DNA of 61,168 nucleotides, the filler included. It is 6 parts of 6 records of this genome, joined end to end, with 100 filler letters (N's around TTAATTAATTAA, not from the genome) between each part and the next. Parts side by side here need not be neighbours in the genome. Positions count along the whole stretch, not along the records: positions 10,997 to 21,256 come from SRR2962707_2283; 5 more parts are not named here. One strand, written 5' to 3'. Below are positions 1 through 61,168 of this stretch, piece by piece. Both the position numbers and the translations under genes were made by a program. Position 1 is the first letter of the stretch. Every line of letters starts with the position of its first letter. The notes beneath the pieces were generated by a model. That model was not told the DNA's origin, did not search any database, and saw only the letters and a program-made list of their open reading frames with translations.

Positions 1-928
1 CTATCGCAACTTCGTCACCAAGCTCTGGAATGCTGCGCGCTTCCTCGAAATGAACGAATGTGTGCGGGTTGAAGGGTTCGATCCGACGGCGCTTTCTGGC
101 GCGCTCAACCAGTGGATTGCCGGAGCGACGGCGCGGGCTGTGGCCGGTGTCGGGCGCTCGATCGTCGACTACAAGTTCAACGAGGCGGCCAATCAGGCCT
201 ATGATTTCGTGTGGGGCACATTCTGCGACTGGTTCGTGGAACTGGCCAAACCGACGTTCTCGGGCGCCGACGAAGCGGCGAAGGCCGAGACGCGGGCAAC
301 GGCAGCCTGGGCGCTGGACCAGATCCTTAAAATGCTGCATCCGTTCATGCCATTCGTGACCGAAGAGCTTTGGGCGGAAACCGGCAAGACCGGGCCCAGG
401 CGCGAGGGGCATCTGATGCTGGCCGATTGGCCGGCGCTCGATGCGATCTCCTACCCGCAAGCAGGCGCGGAACTCGGCTGGCTGATCGAAGTGATTTCGG
501 CCATCCGCTCGGTGCGTACCGAGATGAACGTGCCCGCCGGGGCGAAAGTCCCGCTGGTCGTGGTCGGCGCCAGCGCCGAGACGACGGCGCGGATCGAAAC
601 GCATCGCGCGGCTATTGAACGGCTGGCGCGGGTTTCGACCATCGATCCGGTGGACGCAATTCCGGCCAGCTCCGCGCAGTTCGTTGTGGGCGAGGCAAGC
701 TGGGGTCTGCCACTTGCCGACCTGATCGACATTGCCGCTGAACGCCAGCGCCTGTCCAAGGACGTCAAGAAGCTCGAAGGTGAAATCGGCGGGCTGGAAA
801 AGAAGCTCGGCAATGAGCAGTTTCTGGCCAAGGCGCCCGAAGAGGTCATCGAAGAGCAGAAGGAACGCCTCGGCGACGCAAAGGCGCGGCGAGAAAAACT
901 GCAGCAGGCGCTTGCCACATTGTCGTAA
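1..928 (+). CDS. valS: Valine--tRNA ligase, C-terminal part (5' truncated)
   Basis: Reads YRNFVTKLWNAARF, FCDWFVELAKP, LHPFMPFVTEELW and the C-terminal coiled coil with FLAKAPEEV; frame is open from the window start. Confidence 0.97.
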   Translation, partial: YRNFVTKLWNAARFLEMNECVRVEGFDPTALSGALNQWIAGATARAVAGVGRSIVDYKFNEAANQAYDFVWGTFCDWFVELAKPTFSGADEAAKAETRATAAWALDQILKMLHPFMPFVTEELWAETGKTGPRREGHLMLADWPALDAISYPQAGAELGWLIEVISAIRSVRTEMNVPAGAKVPLVVVGASAETTARIETHRAAIERLARVSTIDPVDAIPASSAQFVVGEASWGLPLADLIDIAAERQRLSKDVKKLEGEIGGLEKKLGNEQFLAKAPEEVIEEQKERLGDAKARREKLQQALATLS

Positions 929-1516
929 ACCGAGCGGGCGCTTCACGCGCTTGTGACAATTTTGCTACATTCCTTACAGACTCGTGATCGCGCCATGCGC
1001 GGTCACGCTTTGCTAAGGGACCATGCCACAATCTTACCCTAAACCAGCCGGAGAAAGGTTGGCGGCGGGTGGATATGGTTTTTGGTGCGCGGTATGGCGC
1101 ACCGAACCGTTGTGCCTGCCGACCGAAGCCCGATGCGAGGATCGTTTTCCCGCCAACGGGCATGGAGCAGGACAGAGATGGCAACCGGCGCGTCCCATTG
1201 CAGCGAATTGATCGACCTTGTGGCATGCAGCAATGTTGCCATCTTGGCGGCAGACAATCGCTCTAATGCCGACACAATGGGCCGGTATCGTATCCTCAAT
1301 CAAACATATGAACCGCCATTGGCGGGTTGGACATTCAAAGCCGTTTGGGCCCGCTGGGCCGGGCGGGAATTGGATGCCGAAACAACAAAAATCAACAGGG
1401 CGGCGGCGGACACACAATCTGCCGTTTGCAACAATACGGTGAAGTTTTCCGGTCCGGCAGCGGGCGCGCACGGTGTGGCGCGACAGTTGCGCGACTGGGG
1501 CGTGAGAAGGTGTGTA

Positions 1517-2326
1517 ATGCCTATAGTCAGGAGTACAGCGTTCGCTCTGGCTGCGACATGTTCGGCTCTTTTGTCCCTCGGCACTGTGCTGCCGGCGCAG
1601 GCGCAGAGCGCGCTCGATGCCGCCCAGGAACTGGCCCAGATGCTGGATGGCGTGACGGCGACCGAGCTGAGCGGCGACAATCTGGTGTCCGCCCTCGAGG
1701 GGGCGGCCGATGCCGGCCAGCCCATCGCGTTGTGGCAGCTCGGGACGATGTATGAAACCGGGGCGGGGGTTCAGAAGGACCCGGCCAAGGCCTTTCAGTA
1801 TTTTTCGCGCATCGCCAATGAGAATGCGGACGCGCCGCCGAGTTCGCTCGATGCGGATATCGTGGCGCAGTCCTTCGTCAAGATCGGCGATTATTACATG
1901 CATGGCGTGCCCGATGCGGGCATTCCCGAGGATGCCTCGCGCGGCCAGACGCTGTTAATGCATGCGGCGACCTATTTCGGCGATGCGGATGCGCAGTTCC
2001 GGGTGGGGATGCTCTATCTGAGCCCCGAAGGGTTCGGCGTGAACCCGTTGCAGGGCGCGCGCTGGCTATCGCTGGCGGCTCGCAAGGGGCATCCGGGCGC
2101 GCAGGCGCGGCTGGGCGAAATGCTGGTGCTGGGCAATGGCATCGAGGCGCAGCCCGTGGAAGGGCTTATGTGGCTCAATATCGCCTATCGGGCGGCGCTG
2201 GGGACCAGCGATGAAGGCTGGATACGGGAGCTGACCGAAAGCGCCATGGCGCATGCGGAGCCTGCACAAGCCGAGACGGCCCTGCGGGCGGCGGATACCT
2301 TGGGCAGCCAGTTCGCCGAATTTTAG
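1517..2326 (+). CDS. exoR: Periplasmic Sel1-repeat protein, ExoR-like
   Basis: ATG at 1517 after AGAAGG; signal peptide ending AQA; Sel1 repeats (ALWQLGTMYETGAGV, DAQFRVGMLY, AQARLGEML); 269 aa; next to xth as for rhizobial exoR. Confidence 0.75.
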   Translation: MPIVRSTAFALAATCSALLSLGTVLPAQAQSALDAAQELAQMLDGVTATELSGDNLVSALEGAADAGQPIALWQLGTMYETGAGVQKDPAKAFQYFSRIANENADAPPSSLDADIVAQSFVKIGDYYMHGVPDAGIPEDASRGQTLLMHAATYFGDADAQFRVGMLYLSPEGFGVNPLQGARWLSLAARKGHPGAQARLGEMLVLGNGIEAQPVEGLMWLNIAYRAALGTSDEGWIRELTESAMAHAEPAQAETALRAADTLGSQFAEF

Positions 2327-2537
2327 GTTGGGTGATGGCGGTCTGCAAATGGCAGTTTCCTGCGCTTACGGTGCTCACGTACCCAAATGTACGCTCCGCT
2401 CATAGCCCGCGAGCTTAGCTCGACGGGCGTTCTTCCCTACAGAAGGCCCACTGGACCTTCTGTGGCCGGTCAGAACTCTCAGAAACCACCATGTTCGCTA
2501 GTGCGGACCTTCGGTTCGACTCGCCCTGACCCAACCT
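2325..2537. repeat. Palindromic intergenic repeat (MITE/RPE-like), copy 1, with nested inserts
   Basis: Terminal inverted repeats AGGTTGGGTGA / TGACCCAACCT; core CTGCGCTTACGGTGCTCACGTAC-N-GTACGCTCCGCTC shared with 5690-5833. Confidence 0.8.
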
Positions 2538-2559
2538 CGCCGGACCGCTAATCCTAGAG

Positions 2560-3366
2560 CTACGCCGCTTTTGCCGAGAGGCCGGCGAGGGCGAAATCGC
2601 CTTCGACGGGGACGTGGTCGGAGGGCTTGTCCCAGCCGCGGGTATCCTTGTGGATGGTGACGCCTTTGAGGCGGTCGGCGGCCTGGGGGGAAAGCAGCAA
2701 ATGGTCGATGCGGATGCCGGCGTTGCGGCGCCAGGCGCCGGCCTGAAAATCCCAGAAGGTGAAGGCCTGATCGCCGGTTGTGGCGCGCAGGGCATCGGTT
2801 AGACCCAGATTGACCAGACGGCGCCATTTTTCCAGACTCTCGGGCCGGAACAACGCATCACCCCACCAGACCGAGGGATCGTGGCAATCAAAGCCGGTAG
2901 GAATGAGGTTGAAATCGCCCATCAGGACGAAGGGTTCCTCATGGGCCAGCCGCTGCTCGACGAAATCGTGGAGCCTGTCCATCCAGCCCAGCTTGTAGGG
3001 AAATTTCTCGCTGTCGACGGGGTTTCCGTTCGGCAGGTAGATGTTGCAAACGCGGACAACACCGCCGTCCTCGGTGGAAAAGACTCCCTCGATCAGGCGC
3101 GATTGTGGGTCCTCGTCATTTCCCGGAAGGCCGCGATGGACTTCATCGAACGGGAGTTTTGAGAGCAGGGCGACGCCATTGAAGCTCTTCTGGCCGTGGG
3201 TTTCGACGTTATAGCCGCGCGATTCGAACTCGGCGCGGGGAAAGTTCTCGTCGAGGCATTTGATTTCCTGGAGGCCGACGATGTCGGGCTTGGTTTCGTC
3301 GAGCCAGGTGAGGATCGCCGGGAGGCGCGCATTGATGCCGTTGATGTTCCAGGTTGCTATGCGCAT
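2560..3366 (-). CDS. xth: Exodeoxyribonuclease III
   Basis: MRIATWNINGI, LQEIK, YLPNG, GDFN, RIDHLL, SDHVPV motifs. Confidence 0.96.
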   Translation of the reverse strand: MRIATWNINGINARLPAILTWLDETKPDIVGLQEIKCLDENFPRAEFESRGYNVETHGQKSFNGVALLSKLPFDEVHRGLPGNDEDPQSRLIEGVFSTEDGGVVRVCNIYLPNGNPVDSEKFPYKLGWMDRLHDFVEQRLAHEEPFVLMGDFNLIPTGFDCHDPSVWWGDALFRPESLEKWRRLVNLGLTDALRATTGDQAFTFWDFQAGAWRRNAGIRIDHLLLSPQAADRLKGVTIHKDTRGWDKPSDHVPVEGDFALAGLSAKAA

Positions 3367-3386
3367 CGGGCCGTCTCGTTTGTTGG

Positions 3387-3998
3387 TCAGCGATCGGAAA
3401 GGGCGAGGCGCATGCCGAGCAGGCCAAAAGTGCCCGCAAAGCTGCGCCGAATCCATTTGAGCACGTCGGGCCGGGAGATGACATAGTCACGCGCCAACGC
3501 AGCGCAGGCTCCATACCCCACAAATGTCACGAAGGTTATCGCCATGAACACCGCGGCATGCAAGGCCAGTGTTGGGGTTGCATTGGGCGTGTCGAGGGGG
3601 ACGAACTGGGGCAGGAAGGCCAGAAAGAACAGGCTGAGCTTGGGATTGAGAACGTTGAGGAGGGCGCCGCTGGTGGCAACTTTGGTCATCGAGGCGGGCG
3701 AGCGGTCGGCTTCGAGCCCCATTGCGCCGCCGGTGCGCAGAATCGACCAGGCCATATAGAGCAGATAGGCGACGCCGACATATTTGAGAAGCTGGAAGGC
3801 CAGCGCACTGGCGTGGAAGATGGCGGCCAGCCCGACAATCGAGGCAAAGGCCGAGGGGATAATGCCCAGCGTGCAGCCGAGTGCGGCGGCGATGGAGGCT
3901 CTAAAGCCGCGGCCAAGGCCCACGGCGAGCGTATAGAGCACCCCCGAGCCGGGGAGCAGGCAGACAATCAATGCCGTGATCAGAAATTCGGTGCTCAT
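3387..3998 (-). CDS. LysE/RhtB family translocator
   Basis: PGSG N-terminal motif, LNPK motif, about 6 hydrophobic helices, 203 aa. Confidence 0.9.
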   Translation of the reverse strand: MSTEFLITALIVCLLPGSGVLYTLAVGLGRGFRASIAAALGCTLGIIPSAFASIVGLAAIFHASALAFQLLKYVGVAYLLYMAWSILRTGGAMGLEADRSPASMTKVATSGALLNVLNPKLSLFFLAFLPQFVPLDTPNATPTLALHAAVFMAITFVTFVGYGACAALARDYVISRPDVLKWIRRSFAGTFGLLGMRLALSDR

Positions 3999-4075
3999 CG
4001 CCGTGCCTCCGCGCGTATGTTCGGGCGGAGGTAAGCATTATCGCGAGGGTAAGGCGACCCGAAAAATGCGGAAGA

Positions 4076-4426
4076 TCAGACTGCGAAGCTGGTTCCGCAG
4101 CCGCAGGAGGCGACGGCGTTGGGGTTTTTGATCTGGAAGGACTGGCCGATCAGATCGTCAACGAAGTCGATTTCCGCGCCGCCCATGAATTCGAGGCTCA
4201 TCGAATCAATGTAAACGGTGGCGCCGTCACGGGTGAGGACGAGATCGTCGTCGGTTGGGTCTTCCCTGACGATGTTATATTCGTACTGGAAACCCGAGCA
4301 CCCGCCGCCCGCCACAGCGATGCGCAGAACGGTGCCAGCCTCTTCCTTTGACAGGATGCGGTTGATCCGCTTGGCGGCGCGCTCTGTCAAAATGACTTCG
4401 TTTGGTGATAGTTCAATGTCGGTCAT
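4076..4426 (-). CDS. erpA: Fe-S cluster insertion protein ErpA (HesB/IscA family)
   Basis: GGGCSGFQY and C-terminal CGCGTSF; ATG at 4426. Confidence 0.93.
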   Translation of the reverse strand: MTDIELSPNEVILTERAAKRINRILSKEEAGTVLRIAVAGGGCSGFQYEYNIVREDPTDDDLVLTRDGATVYIDSMSLEFMGGAEIDFVDDLIGQSFQIKNPNAVASCGCGTSFAV

Positions 4427-4501
4427 GGCGCTGCTGCTTTGATTACAAATTCGGCCTCCAACATAAGATCGTAGGGCGACGATGAAAAGGGGCACTCCCA
4501 C

Positions 4502-5683
4502 ATGAGTGATATGCATGCGGTTTATGCCGCCGACCCGGCGCGGTCGCGGGGGCGGGTTTATCGGCCCTCGGCCAGCCCGACGCGCAACGAATTCCAGCGG
4601 GACAGGGACCGGATTATCCATTCGACGGCATTTCGGCGCTTGCAGCACAAGACGCAGGTTTTCCTCCATCACGAGGGCCAGCATTTCAGAACCCGGCTGA
4701 CCCATACGCTCGAAGTGAGCCAGATTGCCCGGTCGATTGCCCGCGCCTTGCGGCTCAACGAGGATCTGGCCGAGGCCGTGGCGCTGTCGCACGATCTCGG
4801 GCACACCCCGTTCGGGCATGCCGGCGAGCGGGTGCTGGCCGAGAAAATGGCCGAGCTTGGCGGGTTCGATCACAATGTGCAGGCGCTACGCGTGGTGGGT
4901 GTGCTGGAGAACCGGTATGCGGAGCATGACGGGCTGAACCTGACATGGGAAACGCTCGAGGGCATTTTAAAGCACAACGGTCCGGTGATCGGCGGTGCAT
5001 CCGAGCATGGCCAGGACATTGAAGCGGCGCTCGCTGAAATTCCGGCGTGTGAGGATTTGCTGCCCGGAACCTACGCCAACCTCGAAGCGCAAGTGGCGGC
5101 GATTGCCGATGACATCGCCTATAACGCCCATGATATCGACGATGCGGTGCGGGCCGGGCTGGTGGTGATCGGCGATCTTGTCGATGTGCCGCTGGTGGGC
5201 CCGATCGCGCGGGAAGTGATCGATATGTGGCCGGGACTGGAACGTGGAAGGCAGATCCACGAGGTTCAGCGGCGGCTGATTACCCGGACAATCGAGGCGG
5301 TGATTGCCGAAAGCGCCGAACGGCTGATCGCGACAGATCCGAAAAGTGCCGATGACGTGCGGTATTCAGGTCGGGCGCTGGTCGGGTTTCCCACCGAGAT
5401 GGCGGCCGATGAGGCCGAACTCAAGGCGTTCCTGTTTGCCAAGGTCTATCGCGACGCCCGCGTCATGGGACCGGTGCGCGAGAGCCAGGCCGTGGTGGGC
5501 AGGCTGTTCGATGCCTATATCGCGGAGGGCGACATGCCCGGGCGATGGGGGCTGGCTTACAGCGCCGCGTCATCCGACCCGGCGAAGGCGCGAATTGTTT
5601 GCGATTTCGTCGCGGGCATGACTGACCCATTCGCGCTCGAAGAGCACAAGCGCTTGTTTGACGAAAGACCGGAATTCCGTTAA
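4502..5683 (+). CDS. dgt: Deoxyguanosinetriphosphate triphosphohydrolase-like protein
   Basis: FQRDRDRIIHS, KTQVF, RTRLTH, HDLGHTPFGH (HD), DDIAY, AGMTD. Confidence 0.95.
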   Translation: MSDMHAVYAADPARSRGRVYRPSASPTRNEFQRDRDRIIHSTAFRRLQHKTQVFLHHEGQHFRTRLTHTLEVSQIARSIARALRLNEDLAEAVALSHDLGHTPFGHAGERVLAEKMAELGGFDHNVQALRVVGVLENRYAEHDGLNLTWETLEGILKHNGPVIGGASEHGQDIEAALAEIPACEDLLPGTYANLEAQVAAIADDIAYNAHDIDDAVRAGLVVIGDLVDVPLVGPIAREVIDMWPGLERGRQIHEVQRRLITRTIEAVIAESAERLIATDPKSADDVRYSGRALVGFPTEMAADEAELKAFLFAKVYRDARVMGPVRESQAVVGRLFDAYIAEGDMPGRWGLAYSAASSDPAKARIVCDFVAGMTDPFALEEHKRLFDERPEFR

Positions 5684-5689
5684 CCCGCC

Positions 5690-5833
5690 CCGGCATGCCG
5701 ATATTGGCGTGAAGACGGGCTGCAAACCCCGGCTTTCTGCGCTTCCGGTGCTCACGTACTGTCTGTACGCTCCGCTCCGGTTCTCGAAAGCCAATGTTTT
5801 CGCCTCGCCTTGACACCAATCTCGACATGCCGG
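5690..5833. repeat. Palindromic intergenic repeat (MITE/RPE-like), copy 2
   Basis: 28-bp imperfect terminal inverted repeats CCGGCATGCCGATATTGGCGTGAAGACG / CGCCTTGACACCAATCTCGACATGCCGG; core CTGCGCTTCCGGTGCTCACGTACTGTCTGTACGCTCCGCTCCGGTTCTCG. Confidence 0.85.
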
Positions 5834-5862
5834 TCTCAAGTCCCAATCATAGGTTCGTTTCC

Positions 5863-7614
5863 ATGGATGTGTTTGCCCTTTTTGAAGGGCGCGTCACCGA
5901 TGCGCTGATCGCGAGTTTCCCCGAGCTGGCTGACAATCGAGAGTTGTTGGGCCGCGTCGTTGTGGAGCCGCCGCGCGATGCCGCCCATGGGGACCTTTCG
6001 ACCAATGCGGCGATGGTGGTGGCCAAGCCGTTGGGCAAGAACCCCCGCGAGGTCGCGACAGCGATTTCCGAGCGGTTTTCTGGCGATGCCGATGTGGCTT
6101 CGGTCGAGATCGCCGGGCCGGGGTTCATCAATTTCCGCCTTCAGCAGAGCGTCTGGCACAAGGTTTTGTCCTCGATTGCCGAATTGGGCGATGATTTCGG
6201 GCGGGCCGACGTGGGGCAGGGCGAGAAGGTCAATGTCGAATATGTTTCGGCCAACCCGACCGGCCCGATGCATGTGGGGCATACGCGGGGCGCCGTCTAT
6301 GGGGATGCGCTGGCGTCGCTCCTCGCCTATGCGGGCTATGATGTTTCCAAAGAGTATTACATCAACGATGCCGGCTCGCAGGTCGATACGCTGGCCCGGT
6401 CGGCCTTTCTGCGCTACCGCGAGGCACTGGGCGAGACGATAGAAATCCCGGCCGGGTTCTATCCGGGGGACTATCTGATCCCGGTGGGGCAGGCGCTGGT
6501 GGAGGAGTTCGGCAATTCACTGCTCGACAAGCCCGAAGCCGCATGGCTGGCGCCGGTCAAGCAGCATGTGCTGGCCGCGATGATGGAATTGATCAAGGCG
6601 GATCTGAAAAAACTCAACATCGAGCACGACGTTTTCTTTTCCGAAAAGACGCTGCACGGGCAGGGTGGAGATATTGACCTGACGCTCGATTGGCTGCGTG
6701 AGCAGGGGCTGGTCTATGAGGGCCGGCTGGAGCCGCCGAAGGGCAAATTGCCCGACGATTGGGAAGACCGCGAGCAGACGCTGTTCCGCGCTACAGAGTT
6801 CGGCGACGACGTCGACCGGGCCCTGATCAAGTCGGACGGAAGCTACACGTACTTTGCCGCCGATATCGCCTATCACCGCAACAAGGTGTTGCGGGGCTTT
6901 ACGACGCTGATCGACGTGCTGGGCGCCGATCATGCGGGCTATGCCACGCGTATTCAGGCGGCGGTGAAGGCGGTTTCGGGCGGCAAGGCGTCGGCTGACG
7001 TGCGGTTCTGCCAGCTGGTCAAGCTGTTGCGGAACGGTGAGCCCGTAAAAATGAGCAAGCGTTCCGGTGACTTGGTGACACTTGCTGATGTTGTGGAAGA
7101 AGTTGGCGTGGACGCAACCCGCTTCATGCTGCTGTTCCGGCGCAACGACGCGCCGCTCGATTTCGACTTTGCGCTGGTCAAGGAGCAGAGCAAGGACAAT
7201 CCGGTGTTCTACGTCCAGTACGCCTATGCACGGACGTTCTCGATCTTCCGCAATGCGGCGCGCGACCTGCCCGATCTTGTTACGACTGAGGCGGCGCTGG
7301 CCGGGGCCGACCTGTCGCTGCTTTCCACTTCTGACGAAATCGAGTTGATCCGGTTGCTCGGATCGTGGCCGCGGCAGGTTGCGGCGGCGGCGCGGGCGCA
7401 CGAGCCGCATAGACTTGCGTTTTACTTGCATGAGCTTGCCGCGCAGTTCCACGCCTTCTGGGGCAAAGGCAAGGAAGATCCCAGCTTACGCTTTGTTAAC
7501 GACGATGACCCGAAACTGACCTTGGCTCGACTCGCGCTTGTGGATGGCGTGCGTCGTGTTCTCGGCAACGGCCTTGATCTTCTAGGCGTGAGTGCGCCGC
7601 AAGAGCTTTCATAA
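5863..7614 (+). CDS. argS: Arginine--tRNA ligase
   Basis: [16 protein letters not shown] (HIGH-like), [13 protein letters not shown]. Confidence 0.97.
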
Positions 7615-7699
7615 TTACGGCGCATTGCTGTGAACAGTTCTGTGGACATGCTCGCAATCAAGGGCAAGTTAAAGCGAAAGACTTTCGGGGCACTGCTCT

Positions 7700-9727
7700 A
7701 TGAACGACACCAAGCACAACCCGGCGAACGCGGGGCAGGATTCCGATGATCTGATCGCGGAACTGGCGCGGCTTGTTGCGCAGGATGCCCGCACGGCTGC
7801 TGCGCCCGCCAGCGCCTACCAGCCCGTCGAGCCTCAGGTTTCAGCTCAGGATGAGCCGGTGCAGCCTGCGGAGGATGATTTTTTCGAAGCCGATCCGGGT
7901 TTCGGGGCGCCGCAGGATTTTGCCGCACAGGATGAAAACCAGGCCGAACGTGTCGAACCGTCGCCGGACTCCGGTCAGAGCGATACGATGCCGGCCTTCG
8001 ATTTCGGGTTCGGAACCGCCCATCAGGTCAGCGTGGACGATCAGCAGACGTCCGGTGACCCAATTGCCAATCTGATCGCGGATGCGGAAGTCGAGACTTA
8101 CGAAAGCGATTCTTCCCAGGACCAAGATTGGGGCAATCACGATGCTCCGCTTCCTGCCGAGCCTGAGCCGGCCCCTTCATATGCCGACTATGGGCGTCGT
8201 GATGACGAATTTTCCGATGCCGCGCAGGTAACATCTGCGGACCGCGATCCGCTTGGCGACATTGAAGCGTTGATCGGTGAGGCGGCGCGCGCCAATTCAG
8301 GCGATGCCGGACTGCCCGCCGGGCGACGGGTGAAATCGAGCTTTCTTGATGGCGTTGAAACCGATGCCGCAGTGGATGCAGCGGAATCGGCCATTCTGGC
8401 CGCCGCTGCTGCCACCGGATCTTCCGTGCGGCGTGTTGAGCCGGCAAATGATCCCGAAGACTGGCTTGTGGCGCCGGCGCCCGCGCCACGGCAAGCCGAG
8501 GAGCGGCCAGAACCCACATTCGAGCCGCAGCCGAGCCAGGAACGCTTCATTCCCGATCCGTTGTTGACTTCGCCTGCGACGCCGCAGCCCGAACCGGCAG
8601 CGGAAACGGCATCCGAATACGCCGACGACGATTATGCCGAAGAGGCCTATGCCGAGGAGCAGGTCGCGCCGCGCCGCTCGCGCCGTGGGCTTGGCGGCTT
8701 TATCTTTCCAATTGCCGCCGGGGCAGTGATCTTCGCGCTGATCGGCGGGGTCTATTTTGCTTTCTTTTCGGGTCCCGGCGATCCGGGCGAGGCGCCGGTG
8801 CTGACGGCCGATGCCCAGCCGCTCAAGGAAGACGCTCCGCCCTCGCGGACCGAATCGGCGGCAAGCGACTCCGTGGTCTTCAGCGAGATCGAAGGCAACA
8901 GCACGTCGCCGGAAGACGAGGCGCTGGTGTCGCGCGACCAGACCAATGGCGCAAGCGGCGCGCAGGTCGCCGAGGTGCTGGCGCCCGAGGAAGGCGAAAC
9001 CGCTTTGGCCAATCGCCCGGTGCGTACGGTGACGGTGCGGCCCGACGGCACGATCGTTCAGGCGACCGATAGCGTTGCCGGTTCGAACGTTCTTCCTGTC
9101 GAACGACCCGATGTGCCGGCCGTTCCCAACAGCACTCTGACCTCCGATCCGATCGGGGAGGCGATTGCGCAGGCTATCGCCGGAAGTGAAACCGCCGAGG
9201 CTGCTGCCGGAACCGAGGTTGCCGCGGCAGATGCCAGCGAAGCCGTTCTGGGTGCTGGTGTGGCCGAGACGACAGAGGGCAACGAGGCGGCCGCGACTAC
9301 GCCCGCTGAAGTTGCCGACGCACCGCGTCCAATCCCGCGCCCTGCCGGGCTGACAACCCAGACCACTGCGGCGACTACGCCTGCTGCCGCGAGCGCAGCT
9401 CCGACCATCGAGACCGTGGCGGCTGCCACGCCCGCGCAAACGACTCCCGCGCCCGCCGCTGCGCCGACGCCCGCGTCCAATGTTGGCGCATGGGTGCAAT
9501 TGTCCTCGCAGCGCAGCGAAGCGGATGCGCAGGCCGATATTCCCTCGTTGCAGTCGCGCTATGGCACGCTGTTCAACGGCGCAACGCCAGAGGTCAGCCA
9601 GGTCGATCTGGGTGAGCGCGGTATCTATTATCGTGTGCGACTGCCGCAGCCCACGTTCGCGCAGGCCAATTCGGTGTGTTCTGCCATTCAGGGCCAAGGC
9701 GGCGACTGTTTCGTGCTGAACAACTAG
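7700..9727 (+). CDS. SPOR domain cell-division protein
   Basis: N-terminal DDLIAELARLV, acidic disordered region, one TM helix, RPVRTVTVRPDG, C-terminal SPOR (VQLSSQRSEA...YYRVR...C...C). Confidence 0.88.
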   Translation: MNDTKHNPANAGQDSDDLIAELARLVAQDARTAAAPASAYQPVEPQVSAQDEPVQPAEDDFFEADPGFGAPQDFAAQDENQAERVEPSPDSGQSDTMPAFDFGFGTAHQVSVDDQQTSGDPIANLIADAEVETYESDSSQDQDWGNHDAPLPAEPEPAPSYADYGRRDDEFSDAAQVTSADRDPLGDIEALIGEAARANSGDAGLPAGRRVKSSFLDGVETDAAVDAAESAILAAAAATGSSVRRVEPANDPEDWLVAPAPAPRQAEERPEPTFEPQPSQERFIPDPLLTSPATPQPEPAAETASEYADDDYAEEAYAEEQVAPRRSRRGLGGFIFPIAAGAVIFALIGGVYFAFFSGPGDPGEAPVLTADAQPLKEDAPPSRTESAASDSVVFSEIEGNSTSPEDEALVSRDQTNGASGAQVAEVLAPEEGETALANRPVRTVTVRPDGTIVQATDSVAGSNVLPVERPDVPAVPNSTLTSDPIGEAIAQAIAGSETAEAAAGTEVAAADASEAVLGAGVAETTEGNEAAATTPAEVADAPRPIPRPAGLTTQTTAATTPAAASAAPTIETVAAATPAQTTPAPAAAPTPASNVGAWVQLSSQRSEADAQADIPSLQSRYGTLFNGATPEVSQVDLGERGIYYRVRLPQPTFAQANSVCSAIQGQGGDCFVLNN

Positions 9728-9808
9728 GCTTCAACGGTTCTCACGGCTTGACTGGTTTGAGGGGAGTGGCAATGCTGCTCCCCTCTTTTGCTTTGCCAGC
9801 GGCGGGAT

Positions 9809-10603
9809 ATGGCCGAGACTTCTGATCCCTGGTTCGATGCAGTGCCCGAGCATGCGCAGACCGATGCCGTGCTGCATGTGGACGTGCGCGGTTACGAAGG
9901 TCCCATGGACCTTCTGCTTGACCTTGCGCGCAAGCAGAAGGTCGATCTTTCGGGTATTTCGGTGCTGGCTCTGGCCGAGCAGTATCTGGCGTTCATCGAA
10001 ACCATCCGTCAGAAGCGGATCGAGGTGGCAGCCGATTATCTGGTGATGGCGGCGTGGCTGGCTTATCTCAAAAGCCGGTTGATGGTGCCCCAGCAAGCCG
10101 ATGATGACGAGCCGAGCGGCGAGGAAATGGCGGCGTTGCTGCAGTTCAGGCTGGCGCGGCTCGAAGCGATGCGAGAGGCAGCGGGGCGGCTGCTCAACCG
10201 ATCGCGGCTGGGGCGCGAGGTTTTTGCGCGCGGGATGCCAGAGCCGGTTTCGATCACGCGGCATGCGTTGTGGGAAGCTGACCTTTATCAATTGCTGCGG
10301 GCCTATGCGGCGCAGCGCGAACGCGGTATTCCGGCTGAATATTCGCCCCACCAGCGGACGGTGTGGGGATTGCAGGAGGCGCGGGAAATTCTGGAACGGT
10401 TGATCGGGCAGAGTTTTGAGTGGATTTCGCTCGATACCTATCTTGCGGACTATCTGGCACGGCCCGAAGAACGGGCAACGGCGATGGCGTCGAGCTTTAC
10501 GGCTTCGCTCGAACTGGTGCGACTGGGGCAGGTGGAGTTGCGCCAGCAGGAGGCTTTTGCACCGTTACTGATGCGCAGGCGGCAGGGGGACAAGCCGCTA
10601 TGA
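9809..10603 (+). CDS. scpA: Segregation and condensation protein A
   Basis: GYEGPMDLLL, LAEQYL, ADYLVMAAWLAYLKSR, SFTASLELVR. Confidence 0.95.
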   Translation: MAETSDPWFDAVPEHAQTDAVLHVDVRGYEGPMDLLLDLARKQKVDLSGISVLALAEQYLAFIETIRQKRIEVAADYLVMAAWLAYLKSRLMVPQQADDDEPSGEEMAALLQFRLARLEAMREAAGRLLNRSRLGREVFARGMPEPVSITRHALWEADLYQLLRAYAAQRERGIPAEYSPHQRTVWGLQEAREILERLIGQSFEWISLDTYLADYLARPEERATAMASSFTASLELVRLGQVELRQQEAFAPLLMRRRQGDKPL

Positions 10604-10896
10604 GTGCGATGGAAAACGATGCATCCGAGCTGCACGAGCGCAATCTGCGTATCCTCGAGGCTCTGTTGTTCGCGTCTGCCGAGCCGGTCGATCTGCGGGA
10701 TGTGCAGCCGTTCTTGTCCGATGGCGCCGATGTGGACGCGCTGATCGATGCGCTGCAGGCGCGCTATGCCGGGCGGGGCATCAACCTGGTGCAGCGCGGG
10801 TCGAAATGGGCGTTCCGGACAGCCGACGATCTCAATTTTCTGTTGCGGCGCGAGGAGACCGATACGCGGCCGCTGTCGCGCGCGGCGCTCGAAACG
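10600..10896 (+). CDS. scpB: Segregation and condensation protein B (3' truncated)
   Basis: LEALLFAS, RGINL, WAFRT, LSRAALET; ATGA overlap with scpA. Confidence 0.93.
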
Positions 10897-10996
10897 NNNN
10901 NNNNNNNNNNNNNNNNNNNNNNNNNNNNNNNNNNNNNNNNTTAATTAATTAANNNNNNNNNNNNNNNNNNNNNNNNNNNNNNNNNNNNNNNNNNNN
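10897..10996. other. Artificial contig-joining spacer
   Basis: N run, TTAATTAATTAA (stops in all six frames), N run. Confidence 0.99.
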
Positions 10997-11020
10997 ACTC
11001 ACTCACTCACTCACTCACTC
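10997..11020. repeat. (ACTC)6 microsatellite at contig end
   Basis: Read directly from sequence. Confidence 0.95.
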
Positions 11021-11225
11021 AACCGTTACAAAACTGCGGAGTTGGCAAGAGGTATGGGCTGTGCGCTTTCTTTTTCGGTGCGTCCAGTGTTATTTTTCCG
11101 TTTGCAGTTTTTGTGCCTGCGTGTGTGTGGGTTTCTGGGCGTGGCTTTCTGCGAGTGCTTCTTGTGGTCGTCGTTCTTGTTGGACTTCCAGTCGATTCTA
11201 AGGCGCGGTGCGGTAGGAGAGCAGG

Positions 11226-14200
11226 TTGCTGGACACACACGCACGGGTGGATGGATTCTCACGGGCAGCTTTGAACCTGCAGCCACGGCCTCGAACGGCT
11301 GTGGGCGAGAGGGTCAAGCCACACAGCAATAGCAAGCGGGAAATTCGGACCCTATTTTTGCTGCGTGAGTTCGTTGCAAGTTGCAACGCTGCGCGTTCGA
11401 TGTCGGGGGAGATGCAAATGCAAAGCAGCATTCGAGGAGCTCCGCCCACTGGACTGACGATGCGTAAATGGCTTTCAAAGGCGGCGACAGGGGGAAGCCG
11501 CAGCGAAGTATCCAGGCCCGTCTCGTCGACTGAGTCAGCGCTGTCGAAATTCGACAGCGCGACTCTTGACCGCATCTCCTCCGTAGCTGTACAAGCTGAG
11601 CGAATCATCGAGAGCGGCTCGAAGAAGCATTTGCCGGTAATTCGCAAAAATTACCGCACGCAAGTTCGTTCGTTGCTCGCTAAGGCTGCTCAAGAAGCGG
11701 CGGCAGGCAAGGAGAACACAGGGGTTGACCAGAGCAGGAGCAGCAGCAGCCTGCACAAACGAAAGGAATCGAATCCATCCACCCATTTGTTCCTCCCGAA
11801 ACACGCGGGTGGTGGAAGCAGACACGGTGGAGAGGGCGGCGGCCCAGGTGGCAGTTTGGAGCTTGCCTTGCACAAAGCAACGTTGGCATACTACCTGTCG
11901 CTGCACCTACACGAGCACAATTACCATCACTTGGCGCTTTTATCGGACTACATACTGCTCATTGAAGTGTGTTGTCGATTTCCCGCGGGATCCCGGCAGC
12001 ATGAAGATGCTGAGATCTTTCTCGTTCGATGTGAATCCATTGTTTCGGAGGAGACCATCGCGAGGCATCCTGACCAGTGCAAAGCATGCGCTGCTCAGCC
12101 CATTGTTGCGGGACTGCTTGAAGACTGGAATAGGCTTGAGTCTGCTCAGAAACTGTTCGCCGCACACACCCACGCTGCCACCTCAATCTATGGCACACTC
12201 CATCCAGCGAGCGGCGACGCGGCGCTGCAAGAGGCTGCTTTTCACGCCAGGCACAATGCTCATGCACTCTGCCTCCGTCAATGCCGAGTTGCGTTGTCGA
12301 TTGTTGTATTGCACGCGGGTTTGTGGAATGCCACTGCTGCGCAGCTGAACTTTCATATTGGGACGCATTTGAGGAGCATGGGCCTACAGTCCCAAGCAGC
12401 CTTCTTTTTCCAGAGGGCCGCTGATGTTTTTGAGTATGTTGCAACCAGTGCTTTGCAGCCCAACTCTGATCGGCCTGCGGGTGGCTATTCCCACTCTCTT
12501 AGTGTTGGACAACCCGTTGACAAGTCAGCTGCTGGTAGTGCTCTGCTGTGGTTTGTTCTCAGTAGTTTCCAACTTCACGCAGTGCAACGAGAAGCTGAGA
12601 ATAACTACCTTGCTCTGCGCCATCTACGAGAGGTGCGGGCTTTGCCGGGGCGCCTTGCAATTCTCGTGTGCGTCAACCTGCAATCCCTGGTGCAATCTTC
12701 TGACAATCGCCTCTTACTGTGTTTGATGGGTTTAGGCATATTTCGTTTTGTGCACACTGGTGCAGTGTGTGGCAACGGACAAACGTGTGAACCGCGGCCG
12801 TGCCAACTGGGTGGGAGCTGCCCGAGCGCAGCGGCTTGACCTAGACCTACACTCTCTTTTGCCTCTGTTTACGTCTGAACGGCAAGATCAAATTTTGCGT
12901 TTTGCGGGTGCCACATCGTTGGCACAGGCTCACGACGGCACTCGAGTGCCTGCAGTTTCGTCAGCAGCGTTCGTGTTGGCAAGTACCACCGGAAAGCCGG
13001 CGATCAGGCAGCTTGCCGTTTGTTGCTTTGAGGCATTGTCGAACTTAGAGCGGCATCTTGATATTCCCACTGCAAAAAGAAGCAAATCCGTTTTCGGTGG
13101 ACCGCACAGCATGGGGCTCAAGGGTGAATTGTTAGGACCAGATGCGCTTGTGTCAACAGCTGAGGGCGGGAATGTAAATTTCCAGTTCGATGCCGCGAAG
13201 CTGGTGAATATTGGGCAGGGGAGTCAAGCTGCGGCTGCTGTCGGCGTGGCGTTGTCAGCTCGCCAGCTTCTCGACGCATGTTCCAATGTATCTGATGCAA
13301 CAACCTTGTCATATTTTCGTGGCGCCGACATTACTGCTGCGGTCCATCGGGTTGACACGCATTTGTCAGCATACGAAGACAAAGACCTGTTAGCGATGGG
13401 GTTTCCGCCTTTTTTGGAAAACGCTTTTTTGCAGCATGTTGGCTCAAGTCAGCAGACTGCACATTCCACTCGCCCGTCAACTTTGCCGCGTTCCCGAGCA
13501 GGGACAGACTGGACTGAAGGGGAGTTGCGTAGGCGGTTTAAGCAACACGTGATTTTCCTGCAAGTCGTGCTTGGCAATGTTGCAGGCGGAAGTGGAAAGC
13601 CTCCCAACCCCAACTTCCACGGACCATCAAATGAAACCGCTGCTAGCACAAGGTCCTGGGACAGACTTCAACAAAGAAAACTTGATCTCGTAGCCTCCAA
13701 TTCCGAGTCGTCCGGAAGCGAGCGAGATGACCTAGTCCGATTGTTTATGCGGCAATTGGGTGGTGGATTTGATGGCAGTGGACTCGGAACTTCCGTTACT
13801 TTGAATGGCGGGCTAGGGACTGCGCATGACAGCGAACTGGCCTCAGCAACGGTCTTGGTCGACATTTACGAGTCAAATCTTGCTCGTGTGTACCAAGGCC
13901 TAGCCCAGAATCTTGCCGCAGCGGAGGGCCATGGTGACACAGAAGGCCCGCCAATGGTTGGTGGGCGCTCATCAGTAGCACCATCTTCGATTCCCTCAAG
14001 CACCATGCAACAGGACATTGCCTTTGCCAGTCGAGCACGCTTTGCAGGTCCCCATGCACGGTACGGAGGAGGGCCGAATGGAGGCGGCTACTCAGCCATG
14101 GCAGCTCCTCATCATGCGTTCCACGTGTCTCCTGGCGTCAGGTCAGGCTTCGAGTCTGGAGCTGGCGGTGGCAATAGGCCGAGCACCCTCATGTCATGGA

Positions 14201-17200
14201 ACACTCTGTCTACAAACCACCAAGTGGGCCCTTTTGGGCAAGGCCGACCGAACGGTGGAGGATGGGCTGGTCTCGGATCTATTGGCGGCTTTACAATGGG
14301 CGCTGGAAGCTTCGGCCCGCCTGGACATGGGGGGTTAGGACTCGGCGCTCTTGGCGGTGCTGGGTCGGGTGACGTTGGATCGGCGGCTGGGATGGGTCCC
14401 GGCGGACTTGGCGTGTCTGCCATCGGAGATGGTGGTCCAGGCGGGCTCGGGAGTGCCAGGACAAGCGGCCTGAGTGCAGGTGCGGCGAATCAGTCGCTGA
14501 TGATGAAAGCTCACAGCGAGTTGGCTTTAGATGAACATTTCAGCGCGGCGGAGTTGCTAGCAGCCATTGAGAGGATCAACTTTCAGGCTCGAGCTGCCTC
14601 GGGGAAGGCTATCATATGTAAGTTGGAATGGGGTCGAGCAGTGGATGAACTGGCTTGTGGAAGCGATGACTTGTGCTCAAATCACCATTGGTACCGCCTT
14701 TGAACATGTTCCATTGCTGCTGTGATCTATTTATTAAACAGCTAACGAACTCCGAGATCGATGGATTGCCTTTGTCAGAGCCTCGCCGAATGGTGAGCGA
14801 TGTGCAGCAGAGCTGCTTACCGAGTTTGTGGAAAACCGTGTGCATGTTTACGCCGTCCTTGGTGACATTGGTCGCCATCGAGCTCGTCATGGGAGTGGCG
14901 GAGCTGGCCGGGCCGGAGGTGACCGCATCATGACAGACGCTTCTGGACGCCGTGTGCATGTCACCCCCTTCACTGCTGATGAGCTGTGGCAAGCAGCTGC
15001 AGGAGCTGTGCTGGCTGTTGGCACTCTCCGGCACCTGCAACGAAAAGTCCGTTCTGACCGTTGCACAGTTTTGCTGTGCGTTTCGATGTTGGCGTTTGAC
15101 CTCAGTACGTTTTTCTTTGTTCGGTGGCAGGCTCGAGGACTTCGAATTTCAACAATGGTGTTGGGGATGGGCGTATTTACGAACCTTTTGCGGCGCCGAA
15201 TGGTGGGTATTGTTGGTATGTTGCCACTGCTATTTGTGTCGACGCTGCTTTCTGCAACATTCACCTCTCACCAAATGAATGCAGGCTGGTCGGCGATGTG
15301 GTAAAATTCTTGCGCTGGGGCTGTTGCGCGGCAAGGCATTACAGCGCGTTGCTCGACGCCTGCACCAAAGTTCAAAGGTTCTAGCAGCCGGATTATTGCT
15401 TCGGCTTGGCACACTTGGCGATGCTGCGTTTGCCCCTCCAGCACAGCACTCGGGTGGAGTGTTGCGCCCTCCGGGCATGGGCGGCCTTCCGATGATGCCC
15501 GGAACAAGCCGCAAGAAAATGGTGCGAAAAATTGAAGAACATGTTTTTCAGGAAGCAATGACATGTCGTTGATTGCGTTTCAGGGATACATTTTTCACAT
15601 GCCCACGTTTGATGTTCCTGTGTAGCGGAGGAAAAAGAACAAGACTCGTGGCGTGTACCTGACGGAAACATTTGCTGATGCAGACGTTGCAGGAAGCATT
15701 TGGGTGCGATATTTTCAGACATTGGGATTGGCGCACGTTGGGGCATTGATCTTCCAAGCACACGCCATTGCTGCATTTCATTTTGTGTGTTTGGTGGCCT
15801 CGAATTCTGCTGTAGGCATCGAAGAATGAAGGTTTTGACTTAGATGCGGTGCTGGGGAGCGACGCTGCTTTGCACGCGCAATTTTCCACTCAAAGAAAAA
15901 AGAAAGAAAAGGTTTTTACACACAATTCGTTGAGACGAAGTGGCGAACTTGCTGCGTACACCCATGTCGTCGATTTGACCTTTTTCTTCTTCGCGACGAC
16001 AATTTGCTGTTGCCTCAGAAAAAGAGTCATTCGAAGAAGACGGGCCCTGAGCTCGGCGCGGATGGACAGCCATTGCCTGAAAAAAGCAAGCCACCCCAAT
16101 TCGGGCCTGAAGGAAATGACCGGCAAAAACTTAGTTTAATGCTCTACAAGTTTCAGGGGAGCGAGCTTGATATTGCCCAGGTCCGTGGCGAATGAAGGAT
16201 TTTGCTTTTTTGTCTGTAGACACGTCACAAAGTGGCTGTTTTTGGGATGACTCAAAAGTTTTTTTTTTCTTATGTGCATGTTTTGGTCACGCAGGCTCTT
16301 GCTGTCTTTGATCTTGAAACAATAACATCTGACATGGTGCAGAAGATGTTCATTGCTACAGAGCCGGGGCGCAATTCTTCGTGAGTGCTGATTGTGTTGT
16401 CGCTTGTGCAGCGGCTTTTCTCCACAGCATGTGCTGAAAGTTTATCCATTTTGTGTGATTCATGGTTGCCAGCTACACCGTTCTCGAGTCGATCAAGGCA
16501 GCTGGAGAGTGGCTGAAAAAGAAGGACCCGGTCACCAATGAGAACTGGCACTTTGAGCAATGGGTTGGCGTAAAAGGCTTGGAAATTGAGGCTTTTTGTG
16601 TCGCGATGTAAGTGGCCTCCGGAGTGGCACCCCTGCTGAGCCATTGCATTCTTGGTTGAAAAATGAGTGCGCATTGCGTTGGCTTGGTTGCTGGTTGAAG
16701 GCATTCTGTGCTGGGCTCTGCAAACGGGTTTTTGACGCGCGTCAAGATTATTCAATTCATGCACAGCTTCGAAGACACTCGACAAAACTTGCTGACAAGC
16801 ATGGTGCGTTCTCGTGGAAAGCTTTTTTTCCTCAGCCTGCAGTACGGAAGACACCCTGAGTCGATCGGCTGGGCATGCTTACGTGTTCCGTAGGAACTCC
16901 TGAACTCAGCACTCACTGAGCTCGTGGAATGCAAGCGGCTACATGTTTTTCTCAAGCTAATGCTTCGCTTGGCAAACAAGCTCAATGAAGGCGGAAAATT
17001 CGCAGGTCCGCACGAATATTTACGATCATTGTTGCCCCTATTTGATATGCATTGACATGCCCTTGCACCACGGACTAAACTATGCTTCAGGTGCTAAAGC
17101 GATATCCGTCCGTGACTTGGATAAGTTGTCCGCGTGCCAAACCAACGAGCGGAAGTCAGCAGTTTACTACATCGTGGAGCATCTCGAAGATGCTGGAACT

Positions 17201-19257
17201 GACGAAGCAAGGAACATTCTTGTAAGTTGATTTTGGAATGTTTGCATGATTCTCGTAAGCAGGTGCGCGAGTTGCAATGGGCAGGGCGTGTTCCGACAAT
17301 TTTTTGCGCGCAAATTGTGTTTCGCGACAGAGCTTCCCGGAAGAATTGCCAGCGTTGGAACGCGCCTCCAAGGTACCACAACGAAATTTCCAAAACAGTT
17401 GCAACGCCCTCCGCAATAAGATGGAATTCATGCGTTCAATGATTGACAAGAAACCACCTGAATGGAGGGTGCGTTGCCGTGACGAAGCAACTACCGTGGT
17501 GCTTTGTGTTTATTTCTCTCCGGTTTTTTGAAAGGCGAATGCCCCCACGCGTCATGTTTCAAGGCAATTCTCGGCGATTGGGTGGAAGAAAAGTCCCCGC
17601 GACTCGATGAAGTGCTTGAATTAAAAAACGTCGTTCTCGCCCAGTATGTCGATAACCGATCGTTACCCATCAAACTGTTGACGTTGATGCGCCAACAGTC
17701 AGCAGCGGTATGTCGGCAACTTGTGATGCCCCTCTTTTTTTTCATCGTGGTAGGTATAAAGAGACCGCAACCCTCTTGCCAATGGAAAAGCCAAATCGCC
17801 CCCCCGTTCTCATTGAAGACTATTTGACGGTTTGTCCCCAGTGCGCCACTGTTTTCGAAGAAGACTTTGTTTCGTGGCGCTAATTCGCTCTGTTGTGGAA
17901 TTTTGCGTAAAATGTCTCGGTGCGCTCTGCCAGGCAATATTGAATTTCGTGTCAACGTTTAGCTCTGAAGTGATTAAGATGAGGAAAAAAAAAGCTGCTG
18001 AGCAGCGCCGCGCCGAAAAAGCGGCCGCCAAGCTGGCGAAAGCAGAGGCAAATGTAAGAAACGGACACATTGGCCACGTGAGAGAGGGGCACTATTGGCT
18101 TTGTGGGAACTTCACGAATTTTCTATTCACTTTATTTATGTGCGCTCTTTTGCTCGCACCCGCCACAGGCCGCGAAGGAAGCTGCGCGAGAGGTATGGTT
18201 GATCCCTGCGTTTTATTGACACGTCATGCTGCTGGCAGCCACCGTCGATGCATCTCCAGGCGAGCACATTGGCGCGACTGTTCCTCATTCCGTAATCTTG
18301 CTGCATTGCTCATCTTGGCCAGATGGACGACTTGCTTGGCGACGGCATAGACGACGCTGATTCTCCAATTCGCAGACGGCCGAAGGCTCGAATGTCCAGC
18401 TCCCTGTCACGCGAGTATTCCGAGGCCGAAGATCGTGCGGTACGATATTGCCGTTAGTGCATACGGATGCACAATTGTGCATTCAATTTCGCAGTCTTGG
18501 CGCGGGTGTCCATTTGCGTTTGTTAATGCCGTAAATTCAACGATGCATAGGCACGTGTAATTCAAGCAAACGCCCGCCGCCGACGTGAGCGTCGTCGACG
18601 CAGGGTTCGTTCGTTTAGTGGATGCATTTGTCTTTTTTTTTTCCGTCTGTTGTTGGTAGCTACCTGCTTTGATCTCACCACCTCTATGAAACATTTTTTG
18701 CCGCCGGATACTGTAACAGCGTGGCCGATCCAACAATGAAGATCGGACCCAAGACCAGTCACAGCCATCAGCGCAGCCCCAAGTCATTGTTTTCACTGGG
18801 CCTTTGCTGAAGGCTCCGAGGCAACACGGCAAATTAAAGACTAATGCTTTGGTATGTACCGCGTGCAGCCAGCGCATGTTTTTTGGAAGACTGTTCCGTG
18901 GTGAAGACGTCAAGTGCTAAGCATGCTTCCTCCGGCTTTGTCCAGGATTTGGTTCAAGAACAACTAAAAATGCGGTGGTTCCGCCTTCGACGGAATGGTG
19001 TGCTTGAATACTTTGCCGACAAGAACATGCTGGAGCGCAAGGGAGTTCTTCGACTGGGACCAGCGGCAACCGTACGGCGCATTGACAGTGCTGGTGGGAA
19101 ATTTGGCTTTGTCGTTGAGAGTGCAGAGGATGGGGCACTTGTGGCTGACGCGGGTACCGACGAGATGGCCAGTCGGTGGGTACAGCATTTGCGTAACGTC
19201 GTCAGTGAAGCGGCTACAGAAGCTCAGTTGAACAGCCCCAATTCGGCAGGGAAGTGA
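11226..19257 (+). CDS. Spliced eukaryotic gene: atypical formin (TPR-like, Gly-rich, FH2, DAD-like, IQ, PH); 5' end uncertain
   Basis: Frame-consistent GT-AG exons: ~11226-12632, 12766-14617, 14742-15046, 15131-15202, 15285-15521, 15626-15703, 15816-15911, 16019-16180, 16295-16380, 16473-16607, 16701-16803, 16894-17005, 17091-17221, 17331-17468, 17564-17643, 17754-17829, 17934-18053, 18169-18192, 18323-18439, 18551-18604, 18720-18851, 18946-19257. Introns are 82-133 nt. FH2-like blocks in order: GSIW, RQKLSLMLYKF, LTRVKIIQFMHSF, LKLMLRLANKLNEG, AKAISVRDLDKLSACQT..KSAVYYIV, FPEELPALERASKV, EDYLTAILNFVSTF. Confidence 0.8.
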
Positions 19258-19401
19258 AGCTGTAAGAACATAAAGTGTGCATGCACCTTGCTTTTGATGT
19301 TCGACAATTACTTCCACAGCCAGCTGCTTCACAGACGCGCGGATACCACCAAAATTGGGAATTGCATGGAAAATAAATGAATAAATTGGGAGAGTATGCA
19401 G

Positions 19402-19938
19402 TTATGATATCATCAAATTCCATCGAAGCGCCTTTTGCATGTCAGGGGTAAGCGTGAGCTCCGCTTCCCGTCGTGGGCGCGCCTTTCCCCCGCTCAACAA
19501 TAGCGGGGTATTCATAGTCGGCGCTGATCCAACCATGAAGTCGTCGTCGCTCTCGTAGCCACTCTTGGTTTGCTTGCTTGGAGTTCGCGGGTCTTCTACA
19601 CGACAAACGAATTGTCCGAGGCCGTCGAAGTATGGCGGGCCAACAAATACGTCATCATTGGGCGCGAACGAAGTGGGCCAGCTCGCCGTATCGGCCTACC
19701 ACAAGCACGCCAAAAGGGAAAAAGAAAATTTAGGAACTCAAACGGTTGGCACAACAGGCGGCGAAGCGTTCAAACTCCTACGCACCGCTTCTGAAGGCTC
19801 GTGCCGCTGACTCCGTGCTTGCAGCTGTGCAGCGGTACACAGAGCGGCCACCGGAACGGCTTCCACCGCTCCACTCCGGAATCGAACCGCGAAAAACACT
19901 TCACCAGAATCATCAACAGCCTGCCGCGCCTGAACCAT
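19402..19938 (-). CDS. Hypothetical two-exon eukaryotic protein
   Basis: ATG 19938 (MVQARQAVDD...), GTGCGT donor near 19785, TAG acceptor near 19696, in-frame second exon ending at TAA 19402. Confidence 0.4.
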
Positions 19939-20085
19939 TTTAGCGACAGCGCAACAGTCCAACAACAGCGGGAGTGAGAGCAGGCAATGGAGCTTGCGAA
20001 GGACACAATACAATTACACTGTGCACGGACGCAACGAAAGCAACACCACGAGAAGGGAGCGGAAGCAGCAATTACTGTTGTTCAG

Positions 20086-21066
20086 TCAGTCGCTGACCTC
20101 ATCGCTGTCCGCAAAAGATGCTTCAAAAGATGAAGAGAAACCGTTATCAACATTGTTCTGCAGACGGTTGAAAGCGGCGGTCGCAGGGCTATCTTCAACA
20201 CCAGCCGTCTCGCTCGACACCTGAGACGCATCGCCCATGTTTCCAGGTGCACCGTTGTTGGCGGTTTCGCTCAGTGCAGGGTTTGTGTTATAATTCACCG
20301 AGTAGAGGCGCTCTCGGCCTGTAGAGTCCAAAAAAACAGTGTCGCTGGGTGGATTGCAACGTCTCAGAATCACAGCTGGGAACCACCACTGCGCGACGAC
20401 ACGCAGGACGTATGTAGCTTCTTGAGCACGCCGCCCATTGACCACATCATCCCTGAGCTCAACTAGTTGCCACAAGGGCGTCCGATCCGCAGAAAGGCAA
20501 TGTAGCTTTTGGTTGATGTCGCTGAAGTAAAGCAAACTTTCTTCCGAGGCTGTACCCCTGCCAGCGCCCGCAGCACCTTTTCGCAATGACGTGCACTGTA
20601 GCGCTAACAAATCTCCATTTTTTTCGTGTGTGGCGACACTCGCAACCTTGAAAATCGCAGCGCTTCGCGTCGATGAGACCAGACACTTGCATTCCGGTGA
20701 CTGGGTGTTCACACACAGCACATCTTGAGACGTCGCCTCCTGAAAGATCAGACTTGATCCAACTTTTGGCACAAAAACTTCGCTGCTGTCGACCGCCACG
20801 CCAAGTCCATCGTCGTCAACGCTCACAGATCGCCCAGTGGTAGGCATTCGGCTGTCATTGCCTGGAGTACCAACATCCAGCGAGTGGCTGTGGCCCACAG
20901 GAGTCCGTGACGGAGTCGGGACGGAGATCCCAGCCGTAGCACTCTGACTGCTCAATCCACGCTGGCGGCGAAAGTTGTTCGTCCATTGCTGCGGAGGCGC
21001 CGAAGGCAGCGAGAAGGACGGACCATCGCGGTTCGAAAGCTGCGGCTTGCTGTCGCAACAACCCAT
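20086..21066 (-). CDS. Hypothetical protein with N-terminal MGCC acylation motif
   Basis: 326-aa single-exon ORF starting MGCCDSK, in AAAATGG start context. Confidence 0.65.
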   Translation of the reverse strand: MGCCDSKPQLSNRDGPSFSLPSAPPQQWTNNFRRQRGLSSQSATAGISVPTPSRTPVGHSHSLDVGTPGNDSRMPTTGRSVSVDDDGLGVAVDSSEVFVPKVGSSLIFQEATSQDVLCVNTQSPECKCLVSSTRSAAIFKVASVATHEKNGDLLALQCTSLRKGAAGAGRGTASEESLLYFSDINQKLHCLSADRTPLWQLVELRDDVVNGRRAQEATYVLRVVAQWWFPAVILRRCNPPSDTVFLDSTGRERLYSVNYNTNPALSETANNGAPGNMGDASQVSSETAGVEDSPATAAFNRLQNNVDNGFSSSFEASFADSDEVSD

Positions 21067-21226
21067 TTTGCCAAGGTTTTTTTCACTGCCTGTCTTGTTT
21101 GTGTTTGTGCTCACCACAGCAAACTACCGACACTTTCGGAACAATGCCTGGCCAACGTTGGCCAGGCACCTATAACGCACGTTGCAGTGAAGCTCACGGT
21201 AAGAAGAAGCAAATCACTTCCAACGT

Positions 21227-21256
21227 GAGAGAGAGCGAGAGAGAGCGAGAGAGAGG
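21227..21256. repeat. GA-rich microsatellite (GAGAGAGAGC)n at contig end
   Basis: Read directly from sequence. Confidence 0.9.
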
Positions 21257-21356
21257 NNNNNNNNNNNNNNNNNNNNNNNNNNNNNNNNNNNNNNNNNNNN
21301 TTAATTAATTAANNNNNNNNNNNNNNNNNNNNNNNNNNNNNNNNNNNNNNNNNNNN
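21257..21356. other. Artificial contig-joining spacer
   Basis: N / TTAATTAATTAA / N. Confidence 0.99.
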
Positions 21357-21761
21357 TTTGGCCATCCATGGTATGGCGGCGGCGATACGCGCACCAATGA
21401 ATATGCCGGACAGGAAGTGCCGGTGGAGGTCGTGATGCCGGCAGTTGCAACGGTTGCTCATGCGGCTGATCTTGGGATGACGTTCTATACGGGCAAGCAA
21501 TTCCCGGCCGAGTACAAGAACGCCATCTTCTCCGCACAGCACGGCTCCTGGAACCGGACAACGCCGGTTGGCGCCCGCGTCATGGTCACCATGATCGATG
21601 ATGAGGGCAATGCCACCATGAAGCCTTTCGCTGAAGGCTGGATCGACGAAAACGGCGAGTATCTCGGCCGCCCTGTTGATGTGGCGCAGCTGCGTGATGG
21701 CTCGATCCTTGTGTCGGACGACCTTGCCGGCGCCATCTACCGGATCAGTTACTCCAAATGA
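21357..21761 (+). CDS. Glucose/sorbosone dehydrogenase-family beta-propeller protein, C-terminal part
   Basis: LGMTFYTG..FP..Y, AQHGSWNR, GRPVDV...DGSILVSDD..GAIYRI; frame open to contig start. Confidence 0.88.
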   Translation, partial: FGHPWYGGGDTRTNEYAGQEVPVEVVMPAVATVAHAADLGMTFYTGKQFPAEYKNAIFSAQHGSWNRTTPVGARVMVTMIDDEGNATMKPFAEGWIDENGEYLGRPVDVAQLRDGSILVSDDLAGAIYRISYSK

Positions 21762-22339
21762 GAGCGGCAATAGCTTTCGGTCTCGGCGGGCTTTTGCTCG
21801 CCGGGACTGCTCTCGCAGACGAACCTGCTGTCGGTGACCCGGTCGCCGGCAAGAAAATCGCCGGCCAGTGCAGAACGTGCCACGGCATCGATGGCTATGC
21901 GAAAATTCCGATTGCGCCACATATCGGCGGCGAACCGGCATCTTATATCCGCAATCAGCTGACCGCCTTTCGCGACGGCACTCGGACACACGAGATGATG
22001 TCAGTGGTGGCAAAAATGCTGACCGATGAGCAGATCAATGATGTTGCCGCCTGGTACGCCTACCCTATCGCCACGGCAACGCTGACCGCTGATGCATCCG
22101 GCGCTCCGGAGGCCTGCACTGCCTGCCATGGCGTCGACGGCATTGCCCTGATCGAGGATGCACCGAATCTGGCCGGGGAAACCAACATCTACATCGACAC
22201 CCAGCTCAAGGCCTTTCGCCTCGGAAAACGCACACATGAGGTTATGAGTCCGGTGGCAGCAGACATGACCGACGCGGAAATCCGCGCCGTGGCGGATTGG
22301 TACGGCAGCGTCAAACTCGAGATCACGGTACCAGACTAG
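21758..22339 (+). CDS. Diheme c-type cytochrome (c4/c553-like)
   Basis: Signal peptide; two CxxCH motifs (CRTCH, CTACH); ATGA coupling to the upstream dehydrogenase. Confidence 0.92.
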   Translation: MRAAIAFGLGGLLLAGTALADEPAVGDPVAGKKIAGQCRTCHGIDGYAKIPIAPHIGGEPASYIRNQLTAFRDGTRTHEMMSVVAKMLTDEQINDVAAWYAYPIATATLTADASGAPEACTACHGVDGIALIEDAPNLAGETNIYIDTQLKAFRLGKRTHEVMSPVAADMTDAEIRAVADWYGSVKLEITVPD

Positions 22340-22442
22340 ACGACGGTGAACTTTCCCGACCGGGCGGCTCCCCGCAAGCCCCTTGCGCGCATTCAAGCCG
22401 CACCGGCGGGACTATGCGGCTGCCGCAGCCACACATTTCTAT

Positions 22443-22473
22443 GACCCGCCGTGCCCGATAAGCACGGCGGGTC
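22443..22473. terminator. Hairpin between convergent genes
   Basis: Perfect 12-bp stem GACCCGCCGTGC / GCACGGCGGGTC; no strong U tract. Confidence 0.5.
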
Positions 22474-22506
22474 CAGCCTGGTTTGCATTTCCTGGCAATC
22501 GCCTCC

Positions 22507-23244
22507 TCAGCTTGGCCTGGCCATCTCGATGGCATCGGCGCCTGCAGGAATGCGCATCGGCGACGCAGGATCTGTGACCGCGCGCCATACCGCTTCTGCC
22601 ACGTCGGAGGCAGCGGTGCCGTCTGGCACTCCCATTCCGGCAAACGCACTCTCGGCATATCCCGCATAGGCTTCCGGAATGCCACCCTGCATCCGCGGCC
22701 GCGCGTTCTCGCCAAAGCGGGTCGGTGACCGGCCCGGCTCGATCAGCGCAAGGCGGATATTGAATTGCTGGAGTTCAAACGCCAGCGATTGGGTAAAGGC
22801 GGTTATCGCGGATTTACTGGCCGTATAAACCGACAGCAACGGCAACGGAACCAGTGTCACGCTGGATGTGACATTGACGATGACACCCGCCTTGCGGTCC
22901 CGGAACTGCGGCAGCACCGCCTGAATCATCGCCATTGTGCCGAATGTGTTGGTCTCGAATATCTCGCGGACAGTCGCCATCGCGGTGGTCTCGAACACTC
23001 CGAGCAGGCCGATACCGGCGTTGTTGACCAGCGCATCGATCGGCCCGGCAGCCTCGACCGCCGCGCGGATGCTGCCAGGATCATCAACGTCGAGAGAAAG
23101 CACCGTGAGATGGTCTGAAGCGGGAAGCAGGCTGTGATCCGGCTTTCGCATCGTCGCGATCACCTTCCAGCCGCGGTCGAGAAAGTACCGGGCGGTTTCC
23201 AGCCCGAATCCGGATGAGCATCCGGTGATGAGAACGGTTTTCAT
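22507..23244 (-). CDS. SDR family oxidoreductase
   Basis: TGCSSGFG, NNAG, YTASK. Confidence 0.93.
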   Translation of the reverse strand: MKTVLITGCSSGFGLETARYFLDRGWKVIATMRKPDHSLLPASDHLTVLSLDVDDPGSIRAAVEAAGPIDALVNNAGIGLLGVFETTAMATVREIFETNTFGTMAMIQAVLPQFRDRKAGVIVNVTSSVTLVPLPLLSVYTASKSAITAFTQSLAFELQQFNIRLALIEPGRSPTRFGENARPRMQGGIPEAYAGYAESAFAGMGVPDGTAASDVAEAVWRAVTDPASPMRIPAGADAIEMARPS

Positions 23245-23338
23245 GGCAGCTCCTTTGGTTTGAACTGACATCAGGATAGACGGCGACAAGCGGACGTTCT
23301 ATCATTCAAAATCCGTATTTCATTTGCACGAGTCCTGA

Positions 23339-24247
23339 ATGGTTGATCCTCTGGCGGAAATTGTCACGCTGTTGCGTCCTGCTGCACCTTTTTCCAAGCT
23401 TGCCAGCGGTGCGGGCCAGTGGAGCGTGCACCGTGCGGAAAACGGGCGACCGTTCTTTTGCGTGTTGCTCGAGGGCGCCTGCCTGCTTGCCGTGGAGGAT
23501 CATGAACCGGTCACCCTTCATGAAGGCGACTTTGTCTTGATCCCGTCAGCGCGAAACTTCACCATGTCCAACCTCGATCCGGTAGCCGCAGACGACATTG
23601 ACTCGTCGATAGCCTCGCTGCTCGATGGCGAAATCAGGCACGGGCGGCAGGACGGCCCGCCCGATGTGCGTCTGCGTGTGGGGTACTGTGTCTTCGGTTC
23701 TCCCGATGCGGCCTTGCTGGTATCGCTGCTTCCCCGGTTCGTCCACATCCGCGATGATCTGCGGCTGTCAACCCTCGTCCAGCTCGTCGGCGATGAATCG
23801 CGCGCCATGCGGCCGGCCCGCGACATCATCATGCAACGATTGCTCGAGGTACTGCTGATCGAAGCGCTCCGCTCGATAGCAGGCACTGAAGTATCGCCGG
23901 GCCTGCTGCGCGGACTGGCCGATGAGCGGCTGACACTGGCAATCCGGGCCATGCACGAAAACCCGACAAAGCGCTGGACCATCGCCGAGCTCGCCCGCCA
24001 GTCGGGCCTGTCACGCTCGGCGTTTTTCGACAGGTTCCAGCGCCTGGTCGGACTGGCGCCAATGGAATACCTGCTTGCCTGGCGCATGGCGCAGGCCAAA
24101 ACCATGTTGCGGCAACGTGAAATCGGCGTCGGCGAGATCGCCGAGCGCGTCGGCTATGGCTCTGCCAGCGCTTTCAGCGTTGCCTTTACCCGACACGTCG
24201 GCCTGCCGCCGTCGCACTTTGCGCAGCAGGAAATCGATTCGCGCTGA
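23339..24247 (+). CDS. AraC family regulator with cupin_6 domain
   Basis: DPLAEI N-terminus, WTIAELAR..GLSRSAF, VGYGSASAFS; divergent from the SDR gene. Confidence 0.93.
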   Translation: MVDPLAEIVTLLRPAAPFSKLASGAGQWSVHRAENGRPFFCVLLEGACLLAVEDHEPVTLHEGDFVLIPSARNFTMSNLDPVAADDIDSSIASLLDGEIRHGRQDGPPDVRLRVGYCVFGSPDAALLVSLLPRFVHIRDDLRLSTLVQLVGDESRAMRPARDIIMQRLLEVLLIEALRSIAGTEVSPGLLRGLADERLTLAIRAMHENPTKRWTIAELARQSGLSRSAFFDRFQRLVGLAPMEYLLAWRMAQAKTMLRQREIGVGEIAERVGYGSASAFSVAFTRHVGLPPSHFAQQEIDSR

Positions 24248-24320
24248 ACTGTTACACGGCGGCACCACCCGGTGTCCCGCGAGCACGGTTACATGCGTTT
24301 GGCCACCATCGAGCGCGCGC

Positions 24321-25655
24321 TCAGGACAATGTCTCCATCCACCTGCGCAGCTTGTAGGCTGTTGTGGTTTCGTCGATCTCGACGTCTTCGAAGCGGACCG
24401 GCTGACCATCGGCGATGGCGCGCTTCAGCTTGACATTGTGCGCCAGCCCCAGTGGCAGATATCCGGCAGCCACCGATGCCTTCGCGGGGCGCAAGCCGCC
24501 GGTCACGGTGTAGCCGCCCTCCCCGTCGAGGATTTCGCCTGCAGCCAGATCGCGTTTGGCGATGGCCGCGACATCGCCGTTGAAATGTCTCGCGACACCC
24601 GTCGGTTCTCCACGTAACCCGACCGAGGCCACCGACACCGGCAGTTCAAGCCCGATGAGGTGCCAGCGCTTGTAAAGCGAGGAGTAACGGCCGCTGTCAT
24701 CCGTTCGCACCAGATATTCCTGAAAGCAGTTGCGCAGGTACTCCGTGTCCCCCTCAAACACCACCCAGACACCCTGCCTGATGTCATAGGGCACCGGCGT
24801 GCCGTCGCGCGTCAGCGACGACGCCACTTCGACCATTCCCTTTTGCTCGAGATGGCCGCCTTCCGATTTGGGTCTCATGATATTGGCCAGATCCTCGGCG
24901 CCGCCGACAGGAAACTGCAAACCGTTGGTCGGAACCATCAGTCCGGTCGCATTGGCGATTGCCGAAGATTCAATTGCCGGCTTGGAGCCATCGAGGAACG
25001 AGTTGAACATTTTTGGGTTAAGTCGGCCGCGCTCGGCCTTTTCGCGGCTCACACCCCAATGGTCCCATACCGTTTCTGGCGTCGATTTGCGAAATTCCGG
25101 CAGCCATTTGTGCCCGCGCCCTGCAGCCGTCACGTTGAACCCGCAGGTGCGCGCCCAGTCGACCAGATCACAGGTCAGTGCCGGCTGATCGCCATAGGCC
25201 ATCGAGTAGATCACCCCGGCTTCGGCGGCCTTTCGCGCCAGCGCATAGCCGCAAAAGGCATCCGCTTCGACCGTGACGTTGATAACGTGCTTGCCGTTGT
25301 CAAATGCCCCGAGGATATGATCGATCGCCGCGACCGGCGCTCCGGTGCATTCGATGACGATATCGATCGCCGGATGGGCGACAAGCGCCTGCCAGTCATC
25401 GCCCACATGGGTTCCCCCGTCTTTGGCAGCCTGGTCAAGCGAAGTGGCAGCAAACCGCTCCGGTTCCCAGCCAACAAACTCCATGTTCGAGCGTGCATTT
25501 GCCGGCGACAGATCCGCCACGCCGATCAGATGAATGCCTGCAAGCTTGCGCACCTGTGACAGGAACATGGTGCCGAACTTGCCCGCACCGATCATGCCGA
25601 TGCGGATTGGATTGCCGGACTCGGCACGCTGATTTAACATTAAAAACAGGTTCAT
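24321..25655 (-). CDS. NAD(P)-dependent oxidoreductase, homoserine-dehydrogenase-like, with C-terminal SAF domain
   Basis: IGAGKFG Rossmann motif, GDQP, DGSKPAIE, AKRDL..GE.LDGEGGY, LPLGLAH. Confidence 0.85.
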   Translation of the reverse strand: MNLFLMLNQRAESGNPIRIGMIGAGKFGTMFLSQVRKLAGIHLIGVADLSPANARSNMEFVGWEPERFAATSLDQAAKDGGTHVGDDWQALVAHPAIDIVIECTGAPVAAIDHILGAFDNGKHVINVTVEADAFCGYALARKAAEAGVIYSMAYGDQPALTCDLVDWARTCGFNVTAAGRGHKWLPEFRKSTPETVWDHWGVSREKAERGRLNPKMFNSFLDGSKPAIESSAIANATGLMVPTNGLQFPVGGAEDLANIMRPKSEGGHLEQKGMVEVASSLTRDGTPVPYDIRQGVWVVFEGDTEYLRNCFQEYLVRTDDSGRYSSLYKRWHLIGLELPVSVASVGLRGEPTGVARHFNGDVAAIAKRDLAAGEILDGEGGYTVTGGLRPAKASVAAGYLPLGLAHNVKLKRAIADGQPVRFEDVEIDETTTAYKLRRWMETLS

Positions 25656-25991
25656 TGTGGCATCTACCTCCCCTTGCCAATTTCTTCCCGCAGGGTCTCC
25701 CAACCCAGCGCATCGTTTCTTCTATCCCAATTTGACGTCGACAACGAGAACTGCCTCACGCACTCGATCGCTGTGACTTTATGAGTATTAGCTCGGGATA
25801 GACCACCCGTTGCCGCCAAAACCGGACCGTTTCGGTTTACAATCATAGGCACACCGCGCTAGCCTTTCGTCGCAATCGGCTTTTTATTCGCCGTTTGAAA
25901 AGCATCGATAGCCACCACACCCGGTGGGCCGGTGCGAAAGCAACAGAATCGGCGGACAACAAGCCGGTCGAACACATGACGGGAAAAGCCA

Positions 25992-26408
25992 ATGTACAAG
26001 AAAATCATGGTGCCCGTGGATCTTGCGCACGTCGAAAAACTGGCGCTTGCATTGGACACGGCCGCAAAGCTTTCAAAACTCTACAATGCCCCGGTGACTT
26101 ATGTCGGAGTGACATCCTCGGCGCCCGGCCCGCTCGGCCACAATCCTGCGGAGTATGAGAAGAAACTGACTGACTTCATTGCGACCCAGACCAGCGCCCA
26201 TGGCATCCAGGCCGAGGGCAAGGCTGTTGTCAGTCATGACCCGGCAGTCGATCTGGACGACGCGCTGATCAAGACTGCAAACGACGCAGGCAGCGATCTG
26301 ATCGTCATGGCGACCCATATTCCCAATGTCGCCGACCATTTCTGGCCGTCCAACGGTGGCCGGCTTGCGACCCATACCAATGCATCTGTCTTTCTCGTGC
26401 GCGGCTGA
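25992..26408 (+). CDS. Universal stress protein
   Basis: MYKKIMVPVD, DLIVMATH, SVFLVR. Confidence 0.92.
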   Translation: MYKKIMVPVDLAHVEKLALALDTAAKLSKLYNAPVTYVGVTSSAPGPLGHNPAEYEKKLTDFIATQTSAHGIQAEGKAVVSHDPAVDLDDALIKTANDAGSDLIVMATHIPNVADHFWPSNGGRLATHTNASVFLVRG

Positions 26409-26457
26409 GCGCAAACGACGGCATCTGCCACAATAAACACAAGCGGGAGAACACCCA

Positions 26458-28080
26458 ATGAGCGATAACAGCGAACCGGGTATTCCGGCGCCGGAAGGCC
26501 CGGCAAACCTGATCGATACCGAATACGAAGTCGGTCAGGACAACATTTCCATGTCAGTCGGTCCGTTCGGCCTCGACATCCACAATCCGGTCTTTGCAAT
26601 CTCCGGATTGAGCATCGTTGCCTTTGTCTTTGTCACCCTGGCCTTCCAGGAAAGTGCCGGTGCGATCTTCAACGATCTGCGCAACTGGTTGACGGGGACT
26701 TTCGACTGGTTCTTCCTCACAGCCGCCAACATCTTCGTGCTGTTGTGCCTGTTCCTGATTGTCTCGCCCTACGGCAAGGTCAGGCTCGGCGGCAAGGATG
26801 CAACGCCTGACTACACCTACACCGGCTGGTTCGCGATGTTGTTCGCCGCAGGCATGGGCATCGGGCTGATGTTCTACGGCGTTTCGGAGCCTATCTCTCA
26901 CTTCTCCTCCTCGTTTGCCGACAACGCCGCTACGCCCGAAAGCTGGGCGCCACTTGGCGGTGCGGCTGGCGACGCGGTCGAGGCGCGCAATCTCGGCATG
27001 GCGGCAACGATCTTCCATTGGGGCCTGCATCCCTGGGCGATCTATGCCATCGTAGCCCTCGCATTGGCGCTGTTTTCCTACAACAAGGGCCTGCCGCTCA
27101 CTATGCGGTCGGTGTTCTACCCTATCTTCGGTGAGCGCATTTGGGGCTGGACCGGACACGTCATCGACATCCTGGCGGTTTTCGCCACGCTGTTCGGGCT
27201 CGCCACGTCGCTGGGCTTCGGCGCAGAACAGGCCAATGCCGGCCTCAACCATCTCTTCGGGCTTCCGGTGAATGATGTTTCGAAGGTCTTGCTGATCGTT
27301 GCCATCACCGGTGTTGCACTGATGTCGGTCGTCGCCGGCCTTGACGCAGGCGTTAAACGCCTGTCGGAGATCAACATGATGCTGGCCGCCTTGCTGCTGG
27401 TCTTCGTGCTGATCGTCGGCCCGACGGTGGCGATCTTCACCGGCTTCTTCCACAACCTCTACGAATATGTCCGCTATCTGCCCGAACTTTCCAATCCGTT
27501 CGGACGGACAGATGACAATTTCCGTCAGGGCTGGACGGCATTCTATTGGGCCTGGTGGATTTCCTGGTCGCCTTTTGTCGGCATGTTCATCGCCCGCGTC
27601 AGCCGCGGCCGGACAGTGCGCGAGTTCCTCGTCTGCGTGTTGCTCATCCCGTCGATCGTCTCGGTGTTCTGGATGACGGTTTTCGGCGGAACAGCAATCA
27701 GCCAGCTGGTCAATGACGGCTACCAGCTCGTCGTCGACGCGCCGCTGGAACTCAAGCTGTTTGCCATGCTTGAAGGCTTGCCGTTGCAACAGATCACCTC
27801 GTTCATCGCCATTGTTCTGGTGATCGTGTTCTTCGTCACCTCGTCCGACTCCGGCTCGCTGGTCATCGACACCATCACTGCCGGCGGCAAGATCGATGCG
27901 CCTGTGCCACAGCGCATCTTCTGGGCAAGTTTCGAGGGCCTGGTCGCTATCGCACTGCTGCTTGGCGGAGGGTTGGGAGCACTTCAGGCCATGGCGGTCT
28001 CGACAGGCTTCCCGTTCACCATCGTCTTGCTGCTCGCCTGCTTTGCCATCATCAAGGGATTGCAAAGCGAACCACGCTGA
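26458..28080 (+). CDS. BCCT family transporter (glycine betaine/choline/DMSP class)
   Basis: WFAMLFAAGMGIGL, HWGLHPWAIY, GWTAFYWAWWISWSPFVGMFIARVSRGRT. Confidence 0.95.
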   Translation: MSDNSEPGIPAPEGPANLIDTEYEVGQDNISMSVGPFGLDIHNPVFAISGLSIVAFVFVTLAFQESAGAIFNDLRNWLTGTFDWFFLTAANIFVLLCLFLIVSPYGKVRLGGKDATPDYTYTGWFAMLFAAGMGIGLMFYGVSEPISHFSSSFADNAATPESWAPLGGAAGDAVEARNLGMAATIFHWGLHPWAIYAIVALALALFSYNKGLPLTMRSVFYPIFGERIWGWTGHVIDILAVFATLFGLATSLGFGAEQANAGLNHLFGLPVNDVSKVLLIVAITGVALMSVVAGLDAGVKRLSEINMMLAALLLVFVLIVGPTVAIFTGFFHNLYEYVRYLPELSNPFGRTDDNFRQGWTAFYWAWWISWSPFVGMFIARVSRGRTVREFLVCVLLIPSIVSVFWMTVFGGTAISQLVNDGYQLVVDAPLELKLFAMLEGLPLQQITSFIAIVLVIVFFVTSSDSGSLVIDTITAGGKIDAPVPQRIFWASFEGLVAIALLLGGGLGALQAMAVSTGFPFTIVLLLACFAIIKGLQSEPR

Positions 28081-28314
28081 AACACAGAAGGGCCGCCAGA
28101 AATGGCGGCTCATCCACGCTTTTGGTATAGGCCTCGCACACCGTTGCGGGGCCGTTTTTATTGGCGCAGGCACCCCTTGTCAAAACCGGAAAATCTGTGA
28201 CAACAAGGGTCTGCTGGCCACGACAATCCTGTCTAACGGTCATTCCGCCTTTGAACCACCTCCGACCTGACGGCATCCGAAAACGGCCCGCCGCATACGC
28301 CAGCGATCCTCACC

Positions 28315-29208
28315 ATGATTCCGATCCTTTCTGTTCTCATCCCCACAATGGGCATCATCACCGTTGGCAGAGTGTTCCGCGAACGGTTGAGCGTTGATGC
28401 ATGGCGAGGCATAGACCGGCTGAATTTTGAGCTCTTGTTTCCATGCCTGATTTTTTCGGCGGCAGCGTCGCGACCTATCGCGCTTGACGATGCGGCAATC
28501 ATTGGAGCCGGTGTGTGGATTATCCTGTCGGTGGGTCTTGCGCTGGGTTGGCTGCTGCGGCCGTTTGGACCGTCCAAGTTCCTTGATTTCGCAGGTGCCT
28601 GGCAGACGGCATGGCGGTTCAACACAGCGATTGCGTTTGTCGCCGTGAGTGCTGTTGGCAACGCCGCGCCGCTGATGTCGGTGGCCATCGGATTTGCAGT
28701 GCCATTGGCCAATGTCTTCGCAATCACTGCACTCTCCCGTGGCAATGGCCTGGGGGTGCTGGGAGTTCTGGGCCAGATTGCTCGCAATCCGTTTTTCATC
28801 GCCTCGGTGTCCGGCATGTGCGTTGGAGCCGCCGGTATCACCATGCCCGGAATGCTGAAACAAGGTGTCGATTATCTTGCCGGCGCGGCCATTCCGATCG
28901 CTCTCATGGCCGTTGGCGCGACGATGGACTGGGGAGCAATGCTGCGGCTCAACCGCTTTACCGGCGGCATTACCACGATCAAGCTGTTGATCCTGCCTGC
29001 GCTGACGTGGCTGGGTGTCACGCTGGCAGGGCTGCCGCCGGCACAGGCGAATGTCCTTGTGGTGTTCGCCGCCCTGCCAACAGCATCTGCCGCTCACGTA
29101 CTGGCGTCAGTCTACGGCGCAGAGCGCAAGCTCCCGGCAACGCTGATTGCTCAATCGACCCTGCTCTCGGCACTTACCTTGCCATTCTGGATCTATCTGC
29201 TGACATAA
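28315..29208 (+). CDS. AEC family transporter
   Basis: About 10 TM helices, RNPF, KLLILP, LPTA motifs. Confidence 0.85.
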   Translation: MIPILSVLIPTMGIITVGRVFRERLSVDAWRGIDRLNFELLFPCLIFSAAASRPIALDDAAIIGAGVWIILSVGLALGWLLRPFGPSKFLDFAGAWQTAWRFNTAIAFVAVSAVGNAAPLMSVAIGFAVPLANVFAITALSRGNGLGVLGVLGQIARNPFFIASVSGMCVGAAGITMPGMLKQGVDYLAGAAIPIALMAVGATMDWGAMLRLNRFTGGITTIKLLILPALTWLGVTLAGLPPAQANVLVVFAALPTASAAHVLASVYGAERKLPATLIAQSTLLSALTLPFWIYLLT

Positions 29209-29285
29209 TTCCGCAGGGTCTTGCTCGGCAGGATAATCCACCGGCGACCAGCACCGGTTTTCCTTTGACCGGAAGCGACGCGAAT

Positions 29286-30182
29286 TTACGTCGCCACGCT
29301 GACCTGCCGGCTGCGCCAGAGAATGAACAGCCCTGAAATGACAATCAGACCTGATCCGACCACCATGGCAGCACTCAGTCGCTCGCCAAACAGCACAATC
29401 CCGAGCGCAATGCCAAACAGCAGCCGTGTGTATCTGAACGGAGTGACGGCCGACACCTCTCCGGTCCGCATGGCTTTCATCAAACACGAATAGGCCATTA
29501 CGCCAGCCATGATCGCCCCGAGCACATAAAGCGAAATCTCGGTATCCGGCATCACAAAGGGGACACCTTGCCAGGCTGCGTACAAGCCGCCGGCAACGAC
29601 GATAGACAGAAAGCCATACAATCCGAGAATTGCAGTGCTCAACATAGCCGGTGCCGCGCGGCTCGCCAGATCACGTCCTGCGAAGCCGATCATGCCGAGA
29701 ATGGCCAGAAACGAGAGCATCGAAAAACTGTCTGTCCCCGGCTGAATGATGACCACCACCCCGACCAGTCCGACAAAAATGGCCGTCCAACGGCGCCATC
29801 CCACCTTTTCGCCGAACACCAGCGCCGCGCCTGCGACCACAACCAGCGGCGTCGCCTGCAGGATGACCGTTGCCGCTGACAACGGGATCAGCGACAGCGC
29901 AAGCACGTAGAACAGGCGACCGGTGATCTCGAAGACAACGCGGACCAGCATCGGCCGCGAAACCACATCCGGATTATACAGAGGTTCCTTGTTGATGAGC
30001 ACCACTGTGGCAAAGACGAGGGCTCCACCAAGCCCAAAGAAGGCAAGCACCTGACCGACCGGCAGCATCACGGAGGCTGCCTTGATGAAGGCATCCTCGA
30101 TGGCAAAGATCGCCATTGCCGCAATCATCCAGATACTGCCCGCCAGATTGGCTTTGCGGTCCGTCTCAATGTGATGTGCCAC
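29286..30182 (-). CDS. DMT/EamA family transporter
   Basis: Two EamA halves, GEKVGWRRW, PFRYTRL. Confidence 0.9.
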   Translation of the reverse strand: MAHHIETDRKANLAGSIWMIAAMAIFAIEDAFIKAASVMLPVGQVLAFFGLGGALVFATVVLINKEPLYNPDVVSRPMLVRVVFEITGRLFYVLALSLIPLSAATVILQATPLVVVAGAALVFGEKVGWRRWTAIFVGLVGVVVIIQPGTDSFSMLSFLAILGMIGFAGRDLASRAAPAMLSTAILGLYGFLSIVVAGGLYAAWQGVPFVMPDTEISLYVLGAIMAGVMAYSCLMKAMRTGEVSAVTPFRYTRLLFGIALGIVLFGERLSAAMVVGSGLIVISGLFILWRSRQVSVAT

Positions 30183-30299
30183 GCAGATTCCAATGCTGGT
30201 TGTCGCCTCGCCACGCGCGGGCGCCAGACCAGTTAGCCGGATTAGTCTCAGGCTTCAATTGTTGACTTGGTCTTGATCAAAGACTGTCGAAACAGCCCC

Positions 30300-31178
30300 T
30301 TAGCCGATCGCCATATCCAGTCCGATATCCAGCGTCGGTGCGGCCATGGTGATCTTCGACGTCGAGATGTAGTCGACGCCGGTCTCGGCGATCGCCTTGA
30401 TCGTTTCGAGATTGACGTTACCGGAGGCTTCAAGCGTGATCCGCCCCCTGTCGCGAGCGGTGTTCATCGCAACAGCCTCACGCAAAGTGTCCGGCCCCAT
30501 GTTGTCGAGAAGGCAGACATCCGCACCTTCGTCGAGAACCACCTGGAACTGCTCCAGCGTATCGACTTCGATCTCGACCTTGACCAGATGTCCGGCAAAC
30601 GCCTTGGCCGCCCGCAAGGCTTCAGCAATCCCGCCGGCAACCACGATGTGATTGTCCTTGATCAGGATGGCGTCATCGAGCCCATAGCGGTGCGACGAGC
30701 CACCGCCGCAACGCACAGCGTATTTTTCAACGCCGCGCAGCCCCGGAATGGTCTTGCGCGTGCAGGTGACTTTTGCCGAAGTGTGGGCGATTGCATCGGC
30801 AAAACGCGCCGTGTGTGTGGCGATGCCCGACAGATGCATGAGGTAATTCAGCGCCACCCGTTCGGCTGACAGCAGTCCCCGCGCCGGGCCGGAAATCCGG
30901 GCAATCATTGTGCCGGGTTCCACCCGCGCGCCATCGGTCACCAGCGCTTCAAACCGGATCGCCGGGTTGATCAACCGGAATGCAGCTTCGGCAAGCGGCA
31001 GCCCGGAGATGATTCCGGCCTCGCGGCTGTTCATCTCGGCCGTCGCCTGCCGCTCCGGGCCTATAGTGGCGTTGGAGGTGATGTCGCCTGCCCGGCCAAG
31101 GTCTTCCAGAAGTGCGGCGCGCACCTGATCCTCGACCATCAGCTGCGGCAGTTCGGGGAGAAATGCAGTGGTGGTCAT
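30300..31178 (-). CDS. nadC: Nicotinate-nucleotide diphosphorylase (quinolinate phosphoribosyltransferase)
   Basis: EDLGRAGDIT, ERVALN, TRKTIPG, LIKDNH, EVDT, LLDNM, EASG. Confidence 0.97.
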   Translation of the reverse strand: MTTTAFLPELPQLMVEDQVRAALLEDLGRAGDITSNATIGPERQATAEMNSREAGIISGLPLAEAAFRLINPAIRFEALVTDGARVEPGTMIARISGPARGLLSAERVALNYLMHLSGIATHTARFADAIAHTSAKVTCTRKTIPGLRGVEKYAVRCGGGSSHRYGLDDAILIKDNHIVVAGGIAEALRAAKAFAGHLVKVEIEVDTLEQFQVVLDEGADVCLLDNMGPDTLREAVAMNTARDRGRITLEASGNVNLETIKAIAETGVDYISTSKITMAAPTLDIGLDMAIG

Positions 31179-31181
31179 AAG

Positions 31182-32777
31182 TCAGCCTTCCAGCAGGTCG
31201 GGGATGATGGCGTGGGCCTGATCGAGCGTCACCAGCGTGCGCCGCTTCCACGCGGCCTGCTCTTCCGGATAATCGGTGCGAAAGTGCCCGCCACGGCTTT
31301 CAGTGCGGTTGAGCGCGCAAACCGCGATCAGTTTCGCAGTGGTGATGACATTGTCAAACCGCACCGAATGGCTTTCCCGGGCTAGATGCAGGATCGTACC
31401 AAGAGCCTCGCGCATGCCCTCGCCGTCGCGCAATACACCCAGATGAGCACTCATGGTCTTGCGCAAGGCGACCATGTTGGGATGGTCGTTTTCAGTGATG
31501 TACTCGGTCGTCGTCACCGATCCATCCTGCCAGTTCTTCGGTGCGTCAGGCTTGATTTGGGCTTTCAGTGTTTCGGCAATGCGGGCAGAAAACACCACTG
31601 CTTCCAAGAGCGAATTCGACGCCAGCCGGTTGGCGCCATGCGCGCCGGTAGACGTGCATTCACCGCAAGCCCAGAACCCCGGCAGCGACGAGCGGCCGTT
31701 GATGTCGGTCCAGATGCCGCCCATGAAGTAATGCGCCGCCGGAATGACCGGGATCATTTCCTTGGCCGGATCAATGCCTGCCTCCTGGCAATAGCCGAAG
31801 ACGGTGGGAAATTCCGCCGCGAAATCGCGAACCGCGGTGCGGCAATCAAGATACGCACCCCTGCCCGCTTTGACTTCTGCGAAGATACCGCGCGCGACCA
31901 CATCCCGCGGTGCCAGCTCTGCATCCTTGTGTAGTGGCAGCATAAAGCGCTCACCGGATGAATTGTGCAGCGTCGCACCGTGGCCCCGCAAGGCCTCCGT
32001 TGCCAGAGGCGCCGGATCCTTGCCGACATTGATTGCGGTCGGGTGGAACTGCACGAATTCCATATCGGCCAGCCGTGCCCCGGCACGTGCCGCCATGCCA
32101 ATGCCGCCGCCGCGTGCTTCGGTCGGATTGGTCGTCACCTCGTAGAGATGGCCGATCCCCCCGGTGGCCATCACCACATTCGACCCGGTGACCCGGTGCA
32201 GCTCTTCGCCGCTGCCGGCCTTGTCACGGGCGACAACGCCGGTCACCTTGCCGTCTTCGACAATCAGCTCCTCGACCACATAGCCTTCCAGCACTCGGAT
32301 TGACGGCGTGTTGCGCACCGAAGCCACCAGCGCTTCCATGATGGCGCGCCCCGCCATGTCACCCTTCACCCGGACGATGCGGCTTTCTGAATGCGCAGCC
32401 TCCCGACTGACCGCGAGATGGCCTTCCAGATCGCGATCGAACGGCACGCCGTACTCAAGCAAGTCATGAATCCGGTCAGAGGCTTCCGATGCCATGGCGC
32501 GGATAATGGCCTCATCAACAATGCCGTCACCGGCGACAATCGTGTCGGTAACGTGGCTCTCTATGGTGTCACCCGGCCCCACAGCCGCAGCAATGCCTGC
32601 CTGCGCCCAGGCTGAGGAGGCGCCACGGCCAATGGGTGCGGCCGCCAGCACCGTGACAGCCTTCGGCGCCAGTTTGAGCGCGCAGAACAGCCCAGCAAGC
32701 CCGCCGCCAATGATGACGACCTCATCGGATCGCTTGACCGCTTGCGGCTGGTGGACAGCAATTGCTGTGGACGCCAT
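31182..32777 (-). CDS. nadB: L-aspartate oxidase
   Basis: [54 protein letters not shown]. Confidence 0.96.
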
Positions 32778-32829
32778 GACATGCTCCCTGCTGGTTGCGA
32801 GCGGCCGCAGAGACCGCCGGGCCAGAACG

Positions 32830-33909
32830 TCAGTTTTTCAGATTGACCATCCGCTCGACCGCCAGCCGTGCACGATCGGCAATCGCCGGGTCAACCAGCA
32901 CTTCCTCGGTCATGAAGAGCAGGCTGTCGAGGATCTTGGGCAGCGTGATGCGCTTCATGTGCGGGCACAGATTGCATGGCTTGATGAACTCGACGTCAGG
33001 AACTTCGCTTTCGATATTGGATGCCATCGAGCATTCGGTCACCAACAGCACACGCGGCGGCCGCGTGTCCTTGACATAGTTGATCATGCCCGAGGTCGAG
33101 CCCGAGTAATCGCAGACCGCAATCACGTCCGGGTGACACTCAGGGTGACCGATGATCTCGATGGTCGGATCGGCTTCCTTGTAGGCGAGCAATTCCTCGG
33201 CCGTGAAGCGCTCATGCACTTCGCAGTGGCCCTTCCAGGTCAGGATCTTCTTCTTGGTCTGCTTGGCAACATTCAGCGCCAGATATTCGTCAGGAATGCA
33301 CAGGATGGTGTCGGACTCGAAGCTCTCGCACACCGCCACTGCATTGGACGAGGTGCAGCACACATCGGTTTCGGCCTTCACATCGGCGGATGTATTGACA
33401 TAGGTCACCACCGGCACGCCGGGATAACGCTCTTTCAAGAGCCGCACATCCGCACCGGTGATGGAATCCGACAGCGAACACCCCGCCTTGCCGTCGGGGA
33501 TCAGGACGGTCTTTTCCATGTTGAGCAGCTTTGAGGTCTCGGCCATGAAATGCACGCCGCACTGGATGATGATCTGCTCGTCGACCAGCGTCGCCTCGCG
33601 CGCCAGCTGCAGCGAATCACCGGCAATGTCGGCAACACAATGAAAGATGTCCGGGGTCTGGTAATTATGCGCCAGGATCGCGGCCCCGCGTTCCTTCTTG
33701 ATCCGGTTGATGGCGTGCACGTAAGGGGCGTAGACGGGCCACTCGATTTCCGGGATATGGTTGCGGACGCGCTCGTAGAGATGCGCGGTTTCGCGGGCCA
33801 CGGCGGGGGTGTACTTCAACTCCGGGCGCTCCATCACGCCAAAGCGGTCCGCCGCAGTTTGCGCCTGTCTGCTCGCCTGAGCGGTGGTGCCTGTTTCCAA
33901 CCGGGTCAT
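32830..33909 (-). CDS. nadA: Quinolinate synthase
   Basis: [43 protein letters not shown] 33909 with GGGAGG RBS. Confidence 0.97.
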
Positions 33910-33933
33910 GGGGAACCCTCCCGTCATCATCCG

Positions 33934-33954
33934 TTATGCTCAATTTGAGCATAA
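33934..33954. promoter_or_regulatory. NadQ-type operator upstream of nadABC
   Basis: 21-bp palindrome TTATGCTCAATTTGAGCATAA, about 25 bp upstream of nadA; fits the NadQ ATRCTCA-N3-TGAGYAT pattern. Confidence 0.85.
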
Positions 33955-34061
33955 TCAGGTTTCAAAAGAACCCGGCAATGCCGGGGAACACATGACATAA
34001 GACTTTGCTTTTGCGAATGCAAGTCAGCCGAACCCTTGCGCTCCGGCCAGGACTGCATCCG

Positions 34062-34712
34062 TCATTCGAACAATTTGGACTTTTCCGCGTCTTCCGCAGG
34101 AGCCGAATCCGGCGTTTGAGCAAGTGCGGTTTCAAGTGCAAACTCGGCCTGCGCCGCGTATTTCAGCGCTGGATTGATGCCCAGCCCAAAGGCCTTGGTC
34201 ACGCCACCCAGCACATGCTCGATCCGCACTGATCCCTGGCTCTGCTCGTTGGAGACAAACTTGATCGACAGGTGCTCCGCATCGCCCTCTGTGCCGATCA
34301 CGTCGCCAATGGGCTTGGAGAACAGCCCGACCTTGTTCTCAGCCGCCACCTTGGCCCATTCCGGCCCTTTTCGCAGGTAGGCAATGAAAGTGCGGGCCTG
34401 CTCAACCGGCAGCATCATCGCATGCCCGCCACCGTCGGCGCCGTCCTGCGCAGGAATGACGATGGAGGCCATCAGCAGCAGACCCCGATTCTTGTCCGGC
34501 ACCGCCGAGCAGTAGGTGAAGCCAATGCGGTCGGTGGAAAGATCGCTGACCTGCGCGGGATCACCGATGATGGCCCCAAACGGCGTGATGACAAACTTGC
34601 TGTCGGGATCAAAAATGGCGCGATCCGGGTCGAAATCCTCGGCACAGGCACCACCGATCAAACCCGCCAGCAACACTCCTGACGCTAGTCCCTTTAGAAA
34701 ACGCTGCTTCAT
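34062..34712 (-). CDS. Hypothetical exported protein
   Basis: 216-aa ORF with GGAGG RBS and signal peptide; no recognised motif. Confidence 0.75.
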   Translation of the reverse strand: MKQRFLKGLASGVLLAGLIGGACAEDFDPDRAIFDPDSKFVITPFGAIIGDPAQVSDLSTDRIGFTYCSAVPDKNRGLLLMASIVIPAQDGADGGGHAMMLPVEQARTFIAYLRKGPEWAKVAAENKVGLFSKPIGDVIGTEGDAEHLSIKFVSNEQSQGSVRIEHVLGGVTKAFGLGINPALKYAAQAEFALETALAQTPDSAPAEDAEKSKLFE

Positions 34713-34913
34713 CGGCCCTGCCTCCGCTTTCGCATCTGCTCACCTGCAAGCATTCCCGCAAGCCCGGCGCCTGTCAATAACAGCGCCGCGATTGGCTCAC
34801 CGCACCGATGATCCGTTCCTGATCAATCAAATTGAGTGATCATTGCGTTCAAGTAAAAGCACTTGTTCGCTCGATGGCAATGTCTAAAGTCGCCGGACAC
34901 TTCAGGAGCTCCC

Positions 34914-36152
34914 ATGTCCGAAACCCGTTCCGCCTCCACAGCCACCGCCCCCCTGCCCTGGCTGATCATTATTGCCGGCTCGCTGATCGCGCTCATGTCG
35001 TTCGGACCGCGCTCGGCCATGGGATTCTTCCAGCTTCCCATGCTGGCTGACACTGGATGGGACCGGACCACATTTGGTCTCGCAATGGCGGTTCAGAACC
35101 TGTTCTGGGGGCTGGGCCAGCCGTTCTTTGGCGCCATTGCCGACAAATACGGCACCTGGAAGGTTCTGGCCCTGTCGGCATTCGTCTATTCCAGCGGTCT
35201 GTTCATCATGTCGGTGGCACCGACCCCGGGCTGGTTCTATATCGGCGGTGGCGTCCTCGTCGGCCTCGGTATCGCCTCGGCGTCCTTCGGCATTGTGCTC
35301 GCAGCATTTGCCCGCAATGTCGCCCCTGAACAACGCTCCATGGCCTTCGGCATCGGCACCGCCGCGGGCTCGGCCGGCATGTTCGTCTTCGCGCCGCTCA
35401 GCCAGGGCCTGATCGATGCCTATGGCTGGCAGGAAGCGCTGGTCTGGATGGCAGCCATGATGTTCATCATCCCGTTCCTGGCCATTCCCTTGCGCGGCAA
35501 TTCCAATTCCGGCACGCAATCGGCGCTGCAATACAAGCAGTCGATCAGCGAAGCCCTGCGCGAGGCACTTGGCCACAAGAGCTATCTTTTGCTGGTCTCG
35601 GGCTTCTTCGTCTGCGGCTTCCAAGTGGCTTTCATCACCGCCCACTTCCCCGCCTATCTGCGTGACATCGGCATAGATAGCTCGTTTGCGGTGCTGTCGC
35701 TGGCGCTGATCGGCTTTTTCAACATCATAGGTTCGCTGGCATCCGGCTACATCGGGCAGCGCTATTCCAAGCCGATGGCTCTGGTCTGGATCTATATCGG
35801 TCGCTCGATCGCAGTCACCGCATTCCTGCTGCTTCCGCAAACTGGCACATCGGTGGTCATTTTCGCCATTGTCATGGGCCTGCTGTGGTTGTCGACCGTA
35901 CCGCCAACAAACGCGCTGGTGGCTATCATGTTCGGTACGGGGCATCTGGGCATGCTCGGCGGCGTGGTTTTCCTGGCGCACCAGATCGGCTCTTTCCTCG
36001 GCGTCTGGCTCGGCGGCTATCTCTACGATGTCTTCGGCACCTACAACCCGGTCTGGTGGCTGGGCGTGGCGCTCGGAATTTTTGCTGCGATCGTGCATTG
36101 GCCGATCAGGGAGCAGGCTGTGGAGCGGCCGGAACTGGCGCCGGCCGAATAG
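34914..36152 (+). CDS. MFS transporter
   Basis: 12 TM pattern, GAIADKYG motif A, GFFVCGFQ. Confidence 0.92.
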   Translation: MSETRSASTATAPLPWLIIIAGSLIALMSFGPRSAMGFFQLPMLADTGWDRTTFGLAMAVQNLFWGLGQPFFGAIADKYGTWKVLALSAFVYSSGLFIMSVAPTPGWFYIGGGVLVGLGIASASFGIVLAAFARNVAPEQRSMAFGIGTAAGSAGMFVFAPLSQGLIDAYGWQEALVWMAAMMFIIPFLAIPLRGNSNSGTQSALQYKQSISEALREALGHKSYLLLVSGFFVCGFQVAFITAHFPAYLRDIGIDSSFAVLSLALIGFFNIIGSLASGYIGQRYSKPMALVWIYIGRSIAVTAFLLLPQTGTSVVIFAIVMGLLWLSTVPPTNALVAIMFGTGHLGMLGGVVFLAHQIGSFLGVWLGGYLYDVFGTYNPVWWLGVALGIFAAIVHWPIREQAVERPELAPAE

Positions 36153-36203
36153 CCGCCCAAAGAGGTCATCCCTCACGAGATCCAAAAGGAAATTGCCAGA
36201 GCC

Positions 36204-37292
36204 TCATTGATCAAAATAGACTTCGGCAACCTGGTCGAGAAGGTCGGCATCAGAACGGATATTGCCGTTGACCGTGAAGGCGATCACGACGTCAGCATCG
36301 GCATAATAGCGCACATCCGCCTCAAATCCCTCATCGCTACCGGCGTGACCATACCAGTCACCCCATTCGTCACCGTCAATGCCTATGCCAAGCCCATAGC
36401 CTTCCTCTTGCTCTGAGCCTGTGAGCATCTCTTCCAGCAAATCGGTCCCGATGATCTTGTCATCACGCAATAACGCCCGCATGAAGCGCGCGACATCACC
36501 GGCGGTGCCAACCAGAGGGCCGTCACCGGTGCCGCGCGCCCAGGCTTGCAGACTTGAATCGGTACGGTTCGAAGCGCCCGCGTAGCCATGCGCCAGATCA
36601 GGCTCATCCTGCGATGCTCCGACACTTGTCGACTGCATACCGGCCTTGGCCAGAACACTGTGTCCGAGCGCCGTCCTCATATCCGGATAAAACCGCTTGA
36701 GAATGTGCCCCAGCAGAACGTAGTTGGTATTTGAATACTCGAATACGGAACCGGGCGTCCCATGCGACGGCGCGTCATAGGCAAAAGCCAGAACATCGGC
36801 CTCGCTCCAGCGACGGTGAGGATCCCGAGAAGCCACCTCTGCAAAATCGTCACTCAGATAGTCGGGAAAACCCGACGTGTGATTGAGGAGTTGGCGAAGA
36901 GTAACATGCTCGACTTCGGGCAAGGAACCGGCCCCCGGCAAGTCGTTCACAAGCGGCCATATTCCGGCGTCGAGATCAAGTTCGCCTTTTTCGACACCCG
37001 CAAGAATTGCCGCGGCAACCATCATCTTTCCGGTTGAGGCTATGTAAAACCGTGTCTTGGCTGTCACGGGGTGCCCGGACTTTACATCGGCAACTCCCGT
37101 CGAAACCTCGATCTCTCCATCAGGCCCGGAAATATGCAGCGTCCCGCCGGCAATCCCGTTTTCGGCTATGAACCTCTCAAGGATTGATGTGTAATCCGCC
37201 TCCTGTGCCACCACGCCCTCCGGAACCAGATTCATCATGATCAAACTGACCCAAACGCAGAACGAAAAAAATCTGGAACTCAAGGCATGCAC
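36204..37292 (-). CDS. Serine hydrolase, beta-lactamase/AmpC-like family (start uncertain)
   Basis: SxxK (STGK), LLNHTSG, YSN, HAG. Confidence 0.9.
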   Translation of the reverse strand: MHALSSRFFSFCVWVSLIMMNLVPEGVVAQEADYTSILERFIAENGIAGGTLHISGPDGEIEVSTGVADVKSGHPVTAKTRFYIASTGKMMVAAAILAGVEKGELDLDAGIWPLVNDLPGAGSLPEVEHVTLRQLLNHTSGFPDYLSDDFAEVASRDPHRRWSEADVLAFAYDAPSHGTPGSVFEYSNTNYVLLGHILKRFYPDMRTALGHSVLAKAGMQSTSVGASQDEPDLAHGYAGASNRTDSSLQAWARGTGDGPLVGTAGDVARFMRALLRDDKIIGTDLLEEMLTGSEQEEGYGLGIGIDGDEWGDWYGHAGSDEGFEADVRYYADADVVIAFTVNGNIRSDADLLDQVAEVYFDQ

Positions 37293-37430
37293 CCAATTGG
37301 CTAGTCAAATGATCTGAAAAATGTACGGCTTCCACACACTGGAATGATCCGGGTGACAATGCAAACCGGAACGGAAGTGGCATTCCCTCACGTCTCATCA
37401 GACCGAAGATCGCGTTGTGATTTTCGCAAA

Positions 37431-37448
37431 TTGTCATACGGGTGTAAC
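37431..37448 (+). promoter_or_regulatory. Pho box (PhoB site) upstream of phoX
   Basis: TTGTCAT-ACGG-GTGTAAC: two half-sites at 11-bp spacing, about 55 bp before the phoX ATG. Confidence 0.75.
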
Positions 37449-37502
37449 GCAAATCATTGTTTTACTCTGTGTCTGACAACCCGCAACGCGACGGAGACAG
37501 CC

Positions 37503-39494
37503 ATGAACGAGATGTTCAAGCCATCAAACGACCAGATCAACCTCACCGAAATCCGCGAAGCCGAAGAAGATGTCGGCCGCAACCCGAGCGACAACCCGAC
37601 CATGGGCGACGTGATCAACCGCCGCTTTTCACGTCGCGGTTTTCTGGGTGGTTCACTTGCTGTGGCGGCCATCGGATCAACGGTCAGCCCTCTGGCGCTG
37701 ATGATTGCCGACGAAGCCCGCGCAGAAGGCACGAGCGCTTTCAGCTTCACCGAGGTGGAGGCCGGCGTCGACGAGACCCATCACGTGGCCGAAGGCTATG
37801 ATGCCGACGTTCTACTTCGCTGGGGCGACAAGGTGTTTGCCGATTCTCCAGACTTTGATCCGATGAACCAGACACCTGAGAGCCAGCTCAGGCAATTCGG
37901 CTACAACAATGATTATGTCGGCTTTGTGCCGCTTGACGAGACCGGCGATCACGGCCTGCTGGTGGTCAATCACGAGTATACCAATGCCGAACTGATGTTC
38001 CCGAACTGGGCCACACTCGGCAAGGACGGTGAAGGCAAGGACAAGGTGATGATGGGCGAGTTCACCAAGGAACTCGTTGACATCGAAATGGCCGCCCATG
38101 GCGGTACGGTCATCGAGATCCGCAAGCAAGACGGCAAATGGGTTCCGGTGCTCGACGGCAAGATGAACCGCCGCCTGCATGTCGGCACTGAAATGAGGCT
38201 CACGGGCCCCGCAGCCGGCCATGACCGGCTCAAGACCAATGCCGATCCTTCAGGCACCAAGGTATTCGGCACACTCAACAACTGCGCCGGCGGCGTCACC
38301 CCTTGGGGCACCTGGCTGATGGCGGAGGAAAACTTCCACGGCTACTTCAGGGGAGACCTGCCCGAAGGTCACCGCGAAACCGAGAACTACAAACGCTACG
38401 GCGCACCCGCCGGCTGGTACAACTGGGGCCAGCACCACGACCGGTTTGATGTCTCCAGGGAGCCAAATGAACCGAACCGGTTCGGCTGGGTTGTCGAAGT
38501 TGATCCGATGGACCCGAATTCGGTGCCGAAGAAGCGTACTGCTCTGGGCCGCGTCAAGCATGAGGGCGCCGAAAGCGTTCTCAACAAGGACGGCCGGGTG
38601 GTGTTCTATTGCGGCGACGACGAGCGCTTCGACTACGTCTACAAATTCGTCACAGCAGCAAAATACAATCCTGACGACCGCGCTGCCAACATGGATCTTC
38701 TCGATGACGGCACGCTCTATGTTGCTCGCTTCAACGAGGATGGCACCGTTGACTGGATGCCGCTGGTTCACGGCACCGGCCCGCTGACGGCTGACAACGG
38801 CTTTGCCAGCCAGGCCGATGTGGTGATCGAAGCCCGCCGCGCCGGCGATCTGCTGGGCGCCACCAAGATGGACCGCCCGGAAGACGTTCAGCCAAACGCG
38901 AAGACCGGCAAGGTCTATTGCATGCTGACCAACAACACCCGTCGCAAGGAGGGTGATGAAAACCCGGCCAATCCGCGCGCCAACAATGCGTTCGGCCACA
39001 TCGTCGAAATCACCGAAACCGACGGTAACTTCGCCTCGACCAAATCAACCTGGGAAATCCTTCTCAAATGCGGCGACCCCTCGGTGGCCGAAGTCGGCGC
39101 CAGCTTCTCGTCCGCAACAACGGCGGACGGCTGGTTCGGCATGCCCGACAACTGCGCCATCGACACCGACGGCCGCCTGTGGGTCTCGACCGACGGCAAT
39201 TCCGCCAAAAAGACCGGGCGTGCAGATGGTCTTTGGGCGGTAGACACCGAAGGCGACGCCCGCGCGACGTCAAAACTGTTCTTCCGGGTTCCGGTCGGTG
39301 CCGAGATGTGCGGCCCGCTGTTCGACCCCAAGGGCGAAACCGTCTTCCTCGCAGTCCAGCATCCAGGTGACGAGGGCCTGGCCACCTTTGAACAACCAGC
39401 CACTCGCTGGCCGGACTTCAAGGATGACATGCCGGTTCGCCCGGCCGTGGTCGCGGTCACCAGACAGGGCGGCGGCAAGATCGGCATGGCCTGA
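37503..39494 (+). CDS. phoX: PhoX family alkaline phosphatase (Tat-exported)
   Basis: SRRGFL twin-arginine signal, FGYNND, VNHEY, NNCAGG.TPWGT, EEN, KHE, MDRPED, PDN, GAEMCG, VQHPG. Confidence 0.96.
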   Translation: MNEMFKPSNDQINLTEIREAEEDVGRNPSDNPTMGDVINRRFSRRGFLGGSLAVAAIGSTVSPLALMIADEARAEGTSAFSFTEVEAGVDETHHVAEGYDADVLLRWGDKVFADSPDFDPMNQTPESQLRQFGYNNDYVGFVPLDETGDHGLLVVNHEYTNAELMFPNWATLGKDGEGKDKVMMGEFTKELVDIEMAAHGGTVIEIRKQDGKWVPVLDGKMNRRLHVGTEMRLTGPAAGHDRLKTNADPSGTKVFGTLNNCAGGVTPWGTWLMAEENFHGYFRGDLPEGHRETENYKRYGAPAGWYNWGQHHDRFDVSREPNEPNRFGWVVEVDPMDPNSVPKKRTALGRVKHEGAESVLNKDGRVVFYCGDDERFDYVYKFVTAAKYNPDDRAANMDLLDDGTLYVARFNEDGTVDWMPLVHGTGPLTADNGFASQADVVIEARRAGDLLGATKMDRPEDVQPNAKTGKVYCMLTNNTRRKEGDENPANPRANNAFGHIVEITETDGNFASTKSTWEILLKCGDPSVAEVGASFSSATTADGWFGMPDNCAIDTDGRLWVSTDGNSAKKTGRADGLWAVDTEGDARATSKLFFRVPVGAEMCGPLFDPKGETVFLAVQHPGDEGLATFEQPATRWPDFKDDMPVRPAVVAVTRQGGGKIGMA

Positions 39495-39512
39495 TAAAGC
39501 GATTTGATACTG

Positions 39513-39539
39513 AAAGGGCGCTCGGTGAGCGCCCTTTTT
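39513..39539. terminator. Intrinsic terminator after phoX
   Basis: AAAGGGCGCTC-GGT-GAGCGCCCTTTTT. Confidence 0.85.
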
Positions 39540-39586
39540 CATGCCAGCTCCCCCCTGCGGGGTTCAGCCTGATTCCGGTGCGGTTG

Positions 39587-40096
39587 TTAGCGCATCAGCT
39601 TGTCGATCGGAAAAATGGCGCAGGTTTCGGTACCGTGCGCCAGCAGCTTGCCGGAGCTGTCGCGAAGATAGGCTTCCGAGGTCGCGATGGTCCTGCCCCG
39701 GTGCACGATCCGGCCTTCGCAGGCAAGCTCCCCCATGTCCGGCAGGATTGGCCGAGTCAGGTTGAGCTTGAACTCCACTGTCGTGTAACCCTCTCCCGGC
39801 TTGATCATGGTCATGACAGCACAGGCAAGCGACGAATCCATGATCGTCGACGCCCATCCACCATGCACCGTGCCAAGAGGGTTGAGATGCTCCACAGTCG
39901 GAGTGCCGGTAAACACAATCAGCCCCTCCTCCACGGTCGTCAGCCAGAAGTTCAGTGTCTTTGCCATCGCCGCTCCGGGCAGACGGCCTTCGAGAATGCC
40001 CTTCATCACCGACAGACCACCCTCCCTGGCCACCACATCGAGCGGCACGACGCCGGTGAACTGGCCGTTGGCCCTGCGATTGGTATCATCAATCAT
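39587..40096 (-). CDS. PaaI family thioesterase
   Basis: NPLGTVHGG...[12 protein letters not shown]. Confidence 0.92.
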
Positions 40097-40863
40097 GAAA
40101 TCGTTTCCTGGACAGTGGGGAGGATGGAGTCTGGTTGCGGCATTGCGCGCAAGGCGGCCGTGCAGAAACTATCCCGGCTGATCGGTGGTTCGACGCCGCG
40201 CGGCTCAAACACGTGGCGATTGAGAAAATATCCGGTCAGCCGAAACGCCTGGCCAAGCATTTCTGCATCGGTACAGGCCTTCGAACGATCCGGCAGAAAG
40301 ACCGGCAAGGCCAGCAGCCGGTCGGCCCAGGGCGCGCCAGCTTCTGCAGAAACCGCCCGGCCGGACTTCGGCGACACATAGATGAGGTCCGAACGCACAC
40401 CGGTCGCAGCGCATTCACTCAGATCCAGGCCAAAGCCGAGATCTTCAAGCACGGCGAGTTCAAAGCGCACGTAGAGCGCACCAGCCTCTTCAGGCGTATC
40501 GAGACTGTCGAGGATAATGGCAAAGGCATCGTGCAGCCGTGGATGAGTATCGCGCTCCGGCAGCAGCCTGAGCAGCGCTGCCATCGCCTGAACACCATGC
40601 ACGCCGATGGCGCTTTCCATCAGACGTCCGGCACGCGCATTCAAGAGCTCGACCTGATATTGCCCCAGATGCTCGTCCAGCCGCGCCCGCCAGACCAGAT
40701 CGACTGAATTACCGGGTTGAAGCACCGGTTGCAGGCGTTTGGAACGGCCACCACGCACGATACCGAGATGCCGGCCGTGCGCCCGCGTCATCACCTCGGC
40801 GATAACCGAGGTCTCGCCATGCTTGCGCAGGCCCAGAATAATTCCCTCGTCTCGCCATTCCAT
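40093..40863 (-). CDS. recO: DNA repair protein RecO
   Basis: [36 protein letters not shown]; downstream of era. Confidence 0.96.
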
Positions 40864-40880
40864 TGCGTGACTTTGCCCGC

Positions 40881-41088
40881 TCAGTGGGGAAATTCAAGTC
40901 CCATCTCACGGTACCGCTCGGGATCATTGCCCCAGTTTTCGCGAACCTTGACGAACAGGAACAGATGCACCGTCTGCTCGAGGATCTCGGCAATCTCCTT
41001 GCGCGACGCCTGTCCGATGGCCTTGATGGTCTCGCCCTTGTGGCCGAGCACAATCTTTTTCTGGCTGTCGCGCTCGACATAGATCACC
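40881..41088 (-). CDS. era: GTPase Era, C-terminal KH domain (5' truncated)
   Basis: [29 protein letters not shown]. Confidence 0.95.
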
Positions 41089-41188
41089 NNNNNNNNNNNN
41101 NNNNNNNNNNNNNNNNNNNNNNNNNNNNNNNNTTAATTAATTAANNNNNNNNNNNNNNNNNNNNNNNNNNNNNNNNNNNNNNNNNNNN
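41089..41188. other. Artificial contig-joining spacer
   Basis: N / TTAATTAATTAA / N. Confidence 0.99.
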
Positions 41189-41777
41189 GGACAGCATGAA
41201 ACCCAATTTCTACATGGCCTTTCCGCCCGATGGCGGTCTGACTGACATGCCCGCCACCTGGATTACCGCGTTCTATCTGAACCCGGACAATAAACTGGCT
41301 CTGAACGACTTCTCGCGCCAGTTCCCGACGGTCTCGGTGCTGGAGATAGACCATATCATTGATCGCATCCAGCAGATTGTGCAGCAGGTAACTCAGGCCA
41401 TTGAGGCAATCCTGGCGCTGATTCTCGCGGCCGCCCTGGTGGTGATGGCAGCGGTTGTCAGTGCCACCCTGCGGGATCGTCAGAGGGAAGGAGCGTTGCT
41501 GCGAACCCTGGGCGGCCAGCAGTCGTTGTTGGCACGCAGTACTATGCTGGAATTCGCACTGTTGGGATTCTTTGCCGGTACGCTTGGTGTGATTGCGGCA
41601 GAAGGGGCGGTATATGCGCTCCAGGCCGGAATGTTCGAGGGCACTTTCCGCTGGCACTGGCAGGTGATGCTGCCAGTACCGCTGATTGCAGCCATTCTGT
41701 TGGCGTTGTTTGGCCGCTGGCAATTACGACCAGTGCTCAGTGTATCGCCGATGCTACTGCTTCGTCGCCTGGAGTGA
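41189..41777 (+). CDS. ABC transporter permease (YbbP/FtsX-like), C-terminal part
   Basis: DSMKPNFY, REGALLRTLG, EFALLG. Confidence 0.88.
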
Positions 41778-41784
41778 TCGGGTT

Positions 41785-42555
41785 TTAGCGATAGTTCGAG
41801 AGAATGGCGTCGAGTTCGCCATTCTCCTGGATATTTGCCAGCTCCTGGTTGAAGGCCTCGGCAAACGCTTTCCAGTCTTTACGCAGCATGATCCGGAAGC
41901 CGAACTGGCTGATTCCTTCCACAGAAGAGCGAAAGTGCTCGGTCAGTCCTTCGTTCCTGAGAATCCATTGCCCGACCAACCGATCCGCAAGCGCTGCGTG
42001 AAACTGCTCGCCATGCAGCACAAAGGTGAAAATCTCCCGATCTCTGGAGACGTCAAATCGCTTAATGCGATGATCTTTGAAATAGGGCTCGAGAAAGGGA
42101 TAGTAGTATCCCAGTGGCGTGACAATCGTCTTGCCGTAGAGGTCTGCGGGGTGTTTGTATTCAAGCTCAGAGCTCTTCGGGAAGAAGAATACTTCCTCCA
42201 CGTGAACGACCGGGTCGGTAAACAGGAACTTCTCCGGCTCTTCCGTCCACTCTATGGCCCTTGGCGTGCCGTCAATGTAGCCGTCGGCAAGCATAGGGTC
42301 TACCCGTTTTCTGGGAATTTTTACCGGTTCCACGTCGTAGCCCAGGCGGGGGACAATCAGGTTTACCACGTCCCACATAATACCGGAGGGCTTGCTGCCA
42401 TCAACGATCAGATAAGGTGGGTACCCGTTAGGAGAGATGTTGAAGCGGAACACCCGCTCCTGATTGTCCACTTCGGCAGCGGCATTGCCACTGAAAGTGG
42501 TTAGCAGGCTCAACAGGATCGCGGTAAAGGAGAGCTTGAAAAGGAGTTTCTTCAT
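41785..42555 (-). CDS. Periplasmic substrate-binding protein, family 3
   Basis: Signal peptide, YPPY, PRKR, FN.EL.....NG.LD.I. Confidence 0.85.
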   Translation of the reverse strand: MKKLLFKLSFTAILLSLLTTFSGNAAAEVDNQERVFRFNISPNGYPPYLIVDGSKPSGIMWDVVNLIVPRLGYDVEPVKIPRKRVDPMLADGYIDGTPRAIEWTEEPEKFLFTDPVVHVEEVFFFPKSSELEYKHPADLYGKTIVTPLGYYYPFLEPYFKDHRIKRFDVSRDREIFTFVLHGEQFHAALADRLVGQWILRNEGLTEHFRSSVEGISQFGFRIMLRKDWKAFAEAFNQELANIQENGELDAILSNYR

Positions 42556-42729
42556 GGCGGAACTCTGGATAGGACAGGCCCATACGCTGGTTAGATCGAT
42601 ACCCGGCCAACTCCCTGCCAGAATGCCCGCTAAATATTACCTTCTTACTATTTTATTTCAATCATTGTGAATCTGACTTTAGGCTAACCCCGGCCAGAGA
42701 GGGCCGGGGCGAGATATGCCTCCGAGGTA

Positions 42730-43917
42730 TCAGGCCCAGGCGCGACGAAGCACCGCCATGGCATCTTCGTGGCTCACTTCCCGGGGGTTGAACATGATCG
42801 AGCCGTCGTCCAGGGCCAGCTTGGCAATGCTTTCCAGCTGATTTTCCAGTACTTTGCCGGTTTCTTTCAACGTCCGGGGCAGTTCGCAGCGCTTGTAGAG
42901 GGCATCCCGCAGTTTTCGAATGGCTGAAATACTGGCCTCGGCACGTCGGCTCGCAGGGGTGGCGGAGTAGACGTCCGGACCTTCCAGGTACAGCAGCAAC
43001 TCGCCCAAAGGCTCCCGAATGCTCTCAAGGTTGAACTCAAGCACATAGGGCAGGTACAGGCTCATGCACAGTCCGTGGGGCAGGTGGCAGATGGCTCCGG
43101 TAGCATGTCCCAGAGAGTGGACCAGGCCCACCATGGAGTTGGAAAAGGCAATGCCCGCCATGGTTGACGCCTGAGCCAGTTCCAGTCGGCCATCACTGTC
43201 TTTCGGATTATCCATGACTGAAAGCAGGGATTGGCTCACCTTCTTGACTGCTGCCGTGGCGTACGCGTCGCTCAGGGGGTTTTTGGCCATGCAGGTGAAC
43301 GCTTCCGTAGCATGGGTGAGCGCGTCCATAGCGGTGGCCGCCGTAATGTGGGGCGGCAGGGTCAGGGTCATACGCGGGTCGATGATGGCGGCGTTAGGCA
43401 GCAGGAATGATGAGGTAAACGGAAGTTTTACGCCTTTTTTCTCATCGGTGATGACCGCCACCGAGGTTACCTCGGAACCGGTACCCGCCGTGGTGGGCAC
43501 AACAAAGAACGGCTTGAGCGGGTGCTTGAGAACACCGGCGCCACTGTATTTGGCGATATTATCGCCGCCTTCGGATACCAGAATATTGACCGCCTTGCCG
43601 GTATCAATGGCGGAGCCGCCGCCCACCGCAATGATCGAGTCGCATTTTTCCTTGCGGTAAACGCTGGCAATGTCTTTCACCACCGACGTGGAGGAATCCG
43701 GTGGCACATCATCGTAAATGGATACAATCTCCAGCCCGCTTTCTTCGCAGGCGGCAATTACCGGCTCGAGCAAGCCGGCCGCGCGCACCCCTTTATCCGT
43801 GACAATCATAGGCCGTTTGGCTGCCAGGCCAGTCAGTTCATAGGGAATGTGTTCCAGCGCGGCTTTACCGGCAATCACTTTTACCGGGCAGAAGAACTCG
43901 TAGTATTTGTTGGTCAT
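42730..43917 (-). CDS. Iron-containing alcohol dehydrogenase
   Basis: GGGSAID, PTTAGTGSE, DALTHA, HSLGH, HG. Confidence 0.95.
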   Translation of the reverse strand: MTNKYYEFFCPVKVIAGKAALEHIPYELTGLAAKRPMIVTDKGVRAAGLLEPVIAACEESGLEIVSIYDDVPPDSSTSVVKDIASVYRKEKCDSIIAVGGGSAIDTGKAVNILVSEGGDNIAKYSGAGVLKHPLKPFFVVPTTAGTGSEVTSVAVITDEKKGVKLPFTSSFLLPNAAIIDPRMTLTLPPHITAATAMDALTHATEAFTCMAKNPLSDAYATAAVKKVSQSLLSVMDNPKDSDGRLELAQASTMAGIAFSNSMVGLVHSLGHATGAICHLPHGLCMSLYLPYVLEFNLESIREPLGELLLYLEGPDVYSATPASRRAEASISAIRKLRDALYKRCELPRTLKETGKVLENQLESIAKLALDDGSIMFNPREVSHEDAMAVLRRAWA

Positions 43918-44471
43918 TATGCTCTCACTGTCTCGACGAATTGGGTGGCGACTTTCAGATAAATGCGGGCGGCACTGATGAGTTTTTCAGGCAGTTTGAT
44001 GGTTGCCGGATATTCTTTGACCGCCCTTTCGGCAATTAGTCGGGGCAGGATGAATGATTCCAGTCGGTTGAGAACCCGGGTCATCCGCACCGCGTAACTC
44101 ACATCCCCATCCACCAGCATGCGGTCGTTGGCAAAGGCAACGGAGGTCTTCTCCTGAAACGACAGTACCAGGAAGGCATGGGCGATATGCTTGAACTGGA
44201 TCGAGAGGTCAACGGGGCGTGGAGCCTCATCCCCGTGGAAGAGCAATTTACCGTTGCCGGTGTGCTCAACGATGAGTTTTGGCCCGTTGGGCATAACCTG
44301 CATCTCGAACAGGAAGCCCTCCGGCAGTTCGCAGGTTTCGTTTCGGGTGGCTTCATCCACCTCGCTGATTGCCTGCAGTGCGCGCCCCATCACCTGGAAC
44401 ATCAGCTCAACATAGCTGCGTCGTGCGTGGGACATCATTGGCTGAAGTCGTTTTACGATCATGGTCGCCAT
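43917..44471 (-). CDS. Hypothetical protein, SCP2-like fold suspected
   Basis: Translationally coupled to the ADH gene; DLSIQFK...AFANDRMLVDGD resembles an SCP2 C-terminus. Confidence 0.6.
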   Translation of the reverse strand: MATMIVKRLQPMMSHARRSYVELMFQVMGRALQAISEVDEATRNETCELPEGFLFEMQVMPNGPKLIVEHTGNGKLLFHGDEAPRPVDLSIQFKHIAHAFLVLSFQEKTSVAFANDRMLVDGDVSYAVRMTRVLNRLESFILPRLIAERAVKEYPATIKLPEKLISAARIYLKVATQFVETVRA

Positions 44472-44572
44472 CCGATTGTTGTTGGTTAATCTGATTTTTA
44501 GAGTTATTGCTCTAGAAGTCAATGCAATCGTTGACGCGGTTTTTGTGTCAGGTCAGCAAATGTGACAACCAT

Positions 44573-44607
44573 AAAAAAACCGGGCGTATTGGCGCCCGGC
44601 TTTTTTT
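44573..44607. terminator. Bidirectional intrinsic terminator
   Basis: A7-CCGGGCG-TATTGG-CGCCCGG-C-T7. Confidence 0.85.
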
Positions 44608-44621
44608 GACACTGCAAACAG

Positions 44622-45896
44622 CTATTCGTTGAGTTCGGCCAGCTTGCGCTGAGCTTCAGCCCCCACATCACCACCGGCCTCAGCGGCGGTGGAGTAATAG
44701 GCTGCTGCCTCCCTGCGTTGGCCCTGTTGCCGCGCGATATCACCTAGTCGGAGATAGGCAATGGAAGTGGGTACCACCTGATTGGCTTTCTCCAGATGGC
44801 TTTTTGCCTTGCCAAGGTTGTTCAGCTCCAGTTCGTTCAAACCGCTGTACAGCTGATACTGGAACATCTCCGGATAGAGTGACACGGCTTTGTCGAAATC
44901 GGCTTTGGCCTTCTCCGGTTGTTCCATGCCCCGATAGATTCGGCCGCGCAGCGCAAAGAACATGGCTTCTCGCGGTTCCAGCTTGATGGCCTTGTTTACC
45001 TGATCGAGAGCCGCTTCATACTTGCCTTCTGAGGCCAGCTTCATGGCTTCATCGTGAGCATCGTAGGCTGGCTGAAGTTCCTTGAGCTTGGCGATACGGC
45101 GCTGGTAAACGTCCCGGCCGCGATAACCGCCGGCACCGATCTTCTGAACCAGCTCCTGGTTTTCCTGAACCCGCTTGGCAGAGGGAGGGTGAGTGGCGAA
45201 CAGGCCATCCAGCCATCCGCTCTGACGGCCTTCCGATAGCTTCATAAACAGCTGTTGGAGCTCTACGGCGGCTTGTGGATCATAGCCGGCTTCTTTCATG
45301 TATCGGATACCGTAGGCATCGGATTCCAGTTCGTCTCCCTGGCTGTACTGGGCCAGCGCCAGCTGTGCACCCAGAGCTGCACCACCCATGATCAACCCGG
45401 CCCATTCATTATCGGAAAGGGCGAAGCCCAGTCCGGCCACCCCGGCGCTGATCAACATGCCCTGCTGCATCCGCTGCACGCTGTGGCGGGCTGCTGCATG
45501 AACAATCTCGTGGCCCAGCACCGATGCCAACTGGGCTTCATCCTCCAGCTCCACCAGCAGGCCGCGGTTGATGGCGATCTTGCCGCCGGGCAGGGCCCAG
45601 GCATTGGGCACGCTGTTATTGAGCACGACAAATTCATAAGGAAGGTCTGGCCGGTCACTCACGCGCGCCAGCTTCTGGCCCACATCACGCACATAAATGG
45701 AAAGTTCCGGGTCGATGTAGAAGCGGCCGCCCTGGGTCTGTTGTGTGGGTGTGTACTGTTCCGCTCCCAGTGCCAGCTCCTGGTTCTCTGAAATCAGAGA
45801 CAGCTGCTTCTCTCCGGTTACCGGGTTCACAGAACACCCACCCAGCCCTGTCAGTGTGAGGGCGATTGCCGCTATCGCGATATATCTGGTCAACAT
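44622..45896 (-). CDS. M48 family metalloprotease lipoprotein with TPR repeats
   Basis: Lipobox LGGC, NAWALPGG, HEIVH, ELESD, THP, C-terminal TPRs. Confidence 0.92.
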   Translation of the reverse strand: MLTRYIAIAAIALTLTGLGGCSVNPVTGEKQLSLISENQELALGAEQYTPTQQTQGGRFYIDPELSIYVRDVGQKLARVSDRPDLPYEFVVLNNSVPNAWALPGGKIAINRGLLVELEDEAQLASVLGHEIVHAAARHSVQRMQQGMLISAGVAGLGFALSDNEWAGLIMGGAALGAQLALAQYSQGDELESDAYGIRYMKEAGYDPQAAVELQQLFMKLSEGRQSGWLDGLFATHPPSAKRVQENQELVQKIGAGGYRGRDVYQRRIAKLKELQPAYDAHDEAMKLASEGKYEAALDQVNKAIKLEPREAMFFALRGRIYRGMEQPEKAKADFDKAVSLYPEMFQYQLYSGLNELELNNLGKAKSHLEKANQVVPTSIAYLRLGDIARQQGQRREAAAYYSTAAEAGGDVGAEAQRKLAELNE

Positions 45897-46063
45897 TCCG
45901 GGTCTCACTTATGTCTCCTTAACGTTGGGGTAAGTTTATAGCACAGACCGGTTTCCGACGTCGGCACCGCCCGACAGACAGTGGTCGGCGCGCTCCCCTT
46001 GGCGTATCATAACGGAAGTTTTCGCCCTATTTATCTCCCCAATCCAGGCTTTTTAACCACCCA

Positions 46064-46804
46064 ATGAGCTACTATCTGGAATTTCTGGCACTGATCTGGT
46101 TTTTTGTCTGCTGGGGAGGGTACACCTGGTATTCGCGCAATCGCGCCAACTCTCGCTCGTGTCTGTCGAACACCCTGGATTTATACCGCGAAGACTGGAT
46201 GCGGGTCATGCTCAAGCGTGAAAACCGTATTTCAGACGCCTCGGTTGTCGGTAACCTGGAACGCAACGGAGCGTTTTTTGCGTCCAGCTGTCTGCTGATT
46301 CTCGCCGGTATTATCACCGCCCTCGGCTACACCAGCGAGGCTATGGAAATTTTTGCCACCATGCCATTTTCCGCTGTGCCCAGTCGTGAAATCTGGGAAT
46401 TGCGATTGGTGGTGTTGCTGGTGGTCTTTATTTACGCGTTTTTCAAGTTCACCTGGTCCATGAGAATGTACAATTTCGTGGCCGTCATGATTGGCAGTGC
46501 GCCGCTACCAGACGACAGCAAGACCAGTCCGGCAGCGCGAGAGGCCTTTGCCCGCAGCGCCGGCAACATCTGTAACCTGGCCGGCGACGCGTTTAACCTT
46601 GGCTTGCGTTCTTACTACTATGCCCTGGCTGTGGTGGCCTGGTTCATTCATCCGGTGGCCTTTATGGCTGCCTCAACGCTGGTGGTGTACGTACTCTACC
46701 GCCGGGAATTCCACTCAGATGCATTATCCGCCCTGCGCGACGGCAAGGTCTTCGAAGAAGCCATACCCGCCCGTGCCGATGCGGACGTAAAATCCAAGAA
46801 CTGA
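46064..46804 (+). CDS. DUF599 family membrane protein
   Basis: R..WM, FFASS, YAFFKFTWS.R.YN, FNLGLRSYYY. Confidence 0.88.
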   Translation: MSYYLEFLALIWFFVCWGGYTWYSRNRANSRSCLSNTLDLYREDWMRVMLKRENRISDASVVGNLERNGAFFASSCLLILAGIITALGYTSEAMEIFATMPFSAVPSREIWELRLVVLLVVFIYAFFKFTWSMRMYNFVAVMIGSAPLPDDSKTSPAAREAFARSAGNICNLAGDAFNLGLRSYYYALAVVAWFIHPVAFMAASTLVVYVLYRREFHSDALSALRDGKVFEEAIPARADADVKSKN

Positions 46805-46822
46805 TCTGCAGGACAGTCCTGA

Positions 46823-47293
46823 ATGAATGATGAAACCCGAATAAACCGGGTTAACCGGTTTATCAGTACGCTCAACCAGGCAAGGGAACTGGGTCTGAAC
46901 GCAACGGAGGCGGGTGAAGGCTATCTGGTTATGGAGCTGCCTTACAGCGACAGGATTATTGGCAACCCGGACACTGGAGTTATCCATGGTGGCGCTATCA
47001 CGACCCTGATGGACACCGCCTCCGGCTCGGTAATGATCTGTGGTCTGGACGAATTTGAGCTGTGTCCGACCCTGGATCTCAGAGTGGATTACATGCGCCC
47101 GGCGGAGCCCCGGAAGCCGGTGTACGCGAGGGCAGAGACCTACAAGATCACCCGTAACATCATCTTTACGCGCTGCGAGGCCTATCAGGAGGGGGGTGAA
47201 ACCATCGCCAATTGCGTGGGCACCTTCATGCGCATTGGCAAAGAAGCCACGCCGAAATCCTATCGCGACCTGATCACCGGAGGTGAGGAATGA
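46823..47293 (+). CDS. PaaI family thioesterase
   Basis: GNPDTGVIHGG.ITTLMD, TLDLRVDYMRPA. Confidence 0.92.
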   Translation: MNDETRINRVNRFISTLNQARELGLNATEAGEGYLVMELPYSDRIIGNPDTGVIHGGAITTLMDTASGSVMICGLDEFELCPTLDLRVDYMRPAEPRKPVYARAETYKITRNIIFTRCEAYQEGGETIANCVGTFMRIGKEATPKSYRDLITGGEE

Positions 47294-47724
47294 CCGACCC
47301 GGAAATTCTGCGCTACACCCAGGAAACCGGCGACTTCTCGCGCATGATGGAGAGTATCCCGTACGCCAGCTGGATTGGCCTGCAGTGCGACCGATTTGGT
47401 GATGACCTGATCTTCCGCCTGCCCGCAAAGGAAGAGAACCTGGGCAATCCGATCCTGCCTGCCATTCATGGCGGTGTGATTGGTGGTTTTATGGAAATGT
47501 CTGCGGCTATTTATCTGATTATGTCCCAGGACACCTTCCGCATGCCCCGAATTGTCGATTTCTCCCTCGACTATCTTCGGGCCGGCCTGAACCGGGAAAC
47601 GTACGCCGAGTGCCGGCTTACCCGCCAGGGTAACCGCGTGGCCAATGTGATGATCTCCGCCTGGCAGAAGTCTCGCTCCCAGCCCATCGCTACCGCCCGC
47701 GCTCACTTCCTGCTCGAAGACTGA
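47290..47724 (+). CDS. PaaI family thioesterase
   Basis: GNPILPAIHGG, DYLR; ATGA coupling to the upstream gene. Confidence 0.92.
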   Translation: MTDPEILRYTQETGDFSRMMESIPYASWIGLQCDRFGDDLIFRLPAKEENLGNPILPAIHGGVIGGFMEMSAAIYLIMSQDTFRMPRIVDFSLDYLRAGLNRETYAECRLTRQGNRVANVMISAWQKSRSQPIATARAHFLLED

Positions 47725-47743
47725 TTTTGGGTGCTCGCCGGGG

Positions 47744-47770
47744 TTGAAATACTCCGGCCAACCCCCACTC
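47744..47770 (+). promoter_or_regulatory. Sigma-32 (RpoH) promoter of htpG
   Basis: TTGAAA-13 nt-CCCCACTC upstream of a heat-shock gene. Confidence 0.8.
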
Positions 47771-47825
47771 TCTTGCTCATAAAACTGTTTCTTTATTTGT
47801 GACACAGCAGGAGACCAAACCAGCC

Positions 47826-48755
47826 ATGACGGTAGAAGCCAACAAAGAGACCCTGGGATTCCAGACTGAAGTGAAGCAACTGCTTCACCTGATGATCCAC
47901 TCTCTGTACTCGAACAAAGAGATCTTCCTTCGTGAGCTTATCTCTAACGCCTCAGACGCCGAAGACAAACTGCGCTTCGCTGCCCTGAAAGACGACAAGC
48001 TGTTTGAAGGCGATTCGGATCTCAAGATTCGCCTGGATTACGATAAAGATGCCGGCACCATCACCATCGCCGACAACGGCATCGGTATGACCCGTGACGA
48101 TGTGATCGCCAACCTGGGCACCATCGCCAAGTCCGGCACCGCCGAGTTCCTCAAGCAACTGTCTGGCGACGAGAAAAAAGACAGCAAGCTGATCGGTCAG
48201 TTCGGTGTTGGTTTCTACTCCGCGTTCATCGTGGCGGACAAAGTGGAAGTATTCACCCGCAAGGCGGGCGAGCCTGCCGACAACGGCGTGCACTGGGAAT
48301 CCAAGGGCGATGGCGAGTTCACCATCGAGCCGGCGACTCGTGAGCAGCGTGGTACCGAAATCGTGCTGCACCTGAAATCCGAGGATAAAGAGTTTGCCGA
48401 TGGCTGGAAGCTGCGCAGCCTGGTGAAGAAGTACTCTGACCACATCTCATTCCCGGTGGTAATGAAGTCCGAATCGGAAGAAGAGGACAAGAAGGGCGAA
48501 GAAGAGACGGTAAACGATGCCACCGCCCTGTGGACATTGCCTCGTACTGAGATCAAAGACGAAGAGTACAAGGAGTTCTACAAACACATCGCCCACGATT
48601 TTGAAGACCCGCTGACCTGGTCCCACAATAAGGTAGAAGGCAAGCTGGACTACACCAGCCTGCTGTACATCCCCAAGCGCGCGCCGTTCGACCTGTACAA
48701 CCGGGAAGCGCCCCGTGGCCTGAAACTGTACGTGCAGCGCGTGTTCATCATGGAC
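47826..48755 (+). CDS. htpG: Chaperone HtpG (Hsp90), 3' truncated
   Basis: [55 protein letters not shown]. Confidence 0.98.
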
Positions 48756-48855
48756 NNNNNNNNNNNNNNNNNNNNNNNNNNNNNNNNNNNNNNNNNNNNT
48801 TAATTAATTAANNNNNNNNNNNNNNNNNNNNNNNNNNNNNNNNNNNNNNNNNNNN
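48756..48855. other. Artificial contig-joining spacer
   Basis: N / TTAATTAATTAA / N. Confidence 0.99.
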
Positions 48856-48864
48856 GGTCGTCAT
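48856..48864 (-). CDS. First three codons (MTT) of a truncated, presumably SAM-regulated gene
   Basis: ATG at 48864 with AGGAG RBS, downstream of the SAM-II riboswitch. Confidence 0.55.
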
Positions 48865-48906
48865 CGTCTTGCTCCTACATGCCCGCATATGGTGTGTTGC
48901 GGGCAC

Positions 48907-48940
48907 AAAAAAACCCTGACCGGCATGAATTGGGTCAGGG
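48907..48940 (-). terminator. Intrinsic terminator in riboswitch leader
   Basis: Minus strand CCCTGACC-11 nt-GGTCAGGG-TTTTTTT. Confidence 0.85.
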
Positions 48941-48954
48941 CCGAAGCCTTCTTT

Positions 48955-49008
48955 CCCCTCTTTAGCGATTTTTTACGTGGCCGCAAGCCGGTCGACAAAT
49001 CCCACGAT
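48955..49008 (-). promoter_or_regulatory. SAM-II (SAM-alpha) riboswitch
   Basis: Minus strand CGTGGGATTTGTCGACCGGCTTGCGGCCACGTAAAAAATCGCTAAAGAGG: P1 CGTGG/CCACG, GATTT, TTGC and the conserved 3' GCTAAA. Confidence 0.85.
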
Positions 49009-49014
49009 TGGCAG

Positions 49015-49043
49015 ACGATACGTCCAGTTTTCTGTGACGTCAA
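49015..49043 (-). promoter_or_regulatory. Sigma70-type promoter for the riboswitch leader
   Basis: TTGACG-17 nt-TATCGT ending about 8 nt before the aptamer. Confidence 0.65.
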
Positions 49044-49241
49044 GCATCTCCCAATCAGGAATTTGGTTCCAATCATCGCTGAACATGCCTCTCGTCTGAT
49101 TTCACATCCTCACGCAATGGTGAAAGCAGTTCATAAGCATCTTTGGAAATTTCGCTCTAATCTTCGGGCAATTAATGCAATCCTGTTTATCGGGATCTGC
49201 TCTTCGTTCCATCTAAAAGCCCATGCAAGAGCATAAAATCA

Positions 49242-50036
49242 ATGACAAAGACCAGTTCAATGGCGTCAGAAGTGCCCAATCAGGAAACAGAGATCAGTCC
49301 GAAATCCCCGACTGCGACAAAACCACTTTGGCGCAGACTTTTACCGTTGGTGGTGCTGGTTCTCGGCTTGGTCATTGCTTGGGTAAGTGGCGTTCTTGAT
49401 CTGTTGTCTTTTGACACGTTGCGCGAAAACCGCGACGTCTTGCAAAGCTATGTCGCCGAGAATCCGGCAATAAGCGTTCTGGTTTTTTGCACGATTTATA
49501 CGTTTTCCGTCGCCTTATCGCTGCCGATTGGTGCGGTTCTGACCATATCGGGCGGCTTTATGTTTGGCGTGTGGCTTGGCACGACCTATGTCGTCATCGC
49601 AGCAACACTTGGTGCTGTGATCATTTATCTCGCAGCCCGCTATGCTTTTTACGATCTGATGCATGCCAAGGCCGGCAATGCCATTAGGAAGATGGAAGAA
49701 GGCTTTTCCGAAAACGCCTTTAGCTATCTGATGGTTTTGCGCCTGATCCCGATTTTCCCATTCTGGTTGGTCAATCTCGTCCCGGCCTTGCTGGGTGTTA
49801 AGCTCCGATCTTTTGTCTTTGGCACCATGCTTGGCATCATTCCCGGAACATTTGTTTTTGCCTCTATCGGAGATGGTTTGGGTGCCTTGTTTGATCAGGG
49901 GAAGACACCCGATCTTGGCATCATTTTCGAACCCCGCATCCTGACCCCGATCATCGGGCTTGCCGTATTGGCATTGCTGCCGGTTGCCTATAAAAAGCTG
50001 CGCAAGGTAAAAAATGGGGGCTCGCTTGATGCCTAA
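49242..50036 (+). CDS. TVP38/TMEM64 (DedA/SNARE-associated) membrane protein
   Basis: LSLP.G..LT..GG.MFG, ATLGA, LRLIPIFPF..VN, GIIPGT. Confidence 0.92.
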   Translation: MTKTSSMASEVPNQETEISPKSPTATKPLWRRLLPLVVLVLGLVIAWVSGVLDLLSFDTLRENRDVLQSYVAENPAISVLVFCTIYTFSVALSLPIGAVLTISGGFMFGVWLGTTYVVIAATLGAVIIYLAARYAFYDLMHAKAGNAIRKMEEGFSENAFSYLMVLRLIPIFPFWLVNLVPALLGVKLRSFVFGTMLGIIPGTFVFASIGDGLGALFDQGKTPDLGIIFEPRILTPIIGLAVLALLPVAYKKLRKVKNGGSLDA

Positions 50037-51456
50037 GACCATCAAGACGGATATTTGCGTCATTGGCGCGGGATCGGGGGGGCTTTCCGTTGCTGCCGGC
50101 GCTGTGCAAATGGGGGCTGATGTTGTCCTGATCGAAAAGGGCAAAATGGGTGGTGATTGCCTTAATACCGGCTGCGTTCCATCCAAGGCATTGCTGGCAG
50201 CCGGGCATGCGGCTGAAAATGCCCGCACAGCAGAACAATTTGGTGTTTTTACAAACCCGGTCGAAGTCGATTTCTCCAAGGCAATCGATCACGTTCATTC
50301 CGTCATTGCGGGCATTGCGCCACATGATTCGGTTGAACGTTTCGAAGAACTTGGATGCACCGTCATTCAAGCAGAAGCGCAATTTACATCCCCAACAGAA
50401 GTTATTGCCGGGGATACCATCATTCATGCCAAACGGTTCGTCATTGCAACGGGATCACGTGCAGCAGTTCCGCCGATTCCGGGGCTGGAAAATGTCGGTT
50501 ATTTCACCAATGAGACCATTTTTGAAAACCGCGTCTGCCCGGATCATTTGATCATTATTGGTGGCGGTCCGATCGGCCTGGAAATGGCGCAGGCACATCA
50601 AAAACTCGGCGCGAGAGTCACCGTGATCGAGATGATGAGCATCCTGCCAAAAGATGATCCGGACATGGTCGAGGTCGTGCGTGAAAACATCACGGCGGAC
50701 GGCATCACACTTTATGAGCAAACCAAAACCAAAGAAGTCCACAAGGTTGGCGATCAAGTTCACGTCGTGGTCGAGCATAATGGCATCGAAATCACCCTTG
50801 AAGGCAGCCACCTTTTGCTGGCCACCGGGCGCAAAGCCAATGTCGAAAACCTTGGCCTTGATAAAGCCGGTGTGAAATATAACGGGAGCGGGATTGCCGT
50901 CGATACGCGCTTACGCACGTCAAACCAAAAAATCTTTGCCATTGGTGATGTCACAGGCGGTCTGCAATTTACCCATATGGCGGGCTATGACGCGGGTATC
51001 GTTATTCGCAATGCGCTGTTCCGCCTGCCTTCCAAGGTTAATCACACAGCCGTTCCATGGGTGACATATACCAATCCGGAACTGGCACAGGTCGGCATGA
51101 ACGAGGCCACAGCCCGCCGCGAAATTGGCGAGGATATCCGTGTTGTGAAATGGGATTACGCCGAAAATGACCGTGCCCGTGCAGAGGGTGACACAACAGG
51201 CTTCATCAAGGTCATCACGACCAAAAAGGGCCGTATTCTGGGTGCCGGGATTGTCGGGCGTCAGGCGGGTGAATTGATCGGTGTCTGGGCCCTGGCCATT
51301 TCCAAGAAAATGAAAATCGGCGCGATTGCCGGAATGATCATGCCATATCCAACCTTGGGCGAGATTTCCAAACGTGCCGCCGGGGCGTGGTATACGCCCA
51401 GCCTGTTTAGCGACAAGACCCGTAAACTTGTCCGGTTCCTGTTGAAATTCGCATAA
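50029..51456 (+). CDS. Pyridine nucleotide-disulfide oxidoreductase (LpdA/MerA-like)
   Basis: GAGSGG, GGDCLNTGCVPSK, GGGPIG.E, AIGDV, PYPTLGE; no C-terminal CC pair. Confidence 0.9.
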   Translation: MPKTIKTDICVIGAGSGGLSVAAGAVQMGADVVLIEKGKMGGDCLNTGCVPSKALLAAGHAAENARTAEQFGVFTNPVEVDFSKAIDHVHSVIAGIAPHDSVERFEELGCTVIQAEAQFTSPTEVIAGDTIIHAKRFVIATGSRAAVPPIPGLENVGYFTNETIFENRVCPDHLIIIGGGPIGLEMAQAHQKLGARVTVIEMMSILPKDDPDMVEVVRENITADGITLYEQTKTKEVHKVGDQVHVVVEHNGIEITLEGSHLLLATGRKANVENLGLDKAGVKYNGSGIAVDTRLRTSNQKIFAIGDVTGGLQFTHMAGYDAGIVIRNALFRLPSKVNHTAVPWVTYTNPELAQVGMNEATARREIGEDIRVVKWDYAENDRARAEGDTTGFIKVITTKKGRILGAGIVGRQAGELIGVWALAISKKMKIGAIAGMIMPYPTLGEISKRAAGAWYTPSLFSDKTRKLVRFLLKFA

Positions 51457-51535
51457 AGCCGCTTGCCCCAAATCCATAAGCAATCAAGCATCTGTGAAGC
51501 TGTACTTTTTTGATGGTCTCTGACTAACATTACCG

Positions 51536-53017
51536 ATGGAACGTCCACATCTTAAATTGCCCCCATGGGCCAAATCGCTTTCCGCGCGCCTTCTGGTGCT
51601 TACGGTAAGCTTTATCATGCTTGCAGAGATCTTTGTCTTTGCGCCATCGGTGGCACGTTTCCGGATCGATTGGCTCAAGGCGCATCTGGATTCCGGCTAT
51701 CTCGCTGCACTTGCGCTTGAAGCCACCCCTGATCAAATGATCCCGGATGACCTTGAAAAAGAACTGCTTTCAAACGCGGGGCTTGAGGCCGTTATCCTGC
51801 GTCGTGAAGATCGTAAATTACTGCTGCAGCGCGACGATATGCCCGCCAAAGTCGACAAGGATGTCGATCTGACGGAGTTTTCCATCATCATGGCCTTAAT
51901 GGAAGGCGTGTCTACCTTGTCGCAAAGCGAAGATCGCATGCTGCGTGTGGTTGGCATGCCGTCGATGGCACCGGACTTTGAAATCGAAGTGCTGGTGCAT
52001 GAAAAGACCCTGACCGATGCAATGCGCAATTTCGGCTGGCGGGTATTTGGCCTGTCGTTGATGATTTCGTTCTTTACCGCCGGACTGGTCTACTTCGCAC
52101 TTAACCGTCTGATGGTCCGTCCGATGCGCACGCTGACCCGTGACATGATCCGGTTCCGCGAAAATCCGCAGGATAAGGCATCAGTGATTACGCCGGGTCT
52201 GCGCGATGATGAAATTGGCGTCGCACGTCAGGAACTTGCAATCATGCAGCAAGACATTCAGGCAATGTTAAATCAGCGCCGTCGTCTTGCCGCCCTTGGT
52301 ACAGCCGCAACCAAGATCAGCCACGATCTGCGCAATGCCCTGGCGACATCGATGCTGATGACCGAACAGCTTGCCAAAAGCGAAGATGACGAAGTCCGTG
52401 CTGTCGTCCCGCGCCTTTTATCGTCGATGGAGCGTGCCGTTTACATCAGCGAACAAACCCTGTCATTTGCCCGTGACACACCGCCACCGCGTGATTTGGC
52501 AAAGTTCACCCTGATCGAGTTGATTGAAGAAGTCCGCGATCAGATATTGCTGCAAAAATCCGAACCCCTTCTGGACGGCCACACGCCAGAAACGGTCAAA
52601 GATGCGCTTCCGTGCAGTGCGCGCATTCAAATCGACCTTCCCGACGATGTCATGCTTGAAGCCGATTACGACATGCTGTTTCGCGCGTTTAGCAACCTGA
52701 TGCGAAACCCGCTAGAAGCTGGCGCGGATGAAGTGATCATTACGTACAAACTGGGCTCAGCATTAAACCAATCGGACGAATCGAAGAAGCAGACCAATTT
52801 GATCGATGTTTTTATCAATGATAACGGTCCCGGATTGCCAGAGAAGGCGATCAAGAACCTGTTTGTCCCGTTCGCCGGAAGTGGTCGCACCGGCGGAACC
52901 GGGCTTGGCCTTGCCATCGCGCGAGAATTGATAAGCACACATAATGGCGACCTTCACCTTGTCTCAACCGGACCGAATGGTGCTGTTTTCTGTGTAAAAC
53001 TGCCATATCTTGCCTGA
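51536..53017 (+). CDS. Membrane sensor histidine kinase (HAMP-HisKA-HATPase)
   Basis: Two TM helices, RDDEIG HAMP, SHDLRN H-box, NLMRN, DNGPG, GTGLGL. Confidence 0.93.
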   Translation: MERPHLKLPPWAKSLSARLLVLTVSFIMLAEIFVFAPSVARFRIDWLKAHLDSGYLAALALEATPDQMIPDDLEKELLSNAGLEAVILRREDRKLLLQRDDMPAKVDKDVDLTEFSIIMALMEGVSTLSQSEDRMLRVVGMPSMAPDFEIEVLVHEKTLTDAMRNFGWRVFGLSLMISFFTAGLVYFALNRLMVRPMRTLTRDMIRFRENPQDKASVITPGLRDDEIGVARQELAIMQQDIQAMLNQRRRLAALGTAATKISHDLRNALATSMLMTEQLAKSEDDEVRAVVPRLLSSMERAVYISEQTLSFARDTPPPRDLAKFTLIELIEEVRDQILLQKSEPLLDGHTPETVKDALPCSARIQIDLPDDVMLEADYDMLFRAFSNLMRNPLEAGADEVIITYKLGSALNQSDESKKQTNLIDVFINDNGPGLPEKAIKNLFVPFAGSGRTGGTGLGLAIARELISTHNGDLHLVSTGPNGAVFCVKLPYLA

Positions 53018-53048
53018 TCTCACGTTGTGCTTCGACCGCAGCACACCT

Positions 53049-53073
53049 AATCGATAGTTTTTACCTATCGATT
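53049..53073. promoter_or_regulatory. LysR/OxyR-type palindromic operator
   Basis: AATCGATAG-TTTTTAC-CTATCGATT, a perfect 9-bp inverted repeat containing ATAG-N7-CTAT (T-N11-A). Confidence 0.7.
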
Positions 53074-53114
53074 TTTATTTAATATTCGATTTTATCTTCT
53101 TACCAAGATTTGGC

Positions 53115-53376
53115 ACCTTGAAGTCAAGGCGATGCCGGGCCGAAATCCTGATCCCCGATCCGCTCCTGACCCAAGGTTCGGCATCGCCAAACTGATTTAC
53201 CTTCCGATCATGATCAGAAGTATCAACGATGGCGCCCCGACATAAACCCGGCGGCACGCTTTACGGTTGATACAAGATCGAAGGCAACGTCCATAATCCT
53301 TGCCGGATTATCATCGAGGGGCTGCACCCGGCCCCGACCCTCAACCCCTTGCCTTCGGGCAAGGGGTGTCTTTTTT
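53115..53376 (+). ncRNA. Candidate structured small RNA
   Basis: Four consecutive stem-loops, then a UUCG-capped terminator with a U tract, in an interval without a convincing ORF. Confidence 0.45.
53344..53376 (+). terminator. Intrinsic terminator
   Basis: ACCCCTTGCC-TTCG-GGCAAGGGGT-GTC-TTTTTT. Confidence 0.88.
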
Positions 53377-53390
53377 CAGGCACCAATTCA

Positions 53391-53999
53391 TCACTTTGGC
53401 CGCACAAACGAATTACGGATGTCGTCGATCTTTGGGCGCAGGAAACATCCATCTGCGTGATCGTTAATCAGCCCCATAGCCTGCATAAAGGCAAACACCG
53501 TTGTCGGTCCGACAAATTTCCAACCTCGCTTTTTAAGGTCCTTGGACAAGGCAACAGATGTCGGGGATGTCGACATTGTTTGTGGTGTTTGCACTTCTGA
53601 CGGATCGGGTTCAAACCCCCAGAAATAAGCAGCAAGGGATCCTTCGTGTTCAACCATCTCGCACGCACGTTTGGCATTGTTAATTGCCGCTTCGATCTTG
53701 CCGCGATGGCGGATGATCCCTGCATCACTCACAAGGCGTTCGACATCAGCTTCATCAAATGCAGCAACCTTATAGAAATCAAATCCCTTGAATGCCGCGC
53801 GGAAGTTCTCACGTTTCGCCAAAATGGTCCGCCAACTTAACCCCGACTGGAAACCTTCAAGACACACCTTTTCAAACAATCTCTGATCATCGGAAACCGG
53901 AAAACCCCATTCCGCGTCGTGATAAGCATTAAATTCCGGTGCTGCATCACACCACGAACACCGACATTTTCCATCTGCACTGATTGTTGTTTTGCTCAT
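53391..53999 (-). CDS. tag: DNA-3-methyladenine glycosylase I
   Basis: RCSW, YHDAEWG, LEGFQSGLSW, IIRHRGKI, FVGPTT, DH...C. Confidence 0.96.
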   Translation of the reverse strand: MSKTTISADGKCRCSWCDAAPEFNAYHDAEWGFPVSDDQRLFEKVCLEGFQSGLSWRTILAKRENFRAAFKGFDFYKVAAFDEADVERLVSDAGIIRHRGKIEAAINNAKRACEMVEHEGSLAAYFWGFEPDPSEVQTPQTMSTSPTSVALSKDLKKRGWKFVGPTTVFAFMQAMGLINDHADGCFLRPKIDDIRNSFVRPK

Positions 54000-54002
54000 T
54001 GA

Positions 54003-54290
54003 TCAGGCCATCAGAAATTCAAGCTGCGGGTCAACACGTGCAGGCGTAATTTCAAGGATTTCGGCATCCACAATCCCCTCAACCACGAACGGATCCGCAT
54101 TCACAAATGTTTCCAGTGCATCCCGGGTTAGCCCATGGGCCAGAATTGCACCGCCCTTATTGGGCTGCAAACTGCCAACCATCAGGAACACGCCATCGTC
54201 AAACCCCTGTTTGATCCATGCTTTATGTCCCTCCATGAAATCCGGGGCTTTTGCGCGGTTATCCGCAAATTTCAATAAAACGGTGAACAT
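54003..54290 (-). CDS. YciI family protein
   Basis: H..W, G.F...G, GGAI, DPFV. Confidence 0.88.
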   Translation of the reverse strand: MFTVLLKFADNRAKAPDFMEGHKAWIKQGFDDGVFLMVGSLQPNKGGAILAHGLTRDALETFVNADPFVVEGIVDAEILEITPARVDPQLEFLMA

Positions 54291-54313
54291 GGTTTTCTCC
54301 CTGCTTTAAGTGC

Positions 54314-54728
54314 CTAGACGCTTTTAGCCGTCTCATCAGATGAACCGCCCAATGATGCAATCTGCGCATCAAGCCAATCACACATCACATCAACTTCGCG
54401 CTTTAAAAACCCGTCATCGTCAAAGGCATTGGCAAGTGTTGCCACACCTTGGCTTCGGCCAAGGATATGCATCGCAAGGCTGTCTGATTTCGCGCCAAAA
54501 CCTAGGCGCTCGAACTGTCGGCACAGCCAGCTTCGAAACAGGGTAAAAAGTCCTGCGGCATCGCTTTGTGCTGAATGATTGAGCTTGGCCAGCTCCGACG
54601 ACAATGTTCCGACCGGGCAGCCATATCTTCGGATTTTCTCGCCATTGACGATCAGGATATGGATGAAGCTTCGGATGCGCTCAGCCGGGTCATTGCCTTC
54701 AATCTCCCAACGATCAAGCATCTGTTCG
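54314..54728 (-). CDS. TetR family regulator, C-terminal part (5' truncated)
   Basis: YGCPVGTL..EL and QG...LA typical of the NemR-like TetR C-terminal domain. Confidence 0.82.
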
Positions 54729-54828
54729 NNNNNNNNNNNNNNNNNNNNNNNNNNNNNNNNNNNNNNNNNNNNTTAATTAATTAANNNNNNNNNNNNNNNN
54801 NNNNNNNNNNNNNNNNNNNNNNNNNNNN
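54729..54828. other. Artificial contig-joining spacer
   Basis: N / TTAATTAATTAA / N. Confidence 0.99.
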
Positions 54829-55587
54829 ATACTGATAGGCATCATGAAAAACGATAAAACGGATCCCCTCGATTCGATCTGCCCGCTCTTGCAATGAAGC
54901 GATCAAGTTGTCCATCGACTGGGCAAAATCCTTGGCGTTGTTCTGATAGACGCTGGCATTCGCCGGATCAACTTCCGAGAGGGCCTGGGCAATTTTAGCG
55001 GACCAGATTTTCGCATTCATCGGATCCAGCCAGGCGTGAGGGTCATGCTCTCCATGGTGGTGGCCGTCATGCCCGGCGTGGTGGTCCTCGTGATGCTCAT
55101 CTTGATGTTCATCATGCGCATCTTGGTGTTCATCATGCTCATCATGGTGCTGATCGTGACCATCCTGCCCCTCGCCGTGCGAATCGTGGCCGCCTTCTGC
55201 ACCATGTTCACCATGAGCGTGCGCTTCGAACGTTGCCCCTTCCCGGAACCCGTATTTGACCGTCTCGGACAACTCCAGCATTTCGACCCTGGTTGCTGAA
55301 CCTGCCAGGTTCTCCAGAGAGTTCTCCAGCCAGGGCGTCAGCTCACCACTGATCCAGAAAACCACCTGCGCTTCGGCAAGTGCTTCGGCCTCTGATGGAC
55401 GGAGGGAATAACTGTGAGGTGACGCCTCAGGCTGAATCAGCAGCTCTGGTTCTCCGACCCCTTTCATCACTTGAGTCACAACGGAGTGCAGCGGGGCGAT
55501 ATCGACCGCGACTCTGGGAGCGGATGCCCAGCTACTGACGGGCAAAAGACTGAGCACGGCACCTGCAAGGAAAATCGGTCGGATCAT
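54829..55587 (-). CDS. znuA: Zinc ABC transporter substrate-binding protein (3' truncated)
   Basis: Signal peptide, SPHSYSLRPS, long His/Asp/Glu loop, DPHAWLDP, FHDAYQY. Confidence 0.95.
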
Positions 55588-55639
55588 TGGGTACTCCTGA
55601 AAGGTTGTGGTTTGTTTGCGATCAGTTCACGTGACGCTC

Positions 55640-55662
55640 AAAATGTTATGTTATAACATATC
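55640..55662. promoter_or_regulatory. Zur box between divergent znuA and znuC
   Basis: AAAATGTTATGTTATAACATATC matches the proteobacterial Zur palindrome AATGTTATA-N-TATAACATT. Confidence 0.9.
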
Positions 55663-55741
55663 TTTTCAATTGAGAAATCAAAGCCAGTAACTGTCGACAC
55701 AAACTGACAACTGGAGAAAAGATGCCCACAAGGATTTATCG

Positions 55742-56473
55742 ATGCTGATTCAAGCTCACAACCTGTCGGTTCAGATCAGCAAAACCTCGATATTGAAAAA
55801 TATCGACCTGCAGGTTGATCGCGGCCAGATCGTCACCGTCATTGGTCCTAACGGATCCGGCAAGTCCACCCTGCTGAAAACGCTCATTGGCGCTCTGCAA
55901 CCTTCAGAAGGCGAGATCATCCGCGCACCCGGTCTTTCAATCGGCTATGTACCGCAGCGACTCCACATTGATGAAACCCTGCCGATGACCGTGCAACGCT
56001 TTCTGCAACTCCCGAACCGTGCCTCAACGGATGCGATCCGGGAGACCATGGCACAGGCCGGTTTGCCAGAACTTCTGCGCCAACAGTTGATGTCTCTGTC
56101 GGGAGGCCAGCTTCAGCGAGTATTGCTGGCACGGGCGCTGCTTGAAAAACCCGATCTTCTGCTACTTGATGAGCCGACCCAGGGGCTTGACCGCCGTGGT
56201 ACGGCGGACTTCTATCGACAGATCGAGCAAATTCGGCAGTCCCTGAACTGTGGCGTGATCATGGTCAGCCACGACCTTCAAGTCGTCATGCGCCGGTCCG
56301 AGTGGGTGATCTGCCTGAACGGGCACGTCTGCTGCGAAGGTAAACCGGAACTTGTCAGTAGCTCCGCGGAGTATCGCGCGCTGTTCGGCTTCGACGAGGA
56401 TGATGAATCGCTGGCGCTCTATAGCCACAGAGGGCATTACCAAGGAAGTGGCGACATACGGGAGGCGGGCTGA
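55742..56473 (+). CDS. znuC: Zinc ABC transporter ATP-binding protein
   Basis: GPNGSGKS, GYVPQ, LSGGQ, LLDEP, SHDL, CLNGHVCC.G.P, LYSH. Confidence 0.95.
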   Translation: MLIQAHNLSVQISKTSILKNIDLQVDRGQIVTVIGPNGSGKSTLLKTLIGALQPSEGEIIRAPGLSIGYVPQRLHIDETLPMTVQRFLQLPNRASTDAIRETMAQAGLPELLRQQLMSLSGGQLQRVLLARALLEKPDLLLLDEPTQGLDRRGTADFYRQIEQIRQSLNCGVIMVSHDLQVVMRRSEWVICLNGHVCCEGKPELVSSSAEYRALFGFDEDDESLALYSHRGHYQGSGDIREAG

Positions 56474-57300
56474 TGCTTGACGATTTCCTGATGAGGGCCG
56501 CACTGGCAGGCGTTGGTGTATCTCTGGCCGCAGCGCCTCTGGGCTGCTTTATCGTGTGGCGGCGCATGGCGTATTTTGGCGATGCCACCGCACACGCGGC
56601 GATGCTGGGTGTCGCCCTGTCACTGACTCTCTCCACACCGATTTTCGCCGGCGTGCTGATGATATCGCTCCTGATGGCGGTGACTGTCTCGACACTGAGC
56701 GGCCGGGGATATGCCATGGACACCTTGCTCGGCGTTATGGCTCACTCTGCGCTGGCGGTAGGGCTGGTCGCCGTCTCGTTTCTGTCGGGAGTAAGAATCG
56801 ATCTGATGGCCTACCTGTTCGGAGATATCCTTGCCGTGGGCAAAACAGATCTGGCCGTTATCTGGGGCGGTGCTGCCCTGGTTCTTGTTATGATCGGATA
56901 TCGATGGTCTGCTCTGCTATTATCAACCCTGAGTCCTGACCTGGCACTTGCCAGCGGAATATCGCCGCGCCGGGAGCAGCTGGTGCTGACGATCGCTCTT
57001 GCGATTGTGGTGGCAGTGGCAATCAAGGTGGTCGGTGTTCTGCTGATCGCCGCCATGCTCATCATCCCCGCAGCCACCGCGCGTCGATTCAGCCGGACGC
57101 CGGAAGCCATGGCGGTCATGGCTGCCATAATTGGTGTTTGCGCCAATATTGCAGGTCTGGCGTTATCCTATCACTTCGATTCGCCAACCGGGCCAACCAT
57201 TGTGTGCGTTGTCGCCTTCCTGTTCGTGGCCTTGAATGTGGTAAACGCCGTATTCCGTCGGACGAACCGTCAATTGTCAAACGGTCAGAACGTGGCATAG
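56473..57300 (+). CDS. znuB: Zinc ABC transporter permease
   Basis: PLGCFIVWRRMAYFGD, YLFGDIL, KVVGVLLI.A.LIIPAA. Confidence 0.95.
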   Translation: MLDDFLMRAALAGVGVSLAAAPLGCFIVWRRMAYFGDATAHAAMLGVALSLTLSTPIFAGVLMISLLMAVTVSTLSGRGYAMDTLLGVMAHSALAVGLVAVSFLSGVRIDLMAYLFGDILAVGKTDLAVIWGGAALVLVMIGYRWSALLLSTLSPDLALASGISPRREQLVLTIALAIVVAVAIKVVGVLLIAAMLIIPAATARRFSRTPEAMAVMAAIIGVCANIAGLALSYHFDSPTGPTIVCVVAFLFVALNVVNAVFRRTNRQLSNGQNVA

Positions 57301-57311
57301 AGACTCAGAAA

Positions 57312-58646
57312 ATGAAGATCTTCTCATTGTTTTCAACCCTCCAGAAAATTGCGCTTGCCCTGGCGGCCGCCATTCTGTTGACGGCAAACCTGTTGCCACT
57401 CAAATCGTCGCCGGCAATGGCCGCTGTGCCATCGGAAACGCCGGAGCTCGGGAACCAAACAGCTTCAGCTCCGGCAGAGGCCGTTGAACCCGCCGGCACA
57501 GAAGACCGGCAGGCGGCGGAGCGCCCTAAGGGGAAAACCGTTGATTGGCGTGTGGAAACTGGAGACACGTTAAGCCGAATTTTCCGCGCAAACAACGCGC
57601 CTTTGGAGGACCTCCAGGAGATTCTGGCAGCAGACGCCGAGTATCTGCATCTGGAAACCCTGAAGCCCGGAACCCGACTCGTACTGCACTTCAATGAGCA
57701 AGGCCAGTTTTCAGAACTGATTCTGTTTCTCGACCCGGCGCGCCACGTGACCTACTCGCGCCAACCCGATGGCGCCTTCGTGCATCAGGCCTTTGAGGAA
57801 GAAACGTTTTGGGTCTCCGAGGTACTCAGGGGCACCATCAATGGCAGTTTCTACGCCTCGGCTATGCAAGCAGGCATAACCCAGTCGCAGATCCTTCTGA
57901 TCGACCAGCTTCTGGGAAGCCAACTCAATTTCCGCAGGGATCTACGGGCCGGCGATCGGTTCTCCGTCATTGTTGGCCACGAAATGACGGCCACCGAAAG
58001 CACTGGGAAGACCCGCATCGAAGCCCTGTCTCTGGAACGCAGTGCCAGAACCCATTACGCCTTTCTTTATGACGACGGTAATTATTACGACGAGAATGGC
58101 GAGAGTGTGACGCCCGCTTTTCTGCGACTGCCCACCCAAAAGCGTTACCGTGTGAGCTCCCATTTCAATCCCAGGCGATTGCACCCGGTGACCGGACGCA
58201 TCTCCCCCCACAACGGTGTGGATCTTGCCACGCCAACAGGCACGCCCATTCTCAGCACCGGAGACGGTATTGTGGCCCGGATCGGCAATCACCCTTACGC
58301 TGGCAAGTACATCGACATTGATCATGGGGGCACGCACACCACACGGTACCTGCATCTCCATAAGATCCTGGTTCGTAAAGGCGCCGCGATAGAGCGCGGA
58401 CAGAAAATTGCCTTGTCAGGAAATACCGGGCGCAGCACCGGCCCGCACCTTCATTTTGAGTTCCACATCAATGGTCGCCCGGTTGATCCGCTGACGGCCG
58501 ATATCCCGACCGCCGCAGCCATTCCGGAAACGGAGATTGCATCCTTCAAGAGAAAACTCCGCGAACAAAGGACAGTCATGAAACATGCCGCAAGCCGGTC
58601 AGAGCTAGCTATGACCCAGGGGTTGCCGGAGTTCGACGAAACCTGA
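57312..58646 (+). CDS. M23 family murein DD-endopeptidase (MepM/ShyB-like; LysM-like, Csd3_N2 and M23 domains)
   Basis: VETGDTLSRIF, G.INGSFY.SA, R.HPVTG...PHNGVD (HxxxD), YLHL, STGPHLHFE (HxH). Confidence 0.92.
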   Translation: MKIFSLFSTLQKIALALAAAILLTANLLPLKSSPAMAAVPSETPELGNQTASAPAEAVEPAGTEDRQAAERPKGKTVDWRVETGDTLSRIFRANNAPLEDLQEILAADAEYLHLETLKPGTRLVLHFNEQGQFSELILFLDPARHVTYSRQPDGAFVHQAFEEETFWVSEVLRGTINGSFYASAMQAGITQSQILLIDQLLGSQLNFRRDLRAGDRFSVIVGHEMTATESTGKTRIEALSLERSARTHYAFLYDDGNYYDENGESVTPAFLRLPTQKRYRVSSHFNPRRLHPVTGRISPHNGVDLATPTGTPILSTGDGIVARIGNHPYAGKYIDIDHGGTHTTRYLHLHKILVRKGAAIERGQKIALSGNTGRSTGPHLHFEFHINGRPVDPLTADIPTAAAIPETEIASFKRKLREQRTVMKHAASRSELAMTQGLPEFDET

Positions 58647-58665
58647 CACCACGAGCGCGACGCGA

Positions 58666-59322
58666 CTACCCCTGTCGCAACCTTCCCAGCAGTTCTTCCA
58701 ATCGTTGGGGATCGCCCACCGTGTCGGTCCATTGCAAACTGGCCGGCTTCCCATTCAGGTACCACAGACGGTTAGCCAGACTCACGACATCTTTGTCATC
58801 GTGAGTCACACAGATCATCGCCATATCCGGCTGCGCGTCCAGAATCCCGGAGACCAGCGCTTTGAGTTCCGCGACCATGATCGGATCCAGCGAGGCAAAC
58901 GGCTCGTCCAGCAACAGCAGGTCCGGTTTAACAGCCAGGCATCGCGCCAAGGCTGCTCGCCTGGCCATTCCCAGGGATAACTGGTCTGGCAGATAGGCCC
59001 CGTAACCGGCGAGGCCAACCTGCATCAGCAATTCCTCGGCTTCCCGTTTGCTGGCGCCAACCAGCCTGAGGTTCGACATCAGGCTCTTCCAGGGCAGCAG
59101 GCGATGCTCCTGAAACAGGTACCCCACCCGAAGCACCTCACGCCCCAGCACGGCCGATTCCGGAATCGATTTATCAAGACCGGCAATGGCATTCAGCAGT
59201 GTGGTCTTGCCAATGCCCGACGGGCCCATCAGACAGATACGGTCGCCCCGTTCGATACCCACAAAGATCTCACCCAGCACCGGCTGACCGAAATCCCGAC
59301 CGGCGATCCGCAGCTCAAGCAT
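58666..59322 (-). CDS. NitT/TauT-type ABC transporter ATPase
   Basis: GPSGIGKT, FQE.RLLPW, LSLGM, LLDEPF, VTHD. Confidence 0.9.
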   Translation of the reverse strand: MLELRIAGRDFGQPVLGEIFVGIERGDRICLMGPSGIGKTTLLNAIAGLDKSIPESAVLGREVLRVGYLFQEHRLLPWKSLMSNLRLVGASKREAEELLMQVGLAGYGAYLPDQLSLGMARRAALARCLAVKPDLLLLDEPFASLDPIMVAELKALVSGILDAQPDMAMICVTHDDKDVVSLANRLWYLNGKPASLQWTDTVGDPQRLEELLGRLRQG

Positions 59323-60091
59323 GGACCGACTCCGGTTGGCGCCATCTGCTGGAACGGTTTTCAAGTGGCTGCAGTATTGCGAGCTCGATCAGTTGCACCA
59401 CGGCGATAAACGCCAGACTGTATGCCAGGATGGCGGACACATCGAACACCTGGAACGCCATGTGCAACTGAAATCCGACCCCATTCGACCGGCCGAGCAA
59501 CTCGACGACCAGGACAATCTTCCAGATCAGCGCCAAACCTCCTCTGGTCGCCACCATCAGGTAGGGGAAAAGCTGGGGCATCCAGACGTCACGCAACCGC
59601 TGCCATAGGGAGAATCGGTACACGCTGGCCATTTGCTCAAGCCGGTAATCAAGGCTCCGGGCTCCTTCCCTCACCGTCACTGCGACATTGGGTATCTTGT
59701 TTACAACGACGGCCATCACAGCCGCAGCTTCCACCAGTCCGAACCAGACGTACATCAGAATGATGGTCACCAGAGCAGGCAGGTTAAGCATGAGCACCAG
59801 CAGAGGATCGAATAGCGCATTGAAGGTGCGTGATCGCCCCGACGCCAGGCCAATAGCGGTACCGAGCAGCATCGCCAGGGAAAACGCCACGATAACGCGG
59901 GACAACGTTGCTCCCAGGTGCATCCAGAGCTGGCCTGAGGAGGACTCTCTGACAAGGGTTTCCAGTACCTCCATCGGACCCGGCAACAACGGGGAACCCA
60001 GATATCCTGCAGTCATCGCCCACAAAACCATCAGTCCAGGCAGCACAATCCAGTAGCTCCAGACCGGCGGGCGGTGCGTCCCCACGTTCAT
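59315..60091 (-). CDS. NitT/TauT-type ABC transporter permease
   Basis: LPGP..V, TLSRV, WKIVLVVELLG..NGVG. Confidence 0.9.
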   Translation of the reverse strand: MNVGTHRPPVWSYWIVLPGLMVLWAMTAGYLGSPLLPGPMEVLETLVRESSSGQLWMHLGATLSRVIVAFSLAMLLGTAIGLASGRSRTFNALFDPLLVLMLNLPALVTIILMYVWFGLVEAAAVMAVVVNKIPNVAVTVREGARSLDYRLEQMASVYRFSLWQRLRDVWMPQLFPYLMVATRGGLALIWKIVLVVELLGRSNGVGFQLHMAFQVFDVSAILAYSLAFIAVVQLIELAILQPLENRSSRWRQPESVHA

Positions 60092-61110
60092 GGCTGCCAC
60101 CGATAGAACAGGTCGTCGGGCATTAACTGTGACGGGTCGGCGCCGGTCAGAATCAGCAACTGTTTCATATCAGCGATGCGCTGGTCGGTCTGAGATCCGG
60201 GAACGCCCTGCACAAATCCCCGCCTGAGCGCCTCGAACACACCATCCGCAGGGTGTCCCATTAATGGCCGGAGACGGTCCCAGTGCCCCGCTTCGCGGGC
60301 CAGTTCGGCTTTCGTGCCAGCCAGGGCAACGGCAAACCGATCAATGAGATCAGCATGCTGCCGGGCCCAGTCTTCGGGGAACACATAACCGAGCACCGGC
60401 AGTTGGCGCTCAAGGCCAAGCTCTGACAGCAACTCGGCCATACTGAACGCCGACCGCCATCCACCCTCCCCCTGCATTCGTGCCGCAAAATGCCAATAGG
60501 TCACGATGACATCCAACTGCCCCCGCTTGAGGGACTGGCTGAGCAACGGAGGTGCGGCAAACTGGACTGACGCAGACGCCGACAGATCTATCCCGTGTCG
60601 GGCGGCTACACGGTTCAGCAGAACCCAGCCTTTGCTGTCAGGTCCGCCAGCGACGCCAATCCGTTTGCCCGGCAGGTCTGCCAGTGAGGATATTTCAGAC
60701 GTCTCGGCCACCAGTATCTCGCCAATCCGGGAAGAAAACGGCAAATACAGGTAGGAGGCCCCCGCCTGATACCGGAACTGAGTCCAGAGCAGATCGGCGA
60801 CGGCACCGTTGACGGACCCCGCTGTCACTGCCAGCCTCGAGGCCGGCAGATTCGCCACCGGCAACAATTCAAGTCGGAATCCGTTGGCCCTGTCGAGGCC
60901 CCGATACTGCAGATGATCCAGTTCCCAATGGGCGGTGCCAAACTGGAGAACACTCAGGGACAAAACCGGTAGATCACTCCCATCGTCATCGCCCGCCGCG
61001 ATCACCACCGGGCACCCCACGAGCAACAACAGCGCTGTGAGGGCGGTAAGCAACCAGTGGCGACCGACAGGGTGGCCGGGAGAGCGTGTTGTATGTATTG
61101 GCGCGTTCAT
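60088..61110 (-). CDS. NitT/TauT-type ABC substrate-binding protein
   Basis: Signal peptide, LQFGTAHWEL, DL.GKRIGVAGGPDSKGW, FAAPPLL, YWHFAAR. Confidence 0.88.
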   Translation of the reverse strand: MNAPIHTTRSPGHPVGRHWLLTALTALLLLVGCPVVIAAGDDDGSDLPVLSLSVLQFGTAHWELDHLQYRGLDRANGFRLELLPVANLPASRLAVTAGSVNGAVADLLWTQFRYQAGASYLYLPFSSRIGEILVAETSEISSLADLPGKRIGVAGGPDSKGWVLLNRVAARHGIDLSASASVQFAAPPLLSQSLKRGQLDVIVTYWHFAARMQGEGGWRSAFSMAELLSELGLERQLPVLGYVFPEDWARQHADLIDRFAVALAGTKAELAREAGHWDRLRPLMGHPADGVFEALRRGFVQGVPGSQTDQRIADMKQLLILTGADPSQLMPDDLFYRWQP

Positions 61111-61168
61111 GACTCAACGATACGAACCGCACCCCGGCGCAAGAATAGTACTTTGGTGCCTGTTTTTT

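Follow-up and report, generated by a model that had tools for sequence, protein, structure and literature searches.

A spliced gene on the second contig

The 61,168-nt window, by which we mean the whole stretch of DNA that was analysed, comprises six contigs joined by N44-TTAATTAATTAA-N44 linkers. Five of these are bacterial. The second (positions 10997-21256) is a 10.3 kb eukaryotic contig that contains, in its entirety, a plus-strand gene that probably encodes a formin. A sequence-only reading of this DNA had proposed 22 exons separated by 21 short GT-AG introns (82-133 nt) and a product of about 1,900 amino acids, and this structure could be rebuilt as a single reconstructed frame at 11400-19257, with 0 internal stops and phase-consistent junctions throughout, giving a coding length of 5,685 nt (1,894 codons). 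The frame runs from the first in-frame ATG (11400) to a stop codon at 19255-19257; position 11226, where the gene had been taken to begin, is just a TTG start in the bacterial-code ORF track. Introns in the chosen model measure 82-130 nt, and the 133-nt intron is reproduced when intron 1 takes its alternative acceptor at 12765.

The intact frame, the splice consensus and a comparison with surrogate sequences confirm a hidden multi-exon eukaryotic gene at 11400-19257. When GT-AG introns of 79-133 nt are allowed, the real strand can be read through with a minimum of 16 introns, compared with a minimum of 27-33 introns in 19 of 20 first-order Markov surrogates and no path in the remaining one. 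The reverse complement offers no read-through path with GT-AG introns of this size. Position +5 of the donor is G in 20 of the 21 introns (0.28 among all 470 GTs of the region), position +6 is T in 14 of the 21 (0.29 among the region's GTs), and the acceptor carries a pyrimidine at -3 in 19 of the 21. The fraction of T is 0.29-0.43 in introns and 0.04-0.30 in exons. With a codon table trained on exons 1 and 2 only, the in-frame score of exons 3-22 was +95 bits and the out-of-frame scores were -152 and -228 bits; the splice-consensus and coding statistics are partly circular, as the consensus decided between alternatives at a small number of junctions. Coding score per codon is highest in exon 18 and lowest in exon 4 (0.10 bit per codon).

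Independent sequences also bear on individual junctions. Similarity to protein P0003 ends at ...LRHLRE, exactly at the donor of intron 1 (12633-12735; 103 nt, GTGCGG donor), and similarity to protein P0002 ends at ...AASG(K/E)AII, at the GTAAGT donor of intron 2 (14618-14741; 124 nt, GTAAGT...ACAG), which supports both donors. Left unspliced, intron 2 would bring the frame to a stop after 28 codons. A 287-nt contig from run X3, aligned over 15368-15658, differs from the window at 11 positions, nine of which, including both indels (deletions of 1 nt and 6 nt), fall in intron 5 (15522-15625; 104 nt, GTGCGA...GTAG), and only two in the part of exon 5 covered (15368-15521). This interval, the FH1 region, is spanned by tiling X1 contigs as well as by the X3 contig, which supports its contiguity. 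None of the contigs from run X2 aligned onto the formin gene. One X2 contig does join across a 90-nt and a 168-nt CT..AC intron in the neighbouring minus-strand gene, and short GT-AG introns are therefore real in the source organism of the formin contig.

Several junctions have more than one solution. The acceptor of intron 1 could lie at 12735, 12765 or 12831 and the donor of intron 6 at 15704 or 15737. The stretch at 15047-15284 can be read either as a single 238-nt intron or as two introns (intron 3, 15047-15130; intron 4, 15203-15284; GTCCGT and GTGGGT donors, GCAG|G acceptors) flanking a possible 72-nt exon 4 (15131-15202). The frame survives every one of these alternatives. It is through this stretch, the least certain of the model, that the N-terminal half is joined to the FH1-FH2 half, and we infer that all domains lie on one transcript.

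Predicted domains along the protein

Exon 1 (11400-12632; aa 1-411), which is open from the first ATG, encodes the N-terminal region and, at 11856-12449 (approximately aa 153-350), TPR-like repeats of the kinesin-light-chain type. Its product shares 89% identity with P0003 over aa 21-411. A phmmer search of 1.84 billion representatives recovered P0004, a protein with 15 TPR_12 repeats (E 1e-6 in six stretches), and P0005 (TPR_12; E 1e-4 across aa 153-350). Against solved structures, the exon-1 profile matched the TPRs of KLC1/KLC2 at E 6e-6 to 7e-5, the best match being a kinesin light chain over approximately 125 residues, and it also matched Toxoplasma Formin 1 (TgFRM1; 9ya0_BA, residues 826-929) at E 2.2e-5. 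Ten kinesin light chains (E 6.3e-6 to 1.6e-5) ranked ahead of TgFRM1 and four just behind it, and all matches were TPR proteins bar one at E 0.96. The Pfam family TPR_NPHP3 reached 17.4 bits (E 0.003) on exon 1, which taken alone falls below every Pfam TPR threshold. ESM Atlas neighbours were TPR clusters at 0.93-0.94, which serves as a lead only, and an AlphaFold model of exon 1 was uninformative (mean pLDDT 37). These similarities support the TPR-like N-terminus that had been proposed, and suggest a divergent TPR domain of the kinesin-light-chain type.

Exon 2 (12736-14617; aa 412-1039) contains short conserved blocks and a Gly-rich low-complexity segment at approximately 14047-14487. It is similar to P0002 at E 5e-60, the two sharing 35% identical residues when aligned locally by BLASTP and 43% when aligned by MAFFT. 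No Pfam family matched exon 2 at E<=1, and its profile found no relative among solved structures; exon 3 (14742-15046; aa 1039-1140), which is phase-consistent and has a leave-one-out coding score of +27 bits, had no Pfam match. Judged by these alignments, exons 1 and 2 are conserved in other organisms. Database searches returned no full-length relative of the predicted formin and none spanning both halves. Among exons 1-3, no Pfam match at E<=1 was found for the GBD/DID-FH3 families (Drf_GBD, PF06371; Drf_FH3, PF06367) or for an N-terminal pair of PH domains, and no armadillo-type DID was detected.

The candidate FH1 lies in exon 5 (15285-15521; aa 1165-1243), whose frame reads ...APPAQHSGG..RPPGMGGLPMMPG... 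It is minimal, a single short Pro/Gly stretch at 15429-15503 with two PP pairs and a PG-rich motif, and the long Gly-rich stretch upstream is not proline-rich.

The predicted FH2 domain spans 15626-17990 and is divided among exons 6-9 (15626-15703, 15816-15911, 16019-16180 and 16295-16380), 10-13 (16473-16607, 16701-16803, 16894-17005 and 17091-17221) and 14-17 (17331-17468, 17564-17643, 17754-17829 and 17934-18053), with introns 6-16 between them. Pfam scans of this region were made on single exons rather than on the spliced protein, and on this scale exon 12 scored 15.2 bits (profile positions 185-218) and exon 14 scored 14.5 bits (positions 263-301) with FH2 (PF02181), each below, and together (29.7 bits) still under, the curated cut-off of 34.8 bits. 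The two matches are colinear and correctly spaced, since exon 13 supplies 43-44 residues for the 44 profile positions between them. We estimate the chance of two such colinear hits at approximately 1e-5 to 1e-6 (two of 14 fragments, the same family of 24,736, E approximately 0.01-0.02). Among solved structures, the one match of exon 12 was a formin (Inverted formin-2), and the six found for exon 14 were without exception Diaphanous homolog 1. TgFRM1, although present in the solved-structure set, was absent from the matches of both exons at E<=10. The remaining 10 of the 12 FH2-region exons had no FH2 match in the single-exon Pfam scans, three of them showing unrelated sub-threshold matches (Ponericin, HAAS/Arg_repressor and TAF8_C), and of seven FH2-region exons compared with solved structures, four (exons 8 and 13 included) had no match and one had a spurious match. 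The claim that all FH2 blocks follow in order thus holds for two of the 12 exons and finds no FH2 match in the rest. An FH2 domain, and with it formin identity, is nevertheless likely, on exon-sized support: the two Pfam matches are colinear and the solved-structure matches of both exons are formins only.

Past the FH2 domain, a Lys/Ala/Glu-rich stretch at 17970-18192, read from the sequence as a helix and putatively the coiled coil that had been proposed, runs from the end of exon 17 across intron 17 (18054-18168) into the 24-nt exon 18 (18169-18192). Translation of exon 19 (18323-18439) gives a DAD-like MDDLL (18323-18337) and a basic cluster, RRRPKAR (18371-18391). The proposed DAD is therefore present as a pentapeptide with a basic cluster but finds no profile support, exon 19 matching no Pfam family at E<=10 and not Drf_DAD. 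The motif also lacks the further hydrophobic position of what we take to be the DAD core. The translation of exon 20 (18551-18604) is Arg-rich and contains an 'IQ' dipeptide within an arginine run, which fits just a relaxed IQxxxR....R when set against what is presumably the full consensus, IQxxxRGxxxR with flanking hydrophobics. Here the proposed IQ motif fails to gain profile support, as the ORF piece 18551-18736 had no Pfam match to PF00612 at E<=1. Both the 'DAD' and the 'IQ' are putative features at the level of motifs only.

The proposed C-terminal PH domain fares better. An ORF piece scored 25.5 bits (E 2e-5) with the Pfam PH profile, for which the cut-off is 25.1, and the exact exon 22 (18946-19257, ending in the stop codon) scored 24.6 bits. 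The best solved structure for exon 22 was a PH domain entry (2dn6, E 0.021), followed by BTK. Since the Pfam match begins at profile position 16-17, the domain must start upstream of exon 22, and exon 21 (18720-18851; phase-0 junctions at both ends) would supply a linker and, from approximately 18783, the first PH strand or strands. By these matches a PH domain is present at the C-terminus, with a score at the Pfam threshold.

A probable single formin, and the alternatives

We consider it probable, at roughly three chances in four, that a single spliced nuclear gene of a microbial eukaryote encodes a formin of approximately 1,894 residues that extends from TPR to PH. The predicted order is a TPR domain; approximately 800 residues, mostly of low complexity, that include the Gly-rich segment and short conserved blocks; an FH1-like Pro/Gly segment of very limited length; FH2; a charged helix; MDDLL with its basic cluster; a stretch rich in Arg; and, at the C-terminus, PH. 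What was observed here is how the gene is built, that exons 1 and 2 are conserved elsewhere, and that parts of the product resemble TPR, FH2 and PH domains; the mechanism that follows is drawn from established knowledge of formins. An FH2 dimer would nucleate actin filaments and ride their barbed ends, and the C-terminus could be tethered to membranes carrying phosphoinositides by the PH domain and the adjacent polybasic stretches. For the MDDLL/basic tail, possible roles are the regulation of FH2 or assistance in nucleation. The TPR domain might dock the formin on a partner structure, much as TgFRM1 is embedded in the preconoidal ring through its own TPR domain (PMC12819142).

The uncertain stretch between the two halves raises the possibility of two adjacent or overlapping genes, namely a TPR low-complexity protein ending at 15302-15304 and an FH1-FH2-PH formin starting from the ATG at 15279 or later. 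Left unspliced across 15047-15284, the exon-3 frame passes through two hydrophobic stretches to the stop at 15302-15304, so that the first protein would end in hydrophobic, membrane-anchor-like segments; the ATG at 15279 opens the FH1 frame, no exon scores lower than exon 4, intron 3 could be read through in frame without meeting a stop, and database searches found no homologue covering both halves. However, that ATG, the sole one 5' of the constrained FH1-like part, falls inside the frame of the other gene, and 26 nt of the strand would then have to be read in both frames. Introns 3 and 4 have consensus donors and acceptors and a T fraction of 0.34-0.40, like other introns; T-rich intron sequence, if translated, yields hydrophobic 'segments' of just this kind; and the single frame is kept whichever splicing alternative is chosen. 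We regard two genes as decidedly improbable. It is very improbable that the locus encodes no working formin, whether through gene decay, through chimeric assembly or because a helical protein looks like FH2 only by chance. The FH2 evidence is sub-threshold per exon, the window differs from X1 contigs by single bases at eight homopolymer runs (four exonic), and a polymorphic bubble occupies 15406-15490 in the FH1 region, but the 22-exon frame is intact, at the two exonic homopolymer sites that could be checked (11490 and 14329) homologues agree with the frame of the window both before and after the run, the independent X3 contig bridges the bubble, and two colinear FH2 hits would arise by chance at approximately 1e-5 or less.

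The single TPR-to-PH formin could also belong to the apicomplexan Formin-1 (FRM1) lineage itself, as a free-living or parasitic relative in which a described class has gained a PH domain. The order of TPR then FH2 is shared, the exon-1 profile hits TgFRM1 within its TPR region, and nearly all apicomplexan FRM1 orthologues combine TPR with a C-terminal FH2 (PMC12693976). Kinesin light chains, however, match the TPR profile equally well or better, and the TgFRM1 match may therefore reflect just the general TPR_12 type. INF2 and mDia1 are found among the solved structures matched (E<=10) by FH2 exons 12 and 14 whereas TgFRM1 is not, a weak sign that seems to speak against a close relationship, and the FRM1 proteins, at 2,675-5,051 aa, carry no PH domain reported in the excerpts of the literature examined. 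Membership in this lineage is, on balance, unlikely.

Comparison with known formins

Proteins that combine TPR with FH2 are already described, as apicomplexan FRM1 (PMC12693976, PMC6688858, PMC12819142). In Toxoplasma the TPR domain anchors FRM1 in the P2 ring of the preconoidal rings, with FH2 remaining flexible (PMC12819142), and the regulatory elements of FRM1 include SNAP1/SNAP2 and the rLoop (PMC12693976). The contig formin resembles Formin 1 (TgFRM1, PfFRM1) in its N-terminal TPR, in an FH2 placed far downstream and in having no GBD/DID. It differs in its shorter length (approximately 1.9k aa versus 2.7k-5k), in its added C-terminal PH domain and MDDLL/basic tail, and in FH2 exons that match animal formins rather than TgFRM1 in the solved-structure search. 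The closest solved-structure relative of its N-terminal domain is a kinesin light chain (TPR_12 type, E 6e-6); unlike in kinesin light chains, the TPR domain here belongs to a formin.

Diaphanous-related formins of the mDia1 type have the order GBD-DID-DD-FH1-FH2-DAD. The FH2 domains of mDia1 and INF2 give the best exon-level matches, and the contig formin has MDDLL and a basic cluster at the DAD position, but it shows no Pfam match to Drf_GBD, Drf_FH3 or Drf_DAD. One could speculate that it represents a formin lineage beyond the apicomplexan parasites known to date, with a kinesin-light-chain-type TPR domain serving as the docking or regulatory module instead of GBD/DID and with a Diaphanous-style MDDLL/basic tail and the C-terminal PH domain retained. 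We hold this highly doubtful; if true, the apicomplexan FRM1 design could have in such a protein a free-living counterpart or a forerunner, and autoinhibition of a new kind might arise from the tail folding back onto the TPR domain.

A PH domain C-terminal to FH2 has also been described, for the PHCF formins of holozoans and for some stramenopiles (PMC5628938, PMC2386819). PHCF proteins have the order PH-PH-FH1-FH2-PH without G, DID, DD or WH2-like parts (PMC5628938), and PH occurs with FH2 in two stramenopiles and Monosiga (PMC2386819). The contig formin shares with PHCF a PH domain C-terminal to FH2, and differs in that a TPR domain stands where PHCF carries its N-terminal PH pair. The suggestion of an undescribed formin class was thus overstated, as TPR with FH2 and FH2 with PH are both in print; what stands is that our literature searches turned up no single protein combining TPR, FH2 and PH. 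The contig formin would most likely be a novel combination of parts, every one of which has precedents among other formins.

The gene model and its setting

The gene on the plus strand of the contig at 10997-21256 is real. Its exon model was built by hand and phase-checked from the DNA and the stop-to-stop frames. The model opens at the first in-frame ATG at 11400, closes with the stop codon at 19255-19257 and comprises 22 exons, 1,894 codons and zero internal stops, with 21 introns of 82-130 nt that are all GT-AG. A sequence-only reading had proposed a hidden 22-exon gene of about 1,900 aa with 21 short GT-AG introns, and our reconstruction arrived at the same gene with its frame open throughout. 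The start at 11226 in that reading is a TTG from a bacterial-code ORF list, and its maximum intron length of 133 nt is recovered when acceptor 12765 is used for intron 1.

Read-through of the real strand requires a minimum of 16 introns of 79-133 nt, versus 27-33 in 19 of 20 first-order Markov surrogates, the remaining surrogate having no path at all; the reverse complement of the gene region also has no read-through path with introns of 79-133 nt. Donor position +5 is G in 20 of the 21 introns (28% among all 470 GTs), position +6 is T in 14 (29% among all GTs), and acceptor position -3 is a pyrimidine in 19. The T fraction is 0.29-0.43 in introns and 0.04-0.30 in exons, and every exon (22/22) had a positive score in a leave-one-out comparison of coding with intron composition. 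When a codon table derived from exons 1-2 only was applied to exons 3-22, it yielded +95 bits in frame, and -152 and -228 bits in the other frames. These splice and coding statistics are slightly circular, because the consensus guided the choice at three or four ambiguous junctions. The less certain parts of the model are the acceptor of intron 1, exon 4 and the donor of intron 6.

The six contigs of the window are separated by N44-TTAATTAATTAA-N44 linkers. Five of them (1-10896, 21357-41088, 41189-48755, 48856-54728 and 54829-61168) have a bacterial look, with long and densely packed ORFs. Eight ORFs sampled on these contigs gave ScpA, arginyl-tRNA synthetase, SPOR, BCCT, PhoX, M48 and M23 peptidase and pyridine-nucleotide oxidoreductase families, and an alphaproteobacterial SAM riboswitch (SAM-alpha) lies at 48941-49015. 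The bin therefore looks bacterial, with the formin contig as its lone eukaryotic member. This contig opens with an (ACTC)n repeat (10997-11020) and closes with a GA-rich GAGAGAGC-like repeat (about 21220-21256), and these terminal microsatellites are probably assembly break points. There is a practical warning here: a eukaryotic contig has been filed with bacterial ones, and bacterial gene calling sees the formin gene only in fragments.

Outside support for junctions and assembly

Two unnamed proteins bear on the exon boundaries. P0003 (431 aa) is 89% identical to exon 1 and loses similarity exactly after ...LRHLRE, at donor 12633, while P0002 (535 aa; E 5e-60; 35-43% identity) tracks exon 2 to ...AASG(K/E)AII, at the GTAAGT donor 14618, and diverges beyond it. 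These relatives indicate that the N-terminal region is carried by at least two other organisms. A low-depth contig from sequencing run X3, covering 15368-15658, differs from the window at 11 positions, of which 9 fall within intron 5 (15522-15625), including 1-nt and 6-nt deletions, and only 2 across the 187 flanking exonic bases.

A convergent neighbouring gene on the minus strand (19545-21083) has introns at 19695-19784 (90 nt) and 19929-20096 (168 nt). A 1,281-nt contig from run X2 spans both of these introns spliced out (CT..AC as read on the plus strand), so short GT-AG introns are real on the formin contig. About 290 nt separate the formin stop codon from this neighbour, whose pieces matched no family in a Pfam scan and thus give no clue to the taxon. 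No X2 contig extended over the formin gene, so that 0 of its 21 junctions have transcript support. The share of sampled words from 11200-19400 found in X2, a run whose kind we guessed, was 0.65 (0.62-0.66 expected for exons alone), and was not counted toward expression or junctions because no X2 contig covered the gene.

Contigs from run X1 differ from the window, at full depth, by one base in length at eight homopolymer runs (11490, 14329, 16823, 17735, 17799, 17985, 18633 and 20618), four of them exonic, a pattern that long-read homopolymer errors in one of two assemblies typically leave. At both exonic sites open to checking (11490 and 14329), homologues retain the frame of the window on both sides. 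Within the FH1-like segment, X1 also shows a polymorphic bubble (15406-15490) that includes variants at 15431 and 15433 and, as a minor form, a 1-nt deletion at 15460, which points to a sample containing two alleles or strains. Tiled X1 contigs cover this bubble, which the independent X3 contig also spans, and nothing indicates that the two gene halves were falsely joined.

Domains of the predicted protein and the single-gene question

The proposed TPR-like N-terminus was borne out. Pfam gave only TPR_NPHP3 on exon 1 (17.4 bits), and a HMMER search of 1.84 billion representatives matched exon 1 in six stretches to P0004 (E 1e-6), which carries 15 TPR_12 repeats, and to the TPR_12 protein P0005 (E 1e-4, aa 153-350). 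The latter is 29% identical to exon 1 and may be its counterpart in the organism that encodes P0002. A profile of exon 1, P0003 and P0005 matched the TPR domains of kinesin light chain 1 and 2 among solved structures (E 6e-6 to 7e-5), as well as residues 826-929 of chain 9ya0_BA, "Formin 1" (E 2.2e-5), whose length of 5,051 aa is that given for Toxoplasma FRM1. ESM Atlas neighbours of the region are TPR clusters (a lead only), and an AlphaFold2 model of exon 1 from three sequences (mean pLDDT 37) was too poor for fold comparison. Conservation between exon 2 and P0002 takes the form of short blocks with low-complexity and Gly-rich stretches in between, and exon 2 has no relative in Pfam or among solved structures. 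Pfam found no GBD or DID.

A single short Pro/Gly segment at 15429-15503 is FH1-like. The 12 exons of the FH2 region (exons 6-17) were scanned singly, not as a spliced protein, against PF02181 (cut-off 34.8 bits). Two matched, exon 12 with 15.2 bits (profile 185-218) and exon 14 with 14.5 bits (profile 263-301), and exon 13 has the right length for the profile gap between them. Unrelated sub-threshold Pfam matches in three other exons of the region were taken as noise. Solved structures were also searched with seven exons (8, 10, 11, 12, 13, 14 and 17): exon 12 found Inverted formin-2 alone, through the GN.LN-type helix, exon 14 gave six matches, each to Diaphanous homolog 1, and exons 8, 10, 11 and 13 gave none. 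A match of exon 17 (E 2.7) was spurious, and an ESM Atlas search with exon 13 returned no usable match. By our own arithmetic, the chance that two fragments would both match one particular family out of 24,736 at the observed E-values is of the order of 1e-5 to 1e-6. Together, the colinear PF02181 matches, the formin structures and this low chance make an FH2 domain very likely, with single-exon scores below the curated PF02181 threshold. All FH2 blocks had been claimed in order; the order holds for exons 12 and 14, and the other 10 exons gave no FH2 match.

A Lys/Ala/Glu-rich helix, possibly a coiled coil, is predicted after FH2. The labels "DAD" and "IQ" are weak: the MDDLL and RRRPKAR motifs (exon 19) and the "IQ" in an Arg run (exon 20) are present, and neither has a Pfam match. 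A complex predicted between aa 140-411, in the TPR region, and the MDDLL exon, run without controls, scored 0.00 and counts neither way. The C-terminal PH domain (exons 21-22) is upheld by 25.5 bits on the ORF piece (cut-off 25.1; 24.6 bits on the exact exon) and by a PH domain as the top solved-structure match. Overall, the anatomy first proposed was largely right.

Searches for full-length relatives found none among longer proteins with exon 1, nor among genome contigs and viral contigs; FH2 exon 14 recovered only P0006, the window's own ORF. L001, the only locus from a metagenome scan, was rejected as a chance match, being seeded by an exact 8-residue pattern, weak elsewhere and not colinear with FH2.

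The weakest link of the single-gene model is 15047-15284. Without splicing in this stretch, exon 3 reads on through two hydrophobic segments until a stop at 15302-15304, and the FH1 frame has an ATG of its own at 15279. Two genes, the first for a TPR protein and the second for a short formin, are therefore possible. The reading frames of two such genes would, however, overlap, and the sequence looks constrained from 15368 onward, with 15279 as the sole upstream ATG in that frame. Moreover, candidate introns in 15047-15284 have consensus sites and intron-like composition, and one frame is kept under every splicing alternative. We consider a single gene highly probable, and give the full statement, a single spliced gene encoding a TPR-FH2-PH formin, a somewhat lower probability of about three in four.

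From what is established for these families, we infer that an FH2 dimer would nucleate and elongate actin filaments, that the PH domain and polybasic stretches would place the C-terminus on a membrane, that the TPR domain would dock onto a partner, as in Toxoplasma, and that the MDDLL/basic tail could regulate FH2. With very little FH1, profilin use may be limited.

Comparison with known formins

Unbranched actin filaments are built mainly by formins, whose classes differ in the module responsible for their placement and switching. To our knowledge, TPR-bearing formins are so far documented in apicomplexans, parasites in which FRM1 is anchored at the invasion apparatus by its TPR domain. If our reading is true, the role of TPR in formins would be simpler to study in a compact TPR-FH2-PH protein such as this one, from a different microbial eukaryote, and with an FH2 tree it could reveal the origin of the FRM1 design.

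A full-text search of the literature outside subscription journals found no formin combining TPR, FH2 and PH. The new formin class that had been suggested is not established; TPR with FH2 and FH2 with PH have each already been described. PH-FH2 combinations are reported in two stramenopiles and Monosiga, and domain shuffling is noted for stramenopile formins (PMC2386819). The predicted protein shares its pairing of TPR and FH2 with apicomplexan Formin 1 (PMC6688858, PMC12693976, PMC12819142), and its C-terminal PH domain after FH2 with PHCF, whose order is PH-PH-FH1-FH2-PH (PMC5628938).
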